Assembly (NCBI RefSeq): GCF_026571515.1 | Contig: NW_026858822.1 | Location: 124,001-188,000 of the forward strand | Source of the DNA: Ruditapes philippinarum | Lineage: Eukaryota | Direction: 5' to 3' | DNA: 64,000 bases | Shown: piece after piece, positions 1-64,000 of the stretch | Position numbering within the stretch: the first letter of the stretch is position 1 | How the letters are laid out: the number at the start of each line of letters is the position of its first letter | Program-made: the position numbers and the translations under genes | The notes under the pieces: generated by a model | What the model was told of the DNA's origin: nothing | The model's database searches: none | Seen by the model: the letters and a program-made list of their open reading frames with translations, nothing else

Positions 1-1729
1 TATATTTTTTATTATTCATTTATATTATAAATTTCATTTATTTTGTTCCCTATAGGCCAGTATTTACCGGTACCTAAAACGTATTGCACAAGGATTTTTT
101 ACACCAGCTGAATTTACTTAATTTTAAGTGTTAATTGTGAAAAGTCCCGATATTTTGCCAGGTCCAAGTGGTTGAATATAGCATTTTTTTGCCACTTTGA
201 GACTTGGCTTGATTCATTTAGGATGCCTGCTATGAAAAAAAATTTTACATTTTAAACGTCATGTTTAACGAAAGAACTCTTTTGAACAACATTTCAATCT
301 TCCATGAGGCCCTCAACAAGGAACAATATAAATTAAACATATTCAAACTATTAAAATACATAAATAGAAAAATACACACAGGAGATTATCAATTTGTATA
401 CATCAATGCGGTATAAAGTTTTACAGATGTAGCAGACTTGATATAATCAGGAAGGCCTTTCCAAAATAATAATGTAATTGATTTCTCCAGTTAAAACTAT
501 ACGTTTTGAGTTAAATAGATTTTAAACTTAGAACATAAGTTTAAGAGATTTTAAAATTGGAACAGTCTACCTCCCAGTGAGATTATTCTTCAGTCATTTA
601 AGTAAGATCATTTTATTCTATGAAATATGAAGCAAAATGAGTGACATTCTTTTCTTTATGCATTAGGAATAGTGGAAGGGAGATCATTCTGTATAAAGTC
701 TGAACTACACAAGCTAGGTAATAAGCACAGTGTATGAATCATATAAAAAAAAGAAGATATTTTTATATAATTTATGAATCATACAAGGTTTTTAGTATAA
801 TTCATAAAATAAGAACGTTCTCATTAATTTATTTACCATACAAGGGAGATTGCTGCATCTTTTAGAATGTCTCAATCTTTAAAATTATATAGTGTTCTTC
901 ATTATGTCTATACCATAGATGAAAAAAAAGAACTTTTCATTATATTAGAATCAAACAACAAGGATGTTTCTTCTTAATGTATAAATCATTCATAATAAAA
1001 CTAAAAGATAAACATGTACATATGAATCATATAACTGAAACAATGCTTCAATACATATAAATCACATAAGTAAAATATTATTTATTTACATATTTAGGTA
1101 AGTAAATATTTTAATATAGTGACATATGCAATATGTTACAAAAATGCAACAGTTCAGAAGTATTGAAAGCATCCGGTCCAATGGACCTATATGTCTCCAA
1201 AACCTAGACATCATAATGAATTCAGGTATAGATCAATGATATGATAACATAAAAATAAGTTTACTTATGCAAGTTTAAAGAAATTCGATATGCAATGTTT
1301 GGAGTTGTTTTTCTATGGAGATATGAATTAACAACATAATTATATTGCTGATTTTCATGAACAATTGTTTAAAAGACATGCTACGTATGTATGCATGCGT
1401 TCATCTTTTAAATTAACAGTTGTTGCCCCAAGAATATTTGTTGCTTATTTGATAACAATAGTCACACTCACTCATAAAGTGTAATTCATCCTCGATTATG
1501 TTGATGAGCAAAATCTGCAAAGTATTTTTTTCTATTTGTTCCATTGGCTCTCCCATATATCACGGATTTATATTACATGCAATAATTGTAATTGTAATTT
1601 AAATCCGTGCATATATTAACCTGTTTCAATTCTTAAAGGTACTTGATGAATCTTACTAGTCACGTTAGTCCTCAAATCAGACAAGAGAGATAATTTTTCA
1701 CATATATACAATTTCTGAACAATCGAAAA

Positions 1730-2005
1730 GAGATAATACTTTAAACTATATTCATGAATAGGACAGCCATATTGTTCTTGTATGTCCAATATTTATGAGA
1801 TAATACTTTGAAATATATTCATGAATCAGCCGTAATGTAGAATCTATATAAATGAGATAATACTTTGAAATGTATTCATGAACAGGATAGTCATAATGTA
1901 TGACCAAAATTTATCAGATAACACTTTAAAATTTATCATGAATTCGCCAGCCATATTGTATGATCGATAGAAATGAGATAGTACTTCTGAAGGTATTCCT
2001 GAATC
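1730..2005. repeat. Degenerate ~60-bp tandem repeat (gagataatactttgaaatatattcatgaa core), about 5 copies
   Basis: The core recurs near 1731, 1797, 1854, 1915 and 1975. Confidence 0.7.
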
Positions 2006-2339
2006 AGACTAAAGAGATCGTTGAAAGAAATGTTGTTTTAATCTAACTACATGTATTAGGCTGTGACTAAAAAAAGGATTGGAGCACCACACTAAATACC
2101 GTATTCCGGTATATACCGGGCAAGGCGCTTGAATGATAAAATGCTAAAATCTTGTCTTTTTACCCAACGGAATGAACTTTAACAGGTCTAATTCATCTTT
2201 TTACACCGAATCAAGTACGATAATCAAGGAAAAATGTAAAATTCGGCGAAAAAAACGATATTTGTCTATTTTGTGATCATGATTTCTGCAAGCGTCTAGT
2301 GGTACTGCTCCAATCCTGTATTGAGCTAAATCCCATGTA

Positions 2340-4876
2340 TTATAGCAATGCATATGGTAATGGTGACGTCACAGGCTGTATCTCCGTGTCTTTTAATTCT
2401 TCTTCTGAACCAAACATAGTATAGCCTAATTCTTTATAAATATTGCTACAATATCTGTTAATAACTCTAACAAATCGCCATTCTAATTGTTCTCTGTATA
2501 AAAACGGATGATTTCCATTTAATTTACTACCGGATGTTGCGTTCGTATCGATGTCTATAAAGTTATAAGCTTCACTTGTAAACTTCATCCCTACAAAATC
2601 TATTAATTTCCGTATTTTCGGTAAAGGATTCTTAAAATCTTCATATTGCACAATAAGAAATCTTTGCGGAAACTCTGCTTTCAATTTTTTAGCGTTTTCA
2701 ATGTCGTCTGCCATTCTGCCGCAGATGCTTCTGGAAACGCTGGCAACGCTTTCGAGGGAATTCGCTCGTACGGGGGACCAGTTCGTGCGTATGTGAGAAT
2801 TGATTACAGCTCTAGGATCACGGAATAGGTGGACTATTTTAAGATTTGGCCGGACTTCTAGAAATGATTTCAGGTTAAATAGAGATATCCGTAATACTTT
2901 TGTCACCTTGTTTTGACTTCTGGAGCAGACGTTACTGGACATGTACCGGAGACACGTGTCCAGCGTGTGGTTCTTGGCGCTGCATTCCCTGAACACGTTC
3001 CACTTTTTACCTAAATATAATACATATTTCAGAATTGTTACAAAATTATACAAACCCAAAGAACGATAAAGGTTGAATAAAGAACACTTTGGTTTAAACT
3101 ACATTTGTAGTAAAAAAGAAAACAGTATTATAGAATCTTTATATAACGTATATGATACAAAATGTATTCTTAAATTTGAATTGTCATCCAGTCCATCCAT
3201 TTTTTTTCATCATTTATAATGTAGGCTCTAAATGCACTTGAACGTCATATTTTGACATCGAATTTCAAAGAATATGTATGGATGCATAGGCATACTATCG
3301 TGCCATTAAGTGCATAAAGTTGATCTTGAAAACATTAAGTTTGCTAGGCGGTTCACATTTGTCCTACCTCATATTTACCTGATAATTTGGCATGTATGTT
3401 TCGTTTGAAAAATCTCAGCATGGGGTCCGTATTGAAGTTACATCCGTATATTTGAAACAAAATTCTAAAAGCAATCTGCAATTCACCTGTCTCACTGAAA
3501 TGAAAAACCGCCACACTATTTCATGTTCTTTTAAATCGCCAGGAAAACTTGAAAGGTAGGGAAATTGTATAAAACGCCTGTTTTACTGATGATTGAAACT
3601 TATAAACTTACAAAAAAGCGTCACAGTTCCCTAGAGGACAGTTAGGTACGGGACATCTGGACTTAGCTTACCAAGGCTTTTGTGATCATTCTCAGAAGGC
3701 GTTGGGTTATTCCGTACCCGACTCGGTAAGCATCGTTACCGCCCAATGGACAGGTACCTTCGGAGCCAGTCAGAACCGCAATATTATTGTACAGTGCAAC
3801 TTTTACAAAGCGGCCCTCTAAGGACACGCCCGTTTAACTCACAACGAGTGAAAAATGTCCATCGGTAAAATGTTGTGAGCAACTTCCGTTCCTCGTTGTG
3901 AGCACCCATCTCTTTGGGGTATGCACAACGTCTTGCAAAGAAATGCTGCTGTGCAAAAAACGTTTTAATTGCTGTGGTAGATTGAAAATAATATTTTCAC
4001 CATCTGAATTACATATTAAAACCATACACGCACTGCGCTTGTCTTGCTCACAACGAGGTTATGATACTCACAACGAGGATTAAAGCAAAAAAGGGGTATA
4101 TCTTCGTTTCTATGAAGACTTTCAGATAATAATTTACGCTGAAGGCTTGTGGGCATCTGTTTTTTAGGTTAGAATGCACAAAAAACGTCACCAAGAATCG
4201 ACGTTTTCAATGTTTAAATTAGGTCCAAAGAGAAGTGTCCCTTCCAGTTTTCCAGCTACCCCGAGTGGACTGCGTCGCACGGTATTTCCATCAAATTGTT
4301 CCACCAACAGGCAAAATCTTTACATGTGCATACTCGGAAAACACATCGCTAGCTAACTGCATTCCGATATTTTACATAAATGTCTGTAATCTTCAAAAAT
4401 TTTATGAAAAACTCACCTTGTTTATCGTGTCACTCGTCATAAGATGGGTGCTCACAACGAGGAACGGAAAAGTTTGCTCACAACATTTTTACCGATGGAC
4501 ATTTTTCACTCTCGTTGTGATTAAACGGGGTGTAAGGAGCAATTATTTTCGTTTCAACAACGTAGACAGCTTCCCCATTTAAGTAAAACTTCCACAAAAA
4601 ACCTCTGTACAGTAACCCCTGTACGCAAAACTCTAAATTTGATCCCAATGGCATAAAAAGGTTTAATACTAAATGGGTTTCATAATTTTTACTACAATTT
4701 GGTTAAAAACACGATTTTTTCGCATTCCAGGGATAAAAGTAACGGCTGAGGCCCAAAAGGGGGTTTATAATGTTTGAACGTATCCACCTATGTCCCACTT
4801 TTGAAGAAAGTCGAACCGGATCTCATGTACGCGCTGATCATAACTTCGACGCCGTCATTTCCGTTGACTTCCGTTC
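2340..4876 (-). pseudogene. Golgi carbohydrate sulfotransferase (CHST1/3/5-like), multi-exon, probably disabled. Exons about 4876-4690 (decayed), possibly 3655-3612, 3494-3379 and 3010-2340
   Basis: The last exon has the 3'-phosphate-binding motif LKIVHLFRDPRAVINS and the YEDF motif. Exon 3494-3379 (ETGELQIAFRILFQIYGCNF...KLSG) has ag/gt ends and joins the last exon in phase. The exon starting at 4876 encodes the 5'-PSB motif VMISAYMRSGSTF, then reaches an in-frame TAG and a degenerate DTFKHYKP (expected FYxYEPL). Confidence 0.8.
3825..4532. mobile_element. 708-bp non-autonomous TIR element (MITE), ~85-bp TIRs, superfamily unclear
   Basis: cacgcccgtttaactcacaacgag...gagcacccatct is mirrored at 4442-4532. 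The direct repeat TAAGGA lies at 3819-3824 and 4533-4538. Confidence 0.85.
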
Positions 4877-4974
4877 CTTAAAGATAAGCAAAAGTTTAAA
4901 ACAAAAAGTTAAAGAGGCCTAACCTATTCAGCGAAAGAGAGTAAAAAAACAACATCAAAATCAAACAAACTGGA

Positions 4975-5283
4975 TACAGTGTCCCGTTATGTCCATCGCG
5001 ACACATACATAACTCGAAACATCGAAAACTCGAAATGACGATGGTGAAATTTAGTCGAGACCAGGATGTTGAAAAGACAAAGTTTCGATGGATGAAAGTA
5101 CGATGGAGAAAAGTCTAAATGACTATACTACGATAGTGAAAACTCGATATAATTTCATAATTTCACCATCGACCTTTCACCATCGTATTTTCGACTTTTA
5201 TCATCGTGGTTCCTTCAACATCGTAATTTCGTTGTTTCGAGTTATGTGTGTGTGTGTCTCGATGGCCCTAATGGGACACCGTA
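4975..5283. mobile_element. Non-autonomous element with TAC...GTA ends (IS3EU-like MITE)
   Basis: The left end tacagtgtcccgttatgtccatcgcgacacatacataactcgaaac matches the reverse complement of the right end (tacggtgtcccattagggccatcgagacac...ataactcgaaac). No clean TSD. Confidence 0.7.
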
Positions 5284-7949
5284 CGTGTATTTAACGTTAA
5301 TAAATGCTAGGGAAAAGTTCGGTCGAATAACCTATCAACCGAAGACATCGGACAGAAACTCTAAAAATCTCTATGCAATTTCTATAGTACAATAAATTAT
5401 TATTGACCTTTAAAAGTGTGACGAATCTATTTCAACCACTTTTTACCTTCAAAAAAAAAACGTTTACCTTCAAATAACGAGGGTCTAAAACGCAGTTTTC
5501 TACGGCTATGATTCTGCTTAAAATCTATGTCGATATCTCGTTCTGAAAAAAATGCACGTGAAATTCGGTATATAATAAACCAAATCAGTTTTTTATCTTA
5601 AATTGTACAAGACGCTTGAAAGGTACGTTTGTTGTTGTTGTTGTTGTTTTGGTGCATGTTTTCGTGAGATAAAAGTATCTATTTCACATATAATCAATTT
5701 AAAGAGACACATCCGTGGTTAATTAATTTATCAAAGATACAAGACAATAAGGAAATGTTATCAAATGCCATGAATTATATGATTAATTATACATTGTAAA
5801 ATAAGGTAATGCACGAGTACTAATCAATCATGAAGTGAATTTGTTTCAACTTAAACGGGTTTCATTCGGAACACTTCGCATTTTAAAATAATCACCATTT
5901 AATTGAAAATTCTCTTTTTGAGATTGGCAAGGGCCGGAATGCTTCGTTTTTGGGTCGCACATATTCGGACTTTGATGGAAAAGTCCGAGAAAATGCGAAT
6001 GGCAGAATCTCCATCATATTTATTATAATATTATTCGCAATTCATGTATATGGAAGGGGAAATATGACTTAATTAAATTAAAACGTTGGTTCCGATTACT
6101 TTAATTTCCGGAAAATATTGCAAATTACGTATTTGATGAAGTTGAATAAGCGTCGAAATGACAAAAAGTAATATAAAATCTTTGTCGTTTCAACGCTTTT
6201 AAAACAAATATAAGAAACAACAGGAAGTATCTTTAAAAGAGATACTCGGTCGAACTAAAACTGGTTTATTTGCATATCGTATCTCAGTCAGGAAACATGG
6301 AATGGGAATCATAAGAATTATGATGTTGAGTCTAGTATTGAATTTTACGTTTAAATATTTGAAATATTAAAATCATATGCATTTGTTGGCAAATACAAAG
6401 TATTTTAATAGAAACAAAATCTTAAGTCTGAAGTAAATCCTTTAAAAGTAAGGAAGAAGTAAATAAGAACTACAAACAAACAAAACAATTTATTTCGTAC
6501 TCATTTTTTTAGTCTCAATTCATATTTTCCGTCATGTAATTCTTTTATTTCTATTATTGTGATTGCCGTTTTAGCTCAAAGAAAAATATTTAAGTTATTG
6601 AAGTTTGTTCCAATCGAAATTTTAATTGAAAGTTTATAAATGACAACGTTTTGTTGATACGAAAAACCCGAGTTTTAACAACTTGACGAAGATGAATGTG
6701 GTGGTTTTCACTAATGTGTGACAAAATCTATACCTTTGGAAATAAGAAAGAAACCTTAAATCCGAAAAAAACCGAAAGAGAGCCTTCTTATATTAAATAC
6801 TTTGGCAAACATTTATTATAGACAAACAATTCAATCGTTAGCGGTTAAATAAATACTTCATGAATATGTAAAATACATGAAAATAATAAACTTTGTATAT
6901 AACTGATAATACCAGATAAATCCGTTTTCTTGTGTGCTTTTCGCTATTTTCATAATTATTGAAACCAATGAACTTTGAATAATTTGAATAAAAGAATTAA
7001 TAAACTATGTGTGAAAAGCTGCATTCCCTATTACGGGACATGTAAAGTTGGTCCTTTATTAAACAAAAAGTATCTTTTAAAAAGATATTCGGCCGAAGTA
7101 AAACTGGTTAACATGCAAATTATGCTATTTTTAAGTGTTTAAAACAAAAAGATAAGTTAGTAACTCTTGCATAAAAATGACATAATACCTATTTCTTGTA
7201 ATTAAAGGAAATACCCATTTCATAAGCATTGAATTTAAATTATAGCATAGATCTCTATTTATTTTGATGATTTTTCAAAGTAGGACAACTTCTATTTTAG
7301 GTTTTTTGTAGCAATTATAAAAAATAATATCAAATTTGAGCATATGTTTAAATTGATAGTAAAAGGACTTATGAATGTAGATATTTCGTTTCCAGGCTCC
7401 TTAAGATCAATCAAAATTTAGACGCGTGTATAATAGAGTTAGAGTTAGAGTAACCTCTCCTGATAACACTGCAAATGGCGTAAGGGTTCAAAAGGAAGGT
7501 GACTGTTGCACTCAAAAATAAAGTCGGTTACAGTGACTTCCCATGATATTATTGCAAATCAATCTCAAACGCAGTGATCTCTTCTAACAGGATTAGATCT
7601 CTGCCATCACAACATTTTCGTCAAGATTTTTGACGATATGAATTTTTTCAATTTTTATAGTAATTTTTAAAAGTAAACACGGTTTTGCTAATGTTTCAAG
7701 ACCGTAAGGTGTTAGATGTGAACTAAAATGAAAAAATAATTTTGGAAACATAAATATTATGAAATTAATTTTTAAATTTTCAATATCATCGTTTATTTCC
7801 AAAACAATGGCCCCTCTCGAAAGAGAAATCATTCAAGTAATTATTAATTTCGACTCTACGCTTTACAAAAATGATTTTTTTTCTCAATCATATCGACATA
7901 TTTGAAACAGAGTAGCGTAACCAGTTCGCGGAGTTTGATTGCAAATGGT

Positions 7950-8735
7950 AAGGGTTCTGTTGCAATTGTAACAACTCGGCAATCTCCGTCAAGTTCGGAG
8001 ATCGACCTCGTATGTAAGTGTATGAATACACCAAATTGTTATACGGCCCGGCGAAACACAGATTTTAATTATTGATGTAAACAAAGATGGCGGACTTTAA
8101 TCAGTGTCAATCGTAACAACTCGGCAATCTCCGTCAAGCTAGGAGGTCGAATTCTTGAAGTCGCCCGAGGTGTTCCGATTGACACAGGTAAATCAACAAT
8201 TTTTAAAATAGTTCGTCAAAATGGCGCATCCCTTATTACTTCCCAAACTCCTCACATGAAGTGATTACCTCCCTTGGCAGAATTGTAATAACTGCCTTCA
8301 CAGACGTCACATGAAATTGAAAGTCACATGACGTAACATCGAAATTCAAATGAAAATATCGACTGTTACATAGAAAATCTAACGTCATTTTTCTCTTTCT
8401 GTTTCATTTTAAACTTTTCGTACCTTCGTCCGTTATATTTATATTAAACAATTATCAAAAGTATACAAAATAATGAAAAAGAAATGAAAAAGCTAAAAAA
8501 TATTAAATATACAATATTTAAATGTTTGTGATGGCAGACATCTCTGTACTGATAAGGAGAGATAACTGCGTAGAAGATTGATTACTTCCGATGCAAATTC
8601 TTGAAGTCGCCCGAGGTGCTCCGATTGAGACAGGTAAATCAACCATTTTGAAAATAGTCCGTCAAAATGGTGCATCCCGTATTACTTCCAAGGCGATTTC
8701 TTGAAGTCGCCCGAGGTGTTCCGATTGCGACTGTG
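7950..8735. repeat. Cluster of short direct and inverted repeats (ttcttgaagtcgcccgaggtgttccgattg x3; aacaactcggcaatctccgtcaag x2)
   Basis: Copies lie near 8152, 8597 and 8698. gtgtcaatcgtaacaactcgg (~8104) is inverted relative to ccgaggtgttccgattgacac (~8165). Confidence 0.65.
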
Positions 8736-8769
8736 ACCTACAAATCGGGTCCCCTGATATAATTGAAAA

Positions 8770-9468
8770 ATTGGTAAGTGTTCCACAGGGAGGTGACTGT
8801 TGCGCTACAAATCGAGTCAGTTTGAGTGACTTCTCCTGTTATCATTGAAAATGGCGTAAGGGTTCAAAGAGAGGTAACTGTTGCGCTAAAAAAGAGTCAG
8901 TTAGAATGACCTCCCATGAAAACATTGCAAATGGCGTAAGGGTTCAATGGGAGGTAACTGTTGCGCTAAAAAATGTTGATTAGAGTGACCTCCCCTGATT
9001 ACATTAAAAAATGGCGTAAGGGTTTAAAAGGAAGGTAACTGTTGCGCTCAACAACAAGTTTATTAAAGTAACCTCCCCTGACAACATTGCAAATGGCGTA
9101 TGTGTTCAAAAGAGAGGTGACTGTTATGCTATATAAGATTCGGTTTGAGTGACCTCCCCTGAAAACATTGCAAATGACGTAAGGGTTCTAAAGGGAGGTA
9201 ACAGTTGCGCTAAAAAAAAAAATCAGTTAGAATGACCTCCCCTGAATACATTGCAAATGGCGTAAGGGTTCAAAAGGAGGTAACAGTTGCGCTATAAAAG
9301 ATTGGGTTAGAGTGTCGACCTCCCCTGATAACATTGCAAATGGCGTAAGGGTTCAAAGGGAGGTACCAGTTGCGCTTAAAAAGATGTTGATTAGAGTGAC
9401 CTCCCCTGATAACATTGCAAATGACGTAAGGGTTCTAAAGGGAGGTAGCAGTTGCGCTAAAAAAGAGT
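8770..9468. repeat. ~59-60-bp minisatellite, about 11 copies (cattgcaaatggcgtaagggttcaaagggaggtaacagttgcgcta...gtgacctcccctga); related copies at 7440-7560
   Basis: Clear tandem periodicity in the sequence. Confidence 0.9.
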
Positions 9469-11353
9469 AAAGATTAATTTTTTATTTCTCCTAATTATGA
9501 TTTAAAAATCTGGACCAAAATGCCTTGTTTACATTGTCATTATATTAGATATTTTCGACCATGCGACCACATACATGCATCGAGGACATATTTGAAGGAA
9601 AGTGACCGTGCGACCACATACACGCATCACAAGATTCCCGTTCTCTTACGAGAAAGGAACAAAGAGTTGTCCGCCCTTTTATTAAAGGCAGACTGTAAAA
9701 ATGCCTTTGCCTTATGTTATTGATAAGGAGGCTAGTTTTCACAGATATGGCTTGAATTGGTTTATATATAACATTAGTAATGCAAAGCAAGCGGGTTTTC
9801 AGTTTACGTCTTTTTAAGTCCGCAATGAAATTTTAAAAAGATCATATATAACTTCTTGGAAAATTTTGAGTTTAAACTTTTTTCTACTTCTCATTATATG
9901 TATATAGCAGAATTATTATAATTTTGCAAAACATGAACGTTTCAAAAACGTTTTATATAAGTTAAATATTGGAGATATATTTCACACTGTTTTCACATAT
10001 TAACCTGGGGGCATTTTTGCCGATGTACTATCCAAGGACAATAACTTGAGCCTATGTTTACATAAAAATTAATAAAAGGTAAAGCAGACTGAAGCCTAAT
10101 AAATGAAACACAAAGTAAACGTCATATTTTCATGTGCCTTGATAGCGCAGTAAGCAGAGCGTCCTTGTCAGTGTTGTTTCATGCATTTAGATGCTCGTAT
10201 CATAGTTAGGTCCCATTACATTTGAGTGTTTTATGCGACGTCCTGTGAACGTTGCCTTTGCCTTGTTGATCTTTATTCTTGTTATTTTATGTATCTTTTT
10301 CTTATTTGACCACCTTTTTTCAAATAGTTTCAAATGCATGAGATAGAAAATTTTTGTACACAGGTTGATAAGCAGTTGTGCTAAGTTTGGGGAAAACGTC
10401 AAACATCAGGAAAAAGCATTATCAGAAATGTAAGAAATATAATGAAATGACGTGTATTATATATTGATAATTAATATTTCGTAATCGTAGTGTGTTTAAA
10501 ATTGATTGATTCTTAAAATGTTAAATAAGATTTTAAAAAATCACTTGAAATGTAGTTATTTTCTTAACAGTGGAACAAAAAATGAAATGAAATAAAAAAC
10601 ATAAAATAGAAATAGAAATTTATGAGAACCAAATACATGCATATTCAAATGATCATACAAAAGACAGACAAAGTAAAAAAAAAGGGAGAAAAACAACACC
10701 ACCGGCAACAACGAAGGGTTCAAACATATAAGTACAAATCATTAAAAGTTACTGTGTCGTTGATTTACCAAGTGAGCTTCTATACGACGGTATACAGTTT
10801 TTAGAATTAAACTGTATATAGTTGTTGTTAAATAATATGCAGAGTTACCCTTTATTGGAATATTCCAAGTACCGTTAAGTCACAGGACAATTAATATGGA
10901 CAATACACATTTAATTTCTATATTCGACTTATTCTACTTAAAAAAGAAAAGGTAATGTGATGGGCTGCAAGAAAAATATAGATTAAACTTGAGCAGCACG
11001 CAAATAAGACACCGGTAAGAATACATACATGTATTTGCAAGACTTTAGTCTTATCATTCCTGCTGAATTTGATCGTTACAAAAGCATGAAGTAGGCAGAA
11101 AAGTTGCGATCATGCAGTCACGCAGACCTTCATCCGTGTGACGTCAAATTCCCTATCAAAAGAGATACCTTATTTTCAGCTACATCTAGCCTTCATACCG
11201 TAATCTAACGCAAAACATACAATGCATACGTAGATACTTTATTTTTCTTTTTTTTCCTTTCTTTTTTATTCGTTTTTTTCTTCTTCAGAAAATAGCTGAA
11301 GATATACTCATGATACTAGTGATAATATTTAATACAGTGATACAATACTATCT

Positions 11354-11550
11354 TACGGAAGCCCATAAGTGCCATTTTGTCTTAGGACTTTTGTCTTATG
11401 ACTAATGACTTGTGTATTATGACTTTTGTCTTATGTATTATGACTTGACAAAAAAGCGGAAAAAGGGCAAGTTTCATCACATGCACCCTTCATGGACGTT
11501 GGAGGTAAATCTGATAGTGAAACAGAAGACGATTTGGTAAGTGTTAAATT
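11354..11550 (+). repeat. Left TIR, containing 7-bp subterminal units and a 45-nt ATG exon (11492-11536, [15 protein letters not shown]|gtaagt)
   Basis: Reverse complement of 28381-28578 with a few mismatches. Confidence 0.92.
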
Positions 11551-12679
11551 TAAAAAGTATGACAGTACTGTATTTCTCCTAACTTGAATAATTATCTCCC
11601 ATACAAGGTTAGGTTTCGAATATATGGGTCATCTCAGATGAAAAAATAGGTCACAGGGCACAACAATCGTATTAACTGTTAAAGTTTAAGTATCAAAATA
11701 TTTGCAAGACTGACACATTTTTAAAACATGTGTGAAACTTTATTCTGTATAAAATATAAATTATTTCTCCTTCAGGTAAATGCGAGTAGTAAACAATGCG
11801 AGTAGTAAACGTATTCATGCACTAGTTCAGAACATAGCAGGCCACTAAGAAGAAAAAAGACCCAGGAACATTGAAAAAGATTAACTTATGGAGATCCATT
11901 GATGGTAAACATGTTGGACATTCATCTTCTACCTGTGACTCTCTTTACAAAGGAAAATACAAGAAATTGATTTATGATTTATCAGACAAGTACAAAGGCA
12001 AATGTGCCGAATGATGATATTTTATCAAATTGCAGAGTACAGTAGGAGAACAAAAAGTAACAAAGAAGACTGCTTTGGTAAGAGTTAAATTGTTAAAAGA
12101 TTTACATAAATTAATTTTGTTTATGTCATGACAACTATAGTATATAGGATTAACTGTACAACTAGTTGCAACTTCTCCATGCATCTGTTTCAGTTTCAGT
12201 TCTTTTCCAAAACTGTAAGGCATTGGCCTAACAACTTGAAACTCTTATTCTTTTGGTGACTCTATTGAGTTATCTCCCTTTTAAACTTCTTTTTTAATTT
12301 TCAAATATAAAGGTTATTTGAGTGTTCAGTACCTGTATACGGTGCAATTTTGATTTAAGCAGTCATAGTCTTACTTATCAACCCGCCCGCTTATATCAAC
12401 AGACCGACGGTTTGTTGGCGAGGCTATGTTTTCCGTGATTGTGTATAAAATTTTCAGGCCATTTAATCAAACTCCGTCTTTGTTTAATCTTTTTTCTCCT
12501 AGCAACATTTATATGATTTAAAAAAAACAACAACAAAAACTACACACTGATAACTATGATGTTTGAATAATTATTGCAATTGACATTTTATACAGCAGTG
12601 TTTTTATAAATTATATATTTTGTCTGACATCTTATAAGTATGAATAAGAGCTTATATGTATACGTACTCTGTTTTCCAG

Positions 12680-13941
12680 ATATCACAAGTGAATATGTTG
12701 GCGTTCCATAGCTTTTGGTTTTGTCTTTGGATACAACAGGTTAACTCTGTATTAGGAGTGACACCTTCAAACATACCAGACACATCGACAGCAGGAAGTA
12801 CACGGCTTGAATTAGTGAAACACTATTTTTACTGTGGGTTTTCATATCCGGAAATTATTCTTTTGTTGTTTGTTATAAATAACATTAAAATATCGTTGCG
12901 ACAGCTTAATAGAGTACTTAAATGTAACAACTTACGACGTCGAACTGGATACACACCAGATCACATTGTTCTTGATTATATTTCCAAGGAAATTGAGACA
13001 AGTGGTCAGTGCATTGGTTATCGTTCGATGTGGAAACGCTTGACAAATGAACATAAATTAAGAGTTCCTAGAAATAAAGTTCTTTCATTTATGAAAACTA
13101 TTGATCCTGACGGAATTAATTTTCGGAAAGCCCACAGAATTAAAAGACGCAAGTACAGAATAAAGGGGCCAAATTATGTATGGCACGTAGACGGTTACGA
13201 TAAACTGAAACCATATGGCTTTTGTATACACGGTGCTATTGATGGTTACAGTAGAAGGATACTTTGGCTAGAAGTGTCACAAAGTAACAACAACCCTGCA
13301 GTCATCGCTATGTATTATCTTGAAGCGCTGAAGACGCTTCGGGTTGTTCCCCGAATTCTTCGTTGTGATAAGGGAACGGAAAATTCAACTCTGTCTTTGC
13401 TCCAACCGTTCTTCCGGTACAATGATACAGATAGTATATCGAGACTTAGAAGTTTTATATACGGAAAAACGTTTCAAATCAACGAATAGAGGCCTGGTGG
13501 GGAACTATGAGACGCCAAGGAATTCAATGGTGGATTTCCTTTTTCAAAGATTTAAAGGACAATCAAGAGTATGATGAATTAAATCCTTTACATGTTGAAT
13601 GCTTGAAATTCTCTTTTATGCACTTGATTCAGGCCGAGCTTGACAGAATAGCGGTTAATTGGAACTTACATTCCATACGTAAACAGAAATTCTGAGGTAC
13701 CAAATGGAAAACCCGATTTAATGTACTTCGTTCCGGAATTGTTTGGCGGACACAATTATGGAAAGATTGTAGATCAAAATGATGTTGTGAAATGTACGGC
13801 TTACGTAGGACAACATGCATTATAGAATTTCAAGATTTGGTAAAATTACTAAAGCCTGACATCCGCATTCCCAAGGATGTACAAGATGCTCTAGAACTAT
13901 ACAGGGAACTACTGGAACTTATTGATGAAGCCATGGAATAA
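12680..13941 (+). pseudogene. IS3EU-type DDE transposase (integrase core), frameshifted. Probable upstream exons at 11492-11536, 11776-11904 and 12036-12077
   Basis: Motifs GYRSMW, RRKYRIKGPNYVWHVDGYDKLKPYGFCIHGAIDGYSRRILWL and PRILRCDKGTEN. After a frameshift near 13470 it reads SNQRIEAWW...WNLHSIR, and after another near 13690 VPNGKPDLMYFVPE. Acceptor ttttccag at 12679 is in frame. Confidence 0.9.
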
Positions 13942-14059
13942 TTTCTCTCATATATGTGCTCTGAATAAATTCTCTTCAAGTATCAGATATTTAATATAAT
14001 TCATTAAGATCGTTTGCGGAACAAGTTCTTGCCAAGGTTTTTTTTAATCAAAACCCTAG

Positions 14060-14172
14060 AACCAACCAGTACTGGTGTCATATGAAGAAACATGGAGATG
14101 GCTCGAGTAGGACTCGAACCCATAGTCCTTAGGTTGAGGGGCAGACACATTAACCAAGAGGCCACCGCTCCT
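14060..14172 (-). mobile_element. tRNA-derived SINE fragment
   Basis: The minus strand reads ggagcggtggcctcttggttaa (A-box-like) and gggttcgagtcc (B box). Confidence 0.65.
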
Positions 14173-15204
14173 CTTTCCCCTTGTTTAAAAGAAATGGATT
14201 GTAGTACGAAACGTAATGTTGTGTAAGCTTGTTCCTCCGCAAAATGGGTTTTTATATGGAGTTAAATAAAGGAGTATGTAAAAATCATAAAGTAGAGCAA
14301 TTTATTATATCTTACAATAATTAAGTCATGCAATAAATTCAATTTTGAAAAAGAAACAAAACCAAATGCTATCAGATAGTATCAGATGTTAACTTTGAAT
14401 TGCTTTTGCGTAGTGGATTGGTAAATTCTGCGATCACACTTATGTGCCTTTGAACCAGAATCTTTTACTTATTTGAGGTCAATTCAAGGACATTAAAGTA
14501 ATACAAAGAAGAATGAAACACGAGGCTATTTGATCTGATAGCTATCTGATACAAGGGGGCTAAACTAGTTACATGCTTGTTCCCAAAATGTTGTTCTGAG
14601 ATGCCCACAATGTAACTTCCAAACATGCAGATTTTACAGGATATATGTCTTATAATATTGTTATATTGTTATATTATATAAATGTATATAATTGTCTATT
14701 ATATGATTTAAAATTCATACACAACATAAGAAGTAGTTATGTACATTAAAATAACATAAACTGATATCTATTCTGTTTCCCTTTTATAGGTTTTTCCATA
14801 GAACTTATTCAAACAACCCTTGAAACTTCACTGGTGGATATCAAAACATGAATATTTGTTACTAACACGAATCATTTTATCTTAAACTATGTCCATTTGT
14901 TTTATTTCCTTGCTTAGGTTTAAAGACTGACACTTTCAAAAAATATTGTTTTAAGGAAAAGAGCTCGCTTATATGAAATATAATCTGATAAACAAAATTA
15001 AATGGTTTTAACGAAATATATTGACAATTATTTAAGTCTTTAAGTAAAAAAATAAACAAGTGTTAACTTAAAACCAACTTTCTTTTCGGCATACAAACTT
15101 AAATATTTTGAAATCAGTCATAAGTTTTACTTAGATTTAAACAAATTGAAAATACTTATATCAAAGAAACAGAAATAATTATAGTTTTGAAAACAGCCTA
15201 ATAC

Positions 15205-16150
15205 AAAACAAGAACTATCACTAAATGTGATTAATACCCCCGCAAGACTGCTTCGGAAATGATGGAGTTATTAGTAATAGAATACCTTTTAAAAGAATTG
15301 AAATTGAGTTATGGTTGTGGGCAATTAAAGATAGTTGTGGTTCTTGTATGTTTCAGTTCCAGTCAATGTGGTTTAACATTGATGAAGTGTTATTGAATTA
15401 CCCTGTAATAAGTTCAGAAAGAGTTACGCTTCTTCAGCACTGCACTTCATCTCATTGCGCTTGACCATTGTATGAAGTTGCATTAAATTCTAAACATTAA
15501 TTTTAAGTTATGCATCGGACAAGGAAAAGGAATAAAGGGCAATAACTCTACAAATACTGAAGATGGAGTTATGGTTATTGTATACTGCACTTCCTTTCAT
15601 TGTGCTTGACCATTGTATAGAGTTGTATTGAATTCCAAACCATAGTTTTCAAGTTATGCACTGGACAAAAATTAACAAAGGGCATTGTATGAAGTTTTTT
15701 TGAATTCGAACCCGTGCTTTTAAAGTTATGCTTCGGACAAGGAAAGATATCAAAGGGCAAAAGCTCTGTAATTTGTCAAAATGGAGTTATGATTCTTGTG
15801 TACTGCACTTCCTCTTATTGTGCTTGACGATTGTATGAAATTGTATTGAATTACAACCAGTAGTTTTCAAGTTATGCTCCAGACAAGGAAAAGAAACAAA
15901 GGGCAATAACTCTGTAATTAGTCAAGATGGAGTTATGGTTCTTGAGTACTGTACTTCCTCTCAATTCGCTTGACCATTGTATGAGGTTATAAGGAATTCC
16001 AACCATGAGTCTTAAGGTTATGCTCCGGACAAGGAAAATGCAACGGACCGCTTGACCGACCGACCGACCAACCAACCAACCAACCAACCGACTGACCGAC
16101 CACCGGTTGACTCCTATATACCCCCCTAACTTCGTTTCGGGGGTATAAAA
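15205..16150 (-). mobile_element. Non-autonomous Helentron/HINE-like element with internal tandem repeats and a (CCGA/CCAA)n tract, nested in the IS3EU element
   Basis: Begins aacaag with a short hairpin. Repeats of gatggagttatggttcttgt...gaccattgtatgaag, microsatellite at 16050-16100, and an end hairpin tatacccccc...gggggtata followed by an A-run. Confidence 0.75.
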
Positions 16151-16269
16151 AGTTTTATTTAATGTAATATTAACCACTTTTGACGTCACTCTCAATATAT
16201 ATCAAACAATAATATTTCAGTTCCATTATATCACTTTTACTTATTTGCTACACCCGTTCATATCTTAGT

Positions 16270-19200
16270 TTATTTACTAAACTCTGTTGGGAATTCAGTC
16301 GCTACTGGTCTGCTATCGGGATCATAGTTCAGCCCCTTGGTTACAATGTCTACTATTCTGCTACAAATACAGTCCATTTGTACAAGTTTTGTAATGGCAT
16401 GTGGGACTTCTTTTTGACTCATAAATTCTTTAATTGTTTCAACAACTGATCTTTCATTTTCTTCTTCATCTTCCTCTTGTAATCCCCACATTGGACATTC
16501 ACTGAATAATTCTGCAAGAGTGCCTGCCATTCCCCAAACATCAGATTTTGTTGATGCAGGTCTATTACCAAGCAAAATTTCTGGTGCTTGAAAGATAAGG
16601 GTACCTGGTTGCATACCTGGTGCATAGGTGGTAGCAGAACTATTTATTGTTAACAATTTTGAAATCCCCAAGTCACATAATTTCACTACTTCTAAAGATT
16701 CTGATACAATGATGTTCTCTGGCTTTAAGTCTCGATGTAATATAATAGGAGAACTGTTGTGCAAGTAAGCAACAGCCTGTGATATCTTTTCAGCAATGTG
16801 GCACTTTTTTAGAAGGGGGATTATTTGGCATCGATCACCAAACAGTAGGTCATCTAAATTTGATCCTTTTATGTACTCAGACACAATGTGTAATGCATTA
16901 TTATATACCGAATACCCCATACACAGTATAATGTGTGGATGCCTTACTCTGCTGAGAACTTTTACTTCTCGTTCAAGAGCTTTCTGGACTAGTTTAATTC
17001 GCCTTATTTTTACAGTTTTTATTGCAACTGGAGTAAAAAGATAATGTGCCAAATGTACTGTTCCAAAAGAGCCTTCCCCAATTTTAGGTCCCATAAAAAA
17101 ACTATCATAAGGAATTTCTGGCACATTTACATCTGTTGAGAAATTAAGCGCGTGTATAGGATTATACTTGGCTGTACTTGAACGTTCTTTGAAATAGTCA
17201 CAGTTTGTCTGTTCACTCACATTCTCATTCATGACATGACTTTTTATTACTTCATTGTCTGTAATGGAATCATAACTAGGAGTTGATCGTTCAGTAACAG
17301 TAACAATATCAACTGTTTTGTCCTCCATTGATGGTTCAGTAACACTGTCAACTGTACTGTCCTCCATTGATGGTTCAGTAACACTGTCAACTGTACTGTC
17401 CTCCATTGATGGTTCAGTAACAGTGTCAACTGTTTTGTCCTCCATTGATGGTTCAGTAACAGTAGCAACTGTACTCTCCTCTATTGATGGTTCAGTAACA
17501 GTAACAGTATCAACTGTACTGTCCTCCATTGATGGTTCAGTTACATAAGCAGTATCAACTGTACTGTCATCCAGGGACTGAAGTCTTACTCGGTCAGTTA
17601 AAATCTCCTGAGTTGCATGACAAGTGTTTGTTGAAAGTTTTATTTTTTCTGCCAGCAAAGCTTGAGAGTCCACCCTTACAGCTGCACATTCATAAAGTGT
17701 ATCTTCATCTGATACCTTCACCAAGTATTCACCAGGATCAGTTACGGGGATTAAGCAAAGGTCAGGTCCACTTGCAAAGAGTTCGTTGTTTTTATACCAC
17801 TGAAAATATGCACCAGAATTATGTTCTTTATAAAGTACTCCAAGTATGATTTCCTTGTTTTCTTGCTTCTCAAAACCCACAATCTGGTCAGGTGTATGAA
17901 TTATTCCTTTTGCGTTTGATGTAGCTGTTGGATATTCAAAGTGGTTAGAACTCGGATCTGCTTGGCTCAAAATAGAGATCTTGTTGACTGTTATGCCTGT
18001 CACTTTGAAACTATTTTCCAGTGGATTATACCCATCTCTTTCTCTGTCAGGATCACTTACAATTGTGTCAAGAAAGCAGTCATCAATGGTTTGGCAGATT
18101 TTTTGTGAACATTCTGCTGTGTATGATGAGTTGCAAAGTTTAGTGTACTTTACACATATTTCACCAGGTGTTTGGTCATTTACTATCAATGATGTTAGAG
18201 GAACCGGAATGCTTTTATCATCTACATGCTGTCTAACTGGCTCTCTACCGTCAATCTCCTGTTTTTTAGATGTTCTCAAATATAAAAAGTACTGAGAGGA
18301 AAACACGCCGATAGACTTCAAGTATGTTTGCAAATTACATTCTTCCCCATTTGGCATGACAAATTTTGAGATTACTTCTCCGTTACATGTAGACAGGTTC
18401 ACTACCATATCTGTTAACTTTCCCATATCATTTTTTCCATCTGGAAAGAAAATGCTAGTTGCATAATTTATAACTGTCTGAACAGTTTGCTCTTCTTCTT
18501 TTTTAAATTCGTATATTCTTGTACCGCCTCCTCTCCGTGCGGTAACTTGTCTTAACTTCCCACGAGTTTCATGAAGCCATCCAAGGTGCAACTTATATAT
18601 GGCATGTCTACCAGTACCTCGCTGTTTCTGAAAGAAGAAATAATAAGCTATCTATGATAATTTATTGAAAATACACCAAGGGATATAGTTTTATATAGAA
18701 ATTTGATGAATCTTTCAACCATCATAACTGAATCTCATAGAAAACTTAAATGTATACGTCATTTAATAAAGCGCCCAAAAATATGTGTCACTCACATAAA
18801 AACTTGCTGTTTATTTCTTTCAAAAAAGTACATTATTTTACGCAATGGTCGTATTCATTGATTCGTTAAATTAATCTAGGTTTTGACAAAACCAAAACAC
18901 AGTTACCAGACTAAAATTTTAACCAAGTGATCTAGTATTTACCACTCATTTACCAGAACGTATTTTGACTTTTGAATTATGTCTTATGTATTTTGACTTT
19001 TGTATTATGTCTTATGTATTTTGACTTTTGTATTATGTCTTATGTATTTTGACTTTTGTATTATGTCTTATGTATTTTGACTTTTGTATTATGTCTTATG
19101 TATTTTGACTATTATATTATGTCTTATGTATTTTGACTTTTGTATTATGTCTTATGTATTTTGACTTTTGTATTTTGTATCATGACATATGTAATACGGC

Positions 19201-22200
19201 TTATGTATTGTCTATTGCGGGTTAAGAAGTATGCATCATTTGAATTATACAGATATGTAAGAAGTAAGAAGTATCGCAGCTTGCTCATCTATTACCCTAT
19301 CTCCTTAGTGATAATTTTACTTGAGAATACTAAATTTGACTGCTATTTGCATGTCGGTTCTGTGCCAAAATAATCATAAATGTTCAAACTGTTTTCTACA
19401 ACTGAATCTTAGTGCTTCGAATTATTTTGTTAATAGAATAAAAGAAGATTTTGCATGTAGGTTATTTACAGTGTTTATTTATATATTATGTAGTCAAACA
19501 TTGCACAAATGCTTTAGAAGAATGAAAAGTCAAACATTTGTTATTTGTCATTTTCAAGAAAACTTTATCGATTTGGTAGAACCATTTCATGTATCAGATC
19601 ATTCTATAAGTGATTTTACAATTCCACCTATTGATCATGTTTAGAAAAAAACAACAAAGAATTGGCTTCAAAATGTCATATTTTAAATTATGAAAAAAAT
19701 CCTTGTTTTCACCATAGATTCCTCAATATCAGATTATTAATTATCATTTATTGTACTCTTTGTATTTTCACATATTAATATACATTTATAGTAAAGTTTC
19801 ATTATATAAAACATTCAATTTGAAGAGGAAAAAAGTAATATTTTGAATGATTACATACTACAAGCTGTCTTATTTTTCATATTAATTACATATCATTGCA
19901 TGTATATATAGTGATATCAAAATACAACTGATTCAGGTACTCTCATATTTCATTCCTCCACAAAATATGATAAACAAAATCAACAAGTTAAGGCAGCGTT
20001 CAATGAACGCAAAAAAGACAATAGTGTGAAACTTCTTATTTATTTATATTTGAATAAGTTATGCTGAATTAATGCAATTGAATCAACCATTTCACTTAAC
20101 TTGATTTTTATATTAATTAGAATTATATGGCACATAAACCGACAAGCACGTAAACTGACAGAAGAACAAAGTTGTACATGCACAAAGTATCATAGTAGAT
20201 GACTTTAAGCATTAAAGATGCATGCCTCCAGATGAGTCAAAATATTTTTTTTAAAAACTCAAACTTAAGATAAATATGCTAAGATTTTAAGAAAAGTAAA
20301 GAGATTCAAGAATTAAGTTATAATTTACATGTTGGGATAAATCACTGGTTTTGCAGTATGCATCACCATAATTCTCCTAACGCGTAACGAAAGGGCTATA
20401 TTTGCCAATTTAACCACCTTTAAAAATTTACGATTGTAAGTAGATTATTACTTTGTTCATAACAATATTTTCCTTTTCATAATATTCATGAGAATTTTCA
20501 TGAATGTTTGAAGTATGCTGCTTTAAAAGTTAAAGAGTTATTCAAATCCTTAATTATTATATATTAAATCATGACTCAGATATAGATGTACATATATGAA
20601 GACTGTTTTTCCTAAACTAAAATGATTATTTTTGTTGCAAGTTTAAGGCATGGGGCATGTTCTTCACACTTCTTTAGGAGGACCCAGCAACTACCAAAGC
20701 AAAATTTTTTTGGTAAAATAGATAAATACAGAATTCCTAAAGAAAGCCCAACACGGCAAAATTGAAAATGTTGCAGGCTCGGTTTGATTGAGCCTGTTCA
20801 TGGACGGTACTGGAAAGTGCAAGTTACCGTCCACGCCCCCTAGCACCGGCTTAAGCAGAATTCAACATTTAAACATGAAATAGTAAAATTTTGAATTTAG
20901 AAACATCCGCAGATGTGTTCATACGGCGGTTATCATGGAACCTTCAATGTGACACTTCCGTGCCATTCCATGAAAAGCGGCGTATGGTCCCCAAGTAATA
21001 AAAAGCGTGTGCCCTAAACGAGAAAACAATGTGCGGAACTAAATAAAATGGAATTTTGAAAGGGGATCAGAGGTTATGAAGCCTACATATCACAGATAAG
21101 ACGTCAAAAGACAAATTTAAAACATCATTATTCAGTATCTAGGGATTTGTACTTATAAATCATAAACCTGTTTCTTGAAAAAATACTTGTATTTTCCATT
21201 GTAAACAGAGTAACGTAACAGACTGAATGTCTCATTTTTACCTTTTTTGGATTTTCCATCATAAGCTGTTTCTTCTTCTTTTTTTGCCCTGCTATATTTT
21301 TAACTAGCTCCTTAATTCGTTTTCTTCTCACATTTTTCCTGTAGGAGAAATAATATATATTTCATACAGAATATTGCAAGAATCAAGTTTCACAACTGTA
21401 TCAAAATGTGTCTGTCTTGCAAGAATCTTGTTACTTAATTAATCTAACAAATAATATTCATTCATAAATCAGATGACCAATAATGGAATAAGACCTAGAA
21501 AACCAATCAAAACAATTTTCCTGGCCAATCTTCATAAAATTTGCGGTGAAAATGTAAATTCTAGAGAGTTAAGATTTATAGCGCACTGTAAACTACTTTT
21601 TCTCACGAAATGAAATGGTCCATATAAGGACTCGTCCGAGAAATATTTGGGACAAACATCCTGACCGTGTTCAACAGAGGCAAATGAGTGACCATCGGTG
21701 TATTAATGTGGATGGACATTCATAAAACCTTACTAAGCCACTGTTTGACGGATGTGTTCTAAAAAAAAAGAACCTGATATTAAGACAACTTTGCAATTAG
21801 AATCGAGGTGAAAAGTAAAACTATAAAAGAGCAAGATGGTTTTAAAATGTACGTCAGTGTTGGTATACTTTTCTGGCCCTTCGTGATCATTGATGCCAGC
21901 AGTATTAAGTGTGGATAATTGAGTACCGCTCAAGACGGTGCAAGGGGGCGTGAGGGATGTTGCACTTATTCATTATCCCTCATGAACAGACTCAATCAAA
22001 CTGAGTCTGCAATTTTCGCGTAATTTTGTTGTGATTAATGCTTCAGGGGGATCACTTTGTTTCCATTTTATTCTTTTCAGTGATACACATGCCAGTGAAG
22101 AGCTTGGAAGTTGAATTTCTTTTATTAACAAAACAATATTTTGAAATTTGGAATAATTTTTTCCTTTTTGTAAATATTTACAAAGGTACTTTGTGTTTAT

Positions 22201-25200
22201 CTTTCCATAAATCTTCTTCAAATGTTATGTTTCTCAAAATCAAAACTGACATTCCTCGCTTTTGTTATCCAATTCAGTTCTAGAGAACAATAATCCTGCT
22301 GGTCAGTTTTTTTTAATTGATTTTGTTATTGTAACTGCTTTAAAAACACTCATTAAAGGCAGTTTTAAATTAAAGTGTAGTATTCTTATAAGTACTCCAT
22401 TATAACATTTATACATGTCTCATATCAATTGTTATTAGCCTTTGACACAGAAAGTGTTACTTCGATATGATTTTGAAATAGATATTGTTATTTTATTCTT
22501 GATAAATTATCAGTAATAATTCCTTGAATCATTTAGTGGTCTCCTGAATAAACTTGTTACACATGAATAGATTATTCCAAGTGTTGGACCTATCAGTTCA
22601 TACCGGGTCAACATTGCATCATTTTATATCTCACCTTACAGTTAATTAGCCAGCAACTTGAAAGATGTAGATAAAAGTGATTTATATTTTCCCAGTTGTT
22701 CGCATAGTTTCTATACAGACCATAGTACAGAACAAAATATACAAACTGAATTAAAGATAAAACTCTAGAAATTTAAATTATGAATTTATAGATATTTTTG
22801 AAATTTTATGTGCTGTAAAAAATTCATTGAGTGAAATATGATCAGACCTATAAATATTCTTTAATGTTATTGCTGATTCTCAAAATACACATCACCTTAC
22901 AACACATTACGTGTTATATTATGCTAACTGGCTTTAATGACGCTGTATCTGCCAAGTGGGATTAAGGTCTTAGACCCATCATTGACATATCTTAGAACCT
23001 ATGGAATGTTAATATTTATTGAATCTATGCTACATGCCTGACATGTTTGCAAATTTTCATTGACTTTTACCATCTAATAAGAAAATTATGACCAAATGTA
23101 TGTTTTCGGCCTTTCCCTTTCTGGATCGTGTAAAATTTGCCAGAGTTGAACTATAGAAATGAGCTTATTTTCAACAGATATTGCAAAAACATTAGAAATT
23201 TGGTACCAAATTGTAGTACATTTATTATTTTATCAAAATAAAATATCATTTGAGTAACAGTATTTGCAATAAAACTTATGAAAACAAAAATATGTTACCA
23301 TTGTCACTCGGAAAATGGCCAAATCGTGAAAATGTAGACTTGTACTTCAATTTTTCTAAGAATTTTCTATAACCTACTTACAAGGTCCAGCCAATTGAAA
23401 TACATAGAAATTATCTAACATACCATATGAGAAAAATAAGAAAAGAAAGACATCATTTACCATGTTGTTTGTAAAATATACAGCATTATATTTGACAACC
23501 CCATAAACTGATTTTGGCCATTTTTCATCAACAGTACACATTTCTTTATGTAAAATTCAAAATACATTTTGAAAAGTATCAAACATTCTCAAAATGACCT
23601 AATTATCATGAAGCTATATTCTAAGCATTCTATAAATATGTTAATTACTGTATATACTGAGTAAATGTAAAAATTGTCAACTTGAAATGGATCTCAACGT
23701 ATTGTTCTGACTTTAGAAAGAGCACGAGCAGTGTACTAAACTGTATTATTCCCAAAGTATCCCCTCTGGAGCAACACAGAAGTATATCATATAAAAATGC
23801 TATGTCATACACTAATTCCTTGAAAAATACTGTGCAAGGGCAGGGATAACAGTTTCTAATGTTCTTTTAGTATTAGTTACTCGTGGCTGACCGTCACAGT
23901 TCTTCATCACGAAAATGTTCCGAAGACCATCTTCGCCTTGGCGCTTAAAGATGCACCTTAGATGTTGTAGGTTCAAGCCGGACGCAGCAATATTCTCGGC
24001 TGTAGTTAACTTACACACACTATTATAAATCAATACTCTAAGTGACGGCAAATTCTTTGCTTTTTCCCGACTGCACAACTGGGAATTGTACACAGATTTT
24101 GTTGAAAATGTGTGTGGCAGCAGATCAACAGATAATATGTCCAAGTGGTGAATAAGTTTACCAAGAATCGAGACATCTTCTGAAGCATTATGAGCACAGT
24201 ATGAAGCTCCCAATAGATCCTTTGCAAGGTCTTCCTGTTTGTAAGACTTCCTGTTTGGGTATGCTTTTCTAAATATAGACAGTGAATCCGCACATCCAGC
24301 AACACACTTTACACATTCTGTCCCTCAATCCTACATTGTCACATGCCGTCAACAAAACAGGAAAGTCAAATCTTCTGCCATTATGCGCAACCAATACAAC
24401 ATTCTGAAATTTTTCTAACCAATCACAATATGATTTCAAAGCTTCATATATGGAATAAGCCTCTACATTAGTTCCATTGTACTGCATCTTGTGATCCACC
24501 ATTCTTAGGCCGGTCACTTCTTGTGCCTTGTCAGATATGGGCAATGTAGGTAGAACATACATATTGAAAGCTTTCCCACTTTTAGGTTCTGTGGCAGCAA
24601 CCTGGGTAATATGTGGGATCTGGCCATCGTGTACTGAAACAAACAACACAATTATTTATAAATAAATAAACAATTTTGAGCTGTTTTATGTGCTCTTATA
24701 AATAATCTGAGATCTTATTCTAATTCAGCTTGTTCCGAATAAGGATAAACCATTCCTGATATATTGCATATTTTTTTACAATTATATTTTAAGAGACGAC
24801 TAATCACTCAACCTAATATCGAAGGACGATAACCTAAAATGAAAGCAACTGTGTTACAGTTTTCACATGATATATATCAACAAATTCGCAATACAGGTCT
24901 ACTTACTAAGGCCAGTTGTCTCCAGGTCAAAAGCAATGTATGTAGGCTGTCCTGTTGGCAGCACTATAGGTTTGAAGTCACCTCGAGGGACTGGATCTGG
25001 CAGCTTTTGGATGTCAGCATCATCTGAATGCCCAATCTCTGAAATACAAATATATAGATTAGAATATAACCTATAAAAGTAAACAAAAGGTAATTTGCAA
25101 ACTTTGTTTTAGTAATGTTTATATTTACAAGAAATGATGTTCGAAGAAGGAAAAGAAGAAGGAAAACACCAGTACCTGCAAGACTGACAGTATTTTGTCA

Positions 25201-28200
25201 AAATACATGTATATGAGCCGTGTCATGACAAAACCAACATAATGGGTTTGCAACCAGCATGGATCCAGACCAGCCCATGCTGTTCGCTATCAGTTTCTCT
25301 ACTTGTAATAGAGTTGGAAAGCAAACAGCATGGATCCTGATCAGACTGCATGGATGTGCAGGCTGATCTGGATCCATGCTGGTCGCAAACCCATTATGTT
25401 GGTTTTGTCGTGACACGGCTCATATGTTTGTTCTGTAAGTAAAAAAAACAACAGCACAAATCACTTTACCTACCTGACTGATAGGACATGCCTTCAAGAG
25501 CTTCTTGAGCACCTTGTGTTATTGACCGCTCTTGTTTTAGTTGAAGTCGCCGCCGCTTAGTCGATGGCAGTGCCGATCTTTCCTGGACACGCTTCCTATG
25601 CTTCTGGCATTTATCTGCATATCTGAGGCTGTGGACACCAGGGGAAAGACCTGCCTCGGAGTGTACCTGAAAGCAGTAATCAGATTATTTAGCACACTTT
25701 AAAATGAAATATTCAGTCAAACATGGATATTGTAAGAAAAGAATTTTCTTGATCTATATATAAACCCAGGCAAAAATAATTCAGATAAAATGGGAACTAT
25801 TCATAACTCTTTACTATTGTTGAGGAAAACTGCATTATGATTTTTGTAAAAGTAACACCATTATTCAATAAAGTTTGCTTTTCACACCAACAATTTATAC
25901 ATTCCATCAAGGTGCATAGTGGTCTATAAGCAATATTTTTCTTCATTATCACTCAACATTTTCAACAGCAATTGCTTATATCTTTATATAAAAGTCATCT
26001 TGTGGATTGTTTGTCTCATAAAACTGACTGGCATACAGGTCCTATCTGCACAAAGCATAACAGAAAATTTAATGACAATCTTTCCAAAGTTCTAGATAAT
26101 AGAGTATTTACCTTATGATCATCACCTGTCAACATCTTGTTCCTTGAATAATAACAGTGCTGAACTGGAACAGCTGAACAAAAACAACAAACTTCAATAA
26201 ACAATTAACATCAATCAACCGTCAAACAAACATTCCAACATTATTTTGGCAATACATCCAACTAAATACACTTCCATGAAAATTATTTTTTTTTTTTTCA
26301 AAGGCTTCAACAATCTGAAAGAGACTGTTTTCTCTTTCTCAAATATAAATCAATGCTTATTACTTTATGAATGTTCTTTATTTTTCGAGTGATGGTTGAA
26401 GTTTGCCAAAATTATGCATGAAAAATTCACAAATATATGTAATACTGAAAACAATTAATACCAAGGAAACAGGGTCTCCAGAACTAGTATACCACAAATG
26501 AAAGGTTGTTATGACTTTCTTAATTGTTGTTCAAAACTATGTCTGTACTGGTCTAACATTTGTAAATAAAATAACAAGCAAACTAAACAGAACAAACTTA
26601 AACAGTAACAAGATATGTACCTTTGAAATGTAGTGACGCCCTTCATTGATGAATGCTGCTGTGGCCTTCACTCTAAAATCCAAAGATTCTGAATTCCCAT
26701 AATGAAGGGACTTTGGAGCCCTCATGGTGACCTCTCTGTTGGCGTGCTCGCACTGCTGACTCGAACCTAGGTCTGCGAGCTGGGGAGCCTTCATCACAAC
26801 TGGTTCAAACAGTTTTTCTAGCTGAGATCTAAGGTGGTCGTCCTTAAGCGGTCCTTTGTAGGGCAGGCTTCTGTGTGAGTATTTAACACTGCGGTCACGC
26901 TTGTACCCACACCATCGAGGCTGGCACATTGTGTGGTCTGCGAATTGATGAGGTACTAAAGCTTTCAGATTTTCTTCTAGTCCCTTTGGATCACCTTGAT
27001 TCTTTGCTAGAATATACTTCACACATTTCTGAATGTGTAAGATCACTAACTTACTGAGCTTTGTGCTTTTGTCCGCCTGAAGAGCATATAGCTTCTTTCC
27101 AATGTTTTTCACTATATGATTTCTGTCAAATTTCTTTTTCAAGCTAATGTTTGATTTGGATTTCAGACGAGCTATCATGGTGTTATCTCCATCGCCTTCA
27201 ATCACTTCCACAGGGGTTCCGTCCTTGTGTAGCTCACATACACCCCGCTCACCCGATACACTTTCCATAAGCCTGGCACTTCCTGTGTGATCATGAACAC
27301 AACGATGATTTCGTACTGCCTCTGAAGGTCTATAAGACCACAGAATTTGCAACACTTTAAACCAGAAAGAAGAACATCAAACTCAACGATTCTACGACCT
27401 GTCTTCCAGCCCATCCTTGACACATTTTTAGGCAATTTCGGCTGGCATTCACAGTCTTGTCCATTACACAAATGTGCTCCAACATAATTGTGATCTTCTA
27501 TAACATTCGACTGCTTCTTTAATCGCCGAGAATTCACAACTTTCTTGTAACGGCCTGTTTTATCGCGGACTTTCATTTTGACATTTACGGTGAAGGACGT
27601 TTCATGTAATCTCTAAACAAAGTGGTGGATTTCAAACATCCGATAATTTCAACGAATTGTTGGGAATTTGGATATTATATTGTTAATATACCAAACAAAT
27701 AGCAGTTATTTAATTTTTGTTTACAATACTTTTTACGAAAACGCAATTTGTAACGTTTATATTTTTTAGAGAATAACTAAGCCGACCTAAGCCGAGTAAT
27801 CCCGAAGTACCTCCGTATCCGTTACGAGGAAGGGCGGAGTTAGGCGAAATTTCACGATCTAATGATGGGTCTAAGACCTTAAGCCGTCAATTGTATCATA
27901 ATCCATGCTTTTTTAGGGGAAATGAACCTTATTCCACTTTTACACTCATGAATGAAGTTTATCTATCTTTCAAATTTGATTTCTATGACAGGCATTATGT
28001 CTGTCTGCTAACATAAAGAAACAGGTGGCCATAGTAAATCATGATGTTTGCAAACCTCAAAGCAGTAAAATCACTTATTAATTAATCTTGGATATTTTTA
28101 TTTATTTCCTTACTATTTCAACTCAAAGAAAGTCAAAATATATTGTTCAAGTGATTGCACAGGTTAATGAACAAATATGGTGAGATAACACTGTGAGGAG

Positions 28201-28439
28201 TGCTTTGCATTAACACCTGTTGTCTAAATTTTGTACTCTTGATGAAATCTTTGTAGTTTTAACTGATACATGAATCGGAGCAAGTATGTGCTATACATAA
28301 ATAGCATAAATAGTGTTCGCTATAAACAAACAATAATACATTGAGAAATAAGCTTGTATAAGGGAGCCTAACTGTTTTCAATTTCAACACTTACCAAATT
28401 GTCTTCTGTTTCACTATCAGATTTACCTCCGTCAGCCAT
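16270..28439 (-). CDS. Transposon-borne Ser/Thr (TKL-like) protein kinase. Predicted exons 28439-28395, 21338-21242 and 18627-16270
   Basis: The 2358-nt last exon is open and has GEGSFG, VAIK, the alphaC Glu, [19 protein letters not shown] and the subdomain XI Arg. Acceptor tttcag at 18628 extends the ORF ([19 protein letters not shown]). Exon 2 is 97 nt, one base too long to keep frame with exon 1, but has in-frame ATGs at 21262 and 21259. Confidence 0.85.
17290..17575 (-). repeat. Coding 39-bp (13-aa) tandem repeat [13 protein letters not shown], about 6-7 copies
   Basis: tccattgatggttcagtaac recurs in frame within the kinase ORF. Confidence 0.95.
18961..19190 (+). repeat. 28-bp tandem array (tattttgacttttgtattatgtcttatg), about 7-8 copies
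   Basis: Direct periodicity. Built from the same 7-bp words as the TIR subterminal region. Confidence 0.9.
20216..20522. mobile_element. Kolobok-like MITE (TTAA TSD, AG..CT ends); same family as 51388-51738
   Basis: ttaa|agatgcatgcctccaga ... gtatgctgct|ttaa. The interior aligns by eye with the copy at 51388. Confidence 0.75.
23812..27576 (-). pseudogene. Kolobok-type DDE transposase fused to a DEDDh (DnaQ/PML-like) 3'-5' exonuclease. Exons 27576-26621, 25666-25474, 25038-24907 and 24633-23812
   Basis: Transposase motifs GRRIVE..CxxC, [15 protein letters not shown], [24 protein letters not shown] and GLSPG..KRRR..EGMSYQS. These splice in phase to FDLETTGL (ExoI), [14 protein letters not shown] (ExoII) and AHNASEDV (ExoIII). 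Frameshifts lie near 27335 and 24305. Confidence 0.87.
25215..25421. mobile_element. Palindromic MITE with GAG..CTC ends and 4-bp TSD ATAT (Sola-like), internally deleted copy
   Basis: atat|gagccgtgtcatgacaaaaccaacat ... gtgacacggctc|atat, located in an intron of the Kolobok gene. Confidence 0.88.
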
Positions 28440-28578
28440 AATGGGCGCATGTGATGAAACTTGCCTTTTTGCCGCCTTTTTTGTCAAGTCATAATACATA
28501 AGACAAAAGTCATAATACATAAGTTATTAGTCATAAGACAAAAGTCCTAAGACAAAATGGCACTTATGGGCTTCCGTA
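28381..28578 (-). repeat. Right TIR, containing a 45-nt ATG exon (28439-28395, [15 protein letters not shown]|gtaagt)
   Basis: Reverse complement of 11354-11550. Confidence 0.92.
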
Positions 28579-29108
28579 CTATCTAGATCTGTCATAAGCT
28601 TTATCTATATCTATTCTCTTCCTACGCAGTGACCCCGTTGATCAGTAAAATCTGCAAAGGGAGGTAATCACTGTGAGGAGTTTGAAGATATCTGGAATTT
28701 TATCGTGACAAAATATGGTAATTGATTTAAATCTACTATAACCTCTTGTCTGCAGGAATATATAGGTTTGCAGACCTTTTGGAGTCTCTTCGAGTAGATA
28801 ATGAAGACGAAAAAAAAGATATAAACTTTACTCAATATAGATTCATTATAAGACTTAGTCATTTGTAAAACGGAAATATTTGGTCTGCTACTACTATTTG
28901 TGACTATTTATTTTGTGTTTGAAGGTTAGTAAGATACTTTGATAATTAATCTAAACACTATTCAAATCGTTCCGAACTTTTGGTGTTATACATATGAAAT
29001 TTGACAAGGCTTTTCATTACATGTAAGCGCCATTGCCTATTAATGTTTATTTCTTAAACTGTCTATTGTCAACATGACAGACAAAGAACAGAAACAAGAT
29101 AACGTACC

Positions 29109-29230
29109 AACCTGAAACATTCCACGCAATTAAAATTATGAAAACTGCAACAATTCCAAAACATAAAAGCTTGGGCACTGTCTTCATGTAGTAAGTATAG
29201 TGAAAAAAGTGCATAATTCTTCTCTTGAAG
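29109..29230 (-). CDS. Possible first coding exon of a type II membrane protein (signal anchor), perhaps a sulfotransferase paralog
   Basis: MFQMPKLFKRRIMHFFHYTYYMKTVPKLLCFGIVAVFIILIAWNVS has a basic N-terminus and a hydrophobic stretch, followed by candidate GT donors. No clean downstream join was found. Confidence 0.35.
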
Positions 29231-30629
29231 AGTTTTGGCATCTGAAACATTTGCTTCCTATAAAGTTATATCAAAATCCCGTTTTCGTTTAAATACATAT
29301 TCTATTATACACATACATTTGACTGCCATGAATATTGAAATATTGAATTTTTCGCCGATCGTAATCAGTAACAAAAATGCCGCGGGCAGTTTTTGAAAAA
29401 AGCTAAGGTTAAAAAGACATCTCGTTTTAATTGTTTATAATTTATGAATATTTACAATAGCTTTCATAATGCTATATTTAGATATAAAACTAAAATGGAC
29501 AGTCATCAGAAACTGTTTTATTTGATTGAAACCTAATTTCAAACGATATATATTCACAGGGATTGTACAATACAATAAAACATACACGTAGAAAAAATCA
29601 TTAAAAAACCAAAAAGAAGTAATTTTAAAAAAGATACTCGGCCGAAGTAAAACTGGTTAACTTGCATATGTTAATTACGTGTAGTTCTTAGCTTTCCTTG
29701 CATAGTCATGTTGAAATGTTAGCAAAGCTTGCATAACAATGACATAATAATTTTTAAAGGGTATTGATTTTGAAAAATGGATCACTTTAAGATGTATGTG
29801 TTTCTGAACAAACCTGTCATGTTTTTGGTAAGTGAACTCAATTTCTAACACCAATATCTTGTCATCAATAAGGCAATTGTTATTATTAATACTTGATTAA
29901 TATGCAAAAATATATAAACATTATAAACATTATATCAATTGAACACATCAATAATCATATAATATATTAGACACTTATTGAACATCATAAACTAAGGGTA
30001 CCTGATAAGTTCTGATATTATTCTCGTTATTTTGGACAAAATTTAAAACTCAGATCTTGTGTAAAATAAACTCAGTAAGTTCTTACGTAAAATAAACTGT
30101 TCACTAGAAAATGTTATGTGATCTGAATGCAATATGCAATGCGTATTGTTATATCTGAGCGATTCAACTAGAAAAGAACTTGAAAGTTAAAGAACTATTC
30201 TGTACATTTTATTTCAAAACTATCCTTTACATTTTATTTCATAATGACAATTAAGAACTCCCCTTTACATTTTAGTTTTGAACTACATGTATCTTAGAAT
30301 GACAAGAACTATCCTTCACCTTTTTATTGTAGAATGGCCAATGAGATTCCCAGATTTCATTTTGGAATTTTAAAATGACCAATGAAAACTCTTTTTACAT
30401 TCAGTTCTGCCCTGTAAATTGTAACAATGCAGTCAAACTGAAAAATGAACAGCCTTAGGCCGGAATATGCAAGCAAAAATGTACAAATAGATGAATGTAC
30501 CATACTGGCCGTACTGTCACATTTAGTGGGACGGTAAACAGATTAATGTGGTAAAAACAATAACCTGTCAATAGATAACAACAACAACATCATTTAAATG
30601 TAGCCATCCAAATGATCAATGGGATAGAT

Positions 30630-30860
30630 TTTTATTTTTATTTATATTTTTTGGATGGGTTTTACGTCGCACCATATGGTGGCTTTTTAGCTTTCAGACA
30701 CAACCGTGCACCCGAGTAGAACCACCGACGTTCCATTAGCTAGATGGATAGCTTTCTCACATGAAAGAGTCTGAAGACGCTGGCACGACTCGAATCTACA
30801 GCGATGAGAGGCAAGGGGTTTGAAGTCAAGGGCCTTAACCACTCGGGCATAGACACCCCT
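30630..30860 (-). mobile_element. tRNA-derived SINE
   Basis: The minus strand has a cgagtggttaagg A-box-like motif, an attcgagtc B-box-like motif and an A-rich tail. Confidence 0.65.
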
Positions 30861-30880
30861 CTAGTTTAAGTAAATAATAT

Positions 30881-31092
30881 GAGCCGCGTCACGACAAAAC
30901 CAACATAGTGCGTTTGCGACCAGCATGGATCCAGACCAGCCTGCGCATCCGCGCAGTCTGATCAGGATGCTATCAGTTTCTCTACTTGTAATAGAGTTGG
31001 TAAGCGAACAACATGGATGCGCGGATGCGCATGCTGGTCTGGGTCCATGCTGGTTGCAAACACACTAGGTTGGTTTTGTCGTGACGTGGCTC
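30881..31092. mobile_element. Sola-like palindromic MITE (same family as 25215)
   Basis: gagccgcgtcacgacaaaaccaacat ... gtcgtgacgtggctc. Confidence 0.85.
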
Positions 31093-32248
31093 AATTATAT
31101 TTCATCATGTCATTTCTAAAACACGATGTTGTTTTCCATATTTCGACCATGAATTATACCAAGTCAATATTTTTGATTTTTTGGTATATATATATATACA
31201 TTCAATATGTTGTGTTACGATAGGCTTATTTTTTATATAAAATTTATTTCCTTGCATTTTCATGCTGTTTTATTTCCTTTTGTGTAGTGGTCGTGCTTTT
31301 AGGTGTGCTAAAAATGTGAAACCAATCGAAACATTTTGGCTTTTATTCATAATAACGTTATTATACTTATCCGAAGTTTGACGGAAAGGGCCGAGATGAT
31401 GCGTACACTTCGGTGACGTTTTTTACTTAAATAGAAATTAGATGATGGATATGGTACGCATAGCTTCATATGGACTACAACGTGCAAAGAAAGTATCAAA
31501 CGAGCATTTTTGTACATGTTATACTAGATCTTTTTTTAATTCTTTTTTTTTTATTTAGACTGGTTTGGGGCATTTTTCTCATGAGCATGTTAAACATTTC
31601 CGGAGCCACGACAACAAATAAAATAAAATAAAATCCAAAGAAGTATGCGTCAAAAATCAACAAGAGTTGGTATGACTGCGTGCTCGACTACCATCTGTGC
31701 TCGACAGTAAATCAAGAGCCTGGAACAAGTAGATATTTTAGTTCAAAAAGGTCACAATTCTGTACAGAAAACAAAACATGTTCGAGTTAAACTTCGAATA
31801 GTCGAGCTAAAAAATGAGTGTCATAAATAGGTCGAAATATTCAATATCATTTTCATATTTTCCCGTCATGACATACTATAACAAGCTAGATCGTCAATTC
31901 TTTTAATATATGTACAAAATTCATAAAGTATGTAAAATTAATACAATTTAATGACAAGAAAATCATTGATGCAAAGCATCAAAGGGCGACGCCAAAAGAA
32001 TTTGATCCAGATTTGCACCTAAATACTTAACAAAAGATGTGTACTTGATAGCAGTACCATTACATGTGACCTGGAGGCTAGGGCCAGTTTAAGTTGAAAC
32101 TTAAACCAAAAAAGAATAGACTGTCTTGCCAAGATGCAAAGACAATTTATAGTCAATTAAGCAATCTTATAAGACTCATGCTATAAGAAAAAATTTCTTC
32201 AGATTTATTTTATGAGACACAAGGATTCCTGAGTCATCAGTATATAAT

Positions 32249-32499
32249 CACAGGCACGGGTATCGGACCTGGGAAGAAAAATATGACCAGATTGATAAAA
32301 AAAACTGTGTTTATAAAAACCAAAAAAAAAAATGTAAATAATGATCCCCTTTAAAAATATACTATCAACTTGAAGTATATTTTTAAAGGGGGTCATTATT
32401 TACATTTTATTTTGGTTGTTGACACTTTTAAGATGAACACAGGTTTTTTTATCAATCTGGCCATATTTTTTCTTCCAAGGTCTGATACTCGTGCCTGTG
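32249..32499. mobile_element. Palindromic MITE with CACAGG ends (hAT- or P-like), older copy
   Basis: Same family as 49360-49614. The TSD is degenerate. Confidence 0.8.
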
Positions 32500-33823
32500 C
32501 ATTATAATAAAAGCTTACTGCTTAGGGTTGAAGACATGTAATTGACATATATTAGACATAAAAGAGGACCTAAAATGAACATCAGGGGGACAGCATAGGT
32601 ACTCAGAGCAGTAGTAGAATGAGTACCAGCCACATCAACCAGCTACTATCAGAGATAAGACTTAAACCATGTAAGAATGTCATTATATATGGCAGATGCT
32701 TGAAGTTTCATGAAAAACCACTTCTAAACCCTGACTGAAACTGCCTGACCATGACTCGAACCCATGACTTTCAGAAGACCAACTGAGCTATCCGGCCTGC
32801 TACACATTTTCTCTTTAATAATGAAACAGTTCTAAACCACAACATATTTCCCCACTATATCGATTTGTGTTCGTGAATTTCTTATGTTACAGAGCATAGG
32901 AAATTGAACTCATGCTTATATGCAGTCACAGGATGAGAAAAACTTTGAGCTTGACCAGAACTCAAACCTGTGACCAACATAAGAAATTTTATGAAGGCTG
33001 ATTTGTATTTTGCATCAAGGGCACCGGGCAAAAACATGAAAATGCAACAAACAAACCACTTTGTGGTAGATTGTATTTTCATGTTTTCATCTGGCGCCCA
33101 GTTACTTTTTGTACTATGTTGGTTTTCATGTGGCACAAATCACCCACTATAAATTTAGTGCACAAATTTATTCAAGGGCAAGTAACAATCTACTCTATGT
33201 ACAGTCTGTTGTCCGGTTGACTCAGGAGACCTGGAGGTTGAGACCGGTGTCCCTTCATTACAAATAGATAAGACAGAAGCTGTCCTTTTCAAACTATGCA
33301 CATGTTAGAAAAAAAATAGAATAACTGTTCAGAATATGATTTTTTGAGACTTTATTAATTATATTGCTTGATCCAAGTTTAAGGACATTTTCAATCAATA
33401 CATGTTTTATCATTTATAACTTTAAATGAAAGTCTCATCCCTTTAATAATAATGACATAACTGTATCTCTTTAAATGCAGAAAAATTATAAGTCTCAACA
33501 TATCAATATACTACTGTCTAAGATAAACATGTATGCACATAACATTAATAATTCCCAGTTTATATTAAATAAATATGAAATCATAACATTAACATTAACA
33601 TGCTTTTGATGACCTTACAACTGGTGAATTATATACAACAAAAATAGTAGTATAAGTAATACCTAAGATAGACAGAAAAGAACAAATAATTTAGTAAACA
33701 TGAGTTACTTCCCCTTACAATAAAGAAAACCTGAAACCCAAAAGAACACCCTAAACAGCAAAATTATGAAATGCTGCAGGTTCAGTTTTATCAAGCCATG
33801 CAAATTAATGGTAAAGTATTCAT

Positions 33824-34800
33824 AAACAAGAGCTGTCCGTAAGACAGCGCGCTCGACTTTTTTATTGCTTGCCAATAAAAAAAGTTTTTGCAGTAAAAGG
33901 CAATACAAGAATCTCTGTATTTTTAAAGTGAACTAGTTGTTTGATACCCTTGAATATTACAGCAATGTTTATATGACATAATTTATGGTAAAGTGAACAA
34001 GTGGATAGGAATGAATTTTTTTAGATTTTTTAAGTTTTTTAGTGCTTGCCTATAATACAAAACATTGACAGTTAAGGGCCATAATTCAAATAAAAACTTT
34101 GACAGAATTACCTTCTCCTGGACATGTTTGGGAATCATGATTGTAAACAAATATTCCAACTTTCAAATTAATATCTCAAACAGTTCAGTCAAAAAGTGGA
34201 CTGGTACTAAAAACTTAACCAAGATTCTAAGTCGATAAAAGGCCTTAATTTTTAAAACAAATCCTTGACAGAGTTACCTTCTCTTGCGTACAGATGGGGG
34301 TAATGATGTGAAATAGCATTAAAAGTTTCAAAGCAATATCTCAAAGGGTTAAGGCAATAAGTGGATTTTACCCATATTCAATGTATTTTCTATGTCAAAA
34401 AGGGGCATAATTCTGTCAAAAACCTTGACAGAGTTATGTCCTCTTGTCTGTTGATGAAGGTCGTGATGGTAAACAAGTATGGTCAGTTTCAAAGCAATAC
34501 CTCCAATGGTTTTGAAATAAAGTGAGGTGGTACAAAAAACTTAACCAAGCTCAATACACTTTCTAAGTCAAAAAAGGGCCATAATTCTGTCAAAAACCTT
34601 GACAGAGTTATGTACTCTTGTCTGTAGATGGAGGTTATGATGGTGAACAAGTATGGTAAGTTTCAAAGCCATACTTGTAATACTTCTGAAATAAAGTGGG
34701 GTGGTACGAAAAACTTAACCAAGGTGTGACGCCAACGCCGACGCCGACGCCGGGGCGAGTAGGATAGCTCCCCTTTTCATAGAAAAGTCGAGCTAAAAAA
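33824..34800 (-). mobile_element. Non-autonomous Helentron/HINE-like element with internal repeats and (GACGCC)n
   Basis: Start hairpin aacaagagctgtccgtaagacagc with gctcgac, repeats of gggcataattctgtcaaaaaccttgacagagtta, and the end gtcgagctaaaaaa. A short relative lies at about 31660-31815. Confidence 0.78.
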
Positions 34801-37557
34801 TAGATGGCCATGTGTCAGCAGTAATTGCAGAAAATCGGATAGCTTTCAACATCCGGATACTGGTACACTTTGTAAAAACAACCATTCTGCGCAACAGATA
34901 AATGTAATAAGGATAAAATCAATAGGATAATCGTTTACAACAGTTCCATTACCTATCCTTATACTCAATTGCAGGTGAACTTTCTTCTTGTAGGAAAATT
35001 TTGAAAATGTATAAATGAATGAATGAACTGATACGGCCTCAATCTAGACCACAACGATATTCGAAATCCGGGTTTTAGTATTGTCATTAAAACTAAGGGA
35101 CAAGCTGTTAAACTTAACCTGCAATTTCGTGAAAATAATATCACAATGCACATGCTTTTTACATAAAGTTATTAAATACAAATATAACAACACATTTGTT
35201 TACTTGATTTTTACGAATCAAAATAAAACTAATTAACACAACATGAAATTAACTGCTAATAATAACAGCTCCTTCCATAGGCAAAAATAAAAAGCATTCC
35301 ATAATAGACGACGCCGCTCACCGGCGTCGCCAATAAAACAGTTTTCTGAGTCGGAAGTACAACACAATCTTACAAAATGTAACATCACATACTTTAAAAT
35401 ACACTCAAGCGCGTTCTAACACAACCGCACGCGCACGCTTCTCATGCATTCACATTCTTAAAATAGATGTTATTAAACACGAATGATTTAACCACAAATT
35501 AAAAACGTCTATACAAAAGTAAATAGTAAATCAAACTTAATAATAGTAAAGAAACGGTGATATTACACATGGAAAATTAATTAAAGAATTTATGATATTA
35601 AATCACTTTGATGTCTAAAGGCGTATTTTCCATCGTACATTTCATGTATTCATTGTCAGACTATGTATTTACTAAAAGGCTTAGGAGATATATAATTGTA
35701 AGTTAACGAATAGCGTCTTGAAAAATCACAGCATTTCACAGAATTCTGTTAATATAAAAGATCCTTTAACACTATTTCTCATGGTTTTAAATCATAAATA
35801 TCATGCTCAAATTAAGATTTATCAATATTGTAGGTTCCAAAAAGCATTATTTATCAAGATATTACCGAATTTAACATTTCATGTCAATAAAGGGAGGTAA
35901 TAAAAAATGTTATTTTCTATAAAGTTTGAGTCAAATTTTACAATAAGAAATCCATGCATATTTTTTAATGATTACATACAATATGCACAAATATTTACAG
36001 TACATATTTTACATATTCTTCGATGTTTGAAAATTCTTTTATTTGCATAATTATGTATATATATATAATTTCACTTAGTGTGGTTTACCACTTTGATCCT
36101 TTAATTAAAATATATTGCTATGGAACGCCGCCTTTGCGCAATTGCGAATATTGTTCTTGATTTATGTTTTTTATATTAATTAATATTATTTATTTCCTTT
36201 TTCGAGAGGGGATGAAAAGGGTGAAAGGGGGAGGTTCGACAGTCTTTCCGCTCTGCTTTATTAGCCGTTACCAAAAGACATCATTTTACTACCGGAAACC
36301 TATGAACACCCTGGTCAGCATACGGAGTAGTTTCATAACTCCTGAACTCCTTCGTCTATATCACTCAAACATGGTTCACTTTTTAATTGAAATACAAGTA
36401 AACTTGAAACTTGAAAACTTGATTTAACGCCTATTTCTACATATAGAATACATATTCAATGACGTTGTACAGCTATATACCTTATATGTGCTACTCCCAG
36501 TGCTACCATACACAATACTCCCAGCAGTGCGACGGTCACAGTGATTGGGTCAATCCCAACCAACATGTAACAATCTACACCCCTGCACCCCTGCACATGA
36601 TAACACATGGGCTAGACTTTATTATATTATTGTACAATGAAAACAGTAAAAACTGATAGAAATATACAAACATGCACAAAACAATTAGGAACAGACAATG
36701 CCTTCAGCGTCACTTAAAAAAGTGCAAAAAAGTCCTTGAAGTAAAGTGATTTCAAATCGAAATACAAGTATTCTGTATTAAATTCTATACGCTTGTATAT
36801 TTAGTAACGAAGTTGTCCGGTTACGCGCATATTTTACTGAAATTGAGACCAAATCTAAAAAAAATCAGTTTGAAAGAGTTTTTCAAATACGAAGTGTGAT
36901 TCATTTACCTATTTCAATAAAAATATTATCTAAGTACACTTAAGATTTTACAAAAATTGTATTGTACATTCAGTTTTCACGGCCTACACATGTAACCGAC
37001 CTTAATCACGCCGACGTCAACGACCTTCCATAATATTACATTGTACACTCAATTGATTAAATAAAGAATGATGCGTAAAGAAATTACAATTATATACGCT
37101 TTATGCCAAAAGACAATGGAAAAAGAACAACAAAAACACACACAAAAAATTCAACAACAAAAAACAAGGAAGCAATATATCAAAAATTTGATATCAATAA
37201 GAACAAAGTGACATGTTACACCTTGTTATTTTTTCATCTCGAATAATGAAAAGTTAATAGTTTCTTTATGGCCTTACACAGCCAAAATTACATCATACTT
37301 AATTTTGCTAATAGCCGGCGCAGCGGTGTACAGACAGGTGTACTTTATTGTCTTTTTTAACAAGAACTTCCGACTAGAAACACACGATAATTAATTGTCA
37401 TATAGCATACATATATGTGATTTACCATTTGTTATTCTGACATTGAGCTAAACCATGTATTAATTAATGATATGTGATTGATCAGTGCTGTTAACATTTA
37501 TGTGAAGCATTTAACGTTATTTCATAATTGAAAGTAGGGAAATTCACTTAAGACAAA

Positions 37558-39721
37558 ATGCATCTTGCGGTTAGTACGTGTCTTTTAATTCTTACGATCT
37601 GCACTTGTGGAATTAATGCTTCAAATGAACAGATATTTGCTCCAGGTAAATACATAGCGGGTTTTTTTTATTATTATTACAATTTTGAAATATCATTTAA
37701 TTTTGAGTTTATTGTTATTCAAAGGCATAGTAAGCATCAAAATATTTTTTTCTCCAATAAAAAGGAAACATGCGTTTTGTAATTTTTTCATAATTCATTG
37801 TACATTTAGAGTATATACGATACTCATCGTGTGAAAGAAGAACCGTTGATTATAAGTAATATGTTATCAAAGTAGTAAAATGTTCCCAAAGTGTTTTTTA
37901 CGTCTTCCATACAAAATACCAAATCTTTTATTTTCGTAACCGTCAAAAAGCACCAATATGACCAATACATTCGTTAAATAAACTGTATAAACAGGAAAAA
38001 GTTTTTGAAAAATAAAAATTATATTATTTTCTTGGGCTGAATAAGCTTTTAATATTGCACGGTAGATGTGACACAATTTTAAAACCAAGGCTACAGAAAA
38101 GCCTTATTGCGTACATTTGTGTTACTAAACACATGCAAATTTGTGGCTCAGAGACAATCTTTATGTTATCGTATGTTTTTTTTTCGTTCCAGCTATCCCA
38201 AGTACAGGAGGAGGAAATGGTGGATGTAAGTTTTACTTTAATTCTTATTTCTTCGTTAAGACATACTTCTGCAGACCATCACCTTTTGGGGAAAGAAATA
38301 TTTTGGATATAGCTAATGTATTGTATTAATAATATACAATCAAGAAGAACCTGATGTTGCTGGTATTTGATGTGCCTTGAACTGTTTTAGCCCCAGCAAT
38401 GATAACACTATATCTTTTCTACCGGGACTGTTGTGGCACAGAGGTGACATATTTGTGTTTTTATTTCTCTCGTGCGCTCTAGATACTATGTCGTGGCCAC
38501 AAGTTACTATGTCGTGCGCACAAGATAATTAATCGTACGACTTAGTTACTCGTGGCCATGACATAGTACATTGTGCCCACGACTAAATTATCTTGTGCCA
38601 ACGACTTAGTAACTCGTGGCCACGGCACAATATCATGTGCCCACGACTTAATTATCTCTTGTATACGACTGAGTAACTCGTGGTCACGACATAGCATCCC
38701 ATGCGCACCACTTAATTATTTCGTGCGCACGACCAAGTAACTCGTTGAAACGACATAGTATCTCGTGCGCACGAGATAAATAAAAACACACACATATCAC
38801 CTCTGTGCCACCGTACGGGACAGAGCTAGACCAGTGTGTCTGACCGGACCAGTCCACCCCGTGCATGGGTATGCGGTGTGATCTGACCAGATCAACCAGT
38901 ATGACCGGACCAGATCAGCCTGTGCAATCCTGTATTGTGACATAACCTTCAACTTTATTATAGTATTTAATTCCATTTATGATATTTAGCGTGGTTAATT
39001 ACAGACTCCCTTCAACTACAAATGAACATTCCCAAATTCAAAGAAGGAAATTTTCATTTTCACAAATTCATTAGGGGTAAAAATTAAATGTTGGCACAAT
39101 CTACAACAAAATAAAGTTATGAAGGATCTACGTCTTTAGTAACAAACTTGTTGTCCGAAAGGAATAATTATTTAACATATTGCCATTGCTCGCCTTGTTT
39201 AGATTGATACCTTTCATGTGTGCTATTTTAGAGGACACGTTGAAACGTTTGAAATATTTATCTTTTGTTTTGTACATGTTCTTTCATATTTTTCAATAAG
39301 TTGTTTCTTTGAGGTTATTATTCCAGCTGTTTTATGCACATTGTAGTTATTTTGAAAAGTAACTTACTTCACTATTTATTGAAAACATAAATATTTGAGC
39401 ATGAACGATTTAAAAGGGAGACAATCGTGTGTAACCTTAACCACTTAAATTTATTGAGTTGTCTCCCGTGTATCATGTCTAGTGCTCATTTTCTTTTCAT
39501 TTCCAGTCGGTCCGGGTGGCTCTCTGGCGGACATGTATTGTGCGTATTGCAGACAACGAGGCTGGACCGATTGTATCCGAAGATACTGTTTCGGAGGATT
39601 TGGCGCGTTCGGGATCGTAAATCAAGCGGGTTTCATTTCCAGTTTTCAGCCCCAGGAACGTTTTATTTTCAATGACGACCCTAAGTTTTATCTTCGTTTG
39701 AAATATCTATATGATAATTGA
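37558..39721 (+). CDS. Small secreted Gly-rich, 4-Cys peptide precursor, 111 aa. Exons 37558-37645, 38193-38225 and 39507-39721
   Basis: Signal-peptide-like MHLAVSTCLLILTICTCGINA. Two phase-1 introns with canonical ends (G|gtaaat..ttccag|C and T|gtaagt..ttccag|T) give SNEQIFAPAIPSTGGGNGGFGPGGSLADMYCAYCRQRGWTDCIRRYCFGGFGAFG... in one 336-nt frame. Confidence 0.75.
38429..38815. mobile_element. Non-autonomous IS3EU-like element with a 6-bp TSD and internal tcgtgNNcacga repeats
   Basis: TIR gtggcacagaggtga..tgtgtttttatt matches aataaaaacaca..tcacctctgtgccaccgta. TSD CGGGAC at 38423-38428 and 38816-38821. Confidence 0.85.
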
Positions 39722-40729
39722 TAGGTACTCACCATTCTTGTTTTAAAGACTGAGGTTATTCTAGCAGCTCATCATTATCAACAACAACAACACCACCAAC
39801 GACGACGACGACGACGGTGATAGAAGCCTTTAAGAATCTTTTCGTTACACTTTACATATAATTCATTGGCGCTTAAGTTACATTGACATTTGTATATTTT
39901 AAAGCCATGTATTATTTTTAATTGACAAAAATATATTTGTACTTTTTTTCCTTCATTTAAAAATGTATACCATTTTATATTTCTCCATTGGATTAAAACA
40001 ATATATATCTGTTTTATGCATTTATGATGTAATTGTTCACGAATACTTCATTATATTCATTTATGAAGCTTTACGAAACATACTATGCATTTTCAAGAGT
40101 CTATATTCTATATATAACTGTGTGTGTGTTACATGTACATAAACATTGTTTTGTTTTAAGATATATAATTATGCTTGATTGTAAAACACATGTACGCAGA
40201 ATAAATTACATATCAATCACATTCAAGTCGACTTCCTGGAACAAAACAGAACTAGTGTCATATGACTGAGGAAATCTGTTCGTGGTCGGGGTTGGGCTCA
40301 AACCCCAGATCCCTGGGTTAAAAACACACAAAAAAAACTTTAACGACTAGACCTACGGACGCATAATTTACTTAGTTTATTTAGTATATTATAGTATTTA
40401 CCTTTCCTATACACATATGGACAATTTCATCAATAATTAAGATATTATATCTGTACTTATGTTTAAAAAAGAAAGTTTCAGCTATTCTAAGCCGAACTTT
40501 TCGGTCTTGGCTAATGATTAATGGTAATATATGAGAAGTTCCGAATGTCACATTGTAAGCAAAACAATGCACGGAAATTCGGTTATTAACAACATTGAAT
40601 CATCCAAAGAAAAAGCTATAAAAGAAACACTCAAAATCTTAGCACTGGACAACGCCCCTCTGTTAAATCCTTAAACACATGTACATAAAAGAACGACAGA
40701 GAGAGATTTCATTAAAAATGATAAGCTAA

Positions 40730-40738
40730 AAGAAGAAG

Positions 40739-40770
<32 letters not shown>

Positions 40771-40925
40771 GAAGAAGAAGAAGAAGAAGAAGGAGAAAGG
40801 AGTCTATGATACTTGAACAATATTTGATGCCGATCACTCTGTTGGTGTTGTATCATGTCAAGTAATGTTAACGTGCTAAATGAATAAATGAATGAATGAA
40901 TGAATGAATGAATGAATGAATGAAA
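40730..40925. repeat. (GAA)n and (TGAA)n microsatellites
   Basis: Visible at 40730-40795 and 40880-40925. Confidence 0.95.
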
Positions 40926-41342
40926 GACCAGCATAATTTTTATGTCTTTATAACTGACATTTTCCATAAAGCGCTTTGATAATTTCATTTTTTCATTTAG
41001 GACTGAATCATAAAATCTGAAAACAAAACATGTACTTCTTAAACGCATGACTTTTTGAATGACCATGACTTCTAATTAACAAAATGTAGATACATAAATA
41101 TTAACACCATATCAGGTTTCCCGGTTTTATTACTGGGCACTCAATTGTGAAAAATGACAAGTTTTAATAATGGAGTCATGTCACGGTCACATTATACCGG
41201 TATTTGTAAACGTTCACTTTTAACTTAAACGTTATTAAACATATCTTTAAAACCTTTAAATGGAATCAATGCGAAAATATATTTGTGTTTTCGAAGGAAC
41301 TTAAACTAATTTCTTACAGCAAATTCTAAATTTTCTGTAACC

Positions 41343-43034
41343 ATGGAAAAGACGATGTGTGACCCTTGTAAAGCCAGGTCAAGGTCACTGGCCGCTTCAT
41401 ACTGGTGTCCGTTTTGTCGTGAGGCATTTTGTAAGGTGTGTTGTCAGTTTCACCAGACGATGAAATTGACCCGCAGCCACAAAGTTCACACACTTAGTGA
41501 CCTTAATCCGCACGACAGGGAGCGCGACAGTTCTGGGCAGAGTTTTCGACTCGAAACCCTGACCCCAGTCACCTTCAACGAAAAGACACAGCTACGTGAA
41601 ATAGACAATATTTTAGTTTTTATGGACGGATTGAGTGACACGAGCCTAACACTGAAGAAAATGTTCTTTGATTTGAAATTGCAAAACGAATCTGAAAAGA
41701 ATGAATGCTTGAGAAAAGTGGCACTGTTTAAGCAACGATTAAAACAATTAGCAGACGATTTCGAGCGTCACATTTCCGGTGAGCTTGATTACATTCACCA
41801 TGCAGAGAACGTTCAAGTTGATTCCAGAATAGAAGAATGTGAACAGATCTTCAACGCTCTTGAACTGTCGAAAGACTTAGCGCAAAGCGTAAAAACAGAG
41901 TATATAACTCCGCAGACGATAAGTAAGGTGAACTCTGCACGACAACGGTGTAATGAGTACAAATTTTCTTTACAAAGAATACACAGTCGTCTGCAACCGG
42001 TCAAATATAACCTAGCTATTGATCGTAACGTTTCTGATGCGCTCAACACCACGCCGGGTGTTATTGGTAAGATAGAAACAAGTCATGAGAACGATGACCT
42101 CTTTGAAGACTCTGACGCCAAACAAAACAGACGCGAAAGCATCGTTTCAAATAATATGGCGCGTGCTTCCGGCTCAATGGGCAGGCCACAGACGTTTCTT
42201 TCGAATTCCGAGCATGCGCAGAAAGTCAATGAAATATATCTTCAACGAAAAGATGATCATGACGAACTTATGATTACGTCAATTTGTGCACTGAATAATA
42301 ACCATTTCATAACTCTCGATCGCAATAACAACAAGTTACTCCTTGTACACCAAGACGGTACCATTGTGACGTCATACGTGTTTACGAATCAAATTTGGGA
42401 CATGGCGTTAATTGACTCTCTTACGGTTGCCGTCACCGTACCAGATAATGACAAGATTGTTCTTGTGAAGGTGAGAAACAAGAACCTTTGCGCGGAGCGC
42501 TTAATTAAAACAAGCAATATATGCTATGGAATTAGTTCCATCGAAGGATTCATGGTTGTGACAGTTAAGGGTGGCTACGTCAAAATTGTGACAAAAGCCG
42601 GTGAAGAAGTGGCATCAATACGTCATAATTCACGCGGAGAAGTCCTGTTCACAGATCCACAACACATAGCAACAAATCGTGAACAAAATGAGTTGTATGT
42701 GTCGGACTATACGTTACACACCGTAACAGCCTTGTTCCTGACTGGCGTGAAGATTGACACACAGCCGAAATTTGTCTTCCGGAATAACGAGCTACAAAAT
42801 CCCACAGGACTGTGTTTGGATGTCCAAGGCTACGTGTACGTTTGTGGGTACTCCTCGCACAATGTTCTTAAATTGTCGTCTGACGGTCAACTTTTACAAG
42901 CGTTACTAACAGGTATCATGAATCCGCAGACGGTCGCTTTAACGACAATGGAAGACCAGTTATTGGTATCAAGTCTCAGCACCGGCGGAAAGACGAAACA
43001 TATGCAAAATGTGATAGAAGTATTCCGAATGTGA
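41343..43034 (+). CDS. RING-less TRIM-like protein: B-box zinc finger, coiled coil and NHL/beta-propeller, 563 aa, single coding exon
   Basis: B-box CDPC..AASYWCPFCREAFCKVCCQFHQ..SHKV, a heptad-rich middle region, and NHL-like repeats (PTGLCLDVQGYVYVCGYSSHNV; PQHIAT..LYVSD). An acceptor (ttcttacag) just upstream implies a 5' UTR intron. Confidence 0.9.
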   Translation: MEKTMCDPCKARSRSLAASYWCPFCREAFCKVCCQFHQTMKLTRSHKVHTLSDLNPHDRERDSSGQSFRLETLTPVTFNEKTQLREIDNILVFMDGLSDTSLTLKKMFFDLKLQNESEKNECLRKVALFKQRLKQLADDFERHISGELDYIHHAENVQVDSRIEECEQIFNALELSKDLAQSVKTEYITPQTISKVNSARQRCNEYKFSLQRIHSRLQPVKYNLAIDRNVSDALNTTPGVIGKIETSHENDDLFEDSDAKQNRRESIVSNNMARASGSMGRPQTFLSNSEHAQKVNEIYLQRKDDHDELMITSICALNNNHFITLDRNNNKLLLVHQDGTIVTSYVFTNQIWDMALIDSLTVAVTVPDNDKIVLVKVRNKNLCAERLIKTSNICYGISSIEGFMVVTVKGGYVKIVTKAGEEVASIRHNSRGEVLFTDPQHIATNREQNELYVSDYTLHTVTALFLTGVKIDTQPKFVFRNNELQNPTGLCLDVQGYVYVCGYSSHNVLKLSSDGQLLQALLTGIMNPQTVALTTMEDQLLVSSLSTGGKTKHMQNVIEVFRM

Positions 43035-45154
43035 CAAATATGTAGTTTTCAGTTAATAATTCTGGATGTATAAAATTTGTCTTTTGATGTTTTATAGAAA
43101 GTTGCTGATTTTCTTTTATAACATGCATACCGGTATCTAATAGAAGTTGCGAATGTACTCTAAACTAGTGGTAAATTTATATTATGCAAAACTATAATTG
43201 TGAAAACAATATATGCCTTTATTTAGTTTATAATAAAAAAATGATGAGAAGACATTCTAAACAGAATTTCGCTTGGGTCTGTTTTTTATTAGATAGAAAA
43301 AGAACTGTTATATCTTTGAGAAAAGGAAAAAAGTCTCTATATCGGTTAGTCCGGAACACCTCGCCGAATGCTAAACATCCTTGGAAAGAGATGAAAAGTT
43401 TTTTTTCGTCCCTCAAATGTACACATTACATGTAAAATTATATCCGTAAAGAAAATCAGCGCACAACGTATCAAAATAATATACCGATATCTCGTACAAA
43501 TGCATGTGCGACCAAATGCACTCCTACTTAACAGTGGCTCTTTTCACATTTTGGTGATAATTTTAAATGAGTGCACTCCAATCGCAACTACTCGGCCCTT
43601 TCCGTCAGTCTTCGGATAAGGATTAATCAATCGCAACTACTCGGCCCTTTCCGTCAGTCTTCGGATAAGGAAAGATAATAGCCGAGGCAGTTCCGAATGA
43701 AGGATTAATATTATAGATAATAGCCGAGTCAGTTCCGAGGAGGCAGTACACAGTTTCGGCTGTTTAGTTTCGAATTGGCAAATAAGAGACAGTTTTGAAA
43801 TTGAAGTGGATATTTGAGGTTCTAAATGTTTAAAGTTACTATATTTCAAGTTTCAATGACTAGTATTGTGTTTCAGTTATTTAGTAAAATTGAATTTAGT
43901 GGCGTTGACCCTTGTTTTTATGAGAGAGTACCTGTCGGATGCGAACGTGTGGTTTCTGGAGCTAGCCGGTGAATCAGCTCTTCAATTTAAAGGGTATGCA
44001 GAAGACTTAGAATAGTGAAAAAAGTAGGTGGATGGCACCCCGTTTGGATGTTATTTTCAGATTGTGCATTGTTTAAGGAGGTAGAAACACTATAGCTTGT
44101 GATTTAAGTTTTTGACGTTAATATATTGTTGTATTTTGCGAATAGGGATAATCCGCTTATTTTGTCGTTGATTTTCGCGACCAAAACAATGAAAAACACA
44201 GGGCTGTGTGCCAGAAAACTAGAAGGTGGACATGTATTTTTAATTGTTTGCTGTGAGATACATATATATATGTTAAATATGAAATGCATTTATTTCAGGT
44301 GTGTGATTACAGACTTGTGTGTGAGGTTTTGATTGTGGCGCAGTCAGTTGTTTGCCGAGAAGCCTTGAAAACTGTGTATTGCCCCCCGAATGGAGAGCAC
44401 TCGACACTACCCTCCTGACTTTCGTCTATATTTATCCATTTTGGTTCCGAATTTTTATGCAGTCACTTTCCCGAAAACATGCAATGCGTATTCATGAAGA
44501 AAACGTCGCTTTATGGACTCAAAATACAATTATAACAAAATCTTACCACTACATTCAGTTGTTCACGATGGGTGAACTACCTTAAACTATATCGTCGAAT
44601 CTTTCTTTGATATTGTTAATTTAAATTGTTCTATATATTTGTCAAAGCAGTTTTATGCTCTCGCAATCTGTTTTATATATTGGATTTTTAAAAGTATATA
44701 TTCCAGAGAAAACGGAAGTTAATTAAGTCATAACAGCGTCTCTCCATCTGTGTGTAAAGACGCACGCATGATGGCCATAAACAATGACGCTTTTATCGGA
44801 ATGCTAGCCTGGAGATGCATTTCTAAAACAGTTTCTCGGAACATATAAAACAATTTCTCGTAATTATTAGTTTTCACTTTGATATGGAAACAAATGCAGG
44901 CCATCTTCGAAAAGGCGGCATGCAATATTACACTGTTTACATAGATTAATGGCTCGAAATAAATGTATGATCCAGATTCGGGACAATTTTCTACTAGCTT
45001 TTCAATCGGAATACATCGCCCATCCTCAACAAAATAATAATCTATATCCAAAGATTAAAAGAAAGGGCCAACATGTTGCGATTGGAAGATTAAAGGAGGA
45101 TTTGGGAAAATCGAATTTTGTTGTGTTGGCTGTTAATATTTTAAAAACATTCTT

Positions 45155-45426
45155 ACGCACCAGTCAGTTGTAAAATTGACCCCCACCCGGGGTAAAATCG
45201 GGGAATGAATCTTCGATTATCATACCCACGGAAAAGGCCCGCCCTGCCTGTGTGGACAGTCAATTCTATATGTCCCACGTAAGTTGCTAGTCAGACATAT
45301 ACATTGTACTCTGTTATTTTGGCGCCAATGTAAATCCGGATTGCACGGGGACATACAGGAACGTCAAATATGCTCATTTTCCACGCCCCGACGATGGGAC
45401 GGGGTTACAATTGACTGAAGCGTTAT
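45155..45426. mobile_element. Degenerate MITE
   Basis: acgcaccagtcagttgtaa at the left is inverted relative to ttacaattgactgaagcgt at the right. Confidence 0.55.
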
Positions 45427-47352
45427 CATCCCATGATATCTTTGTTTGTTATAACTTTCCAATTATTTTTGCAAAATAGTTCAATGCTGTTTGTTATGGA
45501 AGGCAAACCTTGACCTATTGCCACAGTCTAGGTGATAAAAATGAAACATCTGTCAGACTATCTATGTAGGCCTATCATCAAAAACTTACTAGAAACAATG
45601 CATTATATACATCCATAAATATGTATACATCAAAGCGGATGTTTTAACAAAGAGAACAATACGATTTATACAACAATAGATACAGTTACATTAAATATCT
45701 CGTGCATGACAATGATTGATTTGCCTGCACGTGAAAATTGATATTTCCAAGATCGAAGTTTGAGAAAAACCGAGCGGATTTTCAAAATAAAAAAAATCCG
45801 ACAATTTTAAGATGTAAAGAAATAATGATTTAAATATTGATACATTAAAATTTCACTAATACCTGTAATGAAGTTGTTTTAATAGTTATAGAGGTAAAAT
45901 CGTTTAAGTTTTTGCAAGTTTTAGCTGTGAGTAACTGATAAGAGAACAACAAAATTCCTTTCGGATCTATTTATTTGTGCCACTCATTAAGCCTATTTAT
46001 AGCAGAAAACGTTATAGATAACATTCGTACCGTGTATAGGTGATATTTATAACATAGATTTCATTTTTGGATTGAGGAATTTGTTTTGCATCCATTTGTT
46101 ATTTCTGATCAAATTTTCCAATTTACTCATTGTTTCGTAACGTTGGTGTACTATTATCTGTTTTGACTATAATCATTTGATACTCGTCGAAATGCACCGA
46201 AAATAAGCACTTTTTTCTTCTGATATGACGAAATGGGCCGTCTGCTACGTCTTATCATGGTATTGGTGATATGCGGAGATAAAACATTAAGAGCTTTTGC
46301 ACCAGATGTCAACATTATTTGATACAAGGTAAGTGCTATAACTATATCAGTCATGTCTTAAATATATTAGAACTTTTTCTAAACAAATAATTTGAACTTC
46401 ATTTTTAATATGTAAAAGAAATGCCATCATGGTGTCAAACTGGCATTTTTCTGCTTTATATCAGCAAATTGTACACCTTTTTTTGAATTTCAAAGTTTAC
46501 CGATATACTGATCTTTGTTTGCTGTGATTTAGAGACGGACAGAACCAATTTTCTAAACATAAAAAAATCAGAATGCATATTATAACATGTTCCAAATCCC
46601 TTAATTTGGACAGAACCACGAAACTCTTATTGGATAGCTATAGAAGTCGGGGGTTGGGGGATGCCAAGCCATTAAAACGTCTTGCACTAGAACAACTGGA
46701 GCCTTTGTTGGGCCATTAGAGCTAAAGAAGATGAAAAAAGAATAGATATGATAAACCTTGATTACGTTGCCATGAAAAAATGGGTAGATTATTGTCACAC
46801 TTTGTCTGTAGCGTTTGTCTTAATTACACAATTCTCTCACGTTTGTTTTCTCTGGGGAAAAAATCAATCCCTTTTAAATAGGGGTCGTAAGACATACATA
46901 TTGAAATATGTTCACCACTTCTCACTAATCAACATATGAATTATGATTAAATATGGTTTGTAGAATCTTTTAGTTGGTCGGCCCCTTCTTGAGGGCCACC
47001 AAAATATCGTAGATATCACAGAACTTTGTCTTCAGCAGATGTTCTTCTACCAAGTTTACTTTAAAGATTAATTTAGTCGTCACCTTCTTGGGGTTCCTGT
47101 AGCTAGAAGTTGATCAAAATAAATTGCAAGAATTTATTTCTCAATTGTACTTAAAAAGAATTAACTTTTTTCTGTTTAAATTAACAGGTATATCATCAAT
47201 GGATTTGGTCCTATTGAAAGATACATCGGAATTATTTGAGCTAAAAAAATAAAAGCGTTTTAAAATAGCGTATGTATCTTTTTTATGCAAGTGAGCGACG
47301 GTCAGCCAACATGGTCCTCTTGTTACATGTTTTGTTCGTTATGTGACGGCAG

Positions 47353-47405
<53 letters not shown>

Positions 47406-48276
47406 ATATCTATTTTAAGAAGGTAACACATATAAATGTACACAGTTAATGAAAAATGAAATAAAAACTGGTAACAGTAACTGATGAAAAGAGGACAAAA
47501 TCGTTATATTTTAAAGGTTTTCAGACAGAGTATCCGGGTACGAATTTCAGGTACGTTTCACATTTCGCATGTGATGTTATTTTTTTGGAAATGATATTGA
47601 AAAAGGGTGTTTATACGGAAATTATATAGATAATATAATGTTCAATCCCGGATGCACATATATTGTTGTCCAACAATTAGGACAAAAAATATAATTCGCT
47701 AGATCAGTTTATTAGATTACCTTTTTCCTTTAATAACGTGGTTATTCATTTTGAAATTTTCTTCCCATGGATAGACATGTTATATGTTAAGTATAGATAT
47801 AATGATATGTTTTTTAAGGTCGATTCATTTATTAACATATTTATATGTATATTTATTATCATTTTTGAAATCTGGATTTATTAAGTGGTAAACATCTCCC
47901 GGGCAGTGGTGGCATGAGGTTAAATTAATTTTGTCTGACTCATAGCCCGGCGTTGACAATTCTGAAAAAAATGTAAGCAAAGCAACATCTGTTGTCGACT
48001 CAAGTGTTATTGGATTAATATAGCAGAATAACGTGGACACATTTTTCCTTTATGCTATTATTTTCTTGCAATTGAGCAAAATTATTGTACATTCATGTAG
48101 TTACGGTTATTGTTAAATGAGAAACTATTTACCACCAATATTATTTCAAAAGGTGTTTTAATACAATAAACATAAAATGGATATTAGAAGATCGATTTTG
48201 GTCAGCTGTTAAAAACGTGATATTGTTTTTTTTTTCTTTTAAAGACTTGGAATTTTATGTACGTCTGCTACATAAA

Positions 48277-48553
48277 ATGAATGACAAAACGGAAGTATCG
48301 AGATTTGCTATTGGAGCAGACGACTCGTCTTCTTACTACAGCTTCACTTCAAACATGTCCGTAAATACTGCTGCGGAAAATGACAATGGATTTTGGACTC
48401 GGTTTACACAGTTCTTCCAGAGGGTCAAGGACAGTTCAACATCCCCGCTTATTGAGAACGCGCCAAATGTCAAAAGGACTCTGAACTCATTTAGCGGGGT
48501 CTTCGCACCAGTCGCACTGTCTATGTTCGGAAATCTTCTATTTATTAGAATCG
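48277..48553 (+). CDS. SLC12A9: SLC12A9-like cation-chloride cotransporter, alternative N-terminal/TM1 exon A
   Basis: MNDKTEVSRFAIG...KRTLNSFSGVFAPVALSMFGNLLFIRIG ends at a phase-1 donor G|gtatgt. Confidence 0.8.
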
Positions 48554-49359
48554 GTATGTACATGTACCTCATATTGTAAGCAGGTGTATGTGTGGTGTTT
48601 GTGCGTGTGTGTGTCTGCTTCTGAAATAACTTTGGCACCTTGAAATAGTCTTATATCGACTTCCCGGCTTTAAAGGTGGGTGGGTGGTAAACCCCCATAT
48701 GCTTACATGCATTATTTCTGGCAAAGACATTGGTTCGAGTCCTACTAGTCATGACCATGTTTCCGCATATGACACAATTTAAAGCGAGATTTTTCAAATA
48801 AGAATCTCCTATCTTAATAAGTGAATGCTCTTTAAATTTTAGTTTCTATACTTTAAAATTTTTGAGGGGGTGTAATGTTCTATAATTGTGGTATAATATT
48901 AACATATAAACTATTCGGTCGGGGAATGGGACCAAAAAGTCACTGCAAACCAACTGTAAATGTCCGCCATGTGGACAGTCATTTAGAGAGTAAATAATAT
49001 GTACATGCAAAGGACATATCGCACTATTTCGGCGCGAAAACATGCAAAACGGCCCGATGTAAATTCTAACATAGCACCACATAGGCAAACCCATATAAAG
49101 CTAGTTTATGAAATGCTTATAGATCTAACAGTTGTTCAATATCAAATTTTCATGTATATTATATAATATAATCAGGGTCTTTCAAATAGAAAGACCCTGA
49201 TATAATATAATAGGATATCATATATTTTTTGTCAAATAATAAGCCGCTGAAATTATTTGTGATACATACTGCAGTACAGCATTCTACCATTACAATAAAT
49301 GTTATTATTGCACAGACTTGAGCACCTTAATTGATCTGTCATACAGATCAGCTACAGTT

Positions 49360-49614
49360 CACAGGCACGAGTATCGGACCTGGGAAGAAAAATATGACCA
49401 GATTGATAAAAAAACTGTGTTCACCTTAAAAGTGTCCAAAAAAAAAAAATGTAAATAATGACCCCCTTTAAAAATATACTATAAGTTAACTTATAGTATA
49501 TTTTTAAAGGGGGTCATTATTTACATTTTTTTTGACACTTTTAAGGTGAACACAGTTTTTTTTTTATCAATCTGGTCATATTTTTTCTTCCCAGGTCCGA
49601 TACTCGTGCCTGTG
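49360..49614. mobile_element. Near-perfect palindromic MITE with an 8-bp TSD (hAT- or P-like)
   Basis: ctacagtt|cacaggcacgagtatcggacc ... ggtccgatactcgtgcctgtg|ctacagtt. Confidence 0.92.
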
Positions 49615-51387
49615 CTACAGTTGGCGTTTATGTAAATTTATGTATTTTAACACGGATTCGTAATGATAAACAGAACTACTCAGTGTGTAACAATGAGTAC
49701 TAAAGTGTTGATTTATGTTTTTATCTATGTTTTAATCGATTTATTAAGCTAGTAAAATACTGAACTAGTTTCTGGACGTATTTACATACATGTAGTACAC
49801 TACCGGTGAATCAGCTGGCGGGCGGGTCACGAGTACTACAACAACAACAACAACAACAACAACAAGATTATTTTGTTTGGAATATAAACAAAGATTATTT
49901 CGAGTTACATCAATGGAATATTGGTGATTTTATGTAGATCTATTTATGTGATATTTGTAAAAGTATGTGCTTATATAAACTATCCTGAATGGCAATTAAT
50001 TTTAACGTAATTTGTAAATACATCGATTGAAGATCTTACTAGTAGTCGGATAAAATAATATTCGGATACTAGTTTGTGTTCACGTGAAATACGTTCAGAT
50101 CTGTAAAATATATTGGGATTACTTGGTTTTCAATTGTTTTGTCACTATAAGTGGAAATTGAAATTGGTGAAGTTTTGTTAAGACACTTATTAGACTTTTT
50201 AAATCGATAATTATCATTAATTTTTGGAGGGCAAGATTTATTTGCAGTCTGCAAACTGGGCCAGATATTCACACTTAAGTAATTAGACTACATTGTATGA
50301 TAAGAATTGTGACAGGATGTTTAGAGTAGCTTACATGTAGGTTAGTTCAACAATAGCATCATTGGATCAGTCATTTTTTTGGTAATTAATAATTGAAGAA
50401 TAGGGGCTATTAGGGCAAGCTATTGATCTTCTGACCCAAGCATTGGTGCTTTTGTTGCTATCACAATTTGGTTATGTTTTTGTGTGCAAGTTGGTATCTC
50501 CAAAAATTATTGAAGGAAATAGGTTGAAACTTCACACACTTGTTCTCTTTAATTTATATCTTACATGAATGACATGACTGTAAGCTGCATGTACATTTAC
50601 CTGTTTTCTGAGTTTAATGCCAGTTTTCTTACATTTATAAGCCCTGAGAATATTCAAGCACGCTGTCATATAGACACAGCTTTGTTAAACCAAGAGTACA
50701 TGGGTATAGTAGGCGTAACGAGTCAGAATTTACCTTTCCATTATACATATGACAATGACAATGGTCACACTGCCTTGCAAATATTATGGTTTGTTTTTGT
50801 GCTAAAATGATATTTAAATGTGATTTTAAATGACAGGTACACCCCACACATTGGTTAGATTTTAATTCAGAAATATGATAAACCAGGCTTTTTCTCCTTA
50901 TAAAGCAGGGGAGGGGCTGTTAAAGGGCTGCTTCTCCAAAGAATTTTTTTTAAATCATGCAGTTTTCCCGAAAATTGAATAAAGTTTTTTCCTCCCCTTT
51001 TGCAAAATTTATATACCATGTTATTTCCACCCAAAATTAAGGACGGGCTGCTTCCAAAACCTGTGAAAAAAGGCCCTGACAAATGAACATGTATAAGTTG
51101 GTCTTTACTCAATTTAGCCAGGGCTTTTCAAACAGAAATTTTCTTATTTGAATAAATTGAAATTTGTTTCAAGATTTCTGTGGATCCAATGATAAAAAAT
51201 AATATAGTAGGTTATAAGTATTTTAGTATTTATCACCCAAAAAGCATCCAGTTTGCAATGTTAAATATTTTGCTTATGAAAGTCCACATTTCATACAAAC
51301 CTAAGTGTGTCACTATAACTCGGATTAAGAAGCCCAGATGATACAAATGGATGTGCAGTTGATGTACATGTATTAGGCTAGTTTTAA

Positions 51388-51738
51388 AGCTGCTCGCCTC
51401 CAGAAGAGCCAAAATATTTCAAGAAAATCAATATTGAAAAAAAATTTACTAAAATTTTAAGAAAGGTAAAAACATTCAAGATCTAAGTGACATGTTACAT
51501 GTTATATTTGGTTTAAGACTGCTTTTGCAGTATTTTATCACAATATTTCTACTGCATTACTATTAACGCAGTAACGGCAGTTTTTGCTTATGTTGACCAC
51601 TTTTTGGTAATTTTCTTGGATTGTAAGTGCCAATTGCAATATGTAATTTGCTTTATTTGTTCACCTCACAATATTTTACTTTTAAATACATTTTCAAAAT
51701 TTTCATGAAAATAAACATGAATCTGGAGGCGTGCTGCT
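51388..51738. mobile_element. Kolobok-like MITE
   Basis: ttaa|agctgctcgcctccaga ... tctggaggcgtgctgct|ttaa. Confidence 0.8.
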
Positions 51739-51782
51739 TTAAATAGTTAATGCTATTAAAGGAACAGAGACACAAAATAAAT

Positions 51783-52017
51783 GAGCCGCATCATGACAAA
51801 ACCAACATAATGGGTTTGCGACCAGCATGGATCCAGACCAGCCTGCGCATCCGCGCAGTCTGATCAGGATCCATGCTGTTCGCTATCAGTTTCTCTACTT
51901 GTTATAGGGTTTGTAAGCTAACAGCATGGATCCTGATCAGACTGCGCGGATGCGCAGGCTGGTCTGGATCCATGCTGGTCGCAAACCCATTATGTTGGTT
52001 TTGTCGTGACACGGCTC
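51783..52017. mobile_element. Sola-like palindromic MITE, full length (235 bp), TSD AAAT
   Basis: aaat|gagccg...cggctc|aaat. Confidence 0.9.
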
Positions 52018-52778
52018 AAATGATATCATCATGATAATCCCTGCTAATATTTAATCTGTCTGGTTTGTACCGGTTATTTCTGCATTTACCTGTTAATACA
52101 TAATCAGTAACCACCAGATACAAGACTCGGAGTACACCTCACTTCCTACTTAAGTCATTTTGAAAAATGATTTAATTTATTTTATGTACATGTATAGCTC
52201 ATGCGATAGCATAATATCATCATATTCATGATTATTTCATTTATTTAAGTATCCATTCAAATTAACTTAATATCATTTAGTATCAAGGGGAAGATAAATA
52301 ACATTATACAATGTACATGGAATTGAAGTGATTTCTAGTTAATAATTAAACTGACATTTGCCAATAACTACTTTTATCTGATAGTTATATTTTGGGGATT
52401 TGAAACCTTTTCTTGTTTAGCTAATGATAAATTAGTAATGCATTGCGATCCTAAAAGATTAATATTCAGATAAGTGTTTTATTATAATACTTGTTATATC
52501 ATTTAATCATGAATAAAATTTAATGAATATAGATATTAGATATATATGCACTTTTATTTGAATGAAATCCAATCTACCATAAACTTGCTAATAAACACAA
52601 TCATGTGAAATTTTAAATTATTTGTTTTTAAAGATAATATCAATAAATTGATTTATTCCTAAAAGTAAAGCATTTATAGACATGGAATGGTTTCCAGTAA
52701 GATAAATTAGAATAAGAACACCCCTGTAAACATGCTCTTTGAATAAGGCAAAATTGCCTAGTGTTACCTGTCATTAAA

Positions 52779-53004
52779 AAACCGCCTCCGTGGTCGAGGG
52801 GTTAGAGTCGATGACTTCTAATCCAGTTACCTCTCTGGCGTGGGTTCGATCCCCGGGAGATGCTTTGGTAGTTTAGCGCGGAGGAAGGTTGTCTAGTACT
52901 GGTGTAACTCTCCAGGAACGATGGTTAGGAAACTACCCGCCTATATGACTGAAATACTGTTGAAAAAGGCGTAAAAATGAAACAAACAAACAAACAAACA
53001 AAAG
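52779..53004 (+). mobile_element. tRNA-derived SINE with a (CAAA)n tail and 11-bp TSD
   Basis: A-box-like gtggtcgaggggtt, B box gggttcgatccc, and tail ctgttgaaaaaggcgtaaaa..(aaac)n. TSD ctgtcattaaa at 52768-52778 and 53005-53015. Confidence 0.85.
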
Positions 53005-53519
53005 CTGTCATTAAAGGTAGTCATTAGAGCGATAAAGGGCAGCTCTAGTCCTCTTGTTTTAATTAGCTATGTCATTTTCTTATTAGGTGAAGCACGGTAT
53101 GTCAGTAGCCAGTAGTTAACATTATGTACTTTGATCATAGATAAGTATCTATTCACTGGACAGGATGATAAAAGTGTTTTCCACTGTTTACCTTGGGCCA
53201 TTTTAAGGAAGTTTTTGTTGCTTCCTTTTCTTATTTAAAACAAATCAGTGTAATTGTATTTATAAGTGAATTGAGTATGCTTGTTAAACTAATGTGTTTT
53301 TGATAGTTTGTTTTTAGTCCTTGTAAAAGATTTTTGTTTATGTAATTGAAAGCTATTATGGTATCTTATATCAGTGAATGGATCTTATATTAAGCACATA
53401 CACTTTACACAATTAGTATAGGGAAAGAACTTATGATCGTGAAATAATAAAAAAGGTTTAACTGAAAAGGATATTTCCACTTGGAAAAGTGAAAGCAAGA
53501 TTTTAAAAAAGAAGGGACA

Positions 53520-56500
53520 ATGGCTAGTAATATGGCTGCAGATTTTGAAAATAGCGGGAATTTATCTACCAGTAAGCGAGTGACTTACGGTAGCAATGAG
53601 GAACATAACCCATCCCCTCCATCGAGTGAAAATAGTGACATTAATGGGGCGGACAACACACCGCTTATTCACTCACCAATGATCTGGCGACTGCCTCGAG
53701 GCTTGAGCAGGAGTGTACGAACGAGGCAGGACTCCTTGATGGACAATCGTAGGACCCTCGGAACATTTGCGGGAGTATTCTGTCCGATTGCATTGTCAAT
53801 GTTCAGCACCCTTTTGTTCTTGAGAACAGGTACATGTATGATTGTATTTGTAAAGTGAAATTAAAAAATTTTGAGTGACTTTATGAATTACATTGTGTGA
53901 TGTTATGGTACTGATTAATATAAAATGGTATGTTATTGATATAAAATGGTACAGTATAAGGGAGTATTGGATTTTATTGTTTTACTTGTTGATGATTTCA
54001 TGAACGCTGATTCCACAGAAGTATTAAGCAATAAAATGATTATCTTAAGTTATCTTTTTCAACGTACAAAAGTGACGTTGTTTAAAATGTAAGTTAATAA
54101 TATTATGCAATACAATGATAAGTTAAAAATGATAATGAAACACAAAATAAGAATTCTATAACATAATAGTTATTGTTTTTTTTATGAAATAGGCAATATT
54201 TAAGGACAGACAGGTTCATATTTAAAGCATGACAGTTGACTGAGAAATGTACAATGTAATGCAAAGGGCAATGTAATTTATGTCTATGAATAACATGGAG
54301 AAATTATTTCCAATTACGAAATTAACTGTTTCACTTTTTCATACATAGAGAGGCTAGTTTTTTTATATGCACCGTTATCTGTACTGTGTCATTATGTATG
54401 TAGATCTACATGTATACCCATTGTTCTTGTGCATATTGTTTATTTATTGCTGTATTTCTTGGTTCATTGTTCAAAATCCTCAGTCAATTAATGAATTTAT
54501 TATCTGATGGATACAATAACATACGAAACCAGTCATCAAGACACAGTCAACGCCCTCTTTCAGTATGTGTTCTAAGTTTAATAAGGGTCCATCCACCCTT
54601 TCAGGCACTGAATGTATGAACCCCGGACATGTCACCAATCATGTCCTTAAATACTATTAAGTTGCCAAATGGTGACCTCTTTCCAATTTCCAGTCCTTAT
54701 TTATTGTCTGTCTATAATCGGCCCTTATATGATGTGTATGACCTTTGTAGAAAGGTGACCTTGGGTCCATGATTATTACAGTATACATGTAGATAGTTTA
54801 CATATGAGCCGCGTCGCGACAAAACCAACATAGTGGGTTTGCGACCAGCATGGATTCAGACCAGCCTGCGCTTCCGCGCAGTCTGATCAGGATCCATGCT
54901 GTTCGCTATCAGTTTCTCTACTTGTTATAGGCTTGGTAAGCGAACAGCATGGATCCTGATCAGACTGCACGGATGCGCAGGCTGGTCTTGATCCATGCTG
55001 GTCGCAAAAGCATTACGTTGGTTTTGTCATGACGAAGCTCATATTTACATTATATATTAGATATCTTATTTACTTTTATCATGATATCTGTGATATACTG
55101 TACATAAACTTTGTTTTCACTCATGTTTAACCCTACGGTATCATATTTGACGTAGATAGTGAACTTTTAATTATTAAAATAAATGTCAAATGTTAGTGCA
55201 TTTGTTGTTAATTAAGAAACATAATTTGTCACCTTAGCGCAGTAAGAGATTAACTCCTTATATAATCTTAGGGGAGTTAACCTGTTACTGCACTAAGGTG
55301 ACAATTTATTGTTTCTTTATTCATCAGATCTGCATTTTTTGACCTCATGATTTTTTACTTTGTCAATGACATTTATATGTGAATGATTCAATTGTACAAT
55401 TGTAATTTCGTCAGCAAAGATGCACATGATATTGAGAAAGTGTAGGGTAATTGGTTTGTGTGGCAGGCATGTTGATGCTTATTTTGTCGCGGTGGTATGC
55501 CACAAATGTTAATGTAAATAATAATGGGCTGAAATAAGCATAATCAGGACTTTTCACAGCCATTTTGAGAAAAAAGTACAATGCATAATTTTGGGATTTT
55601 TTCCGCCTAAATTTATCTAATTGGGAAAAAAACTTTAAGTATTCGGTTCATTATTAATTTTGAGAAATCTATAAGTAAAAAGAAACTAAATTGGATTTCT
55701 ATTCATGTTTCTTTTCACTGTTCCATCATTTTCACTAATTATGTTAAGAAATTGTATACCGGTATACGGTGTTAACAGTGTATACATATCAAACTAAAGC
55801 ATTCTTCTTTCTTTCAACCAGTGACTTATATAACCTTCCATCACTGAAAAGTGAAAACAATGCAGATTATGCTTTGTACAAATGTAGCACTGGGGTATAT
55901 GATTAGTGTAACTCAAAGTGTGAATAGTGTATACCAAAGTCTGATCAGCTGGCACTTCTGTGAATGCATTTAAACAGATTGAATGACAGACAAGTTCGTT
56001 CAAGATATTTAGCGTTTTATGGCTTCAAGAAGCTCATAAATTGGCATCAATAAAAATAAATTGATTATGCTTTTTACTGATTCATGTTCTTGCAAGTAAT
56101 TTTAAAAACACCTTCTTAATTAAAGGAGGTAAGTTTTGTTCACTTTCCTGTTAATTTCATCTTAATATTTCACTCAAGCGAAGCGGTGAATTAGGGAGCT
56201 TAATTACCTAAATCATCAAGGGAAATTATCTGCAAGGAAAATTACTTACTTTTCAAAAGTGTTATATGCTGTATGAACAGACACAGGTCTTGATATTATT
56301 GGTGACAGACAACATTTCTTTGCTGTTGCTGTTTCCACAGCTTCTTTGATAAGTTATACAATAAAGCTAGTGAAAAACTTAAAAACTTCTGTTGCTGAAT
56401 AGTTCCCTTGATTAGACTTGTCAAATAGATATCAACATGTTTTTGGACAGGGAACTTCTTTTCCCAATGGTTTGACAGTATAGGAAACAAAACTTCATCT

Positions 56501-59500
56501 GAAAATTCAAATATGTGTCAAACAAATCATGTGTAATTAATAAAGCTAGTCGCCAAGTTAATTGCAGTTAATTACAAAGATTAAGTACTGTATAAGTAAA
56601 TGGAAAATGGAGGCATTTGTTCTTGTTTTATAAACTTTAAAGGCATATAATGACATGCTATACAGTTTTGAAATACCTTTGACATTTAATGCTAGATATG
56701 CAATTATGCCAAGAGTTTATATCTAATATTTAGTACATGTATTAAGTGAGAGAATTATTACAGGAAAAGCTTGGATGACAAAATTTGACCTTTAAGGTTT
56801 TCAGTCTCTATTTTTATGATTTGACATGATTTTCAGATTAAATGATGCTGTCTGTAGATTATACTTAAATCGCATGTTAGGAGTTTCCAGTTATATGTAC
56901 AAATAATGTAAGTTAAAAGTCATGACGTTGTCTATGTATATAGTTAAAGTAACTCTTACCATGCCAAATATATTAAATGAACTTGCACCACTTTCAATCT
57001 GAACAAATCCTTTTATGTTTTTTTAAGGGAAAATTTCAAAATAAATGCTTAGGGAAAATCTCAAAAAATTAGTGTTGGCTGAATATCGAACAGTGCAGAC
57101 CATGAACAGACAGCATGGGTTTATTCAGTTGCCACCAGCAGCAGGCTATAGACTAAAATGTCACATGTGCATATACTTGAATGTTGCCCATTTATTCAAA
57201 CATTTCAAGTTATCAACTTGACACTTGGAATACAGTAAATTCTGAGCTTACAAACGACCCTTTATTGCAGGCAAATCAATAATTTGCTCACTTTTTTCAA
57301 GTCCTGATTTTCTTTTGCCTATAAACTGTTATATTTCTACAACGATTCTAATCGTAAATGATAACCACCTATTACAGATACACATATAGATGATATAGTG
57401 ATAACTGGCATGGGTCTCTAACTTAAGACCAACTTGATAATTATAAGACCACTTCTACAAGAGCCCAAAAGTGGTCCTAATCTTTATAACAGACTTTACT
57501 GTACTTGCTTATCATGACAAAGTGCAGTGGTTAGACAAGGGGCATAATTCTAAAAGCAATATTTTTTGAGTTATGCCCCTTTTTAACTTAGAATTTTAAC
57601 AGACTAGCAATAATAACCCATGTGATGCTCTTGATGTATTTCAGTATTGAAAATCCCATATCTTTAAATGGGCTGTCCCAAAACCAGGCTAATTTTTTAT
57701 ACATTACAAAAGTTGGACTGGTTAACAGACTAACAGTTAATAACATTGTGTTCGGACTGTAATAAATAACCATATTGTCAATTTTTACATTTCAGGTTTT
57801 GTAGTCGGTCAGGCTGGTATATTGGAGACGATACTACAGCTTATTCTAGCCTACACTATACTCGTATTAACTGTGTTCAGTATATGTGCGATATCAACAA
57901 ATGGTGCCGTGGAAGGGGGCGGGGCTTACTGTATCCTTTCAACAGATGTTACACATTCTTTACCTACGTTATTGCTATTAATTGTCAGATGTTATCATCA
58001 GTTTATTGTCAGCTTAATGAAATATATTTTTATTGTTGTTTTTTAGCTCACCTGTCACAAAGTGACAGGGTGAGCTTTTGTGATCGCTTTTCGTCCGGCG
58101 TCCGTCGTCCGTCCGTCGTCCGTAAACTTTTACTTTAAATGACATTTCCTCATAAACCACTTGGCCAATTTCATCCAAACTTCACAGGAATGTTCCTTTG
58201 GTGGTCACCTTTAAAATTGTTCAAAGAATTTAATTCCATGCAGAACTCTGGTTGCCATGGCAACCGAAAGAAAAAACTTCAAATATCTTCTTTTAAAAAA
58301 CCCTAAGAGCTAGAGCTTAGATATTTGGCATGAAACATCTTCTAGTAAGTGTCTACCAAGTTTGTTCAAAAAAAAGCCCTGGGGTCAAAATTGGCCCCGC
58401 CCCAGGGGGTCATTGATTTTCCCTATATGCATATAGTAAAAACTTAAAAAATCTTCTTTTAAAGAACCCAAATAGCTAGAGCTAAGATATTTAGCATGAA
58501 ACATGTTCTAATGAGTGTCTACCAAGTTTGTTAAAAAAAAAGCCCTGGGGTCAAAATTGGCCCCGCCCCAGGGGGTCATTTATTTTCCCTATATGCATAT
58601 AGTGAAAACTTAAAAAATCTTCTTTTAAATAACTCAAAGAGCTAGAGCTAAGATATTTAGCATCAAACATGTTCTAATAGGTGTCTACCAAGTTTGTTCA
58701 AATAAAAGACCTGAGGTCAAAATTGGCCCGGCCCCGGGGGTCATTGATTTTCCTTATATGTGTATATCAAAAACTTAAAATCTTTTTTGAAAAAACCCAA
58801 ATAGCTAGAGTTTAGATATTAAGCATGTAACATCTTCTAGTAAGTGTCTACAAAGCTTGTTCAAATAAAAGCCCTGGGGTCAAAACTGGCCCCGCCCCAG
58901 GGGTGTCATTGTTTTTAACTATTTGTGTATAGTAAAAACTTTAAAAAATCTTCTTTTAAAAAGCCCAATGAGCTGGAGCTTAGATGTTTAGCATGAAACA
59001 TCTTCTTATGGGTGTCTACCAAGTTTGTTCAAATAAACACCCTGGGGTCAAAATTGGCCCCGCCCCAGGGGATCATTGATTTTCCCTATATGCATATAGT
59101 AAAAACTTAAAAAATCTTCTTTTTTAAGAACTCAAAGAGCTAGAGCTAAGATATTTAGCATCAAACATGTTCTAATGGGTGTCTACCAAGTTTGTTAAAA
59201 AAAAAGCCCTGGGGTCAAAATTGGCCCCGCCCGGGGGGTCATTGATTTTCCTTATATGTGTATAGTAAAAACTTAAAAAATCTTCTTTGAAAAAACCCAA
59301 ATAGCTAGAGTTTAGATATTAAGCATGAAACATCTTCTAGTGAGTGTCTACAAAGTTTGTTCAAATAAAAGACCTGGGGTCAAAATTGGCCCCGCCCCAG
59401 GGGGTCATTTATTTTCCTTATATGTGTATAGCAAAAACTAAAAAATCTTCTTTGAAAAACCCAAATAGCTAGAGTTTAGATATTAAGCATGAAACTTCTT

Positions 59501-62500
59501 TTAGTAAGTGTCTTCAAAGTTTGTTCAAATAAAAGCCCTGGGGTCAAAACTGGTCTCGCCCCAGGGGTGTCATTGTATTTAACTATATGTGTATAGTAAA
59601 AGCCTTAAAAAAATCTTCTTTAAAAAAACCGAATGAGCTAGAGCTTAGATGTTCAGCATGAAACATCTTCTTATGGGTGTCTACCAAGTTTGTTCAAATA
59701 AAAGCCTTTGGATTAAAATTGGCCCTGCCGGGGGGGGGGGGGGGGGGGGGGAAGGGGAGAGAGGGCAGGGGGGGGACATTGTTTTTCATTATATGTGTGT
59801 AGTAAAAACTTAACATCATGAAACATCTTCTAATGGCTGTCTTCCAAGTTTGTTCAAATAAAAGCCCTGGGGTTTAAACTGGCCCCGCTCCAGGGGCCTA
59901 TATACAGGTGAGCGACCTCAGGGCCATCATGGCCCTCTTGTTTTTGTTTAAGGTAGTTTTTAATGATTTAATAAAGGTTTTATACATTTTACACAGAGAG
60001 GCCTTATATCAGTTTAACCATAATCCTGCTAAATTTGTGAAATGGATTTGCCCATCTTTGATACTAGAACAGTCTAATATAGGTATTAAGGGATTTTAGA
60101 ATCAAAATACAAAAAATGAGCTACCAACATATGCTAGTTAATTAAGCATGAATGGTTTGAGCCACTTAACTGTTCTTTTTTTCCTACTGTCAAACTGTTT
60201 CGAAAACGACATCAACTGTTCAAAAAGTATCTCACTTAGTTGGACTACCAACATATTGTAACCCTCAATCTATTGAATTTCATGAATTTACTTGTCAAGC
60301 TTCCACTCTTGGAACTGCCCGTTATCAATTTTAGGGATGTAAGAATGAAGTTATATCAGACTGAAGTTGGTGTCAGCCAACAGTGCCTTGCCTGGCTCTA
60401 TAAATGAGCCGGGTAACGACAAAACCAACATAGTGTGTTTGTGACCAGCATGGATCCAGACCAGCCTGTGCATTTGCGCAGTCTGATCAGGATCCATGCT
60501 GTTCGCTTACCAACTCTGTTACAAGTAGAGAAACTGATAGCAAACAGCATGGATCCTGATCAGACTGCGCGGATGCGCAGGCTGGTCTGGATCCATGCTG
60601 GTTGCAAACCCATTATGTTGGTTTTGTAGTGGCGCGGCTCAAATGAAACTGATAGCAAAGGCTAATCACTTTCTGTTCAAGAAGGTAACAAGCGAAAATG
60701 AAGAATAAAAGTAAATTTGTAAATAAATAAAAAAATAAAAAGAAGAAAATAAGCATGTCTGATGTCACTGAATCAAATATGTTTTTTTTTTATTATTTTT
60801 GTTGACAAATGTATAGCACCTACTCAGAAGAGAAAAAATTTAGATAAACATCTTTTAAATGAGAGAGCTAATAATAACAGCTGTTAAGTGAAATAAACTT
60901 CAACACCTTGAATTATAAAATTTGATACCATCTGGTGATAGGTAGTTTCTTTGAACAAATTTAATTGCCTATTGATTTGTGGGTTGCTTAACTGGAAATT
61001 TAAACCTGTTGCTATTCATTAATATAGCTAGAGAGACATATGTAGATATAGACAATTATTTGTCAATTGTCAAGATTGATAATTTACTTTAAAGGCTGTT
61101 ATATTCATTCTGTTTCAGCTTTTCTTTTAAAGGTCCTTCATTTCAGTTTGTTTAATCTTTACTTTTAAAGGCCCTTAAAGCCATTTTGTTTTAGCTTTAC
61201 ATTAAAAGCACTTAAATTCATTTATTTTTGTTTACCTTTAAAGACCCTTCAATTTATTTTGTTTTAGTTTTACTTTAAAGGCCCTTAAATTCATCTTATT
61301 TTAGCTTTACTTTAAAGGCCCTTAAATTCATTTTATTTTAGCTTTACATTAAAGGCCCATAAATTCATTTTGTTTTAGCATTACTTTAAAGGCCCTTAAA
61401 TAAATCTTGGTTATTTGCATCTTCAATATTGTTTTACCAATAAACTACTTAAACTGAAAGTGAAAAACTTTACAATCAGTATACTGCCAGGCCAGGCATA
61501 ACATTCAGTCTGACCAGTGGCTATATTCTACAATCTTGATATCCCTAGAACTGATAATGAAATGTTCCAAATATAGAAGCTCAGCAAAGTCTATTTAAGA
61601 AATTCAGCAGGATAAAGGTTATATTACAATAATTAAAACATACTAGGATTGGTGGCTCTATTTATTTTTTTAACACATAGGATATTAGCTTCGGCTGAGG
61701 TTAAAATATTAGCAGTCCTTTACATAGTAGTATTGAACTTTAGCTAAATCATAAATGTTACTAGTATGGTATTGAACTTTAAACCATTACTTTTAGTTCA
61801 TTGACCTGAAGGTCATTGGATTGAATTTCACACAGTCCTCTAGGTTCATGCTTTTATGTTTTAAGTAGGACAGGGATAGTGGAAAGGTTAATTTATTACA
61901 AATACCTAATAATATGAATTTTTAGCTTTGTTACTGTCATGTCCGTGCAGGTTGCTTAAAAAGGGCAACTTTTTCTTGTTAAAGAAAACCCAAACAACAA
62001 AATTTGAAAAACATTGATAGTCATACTTCCTTATTTTTTTTAAGGGTGAACCAGTGGATAGATTATCACAAAGTTTATTCTGTGGCAGGTTCACTGTCAT
62101 TATTATGCAGATGTACTTTGTTAACTTCTTAAAGGAAATATGGCCTTTTCTCATGCTTTCATACATGGAATACTTATTTATCACCTTCGTACTCATTTTA
62201 AGACTGTCATGGATCATAAATTAGATCATAATTATGCACCCTGTTTTGACTTTAAAGTGTTCAAAGACTAATTCCCCTTTTTAGACATACAAGTTTTCTA
62301 TGACCAATCTTCTATCCTCTATCAAGTACTGACTGTTGTCAAGGGCCCTGTTTTACTCCAACAATTATTGCTTGAATATTTGTTTTCCTGAGCTATATAT
62401 AGATATGATCAGCAGAGCCCTGGGTCCGGAGTTTGGTGGTAGTATAGGGTTCCTGTTCTATGTGGCCAATGTGCTGGCATGTGCCCTATATGTGAGCGGC

Positions 62501-63172
62501 TTCACTGAAGGTATCTTAGAAAACTTCGGTGTTGGAGGTTAGTATGTAGCTATATAATTATGATAGAATCAAAGTTCGATATTGTGTCTTTTACAAGAAG
62601 TTTTATAAAGCACTTTCATAAGGCTATATTTGAATTTTTAGCAAGACATAGTGCCCATTTGCTAGCTGGATAGCTTCTGTAAATGAAACAATAAGTCCCT
62701 AACCCAGCTAGCATCAGTTAATGATTGACTAAGCCCAATATCCAGCTAGCTTCTGTAAATAAAAGAATAAGCCCCACATCTAGCTAGCTTCTGTAAATAA
62801 AAGAACAAGTCCCACATCCAGCTAGCTTCTGTAAATAAAAGAATAAGCCCCACATCCAGATAGCTTCTGTAAATGAAAGAATAAGCCCCACATGTAGCTA
62901 GTTTCTGTAAATGAAAGAATAAGCCTGACATCCCTTAGAAATATCCCTTACTGAACAGAAGAAAAGGTTACTTGTTTAAGCAAAACTATTACAAAATGTA
63001 TTAAAGTACCTATGATACTGTTACAGGTTACTTCATGGATGATGATACAGGCCTACCTGTGAAGGGATCCTGGTGGAAATATCTGTATGCCACTATTGTA
63101 CTGGTCCTATGTCTGCTAGTTTGTTTGGTGGGTGGATCCATGTTTGCTAAAACTCTGGCAGTCATTCTTGGG
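53520..63172 (+). CDS. SLC12A9: SLC12A9-like cation-chloride cotransporter, 5' part. Exons 53520-53829 (alternative exon B), 57796-57930, 62403-62537 and 63027-63172; continues beyond the window
   Basis: [28 protein letters not shown]|FVVGQAG...[17 protein letters not shown]|[16 protein letters not shown]...GFTE..|..[28 protein letters not shown]. All junctions are phase-compatible. Confidence 0.92.
54806..55040. mobile_element. Sola-like palindromic MITE, TSD ATAT
   Basis: atat|gagccg...aagctc|atat. Confidence 0.9.
55212..55318. repeat. ~105-bp imperfect palindrome (probable small MITE)
   Basis: aagaaacataatttgtcaccttagcgcagtaa ... ttactgcactaaggtgacaatttattgtttctt. Confidence 0.7.
57233..57501. 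mobile_element. Tc1/mariner(pogo)-like MITE
   Basis: ta|cagtaaattctg ... cagactttactg|ta. Confidence 0.65.
58040..59945 (+). mobile_element. Non-autonomous Helentron/HINE-like element carrying about 10 copies of a ~166-bp satellite unit
   Basis: 5' ttttagctcacctgtcac..gtgacagggtgagc, a (CGTC)n tract, ttggccccgc recurring about every 166 bp, 3' caggtgagc with hairpin gggccatcatggccc, and T-rich flanks. Confidence 0.88.
60406..60640. mobile_element. Sola-like palindromic MITE, TSD AAAT, opposite orientation
   Basis: aaat|gagccg...cggctc|aaat. The central spacer is reversed relative to the copy at 51783. Confidence 0.9.
61085..61400. repeat. ~37-40-bp AT-rich tandem repeat (tttactttaaaggcccttaaattcatttt)
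   Basis: Direct periodicity. Confidence 0.85.
62665..62932. repeat. ~39-bp tandem repeat (gctagcttctgtaaataaaagaataagccccacatcca)
   Basis: About 6 copies. Confidence 0.9.
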
Positions 63173-64000
63173 GTAGGTATTTCAATATTTTTATTATCTT
63201 GTCTTTGAACTTAAGGTTGCACAAAATAAATGTATGTTTCTGTTTCATCGGAATGTATAACTCCAAATGTTTGCCAGTCTTTACTTTATTTCGCAATGAT
63301 ACAATTTTTTTTATCCATTTGAATGGTATGATTTAAAATTGCTGTTTCGTTAGCATACTGTATAAGTGGTTCCCACCTAACTAGAGGTTTACTGGTACGA
63401 GACCCAGGTAATCCTCGCATGTATCAGTGCTATACACTGGGCATGTAAAAGAACCAAGGAATCTATTCAATGTGCTAGGGACTTGTTCAAGGATTCCCTT
63501 GTATCTCATAGCTGTCTCTAGAGGCTGCTGAGGTAAGGACCCTACTGGAAATAAGTGCTTGCACTTTCGTAGGTTATCCTTGACCGCCCGGTCTAAAGAA
63601 AATCAATCAATCAATGGTCAAGTTTGTGATGTGGAAATATTGGGGAATTTCCCGAATTGACGAAAATTGCTAAATTTCCTCTAGCATAAATATCAACCAT
63701 CCTGTCATGAAATTCTACCCTTGAATAATCCGCCAATATTTTCTCATGCAAAATGTCTGGAATATTAAATTCACGAACTTTTTTACACATGAAATATCCA
63801 CTTATACAGTACTTTTCAGCAAAAAACAACACACAATCTGCAAACTGGCCTTGTATAAAATTTTGTGCTCAAATTTTTAGCTCCAACTTAAAGAAAAGAA
63901 GGCGGAGCTATTGATTATGACCTACTGGGCAGCTTGGCATCGATTAACCTTGATGATTTCTTTTTACTAAAAGTCAAGGTCACTGGTCCCTGCTATAGCA

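What the first reader, a model, noticed from the sequence alone, without database searches (positions are those of the whole stretch)
11354..28578. Large IS3EU-type transposon carrying a protein kinase gene as cargo
Seen: ~200-bp TIRs and an exact 6-bp TSD (CTATCT) enclose a + strand integrase-core transposase and a convergent - strand gene. That gene has an N-terminal GWLH..RQV..RRGGGTR segment, an Ig-like segment ([18 protein letters not shown]), an acidic Ser/Thr-rich 13-aa repeat and a kinase with every catalytic motif. Subtracting the recognisable nested elements leaves roughly 11 kb. Established: IS3EU elements have TAY..RTA ends and 6-bp TSDs. Inference: the kinase is a built-in part of the element rather than a host gene caught between two ends, since its first exon lies inside the TIR. 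A self-mobile kinase could modulate host signalling or silencing. I do not recall a kinase-bearing IS3EU family but cannot confirm novelty.
Basis: partly seen in the sequence, partly recalled or inferred. Interest (0 to 1): 0.9.

Follow-up and report, generated by a model that had tools for sequence, protein, structure and literature searches.

The report
Clam IS3EU transposon with built-in kinase
This is a worn copy of a multi-copy IS3EU-type DNA transposon of the Manila clam whose own second gene ends in a protein kinase. The kinase is a long-standing part of this transposon lineage across animal phyla, not a host gene picked up recently.

Summary
Terminal inverted repeats (TIRs) of about 200 bp (11354-11556 and 28375-28578) end in TACGG..CCGTA and are flanked by an exact CTATCT duplication. 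They enclose an rva_4/rve DDE transposase gene (+) and a convergent gene (-) that ends in a Ser/Thr kinase.

The genome is Ruditapes philippinarum. The family is multi-copy: at least 40 TIR hits, and six full copies, five of them with different perfect 6-bp duplications. All six full copies carry the kinase and transposase regions, mostly decayed.

The kinase is not recent cargo. It is the C-terminal domain of the element's conserved second protein. That protein has a basic helix, a ubiquitin-like domain, a middle domain, an Ig-like domain, an acidic repeat linker and the kinase. Kinase-less IS3EU lineages in the same genome share the front part. Front-plus-kinase proteins also occur in other bivalves, an acorn worm and a sea anemone, and their kinases form one clade with catalytic residues kept.

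The window copy is defective. Its transposase loses frame before the catalytic E, exon 2 of the kinase gene has a +1 frameshift, and two elements are nested inside.

Published work already says IS3EU elements encode two proteins, with a convergent alpha-kinase in fungi. I therefore file this as a new member of a known kind. This scan also noted the same architecture on another piece of this genome. No RNA evidence could be obtained.

The parts
11348..11353 (.). Left target-site duplication, CTATCT
   Evidence: It is identical to 28579-28584.
11354..11556 (+). Left TIR, starting TACGGAAGCCC, with 14-nt subterminal repeats (TTTTGTCTTATGAC-like)
   Evidence: It is conserved in all six full copies.
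11492..11536 (+). Putative first exon inside the left TIR: ATG, 45 nt ([15 protein letters not shown]), then a GTAAGT donor. It is presumed to belong to the transposase gene.
   Evidence: This is a sequence-level inference only; there is no RNA evidence. The RefSeq model of the transposase (P0311) starts differently.
11777..11870 (+). Relic of an inverted copy of exon 2 (KRIHALVQNIAG-like). It has stops in all three frames and a 16-bp duplication in all six copies.
   Evidence: (I13, I23)
12656..13931 (+). Transposase gene (HTH_21 plus rva_4/rve DDE core). In this copy the frame is lost near 13489, before the catalytic E. An intact 424-aa ORF exists in copy C8985 (L038:3728-5002:-). The end coordinate is extrapolated from the length of that ORF.
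15683..16105 (.). 146-bp tandem repeat and a (GACC)n run between the two gene ends
16270..18627 (-). Exon 3 of the second gene (ORF2): 785 codons, open, including the stop codon
16294..17088 (-). Ser/Thr protein kinase domain (Pkinase). All catalytic residues are present, with DLG in place of DFG.
17298..17573 (-). Acidic Ser/Thr-rich 13-aa repeat linker (39-nt period, 6.8 copies)
17662..17910 (-). Ig-like domain
17923..18195 (-). Middle alpha/beta domain with no matched fold
   Evidence: This part was barely tested by the fold search.
18259..18609 (-). Ubiquitin-like (beta-grasp) domain preceded by the GWLH...GGGTR hairpin
   Evidence: Z 7.3 to kindlin F0, Z 6.7 to Ddi2 and USP11 UBL domains; these Z values are middling
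18960..19178 (.). Internal array of 28-bp repeats resembling the TIR subterminal repeats. It lies in intron 2 of ORF2.
   Evidence: (I4-I12). It is present in all copies with variable length.
20719..21117 (.). An insertion of about 400 bp found only in the window copy
21242..21338 (-). Exon 2 of ORF2 (basic helix, [23 protein letters not shown]...). It is 97 nt here, a +1 frameshift, against 96 nt and in frame in copies C12346 and C11450.
   Evidence: Homologous N-terminal segments occur in annotated proteins of other species.
22966..27878 (-). Nested, unrelated DNA transposon in intron 1. It has a TTAA duplication and GGTCTTAGACCC TIRs. It encodes a Mutator-like transposase and a PML_C/Exu-type exonuclease.
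28395..28439 (-). Putative exon 1 of ORF2 inside the right TIR ([15 protein letters not shown], then a GTAAGT donor)
28375..28578 (-). Right TIR
28579..28584 (.). Right target-site duplication, CTATCT

Best explanation
The stretch is one decayed copy of a young, multi-copy IS3EU/GingerRoot-type cut-and-paste DNA transposon of the Manila clam.

The intact element is about 12.5 kb and carries two convergent genes. Each apparently starts from a near-identical short first exon, with its upstream promoter, inside a TIR. This layout resembles maize MuDR.
- Gene 1 is the DDE transposase (HTH plus rva_4/rve core).
- Gene 2 (ORF2, about 830 aa over three exons) encodes, in order: a basic N-terminal helix that looks like a nuclear-localisation signal; a ubiquitin-like domain; a middle domain; an Ig-like domain; a fast-evolving acidic Ser/Thr-rich repeat linker; and a catalytically complete Ser/Thr kinase.

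The front part of ORF2 is the ancestral accessory protein of this transposon group. The kinase is an old fusion to it, inherited along the transposon lineage and kept under purifying selection while lineages were active.

Inferred, not shown: the front domains bind a partner, either the transposase or a host factor. The kinase then phosphorylates that partner, the linker, or both, to license or regulate transposition in the nucleus.

The window copy cannot move by itself. Its transposase is truncated before the catalytic E, ORF2 exon 2 is frameshifted, and two elements are nested inside. Its open kinase exon is most simply luck in a young copy.
For: Mobility and family:
- TIRs and duplication.
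- At least 40 TIR hits scored out of 128 candidates.
- Six full copies, five with perfect and different 6-bp duplications.
- Copies are 94-98% identical along the whole length.

The kinase is part of the element:
- Kinase and transposase hits sit between the TIRs on 12 contigs.

ORF2 is ancestral to the group:
- Its front 300 aa is 29-34% identical to ORF2 of four other IS3EU lineages in this genome. Three have no kinase in the ORF read and one has a kinase. Three of the four lie convergent to an rva_4 transposase.
- A profile search found 397 proteins at E<=1e-10.
- 26 of the 32 aligned sequences (the window protein plus 31 homologues) carry Pkinase.
- Named homologues come from Mactra, Mya, Saccostrea, Saccoglossus and Actinia.

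Single kinase clade and conservation:
- The ORF2 kinases form one clade, support 100/99.
- Catalytic K, E, D, N, D and E are kept in 25-27 of 27 sequences.
- The nearest kinases outside the family are only 25-35% identical.

Copies decay neutrally:
- Nonsynonymous to synonymous changes run at about 2-3 to 1 in four of the five other copies, and 88:8 in the indel-riddled C8985. Frameshifts are frequent.

Gene model:
- Exon phases fit.
- Exon-1-like and exon-2-like N-termini occur in annotated homologues, including a RefSeq model of a sister lineage in the same species.

Folds: (pLDDT 89.9).

IS3EU features in the literature:
- 6-bp duplication and TAYGG..CCRTA ends (PMC10045372, PMC12730594).
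- Two proteins per element (PMC8232023, PMC10853768).
- A convergent alpha-kinase in fungal families (PMC12730594).
Against: - The TIR promoters, the first exon and the splicing are therefore inferred.
- The RefSeq transposase model (P0311) does not start with the TIR exon.
- The left copy of exon 2 is dead in all copies, so the two genes are not fully symmetrical.
- The test for binding between the transposase and the ORF2 front part gave no verdict.
- No full copy read so far has both genes intact, so current activity is unproven.
- No empty site was found.
- The kinase clade was tested against only 18 outgroup kinases, chosen by a word-based search.
Confidence: 0.8

Rival explanations
1. 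Recent gene capture: a host kinase gene or exon was picked up by this clam family as passenger DNA, as in Pack-MULE or GingerRoot gene-fragment capture. On this view it has no role for the element.
For: GingerRoot elements are known to carry host gene fragments (PMC6839031). The kinase-less ORF2 lineages in this genome show that the kinase is dispensable for some lineages.
Against: - The kinase lies in the same open exon as the conserved front part.
- The same fusion occurs in other bivalves, a hemichordate and a cnidarian.
- The kinases form one clade with catalytic residues conserved.
- No host kinase above about 35% identity was found.
Confidence: 0.05
2. Domesticated gene: the open kinase exon in the window marks a host-co-opted copy, now a cellular kinase gene that happens to sit in a dead transposon.
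For: Among the copies examined, only the window copy keeps the 785-codon exon fully open, while its transposase is broken.
Against: - Exon 2 of this copy carries a +1 frameshift.
- Intron 1 holds a 4.9-kb nested transposon.
- Copy C11450 differs by a single frameshift only, so one open copy among 12 or more young copies is expected by chance.
- No RefSeq protein of this family's ORF2 surfaced in the searches.
Confidence: 0.05
3. ORF2 acts against the host rather than on transposition chemistry. Its ubiquitin-like and Ig front part docks on a host silencing or DNA-damage factor, and the enzyme tail (a kinase, or a HECT ligase in sister lineages) inactivates it. This would be an anti-silencing function, like the TET/JBP genes of fungal transposons.
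For: - Fungal IS3EU and other transposons carry TET/JBP genes that are read as anti-silencing devices (PMC12730594).
- A note from this scan (s1-813815) reports sister lineages with HECT in place of the kinase.
- HECT matches lie convergent to IS3EU transposase hits within about 10 kb on contigs C5854 and C9387.
- Swapping one protein-modifying enzyme for another on a constant docking module fits a targeting role.
Against: No target is known and there is no experimental data.
Confidence: 0.3

Closest known systems
[quoted passage not shown]
   Same: 6-bp target duplication, TA..TA (TAYGG..CCRTA) termini, TIRs of 100 bp or more, an rve-like DDE transposase without an HHCC finger, and two encoded proteins.
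   Different: The searchable literature does not describe the second protein of animal elements. Here it is a ubiquitin-like / Ig-like / Ser-Thr-kinase fusion. I could not check whether the Repbase entries record this.
Fungal TET+ IS3EU families with an alpha-kinase gene (Kojima 2025, PMC12730594)
   Same: A kinase gene convergent with the transposase inside an IS3EU element.
   Different: The fungal gene is called an alpha-kinase, an atypical kinase. The clam gene is a classical protein kinase (Pfam PF00069). No Alpha_kinase family was reported for ORF2 or its front part, and no TET/JBP gene is present.
Maize MuDR (mudrA / mudrB).
   Same: Two convergent genes, each transcribed inward from a promoter in a roughly 200-bp TIR, with a transposase plus an accessory protein.
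   Different: A different superfamily (Mutator, 9-bp duplication). MURB has no kinase. Here even a short coding first exon appears to be duplicated in the TIRs.
Styx / REP9 of Zymoseptoria (PMC8232023, PMC10853768) and Kapitonov's 'Intons' (PMC3520738)
   Same: IS3EU-derived elements that have gained extra conserved genes.
   Different: Those are fungal, encode four to six proteins, and no kinase fusion of this type is reported for them.

Membership tests
IS3EU/GingerRoot DNA transposons | 6-bp target-site duplication | tested here: met
   Five of six full copies have perfect, different 6-bp duplications. The sixth has AAAATA plus 6 extra bases.
IS3EU/GingerRoot DNA transposons | Termini TA..TA, typically TAYGG..CCRTA, with long TIRs | tested here: met
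   TACGG...CCGTA ends and TIRs of about 200 bp. The criterion comes from PMC10045372 and PMC12730594.
IS3EU/GingerRoot DNA transposons | DDD/E transposase of the IS3/integrase (rve) type without an N-terminal HHCC zinc finger | tested here: met
   rva_4 E 8.5e-37, rve E 4e-5 and HTH_21 E 2e-4 on the intact copy. The HVDGYD, RCDKGTEN and NQRIE motifs are present. Pfam reported no zinc-finger family.
IS3EU/GingerRoot DNA transposons | Transposase clusters with Repbase IS3EU / GingerRoot transposases in a phylogeny | not testable with these tools
Homologues occur in taxa where IS3EU or GingerRoot is reported, namely corals and acorn worms.
IS3EU/GingerRoot DNA transposons | Encodes two proteins | tested here: met
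   A transposase plus a convergent ORF2 in six copies, and in three of the four other lineages aligned. The criterion comes from PMC8232023.
Eukaryotic protein kinase superfamily (Pfam PF00069) | Glycine loop, VAIK lysine, alpha-C glutamate, HRD aspartate with asparagine, DFG aspartate, APE | tested here: met
   [22 protein letters not shown] and APE are present. They are conserved in 25-27 of 27 family members. Enzyme activity itself was not tested.
Alpha-kinase second gene of fungal IS3EU | Alpha_kinase domain (PF02816) | tested here: not met
   Pfam scans of ORF2 (E up to 0.01) and of its front part (E up to 1) report no Alpha_kinase family. Only Pkinase and PK_Tyr_Ser-Thr are found. The fold search gives ubiquitin-like and Ig folds for the front part.
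Ubiquitin-like (beta-grasp) fold, ORF2 residues 7-123 | Structural match to UBL domains | tested here: inconclusive
   VIA Z 7.3 (kindlin F0) and Z 6.7 (Ddi2 and USP11 UBL domains) on a model with pLDDT 89.9. Z below 8 may reflect only a common arrangement, and Foldseek found nothing.

The most novel reading that the evidence does not exclude
The IS3EU superfamily as a whole depends on a self-encoded protein-modifying enzyme. A conserved ubiquitin-like/Ig docking module is fused to a classical kinase in animals, to a HECT ligase in some clam lineages, and is functionally paralleled by an alpha-kinase in fungi. The two genes are driven from duplicated promoter-plus-first-exon units in the TIRs. 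That would make it the first cut-and-paste transposon group shown to control its own activity, or its host's response, through post-translational signalling. No searchable paper has analysed this.
Probability: 0.3. Interest if true: 0.65.

Novelty: new member of a known kind. Interest (0 to 1): 0.42.

Why it matters
IS3EU is a poorly studied superfamily. [quoted passage not shown]

This work gives a worked anatomy of an animal IS3EU element. It shows that the second gene is a conserved, modular protein made of a docking front part and an enzyme tail, and that it is widespread across cnidarians, molluscs and hemichordates.

That turns a vague 'second ORF' into a testable idea: a transposon-encoded kinase that regulates transposition or host defence.

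It also has a practical side. Genome annotators are labelling these transposon genes as host proteins, for example 'Rik1-associated factor 1', 'KINX-like' and 'Bud32'. This inflates kinome counts in bivalves.

Tried and rejected
No other route was tried.
- The first word-based search with the ORF2 front part found nothing. The exhaustive profile search then found 1694 relatives.
- ESM Atlas gave no usable hit.
- Foldseek against the PDB returned only weak Ig-type rows.
- Complex prediction on the transposase (residues 29-424 of the C8985 copy) with the ORF2 front part scored 0.27, below the 0.34 mark. This is no verdict and counts neither for nor against binding.
- Empty-site search for the window copy: both flanks belong to another repeat family (76-97% identical copies elsewhere). 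The best paralogue, C13687, has about 370 nt between the two flank matches instead of the ~134 nt expected for a plain empty site.
- Empty-site search for copy C12346: the flanks are unique, with no second haplotype contig. Absence of an empty site in this assembly is therefore uninformative.
- TIRs of the more distant lineages (C12824, C10152 and others) could not be delimited in the fetched pieces. The sister lineage's first exon was not inside the fetched 9.9 kb.
- The spliced ORF2 model was never joined into one sequence for any search. Exons were handled separately and only their lengths and phases were compared.
- I rejected the idea that the left-arm exon-2 copy is a coding exon of the transposase, because it has stops in all frames in all six copies.
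Full report
**Observation**

The inverted-repeat search finds arms 11354-11456 / 28476-28578 (103 nt, 98%) that continue into 11450-11556 / 28375-28481 (107 nt, 87%). The ends read TACGGAAGCCC...GGGCTTCCGTA. CTATCT lies immediately outside both ends.

Between the ends are two genes:
- A + strand ORF (12656-13489) that hits Pfam rva_4 (integrase core, E 1.6e-19), rve and HTH_21.
- A - strand ORF (16270-18591) that hits Pkinase (E 5e-45).

The 13-aa repeat is a 39-nt period with 6.8 copies at 17298-17573.

**Which genome, and is the element mobile?**

The assembly is 1.4 Gb in 15,874 contigs. RefSeq proteins of Ruditapes philippinarum lie on contigs whose lengths equal those of C10152, C15112 and C8985. 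The genome is therefore the Manila clam.

The 207-bp end of the element matches at least 40 places at 91-100% identity, with 128 candidates in the first look.

Six copies have both ends: the window copy, C12346, C11450, C955, C8985 and C4027. Five of them are flanked by perfect and different 6-bp duplications: CTATCT, ATCTTT, AAAATG, GGTTTA and CCTCAT. The sixth has AAAATA with six extra bases.

The copies align with the window copy over their whole length at 94-98% identity. This is a real, fairly young transposon family of about 12.3-13.7 kb.

The window copy is longer (17.2 kb) for two reasons:
- A private insertion of about 400 bp at 20719-21117.
- A nested 4.9-kb transposon at 22966-27878. 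This element has a TTAA duplication and GGTCTTAGACCC inverted ends. It encodes a Mutator-like transposase and a PML_C/Exu-type exonuclease.

**Is the kinase part of the element?**

Yes. Translated searches of the genome place close relatives of the kinase ORF (79-100% identity) and of the transposase together on 12 contigs. Where the ends are assembled, both lie between the family's TIRs in the same convergent order.

All six full copies contain the kinase region.

**What is the second gene?**

*The front part is shared with other lineages.* The first 300 or so residues of the long exon are 29-34% identical to ORFs on C12824, C7464, C15112/C10152 and C4023. The first three lie convergent to more distant rva_4 transposases (49-57% identical); no transposase was seen beside the C4023 ORF in the piece read. 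The C7464, C15112 and C4023 ORFs stop after this front part. The C12824 ORF continues through a long repeat region into a kinase. The front part is therefore the common accessory protein of these IS3EU lineages, and the kinase is an added C-terminal domain in some of them.

*The fusion is widespread.* A profile of the five front parts, searched against 1.84 billion representative proteins, finds 1694 relatives, 397 of them at E<=1e-10. Of the 32 aligned sequences (the window protein plus 31 long homologues), 26 carry Pkinase. Named front-plus-kinase examples are:
- Mactra antiquata KAL4238672.1, annotated 'Rik1-associated factor 1'.
- Mya arenaria WAR09570.1, annotated 'KINX-like'.
- Saccostrea cucullata XP_062593625.1.
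- Saccoglossus kowalevskii XP_002738342.1.
- Actinia tenebrosa XP_031565478.1.

*The kinases share one origin as far as tested.* In a maximum-likelihood tree the ORF2 kinases form one clade (support 100/99) against 18 other kinases. The window protein sits next to the Mactra protein at 42% identity. The outgroup was small and picked by a word-based search.

*The kinase looks active.* The catalytic lysine, the alpha-C glutamate, the HxD aspartate, the asparagine, the D[L/M]G aspartate and the APE glutamate are kept in 25-27 of 27 distinct family members.
- Outside the family, the best database kinases are only 25-35% identical.
- The best solved relatives are CTR1 and B-Raf, at E about 1e-27.

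This is the pattern of an old fusion maintained by selection, not of a recent capture.

*Individual copies decay.* Within the clam family, nonsynonymous to synonymous differences run at about 2-3 to 1 in four of the five other copies, and 88:8 in the indel-riddled C8985. Frameshifts are common. This is what dead transposon copies look like, not a host gene.

**Structure of the front part**

With a 60-sequence alignment the AlphaFold model reaches pLDDT 89.9. VIA-align against the PDB gives:
- Ubiquitin-like beta-grasp domains for residues 7-123 (kindlin F0 Z 7.3; Ddi2 and USP11 UBL Z 6.7).
- Ig domains for residues 240-322 (myomesin Z 6.8).

These Z values are middling, so the folds are likely but the assignments are not proof of relationship. 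Residues 145-235 remain unmatched. Foldseek alone found nothing significant. No alpha-kinase-like match appeared, either by sequence or by fold.

**Gene models**

Both TIRs contain an ATG followed by 45 nt of open frame and a GTAAGT donor. The left one encodes [15 protein letters not shown] and the right one [15 protein letters not shown]. Both are conserved in all six copies, with fixed left/right differences.

On the ORF2 side the model has three exons:
- Exon 1, in the right TIR: 28395-28439.
- Exon 2: 21242-21338, preceded by a good acceptor and followed by a GT donor. It encodes [32 protein letters not shown].
- Exon 3: begins at 18627, after an acceptor.

The phases are 45 nt + 96 nt + 2358 nt. 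Exon 2 is 96 nt and open in copies C12346 and C11450. The other four, including the window (97 nt), have 1-2-nt indels in A-runs of exon 2. I compared exon lengths and phases only and never joined the exons for a search.

There is independent support. Annotated homologues begin with an acidic stretch followed by the same (R/K)Ixx(L/V)(I/V)xxI...KK helix. These include Mya, Mactra, Actinia and a RefSeq model of the C10152 sister lineage in the same clam.

On the transposase side the picture is less clean:
- The inverted copy of exon 2 (from 11777) has stops in every frame in all copies.
- The RefSeq transposase model (P0311, 417 aa, identical to the C8985 copy) starts MISQVN..., not with the TIR exon.

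I could get no RNA data. TIR-initiated transcription is therefore an inference.

**State of the window copy**

- The transposase reads through HVDGYD and RCDKGTEN but leaves the frame at about 13489, before the NQRIE glutamate that the intact C8985 copy has.
- ORF2 exon 2 has a +1 frameshift.
- Intron 1 carries the nested transposon.
- The 785-codon kinase exon is open, but copy C11450 is only one frameshift away from that. I read the open exon as chance, not domestication.

**Comparison with what is known**

IS3EU/GingerRoot elements are defined by 6-bp duplications, TA..TA (TAYGG..CCRTA) ends and an rve-like transposase without HHCC (PMC10045372, PMC12730594, PMC6839031). All features testable here are met.

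- The superfamily is described as encoding two proteins (PMC8232023, PMC10853768).
- Kojima (2025) states that fungal TET+ IS3EU families have an alpha-kinase gene convergent with the transposase (PMC12730594, section 4.1).
- The GingerRoot paper does not mention a kinase.
- One paper notes that IS3EU structure and function are largely unexplored (PMC11934779).

A kinase-bearing IS3EU is therefore not new in principle. What I found no description of is the animal version: a classical kinase fused to a ubiquitin-like/Ig module and spread over three phyla. I could not consult Repbase, whose acorn-worm and Hydra entries may well list it.

Another follow-up in this scan (s1-813815), on a different piece of this genome, reached the same architecture and added HECT-ligase variants. 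I could check that only by coordinates. HECT matches lie convergent to IS3EU transposase hits within about 10 kb on C5854 and C9387.

**How it probably works**

Shown:
- A mobile two-gene IS3EU element.
- ORF2 as a conserved modular protein with an intact-looking kinase.

Inferred:
- Inward transcription from both TIRs.
- Nuclear import through the basic helix.
- Docking through the ubiquitin-like and Ig modules.
- Phosphorylation of the transposase, of the acidic Ser/Thr linker, or of a host factor.

I put about 0.8 on the structural reading. On function, I put roughly 0.45 on 'regulates the transposition machinery' and 0.3 on 'acts on host silencing or damage signalling'. A structure-based binding test between the transposase and the front part gave no verdict.

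**Verdict**

Novelty is modest: a new member of a known, under-described kind. Interest is moderate.

Noticed in passing
window 22966-27878 (TTAA at 22962-22965 and 27879-27882): A nested DNA transposon with a TTAA duplication and GGTCTTAGACCCATCATT inverted ends. It encodes a Mutator-like transposase (PF20700) followed by an Exu/PML_C-type exonuclease. It is absent from the other five copies of the host element.
   Followed up: partly
window 10754-11353 and 28579-29178: Both flanks of the IS3EU copy belong to another repeat family with dozens of copies at 75-97% identity elsewhere. The element therefore inserted into an older repeat, and paralogues have about 300 extra bases at the insertion point.
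   Followed up: partly
window 18960-19178: A 28-bp tandem array (7.8 copies, 96% matches) resembles the TIR subterminal repeats. It sits in intron 2 just upstream of the kinase-gene exon 3. It is present in all copies with variable length and could be an internal cluster of transposase-binding sites.
   Followed up: no
G000 C5854:48802-49071 with 58007-58603, and C9387:275747-276373 with 286625-286843: HECT-domain matches lie convergent to IS3EU transposase matches about 10 kb away. This fits another note of this scan that some lineages carry HECT instead of a kinase.
   Followed up: partly
Copies C955, C8985 and C4027 (L035-L040): The kinase exon in these copies carries many 1-2-nt insertions clustered in stretches. 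This looks more like uncorrected long-read assembly error than ordinary decay, so counts of 'broken' copies may be inflated.
   Followed up: no
Public annotations: ORF2-kinase transposon genes are annotated as host proteins under unrelated names: 'Rik1-associated factor 1' in Mactra, 'KINX-like' in Mya, and 'Bud32' in a JGI record.
   Followed up: no
L041 (C12824) 2071-5298: A sister-lineage ORF2 has about 550 aa of short tandem peptide repeats between the Ig-like domain and the kinase, against about 90 aa in the window family. The linker is a fast-evolving, repeat-prone region.
   Followed up: no

Follow-up and report, generated by a model that had tools for sequence, protein, structure and literature searches.

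The window analysed here is a stretch of 64,000 nucleotides, of which positions 11354-28578 are spanned by a 17.2-kb decayed copy of a transposable element; canonical copies of the family measure 12.3-13.7 kb. By its transposase domains, its target site duplication (TSD) and its termini, the element is assigned to the IS3EU/GingerRoot type of DNA transposons, here of Ruditapes philippinarum (Manila clam). Two predicted genes, one for an integrase and one (the accessory gene) for a protein kinase, converge from its terminal inverted repeats (TIRs). The best overall explanation, to which we give a probability of roughly 70 per cent, is that this is a copy of a convergent two-gene IS3EU element in which the exon of the right TIR is coding and that of the left TIR is a grafted leader opening an upstream open reading frame (uORF).

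Ends, family and state of the element

The ends of the element comprise the following features.

11348..11353: left TSD, CTATCT, the same letters as 28579-28584
11354..11556, + strand: left TIR, the 'L' variant of the A-type end, starting TACGG, with 14/21-nt subterminal repeats at 11375-11446
28375..28578, - strand: right TIR, the 'R' variant of the A-type end, with subterminal repeats at 28486-28557
28579..28584: right TSD, CTATCT, the same letters as 11348-11353

The original prediction had set the ends of the element at 11461 and 28460; the true termini lie at 11354 and 28578, with the TSD alongside. The inverted repeat formed by 11354-11556 and 28375-28578 covers 204 nt at 92.6% identity (98% over the outer 103 nt), and identity between left and right is 0.42 in the 48 nt past the donor block, in keeping with the earlier remark that TIR identity fades just after the donor. 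Among 26 paired copies of the family (6 full and 20 short), 24 have a perfect 6-bp TSD, as do four metagenomic relatives, and all 26 have the termini TACGGAAG...CTTCCGTA, which are of the TACGG..CCGTA type. The clam genome contains at least 94 A-type termini.

A 6-bp TSD is a criterion for IS3EU (PMC10045372), as are TA..TA termini, which in fungal IS3EU read TAYGG..CCRTA (PMC10045372, PMC12730594). The transposase matches PF24764 rva_4 (E=8e-37), together with rve and HTH_21. In the NCBI model P0001 the catalytic residues are D172, D231 and E272, and an HHCC zinc finger is absent from the first 95 residues, which hold two His and three Cys only. Two other placements were considered and rejected. 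Polinton/Maverick elements also combine a 6-bp TSD with an rve integrase, but polymerase, capsid and ATPase ORFs are absent here and the termini are of the IS3EU type. Members of the MuDR/Mutator superfamily have a MULE transposase and a TSD of 8-10 bp, whereas the present element has an rve-type transposase of its own and a 6-bp TSD.

The window copy is dead: it has a frameshift in kinase exon 2 and further ones in the integrase, and it has taken up a nested TTAA element of 4.9 kb as well as an insertion of 0.4 kb. The repeats and insertions within it are listed below.

15396..16105: spacer between the two 3' ends, with a satellite-like array of ~146 bp followed by (GACC)n
18960..19209: array of 28-bp tandem repeats within kinase intron 2, similar to the subterminal repeats of the TIRs
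20719..21117: 0.4-kb insertion in kinase intron 2, present in the window copy only and absent from the five other full copies
22966..27878: nested 4.9-kb transposon in kinase intron 1, flanked by TTAA on both sides, with TIRs of 18-25 nt; absent from the five other copies

The ORFs with PF20700 and PML_C/Exu matches (23812-27576) were rejected as genes of the element, as they lie inside the nested TTAA insertion that the five other copies lack. A distance of 2.3 kb separates the stop codons of the two convergent genes, and each gene has an AATAAA of its own after the stop (13964, + strand; 16274, - strand). This layout does not favour the formation of dsRNA by convergent transcription, which had been suggested earlier and would need read-through; the 5' exons encoded in the TIRs have the same sense in the two predicted mRNAs.

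The kinase gene and its TIR-encoded exon

The accessory gene occupies the right part of the element.

28395..28439, - strand: right exon 1, with ATG, 45-nt frame and donor GTAAGT; predicted first coding exon of the accessory (kinase) gene, intact in 6/6 copies
21242..21338, - strand: accessory exon 2, of 97 nt in the window and 96 nt in canonical copies
16270..18627, - strand: accessory exon 3, 785 codons plus stop, encoding a beta-grasp-like module at the N-terminal side, acidic repeats of 13 aa and a domain of the protein kinase type

The sequence agrees with the original prediction that the right arm has an ATG at 28439-28437, a frame of 45 nt to 28395 and a GTAAGT donor running downwards from 28394. 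The right TIR thus contains the ATG and its 15 codons, at a distance of 139 nt from the end of the element. In its canonical form the reading frame is continuous from exon 1 (45 nt) through exon 2 (96 nt) into exon 3, which starts on a codon boundary and runs for 785 codons. Continuity was judged exon by exon, from lengths and translations, the exons having been searched one at a time and not as a joined model, and it is taken from the majority state because the whole gene is intact in none of the six full copies. Exon 3 is intact in the window copy only; exon 2 has 96 nt, and is in phase, in C12346 and C11450, and each of the other four copies has a different indel of 1-2 nt, which in the window copy is an extra A in the run 21333-21337 that shifts the frame.

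Homology points the same way. The canonical exon 2 peptide matches residues 8-40 of the homologue P0248 (BLASTP E=4e-4), and both P0248 and P0159 start with an acidic MAD... or MDD... followed by the RIK..V..I helix. Used alone as a protein query, exon 1, which is too short for this purpose, gave no significant match to the homologues. Its ATG is retained in almost all aligned A-type ends, including those of subfamilies with a 3-nt in-frame indel, and its length variants among these ends (45 and 48 nt only) are all in frame. From frame arithmetic and homology we infer that the right TIR exon is the genuine N-terminal coding exon of the kinase gene. An out-of-frame ATG present in the family 11 nt upstream of the exon 1 ATG would, if transcribed, complicate the choice of start codon. 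The ATG at 28450 (frame MRPLW...) was rejected as the kinase start, since it is in frame through exon 2 in the window copy only by virtue of that copy's private extra A and is absent from other A-type subfamilies.

The accessory product is predicted to be a eukaryotic protein kinase, on the basis of the exon 3 match to Pkinase (PF00069; E=5.4e-45) with catalytic motifs that include APE. For the N-terminal module, which is putatively ubiquitin-like, a fold model with a pLDDT of 81.7 has RA, ULD, RAWUL, UBL and PB1 domains as its top Foldseek matches; these are weak, with a best E-value of 4.7e-3 and TM-scores of 0.3-0.5. Protein homologue searches returned distant kinases only for the 773-aa kinase frame and no matches for the 309-aa N-terminal part, and no full-length kinase model of the clam IS3EU family was found in the protein collections searched. 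The search of representative proteins yielded only fragments, namely P0158 (359 aa, same species), P0160 and P0188.

The integrase gene and the left end

The left part of the element contains the integrase gene and the sequences ahead of it.

11492..11536, + strand: left exon 1, with ATG, 45-nt frame and donor GTAAGT at 11537; opens a 24-codon uORF
11776..11904, + strand: left exon 2 (129 nt), which is paralogous to kinase exon 2 and has decayed; it closes with ATG, the predicted integrase start codon, directly ahead of donor GTAAAC
12032..12110, + strand: apparent inner remnant of an older integrase-side (B-type) TIR, with donor-like TTTG|GTAAGA at 12078|12079; alignable with the inner portion of 12 B-type ends found in short relatives
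12680..13941, + strand: integrase exon 3, with Pfam matches to HTH_21 and the rve/rva_4 DDE core

The left arm, too, reads as had been described, with an ATG at 11492-11494, a frame of 45 nt to 11536 and GTAAGT at 11537. Of the other exon coordinates proposed, the acceptors at 11776, 12680, 21338 and 18627 fit canonical AG sites, while the donor of left exon 2, which had been put at 12036, is really at 11904|11905 (ATG|GTAAAC). Stops interrupt each of the three frames of this exon in every one of the six full copies. The frame opened by left exon 1 therefore ends within it, leaving a uORF of 24 codons in five copies and of 48 codons in C4027. The original claim that both TIRs encode the same first coding exon is supported for the right arm, as the N-terminal coding exon of the kinase, and is not supported for the left.

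The sole ATG|GT in 11354-12679 is that at 11902-11904, and the NCBI models P0308 (the window's own locus), P0001 and P0309 all start M|ISQVNM. Given these models and the stops in 6/6 copies, the integrase coding sequence is judged to start at the ATG with which exon 2 ends. In other species the integrase homologues begin where exon 3 does and have no acidic N-terminus of this kind. In the window copy the integrase meets its first stop at 13487-13489 and has further frame shifts near 13690 and near 13800; its frame is intact, over 416 codons, in copy C8985 only. All six full copies preserve the left donor GTAAGT, as do nearly all of the L-type ends that were aligned, and exon 2 varies in length among copies from 129 to 132 nt. 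We read the left exon as an untranslated-leader copy, with a uORF, ahead of the integrase gene, and its use as a leader is probable.

The left TIR appears to hold a kinase exon because the left end of the family was rebuilt. The segment 11354-12031 shares 92-95% identity with the kinase-side end found in short relatives. Beyond the TIR its identity with the element's own right arm is only 66%, the figure given also by left exon 2 against the reverse complement of 21118-21456. The integrase-side (B-type) TIRs of relatives have no ATG and keep the splice donor. A comparison of A-type with B-type ends gives identities of 0.38 for exon 1 and of 0.75-0.78 around the donor, which forms an island of conservation. 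The check originally proposed, whether the donor is conserved across the family beyond general TIR identity, comes out positive even in divergent integrase-side TIRs. Taken together, the left end looks as if the kinase-side end of a sister lineage had been placed on top of an older integrase-side TIR.

Function of the two ends and comparison with known systems

That two convergent spliced genes begin at the ends of the element, as originally put forward, is backed by reading frames, splice sites, NCBI proteins and relatives. In the scheme that we propose, ~680 bp of the kinase-side end of a sister lineage (TIR, exon 1, intron 1 and exon 2) would have replaced the outer left end and would now sit on the inner remnant of the original integrase-side TIR. 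At its new place the grafted exon would no longer code for the main product and would open a uORF instead, which may dampen translation of the integrase. Each TIR would hold an inward promoter, as in maize MuDR, so that the integrase and kinase genes would share promoter and leader sequence; the promoter is argued for indirectly, because the ATG lies only 139 nt from the terminus of a mobile element.

The exons of the two TIRs are two arms of one repeat and not independent events, and chance is therefore not the question. The original prediction had both of them translated, so that integrase and kinase would share an acidic N-terminal tag bearing CK2 sites, and for this we see very little likelihood. 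Each exon does consist of an ATG-initiated frame of 45 nt in phase 0 with GTAAGT after it, and in an isoform that skips left exon 2 the frame would pass from exon 1 straight into exon 3, because the former ends, and the latter starts, on a codon boundary. Once exon 2 is included, however, the frame closes after the 24 or 48 codons given above; the NCBI isoforms of the 90% cluster start with M|ISQ or MLAF, and a MDVGGK start occurs in none; and neither the N-termini of integrase homologues from other species nor the ATG-less integrase-side TIRs of relatives offer such a tag. Less improbable, but still unlikely, is that left exon 1, perhaps together with exon 2, survives only as a silent relic, that integrase transcripts start further in, at the B-type remnant (~12032-12078) or in intron 1, and that only the right TIR acts as promoter and first exon. 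The NCBI isoform X2 and P0311 start at an internal MLAF, which would fit a 5' exon lacking an ATG; the B-type remnant, whose donor lies at 12078, would be of that kind. The variable length of left exon 2 also counts in favour of this reading. Against this, three NCBI models require the exon 2 donor at 11904, the acceptor CAG|G of exon 2 is retained, which implies an upstream exon, the left GTAAGT is preserved nearly throughout, and the transposase of other IS3EU lineages likewise begins 170-350 nt from the terminus.

The remaining alternative is the least probable of all and concerns the right arm: ATG, frame and donor of the TIR would be incidental, the TIR would be a transposase-binding end only, and the kinase would start at the ATGATG of exon 2 or from a promoter in intron 1. 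Such an in-frame ATGATG is present, the TIR is conserved at the DNA level without synonymous variation, and exon 1 by itself lacks a significant protein match. Yet exons 1 and 2 are both multiples of three and open in the single frame that runs into exon 3, every length variant of exon 1 stays in frame, the donor is a conservation island, the homologue P0248 has its acidic MAD start followed by the exon 2 motif, and the second gene of L110, a distant relative, starts at the corresponding place with MVDEGKLE|GTAAGT. We accordingly retain the reading of a coding right exon and a left uORF leader.

IS3EU/GingerRoot is among the least studied eukaryotic transposon superfamilies, and a conserved gene at the opposite end, with a putative ubiquitin-like module and a kinase or HECT ligase, suggests that an effector of their own, acting in signalling or on ubiquitin, travels with these elements. 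Constraints from protein coding, splicing, promoter function and transposase binding may be stacked on the same 200 bp of TIR, which would explain why its conservation reaches far past the terminal binding sites. The left end, with its graft, would be a clear case of an end replacement rewiring the 5' leader of a transposase, and it carries a warning for annotation: identical ATG exons in both TIRs need not mean identical protein N-termini. A broader proposal, which we put forward tentatively and hold at somewhat less than even odds, is that the TIRs of animal IS3EU are obligate modules with three roles at once, serving as transposase-binding end, as inward promoter and as first exon with donor. 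On this view expression of the transposase and of the effector (a putative ubiquitin-like module with kinase or HECT ligase) would start from the ends in every case, and ends could be swapped between lineages as entire promoter-exon cassettes; the swap in the clam would have turned an effector coding exon into a uORF leader that couples the integrase to the effector's promoter.

The clam element resembles published IS3EU/GingerRoot elements (PMC6839031; PMC10045372) in its rve-type DDE transposase without an HHCC finger, its TA..TA termini, its 6-bp TSD and TIRs in the range of 100-200 bp. Unlike it, those descriptions report no spliced convergent gene pairs starting in the TIRs and, for animal IS3EU, no conventional protein kinase gene. 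Its relatives carry a HECT gene instead of the kinase, and in the complete metagenomic IS3EU elements L110, L112 and L135 the second convergent gene begins 241-391 nt from the right terminus. Fungal TET+ IS3EU families carry an alpha-kinase gene opposite to the transposase (PMC12730594), an orientation that the clam effector gene parallels; the fungal alpha-kinase stands beside a TET/JBP gene, whereas the clam has a PF00069 kinase behind a putative ubiquitin-like module.

Outside the superfamily, maize MuDR likewise has two convergent genes and TIRs of ~200 bp. These TIRs hold the transposase-binding site and the promoters and transcription start sites of mudrA and mudrB, and antisense RNA comes only from termination failure between the genes (PMC3440606). 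MuDR differs in belonging to the Mutator superfamily and in its 9-bp TSD; the TIR promoters of the clam element are inferred only, and one of its TIRs additionally contains a start codon, 15 codons and a 5' splice site. Mutator lineages have also been described as exchanging TIRs through recombination (PMC10401008), and the part of that account on which we draw matches the clam in that an end is replaced from a related lineage, leaving TIRs and transposase with different histories. Compared with that part, the apparent clam graft differs in having brought along a coding exon and an intron of the accessory gene, which would have turned into the leader of the integrase.

The element and its inverted termini

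The element is bounded by an inverted repeat whose arms both carry, as the original prediction held, an ATG, a 45-nt frame and a GTAAGT donor:

11354-11556 versus 28375-28578: the two arms (204 nt, 92.6% identity; outer 103 nt, 98%)
11492-11536, plus strand: left exon 1, ATG at 11492, followed by GTAAGT
28439-28395, minus strand: right exon 1, ATG at 28439, followed by GTAAGT
11776-11904, plus strand: exon 2 of the left-hand (integrase) gene
21338-21242, minus strand: exon 2 of the right-hand (accessory, kinase) gene
18627 to the stop at 16270-16272, minus strand: kinase exon 3
20719-21117: insertion of ~0.4 kb, in the window copy only versus the five other full copies
22966-27878: nested element of ~4.9 kb, absent from the five other full copies

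The expected fading of repeat identity past the donor is also seen, the left and right arms dropping to 0.42 just beyond the donor block. Belonging to opposite arms of a single repeat, the two exons do not count as two independent events when found together.

The 1.4-Gb genome, in which the window is G000:C7309:124001-188000, contains the terminal 35-mer 94 times (47 per strand). We compared the window, five further full copies (12.3-13.7 kb) and 20 short paired relatives (1.2-7.4 kb). All 26 have the termini TACGGAAG...CTTCCGTA, and 24 are flanked by a perfect 6-bp target-site duplication (TSD; CTATCT in the window). The plus-strand gene product combines HTH_21 with an rva_4/rve DDE core (D172, D231, E272) and lacks an HHCC finger; an NCBI-annotated R. 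philippinarum integrase is 100% identical to one family copy. TA..TA termini, a 6-bp TSD and an rve-type transposase without HHCC finger are marks of IS3EU/GingerRoot elements, and fungal IS3EU termini read TAYGG..CCRTA (PMC10045372, PMC12730594).

The nested element has terminal inverted repeats (TIRs) of 18-25 nt (GGTCTTAGACCCATCATT...) and TTAA at both flanks. Its minus-strand open reading frames match PF20700 (Mutator-like transposase) and a PML_C/Exuperantia-type DEDDh exonuclease; they were rejected as family genes because the nested element is absent from the other copies. Within it, a pair of 65-nt inverted repeats at 25211-25425, 95% complementary and spaced by 85 nt, resembles a small foldback or MITE. 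Two tandem arrays lie elsewhere. The spacer between the convergent 3' ends (15396-16105) holds a ~146-bp satellite-like array (about four units, 73-81% identity), also present in other family copies, and a (GACC)n run; kinase intron 2 holds a 28-bp array (18960-19209; 7.8 copies, 96% matches) whose similarity to the subterminal repeats of the TIRs is 75-80%.

The accessory gene

Right exon 1 is 45 nt long in all six full copies, with the same 15-codon reading and GTAAGT donor. Exon 2, between a CAG acceptor and the donor AAG|GTAAAA, has 96 nt, phase 0 and 32 codons in copies C12346 and C11450, and a distinct 1-2-nt indel in each of the remaining four; the window exon starts with A5 in place of A4, and the window's own copy of the gene is frameshifted. 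Exon 3 begins on a codon boundary and runs for 785 codons in the window, being truncated in the other five copies. Exon lengths and phases across copies thus give a majority state of a single frame of 15 + 32 + 785 codons, whose continuity was judged from per-exon lengths and translations, the searches being run one exon at a time.

This frame comprises a ~120-aa N-terminal module, 13-aa acidic repeats and a Pkinase domain (E=5.4e-45; catalytic motifs present, including APE). The structural model of the module (pLDDT 81.7) has as its top matches RA, UBL and PB1-type beta-grasp domains, all weak (best E=4.7e-3). An all-against-all profile search placed the same module in the homologues P0248 and P0159, the latter also with a kinase domain; their N-termini read MADKEYSEEERGERIKAVIENI... 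and MDDTKEK...ERMERVQAVISEI..., respectively. The exon 2 peptide matches P0248 residues 8-40 (E=4e-4), and across the exon 2/3 junction the homologues are collinear with the family; the exon 1 peptide alone is too short for a significant match to them. The exon 1 ATG is present in nearly all copies across the kinase-side (A-type) ends of several subfamilies, in which exon 1 measures 45 or 48 nt, both in frame. Our conclusion, as far as sequence comparison carries, is that the accessory gene truly has its first coding exon in the right TIR. The CK2-like sites proposed for its peptide are there as S/T-x-x-D/E, which is a pattern only.

Each arm also has a second ATG, out of frame and 11 nt ahead of that of exon 1 (28450-28448, minus strand; 11481-11483); missing in other A-type subfamilies, it would open a short overlapping upstream open reading frame (uORF) in canonical copies. 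The acidic units derive from a 39-nt minus-strand coding repeat (17298-17573, ~7 copies) between module and kinase domain, a position at which P0159 has a different repeat. At least 83 genomic sites match the module, among them several sets of near-identical 271-aa frames and, on contig C12824, an open frame of 1076 aa, so many further elements or genes carry it.

A probable integrase leader on a composite left end

A 239-nt intron separates left exon 1 from exon 2. The latter, paralogous to kinase exon 2 plus flanking sequence but inverted (66% identical), has stops in all three frames in 6/6 full copies. The exon 1 frame terminates as VNASSKQCE-stop in five of the six, leaving a 24-codon uORF, and runs for 48 codons in copy C4027. 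The prediction that both TIRs hold a first coding exon is supported on the right, by frame and homologues, and not on the left. Nor does the integrase appear to share the acidic tag. NCBI models from three loci (P0308, P0001, P0309) start M|ISQVNMLAF, in which ISQ is the first codon run past the acceptor 12679|12680; the sole ATG immediately before GT within 11354-12679 is ATG|GTAAAC at 11902-11904, the end of exon 2, so the annotated coding sequence begins with the last three bases of that exon. Isoform X2 and the integrase P0311 start at the internal MLAF, the position at which homologues of other species start, without acidic extension, and no member of the integrase 90% cluster starts MDVGGK. 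Only a hypothetical exon-2-skipping isoform would carry the tag. Of the six full copies, C8985 alone has an uninterrupted integrase frame (416 codons); that of the window is broken at 13487 and again downstream, and P0308, the NCBI model of the window locus (270 aa), ends exactly at the first frameshift stop. Integrases of this clade (window 12680-12760; P0001-P0003, P0008) have a hydrophobic, signal-peptide-like start (MLAFHSFWFCLWIQQVNSVLG and equivalents in other species), which is unexpected of a nuclear enzyme.

The ends of the short relatives differ from each other: one is kinase-side (A-type), the other integrase-side (B-type).

Identity of A-type versus B-type ends
Terminal 60 nt: 0.92
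Exon 1 region: 0.38
20 nt around the donor: 0.75-0.78
Intron beyond the donor: about 0.5

Their A-type end, inward of which the 28-bp array and then a kinase exon 3 remnant follow in the same order as in the window's right half, is 92-95% identical to window 11354-12031. The B-type end, about 76% identical overall to the window TIRs, has GCG at the ATG position, a length there not restricted to multiples of three, and TTTGGTAAGTGTTGAA retained even though the ATG is lacking. Conservation across copies, which the original prediction had called for, is therefore divided: ATG and frame are confined to kinase-side ends, whereas the donor is kept on both kinds beyond general TIR identity. Window 12032-12110, in which a donor-like TTTG|GTAAGA stands at 12078, can be aligned to the inner stretch of the B-type end. 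Since 11354-12031 matches the A-type and 12032-12110 the B-type, the left end of the window family is composite; on these alignments, a sister-lineage A-type end, reaching from the TIR through exon 1 and intron 1 to ~130 nt past exon 2, has replaced the original B-type TIR over its outer ~150 bp.

Relatives, proposed working and known systems

Metagenome contigs scanned with an integrase alignment yielded 80 loci, four of them with complete elements (termini TACGG(N2-3)CCCA(Y)AA, perfect 6-bp TSDs).

Second genes at metagenomic loci
L084: complete, 2.9 kb; without second gene
L110: complete, 9.4 kb; convergent, HECT-terminated, same N-terminal module; starts 241 nt from the right terminus, opening MVDEGKLE|GTAAGT
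L112: complete, 5.1 kb; convergent, HECT-terminated; zinc-ribbon exon, start ~391 nt from the terminus
L135: complete, 6.0 kb; starts with a zinc-ribbon exon, ~355 nt from the terminus
L116: convergent, HECT-terminated, same N-terminal module
L061: convergent kinase

These starts point to a convergent gene pair at the inner TIR edges, which looks like a lineage-wide architecture rather than recent cargo capture. In L084 (296-3180), a promoter-like block (AGAACRCTGTACTG...GCGGGMTCATA) and ATGGCG are repeated at both ends, and the transposase begins with the left ATGGCG, at 168 nt from the terminus. A distant lineage thus also has one start codon common to both TIRs. L116:1-283 starts with ~13 tandem 21-bp units, each with the palindrome TTGCGATCGCAA, which look like phased binding sites at an element end.

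The working that we propose builds on observed anatomy, frames, splice-site conservation and a composite left end. Each TIR would carry an inward promoter inside its outer ~140 bp, because a mobile gene whose ATG is 139 nt inside the end has to carry its own; the 14/21-nt subterminal repeats are putative transposase-binding sites. A common promoter and leader would co-regulate the two genes, and the left uORF may lower integrase translation. The original observation is confirmed and its interpretation partly supported: frames, splice sites, NCBI models and relatives all favour two convergent genes starting from the element ends. Double-stranded RNA, also suggested, is disfavoured, the two stops lying 2.3 kb apart across the satellite array with AATAAA within ~25 nt after each; both mRNAs contain the shared 5' exons in the same sense.

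The nearest working analogue is maize MuDR, in which TIRs of ~215 bp contain the transposase-binding site as well as the promoters and start sites of two convergent genes, mudrA and mudrB, and antisense RNA arises from termination failure only (PMC3440606); the promoters of the clam TIRs, in contrast, are inferred. The clam element combines IS3EU traits with a MuDR-like convergent layout, both already known. Its unusual features are that one TIR contains the first 15 codons of a gene, start codon included, together with their splice donor, and that a grafted duplicate of that TIR exon probably serves as uORF leader at the opposite end.
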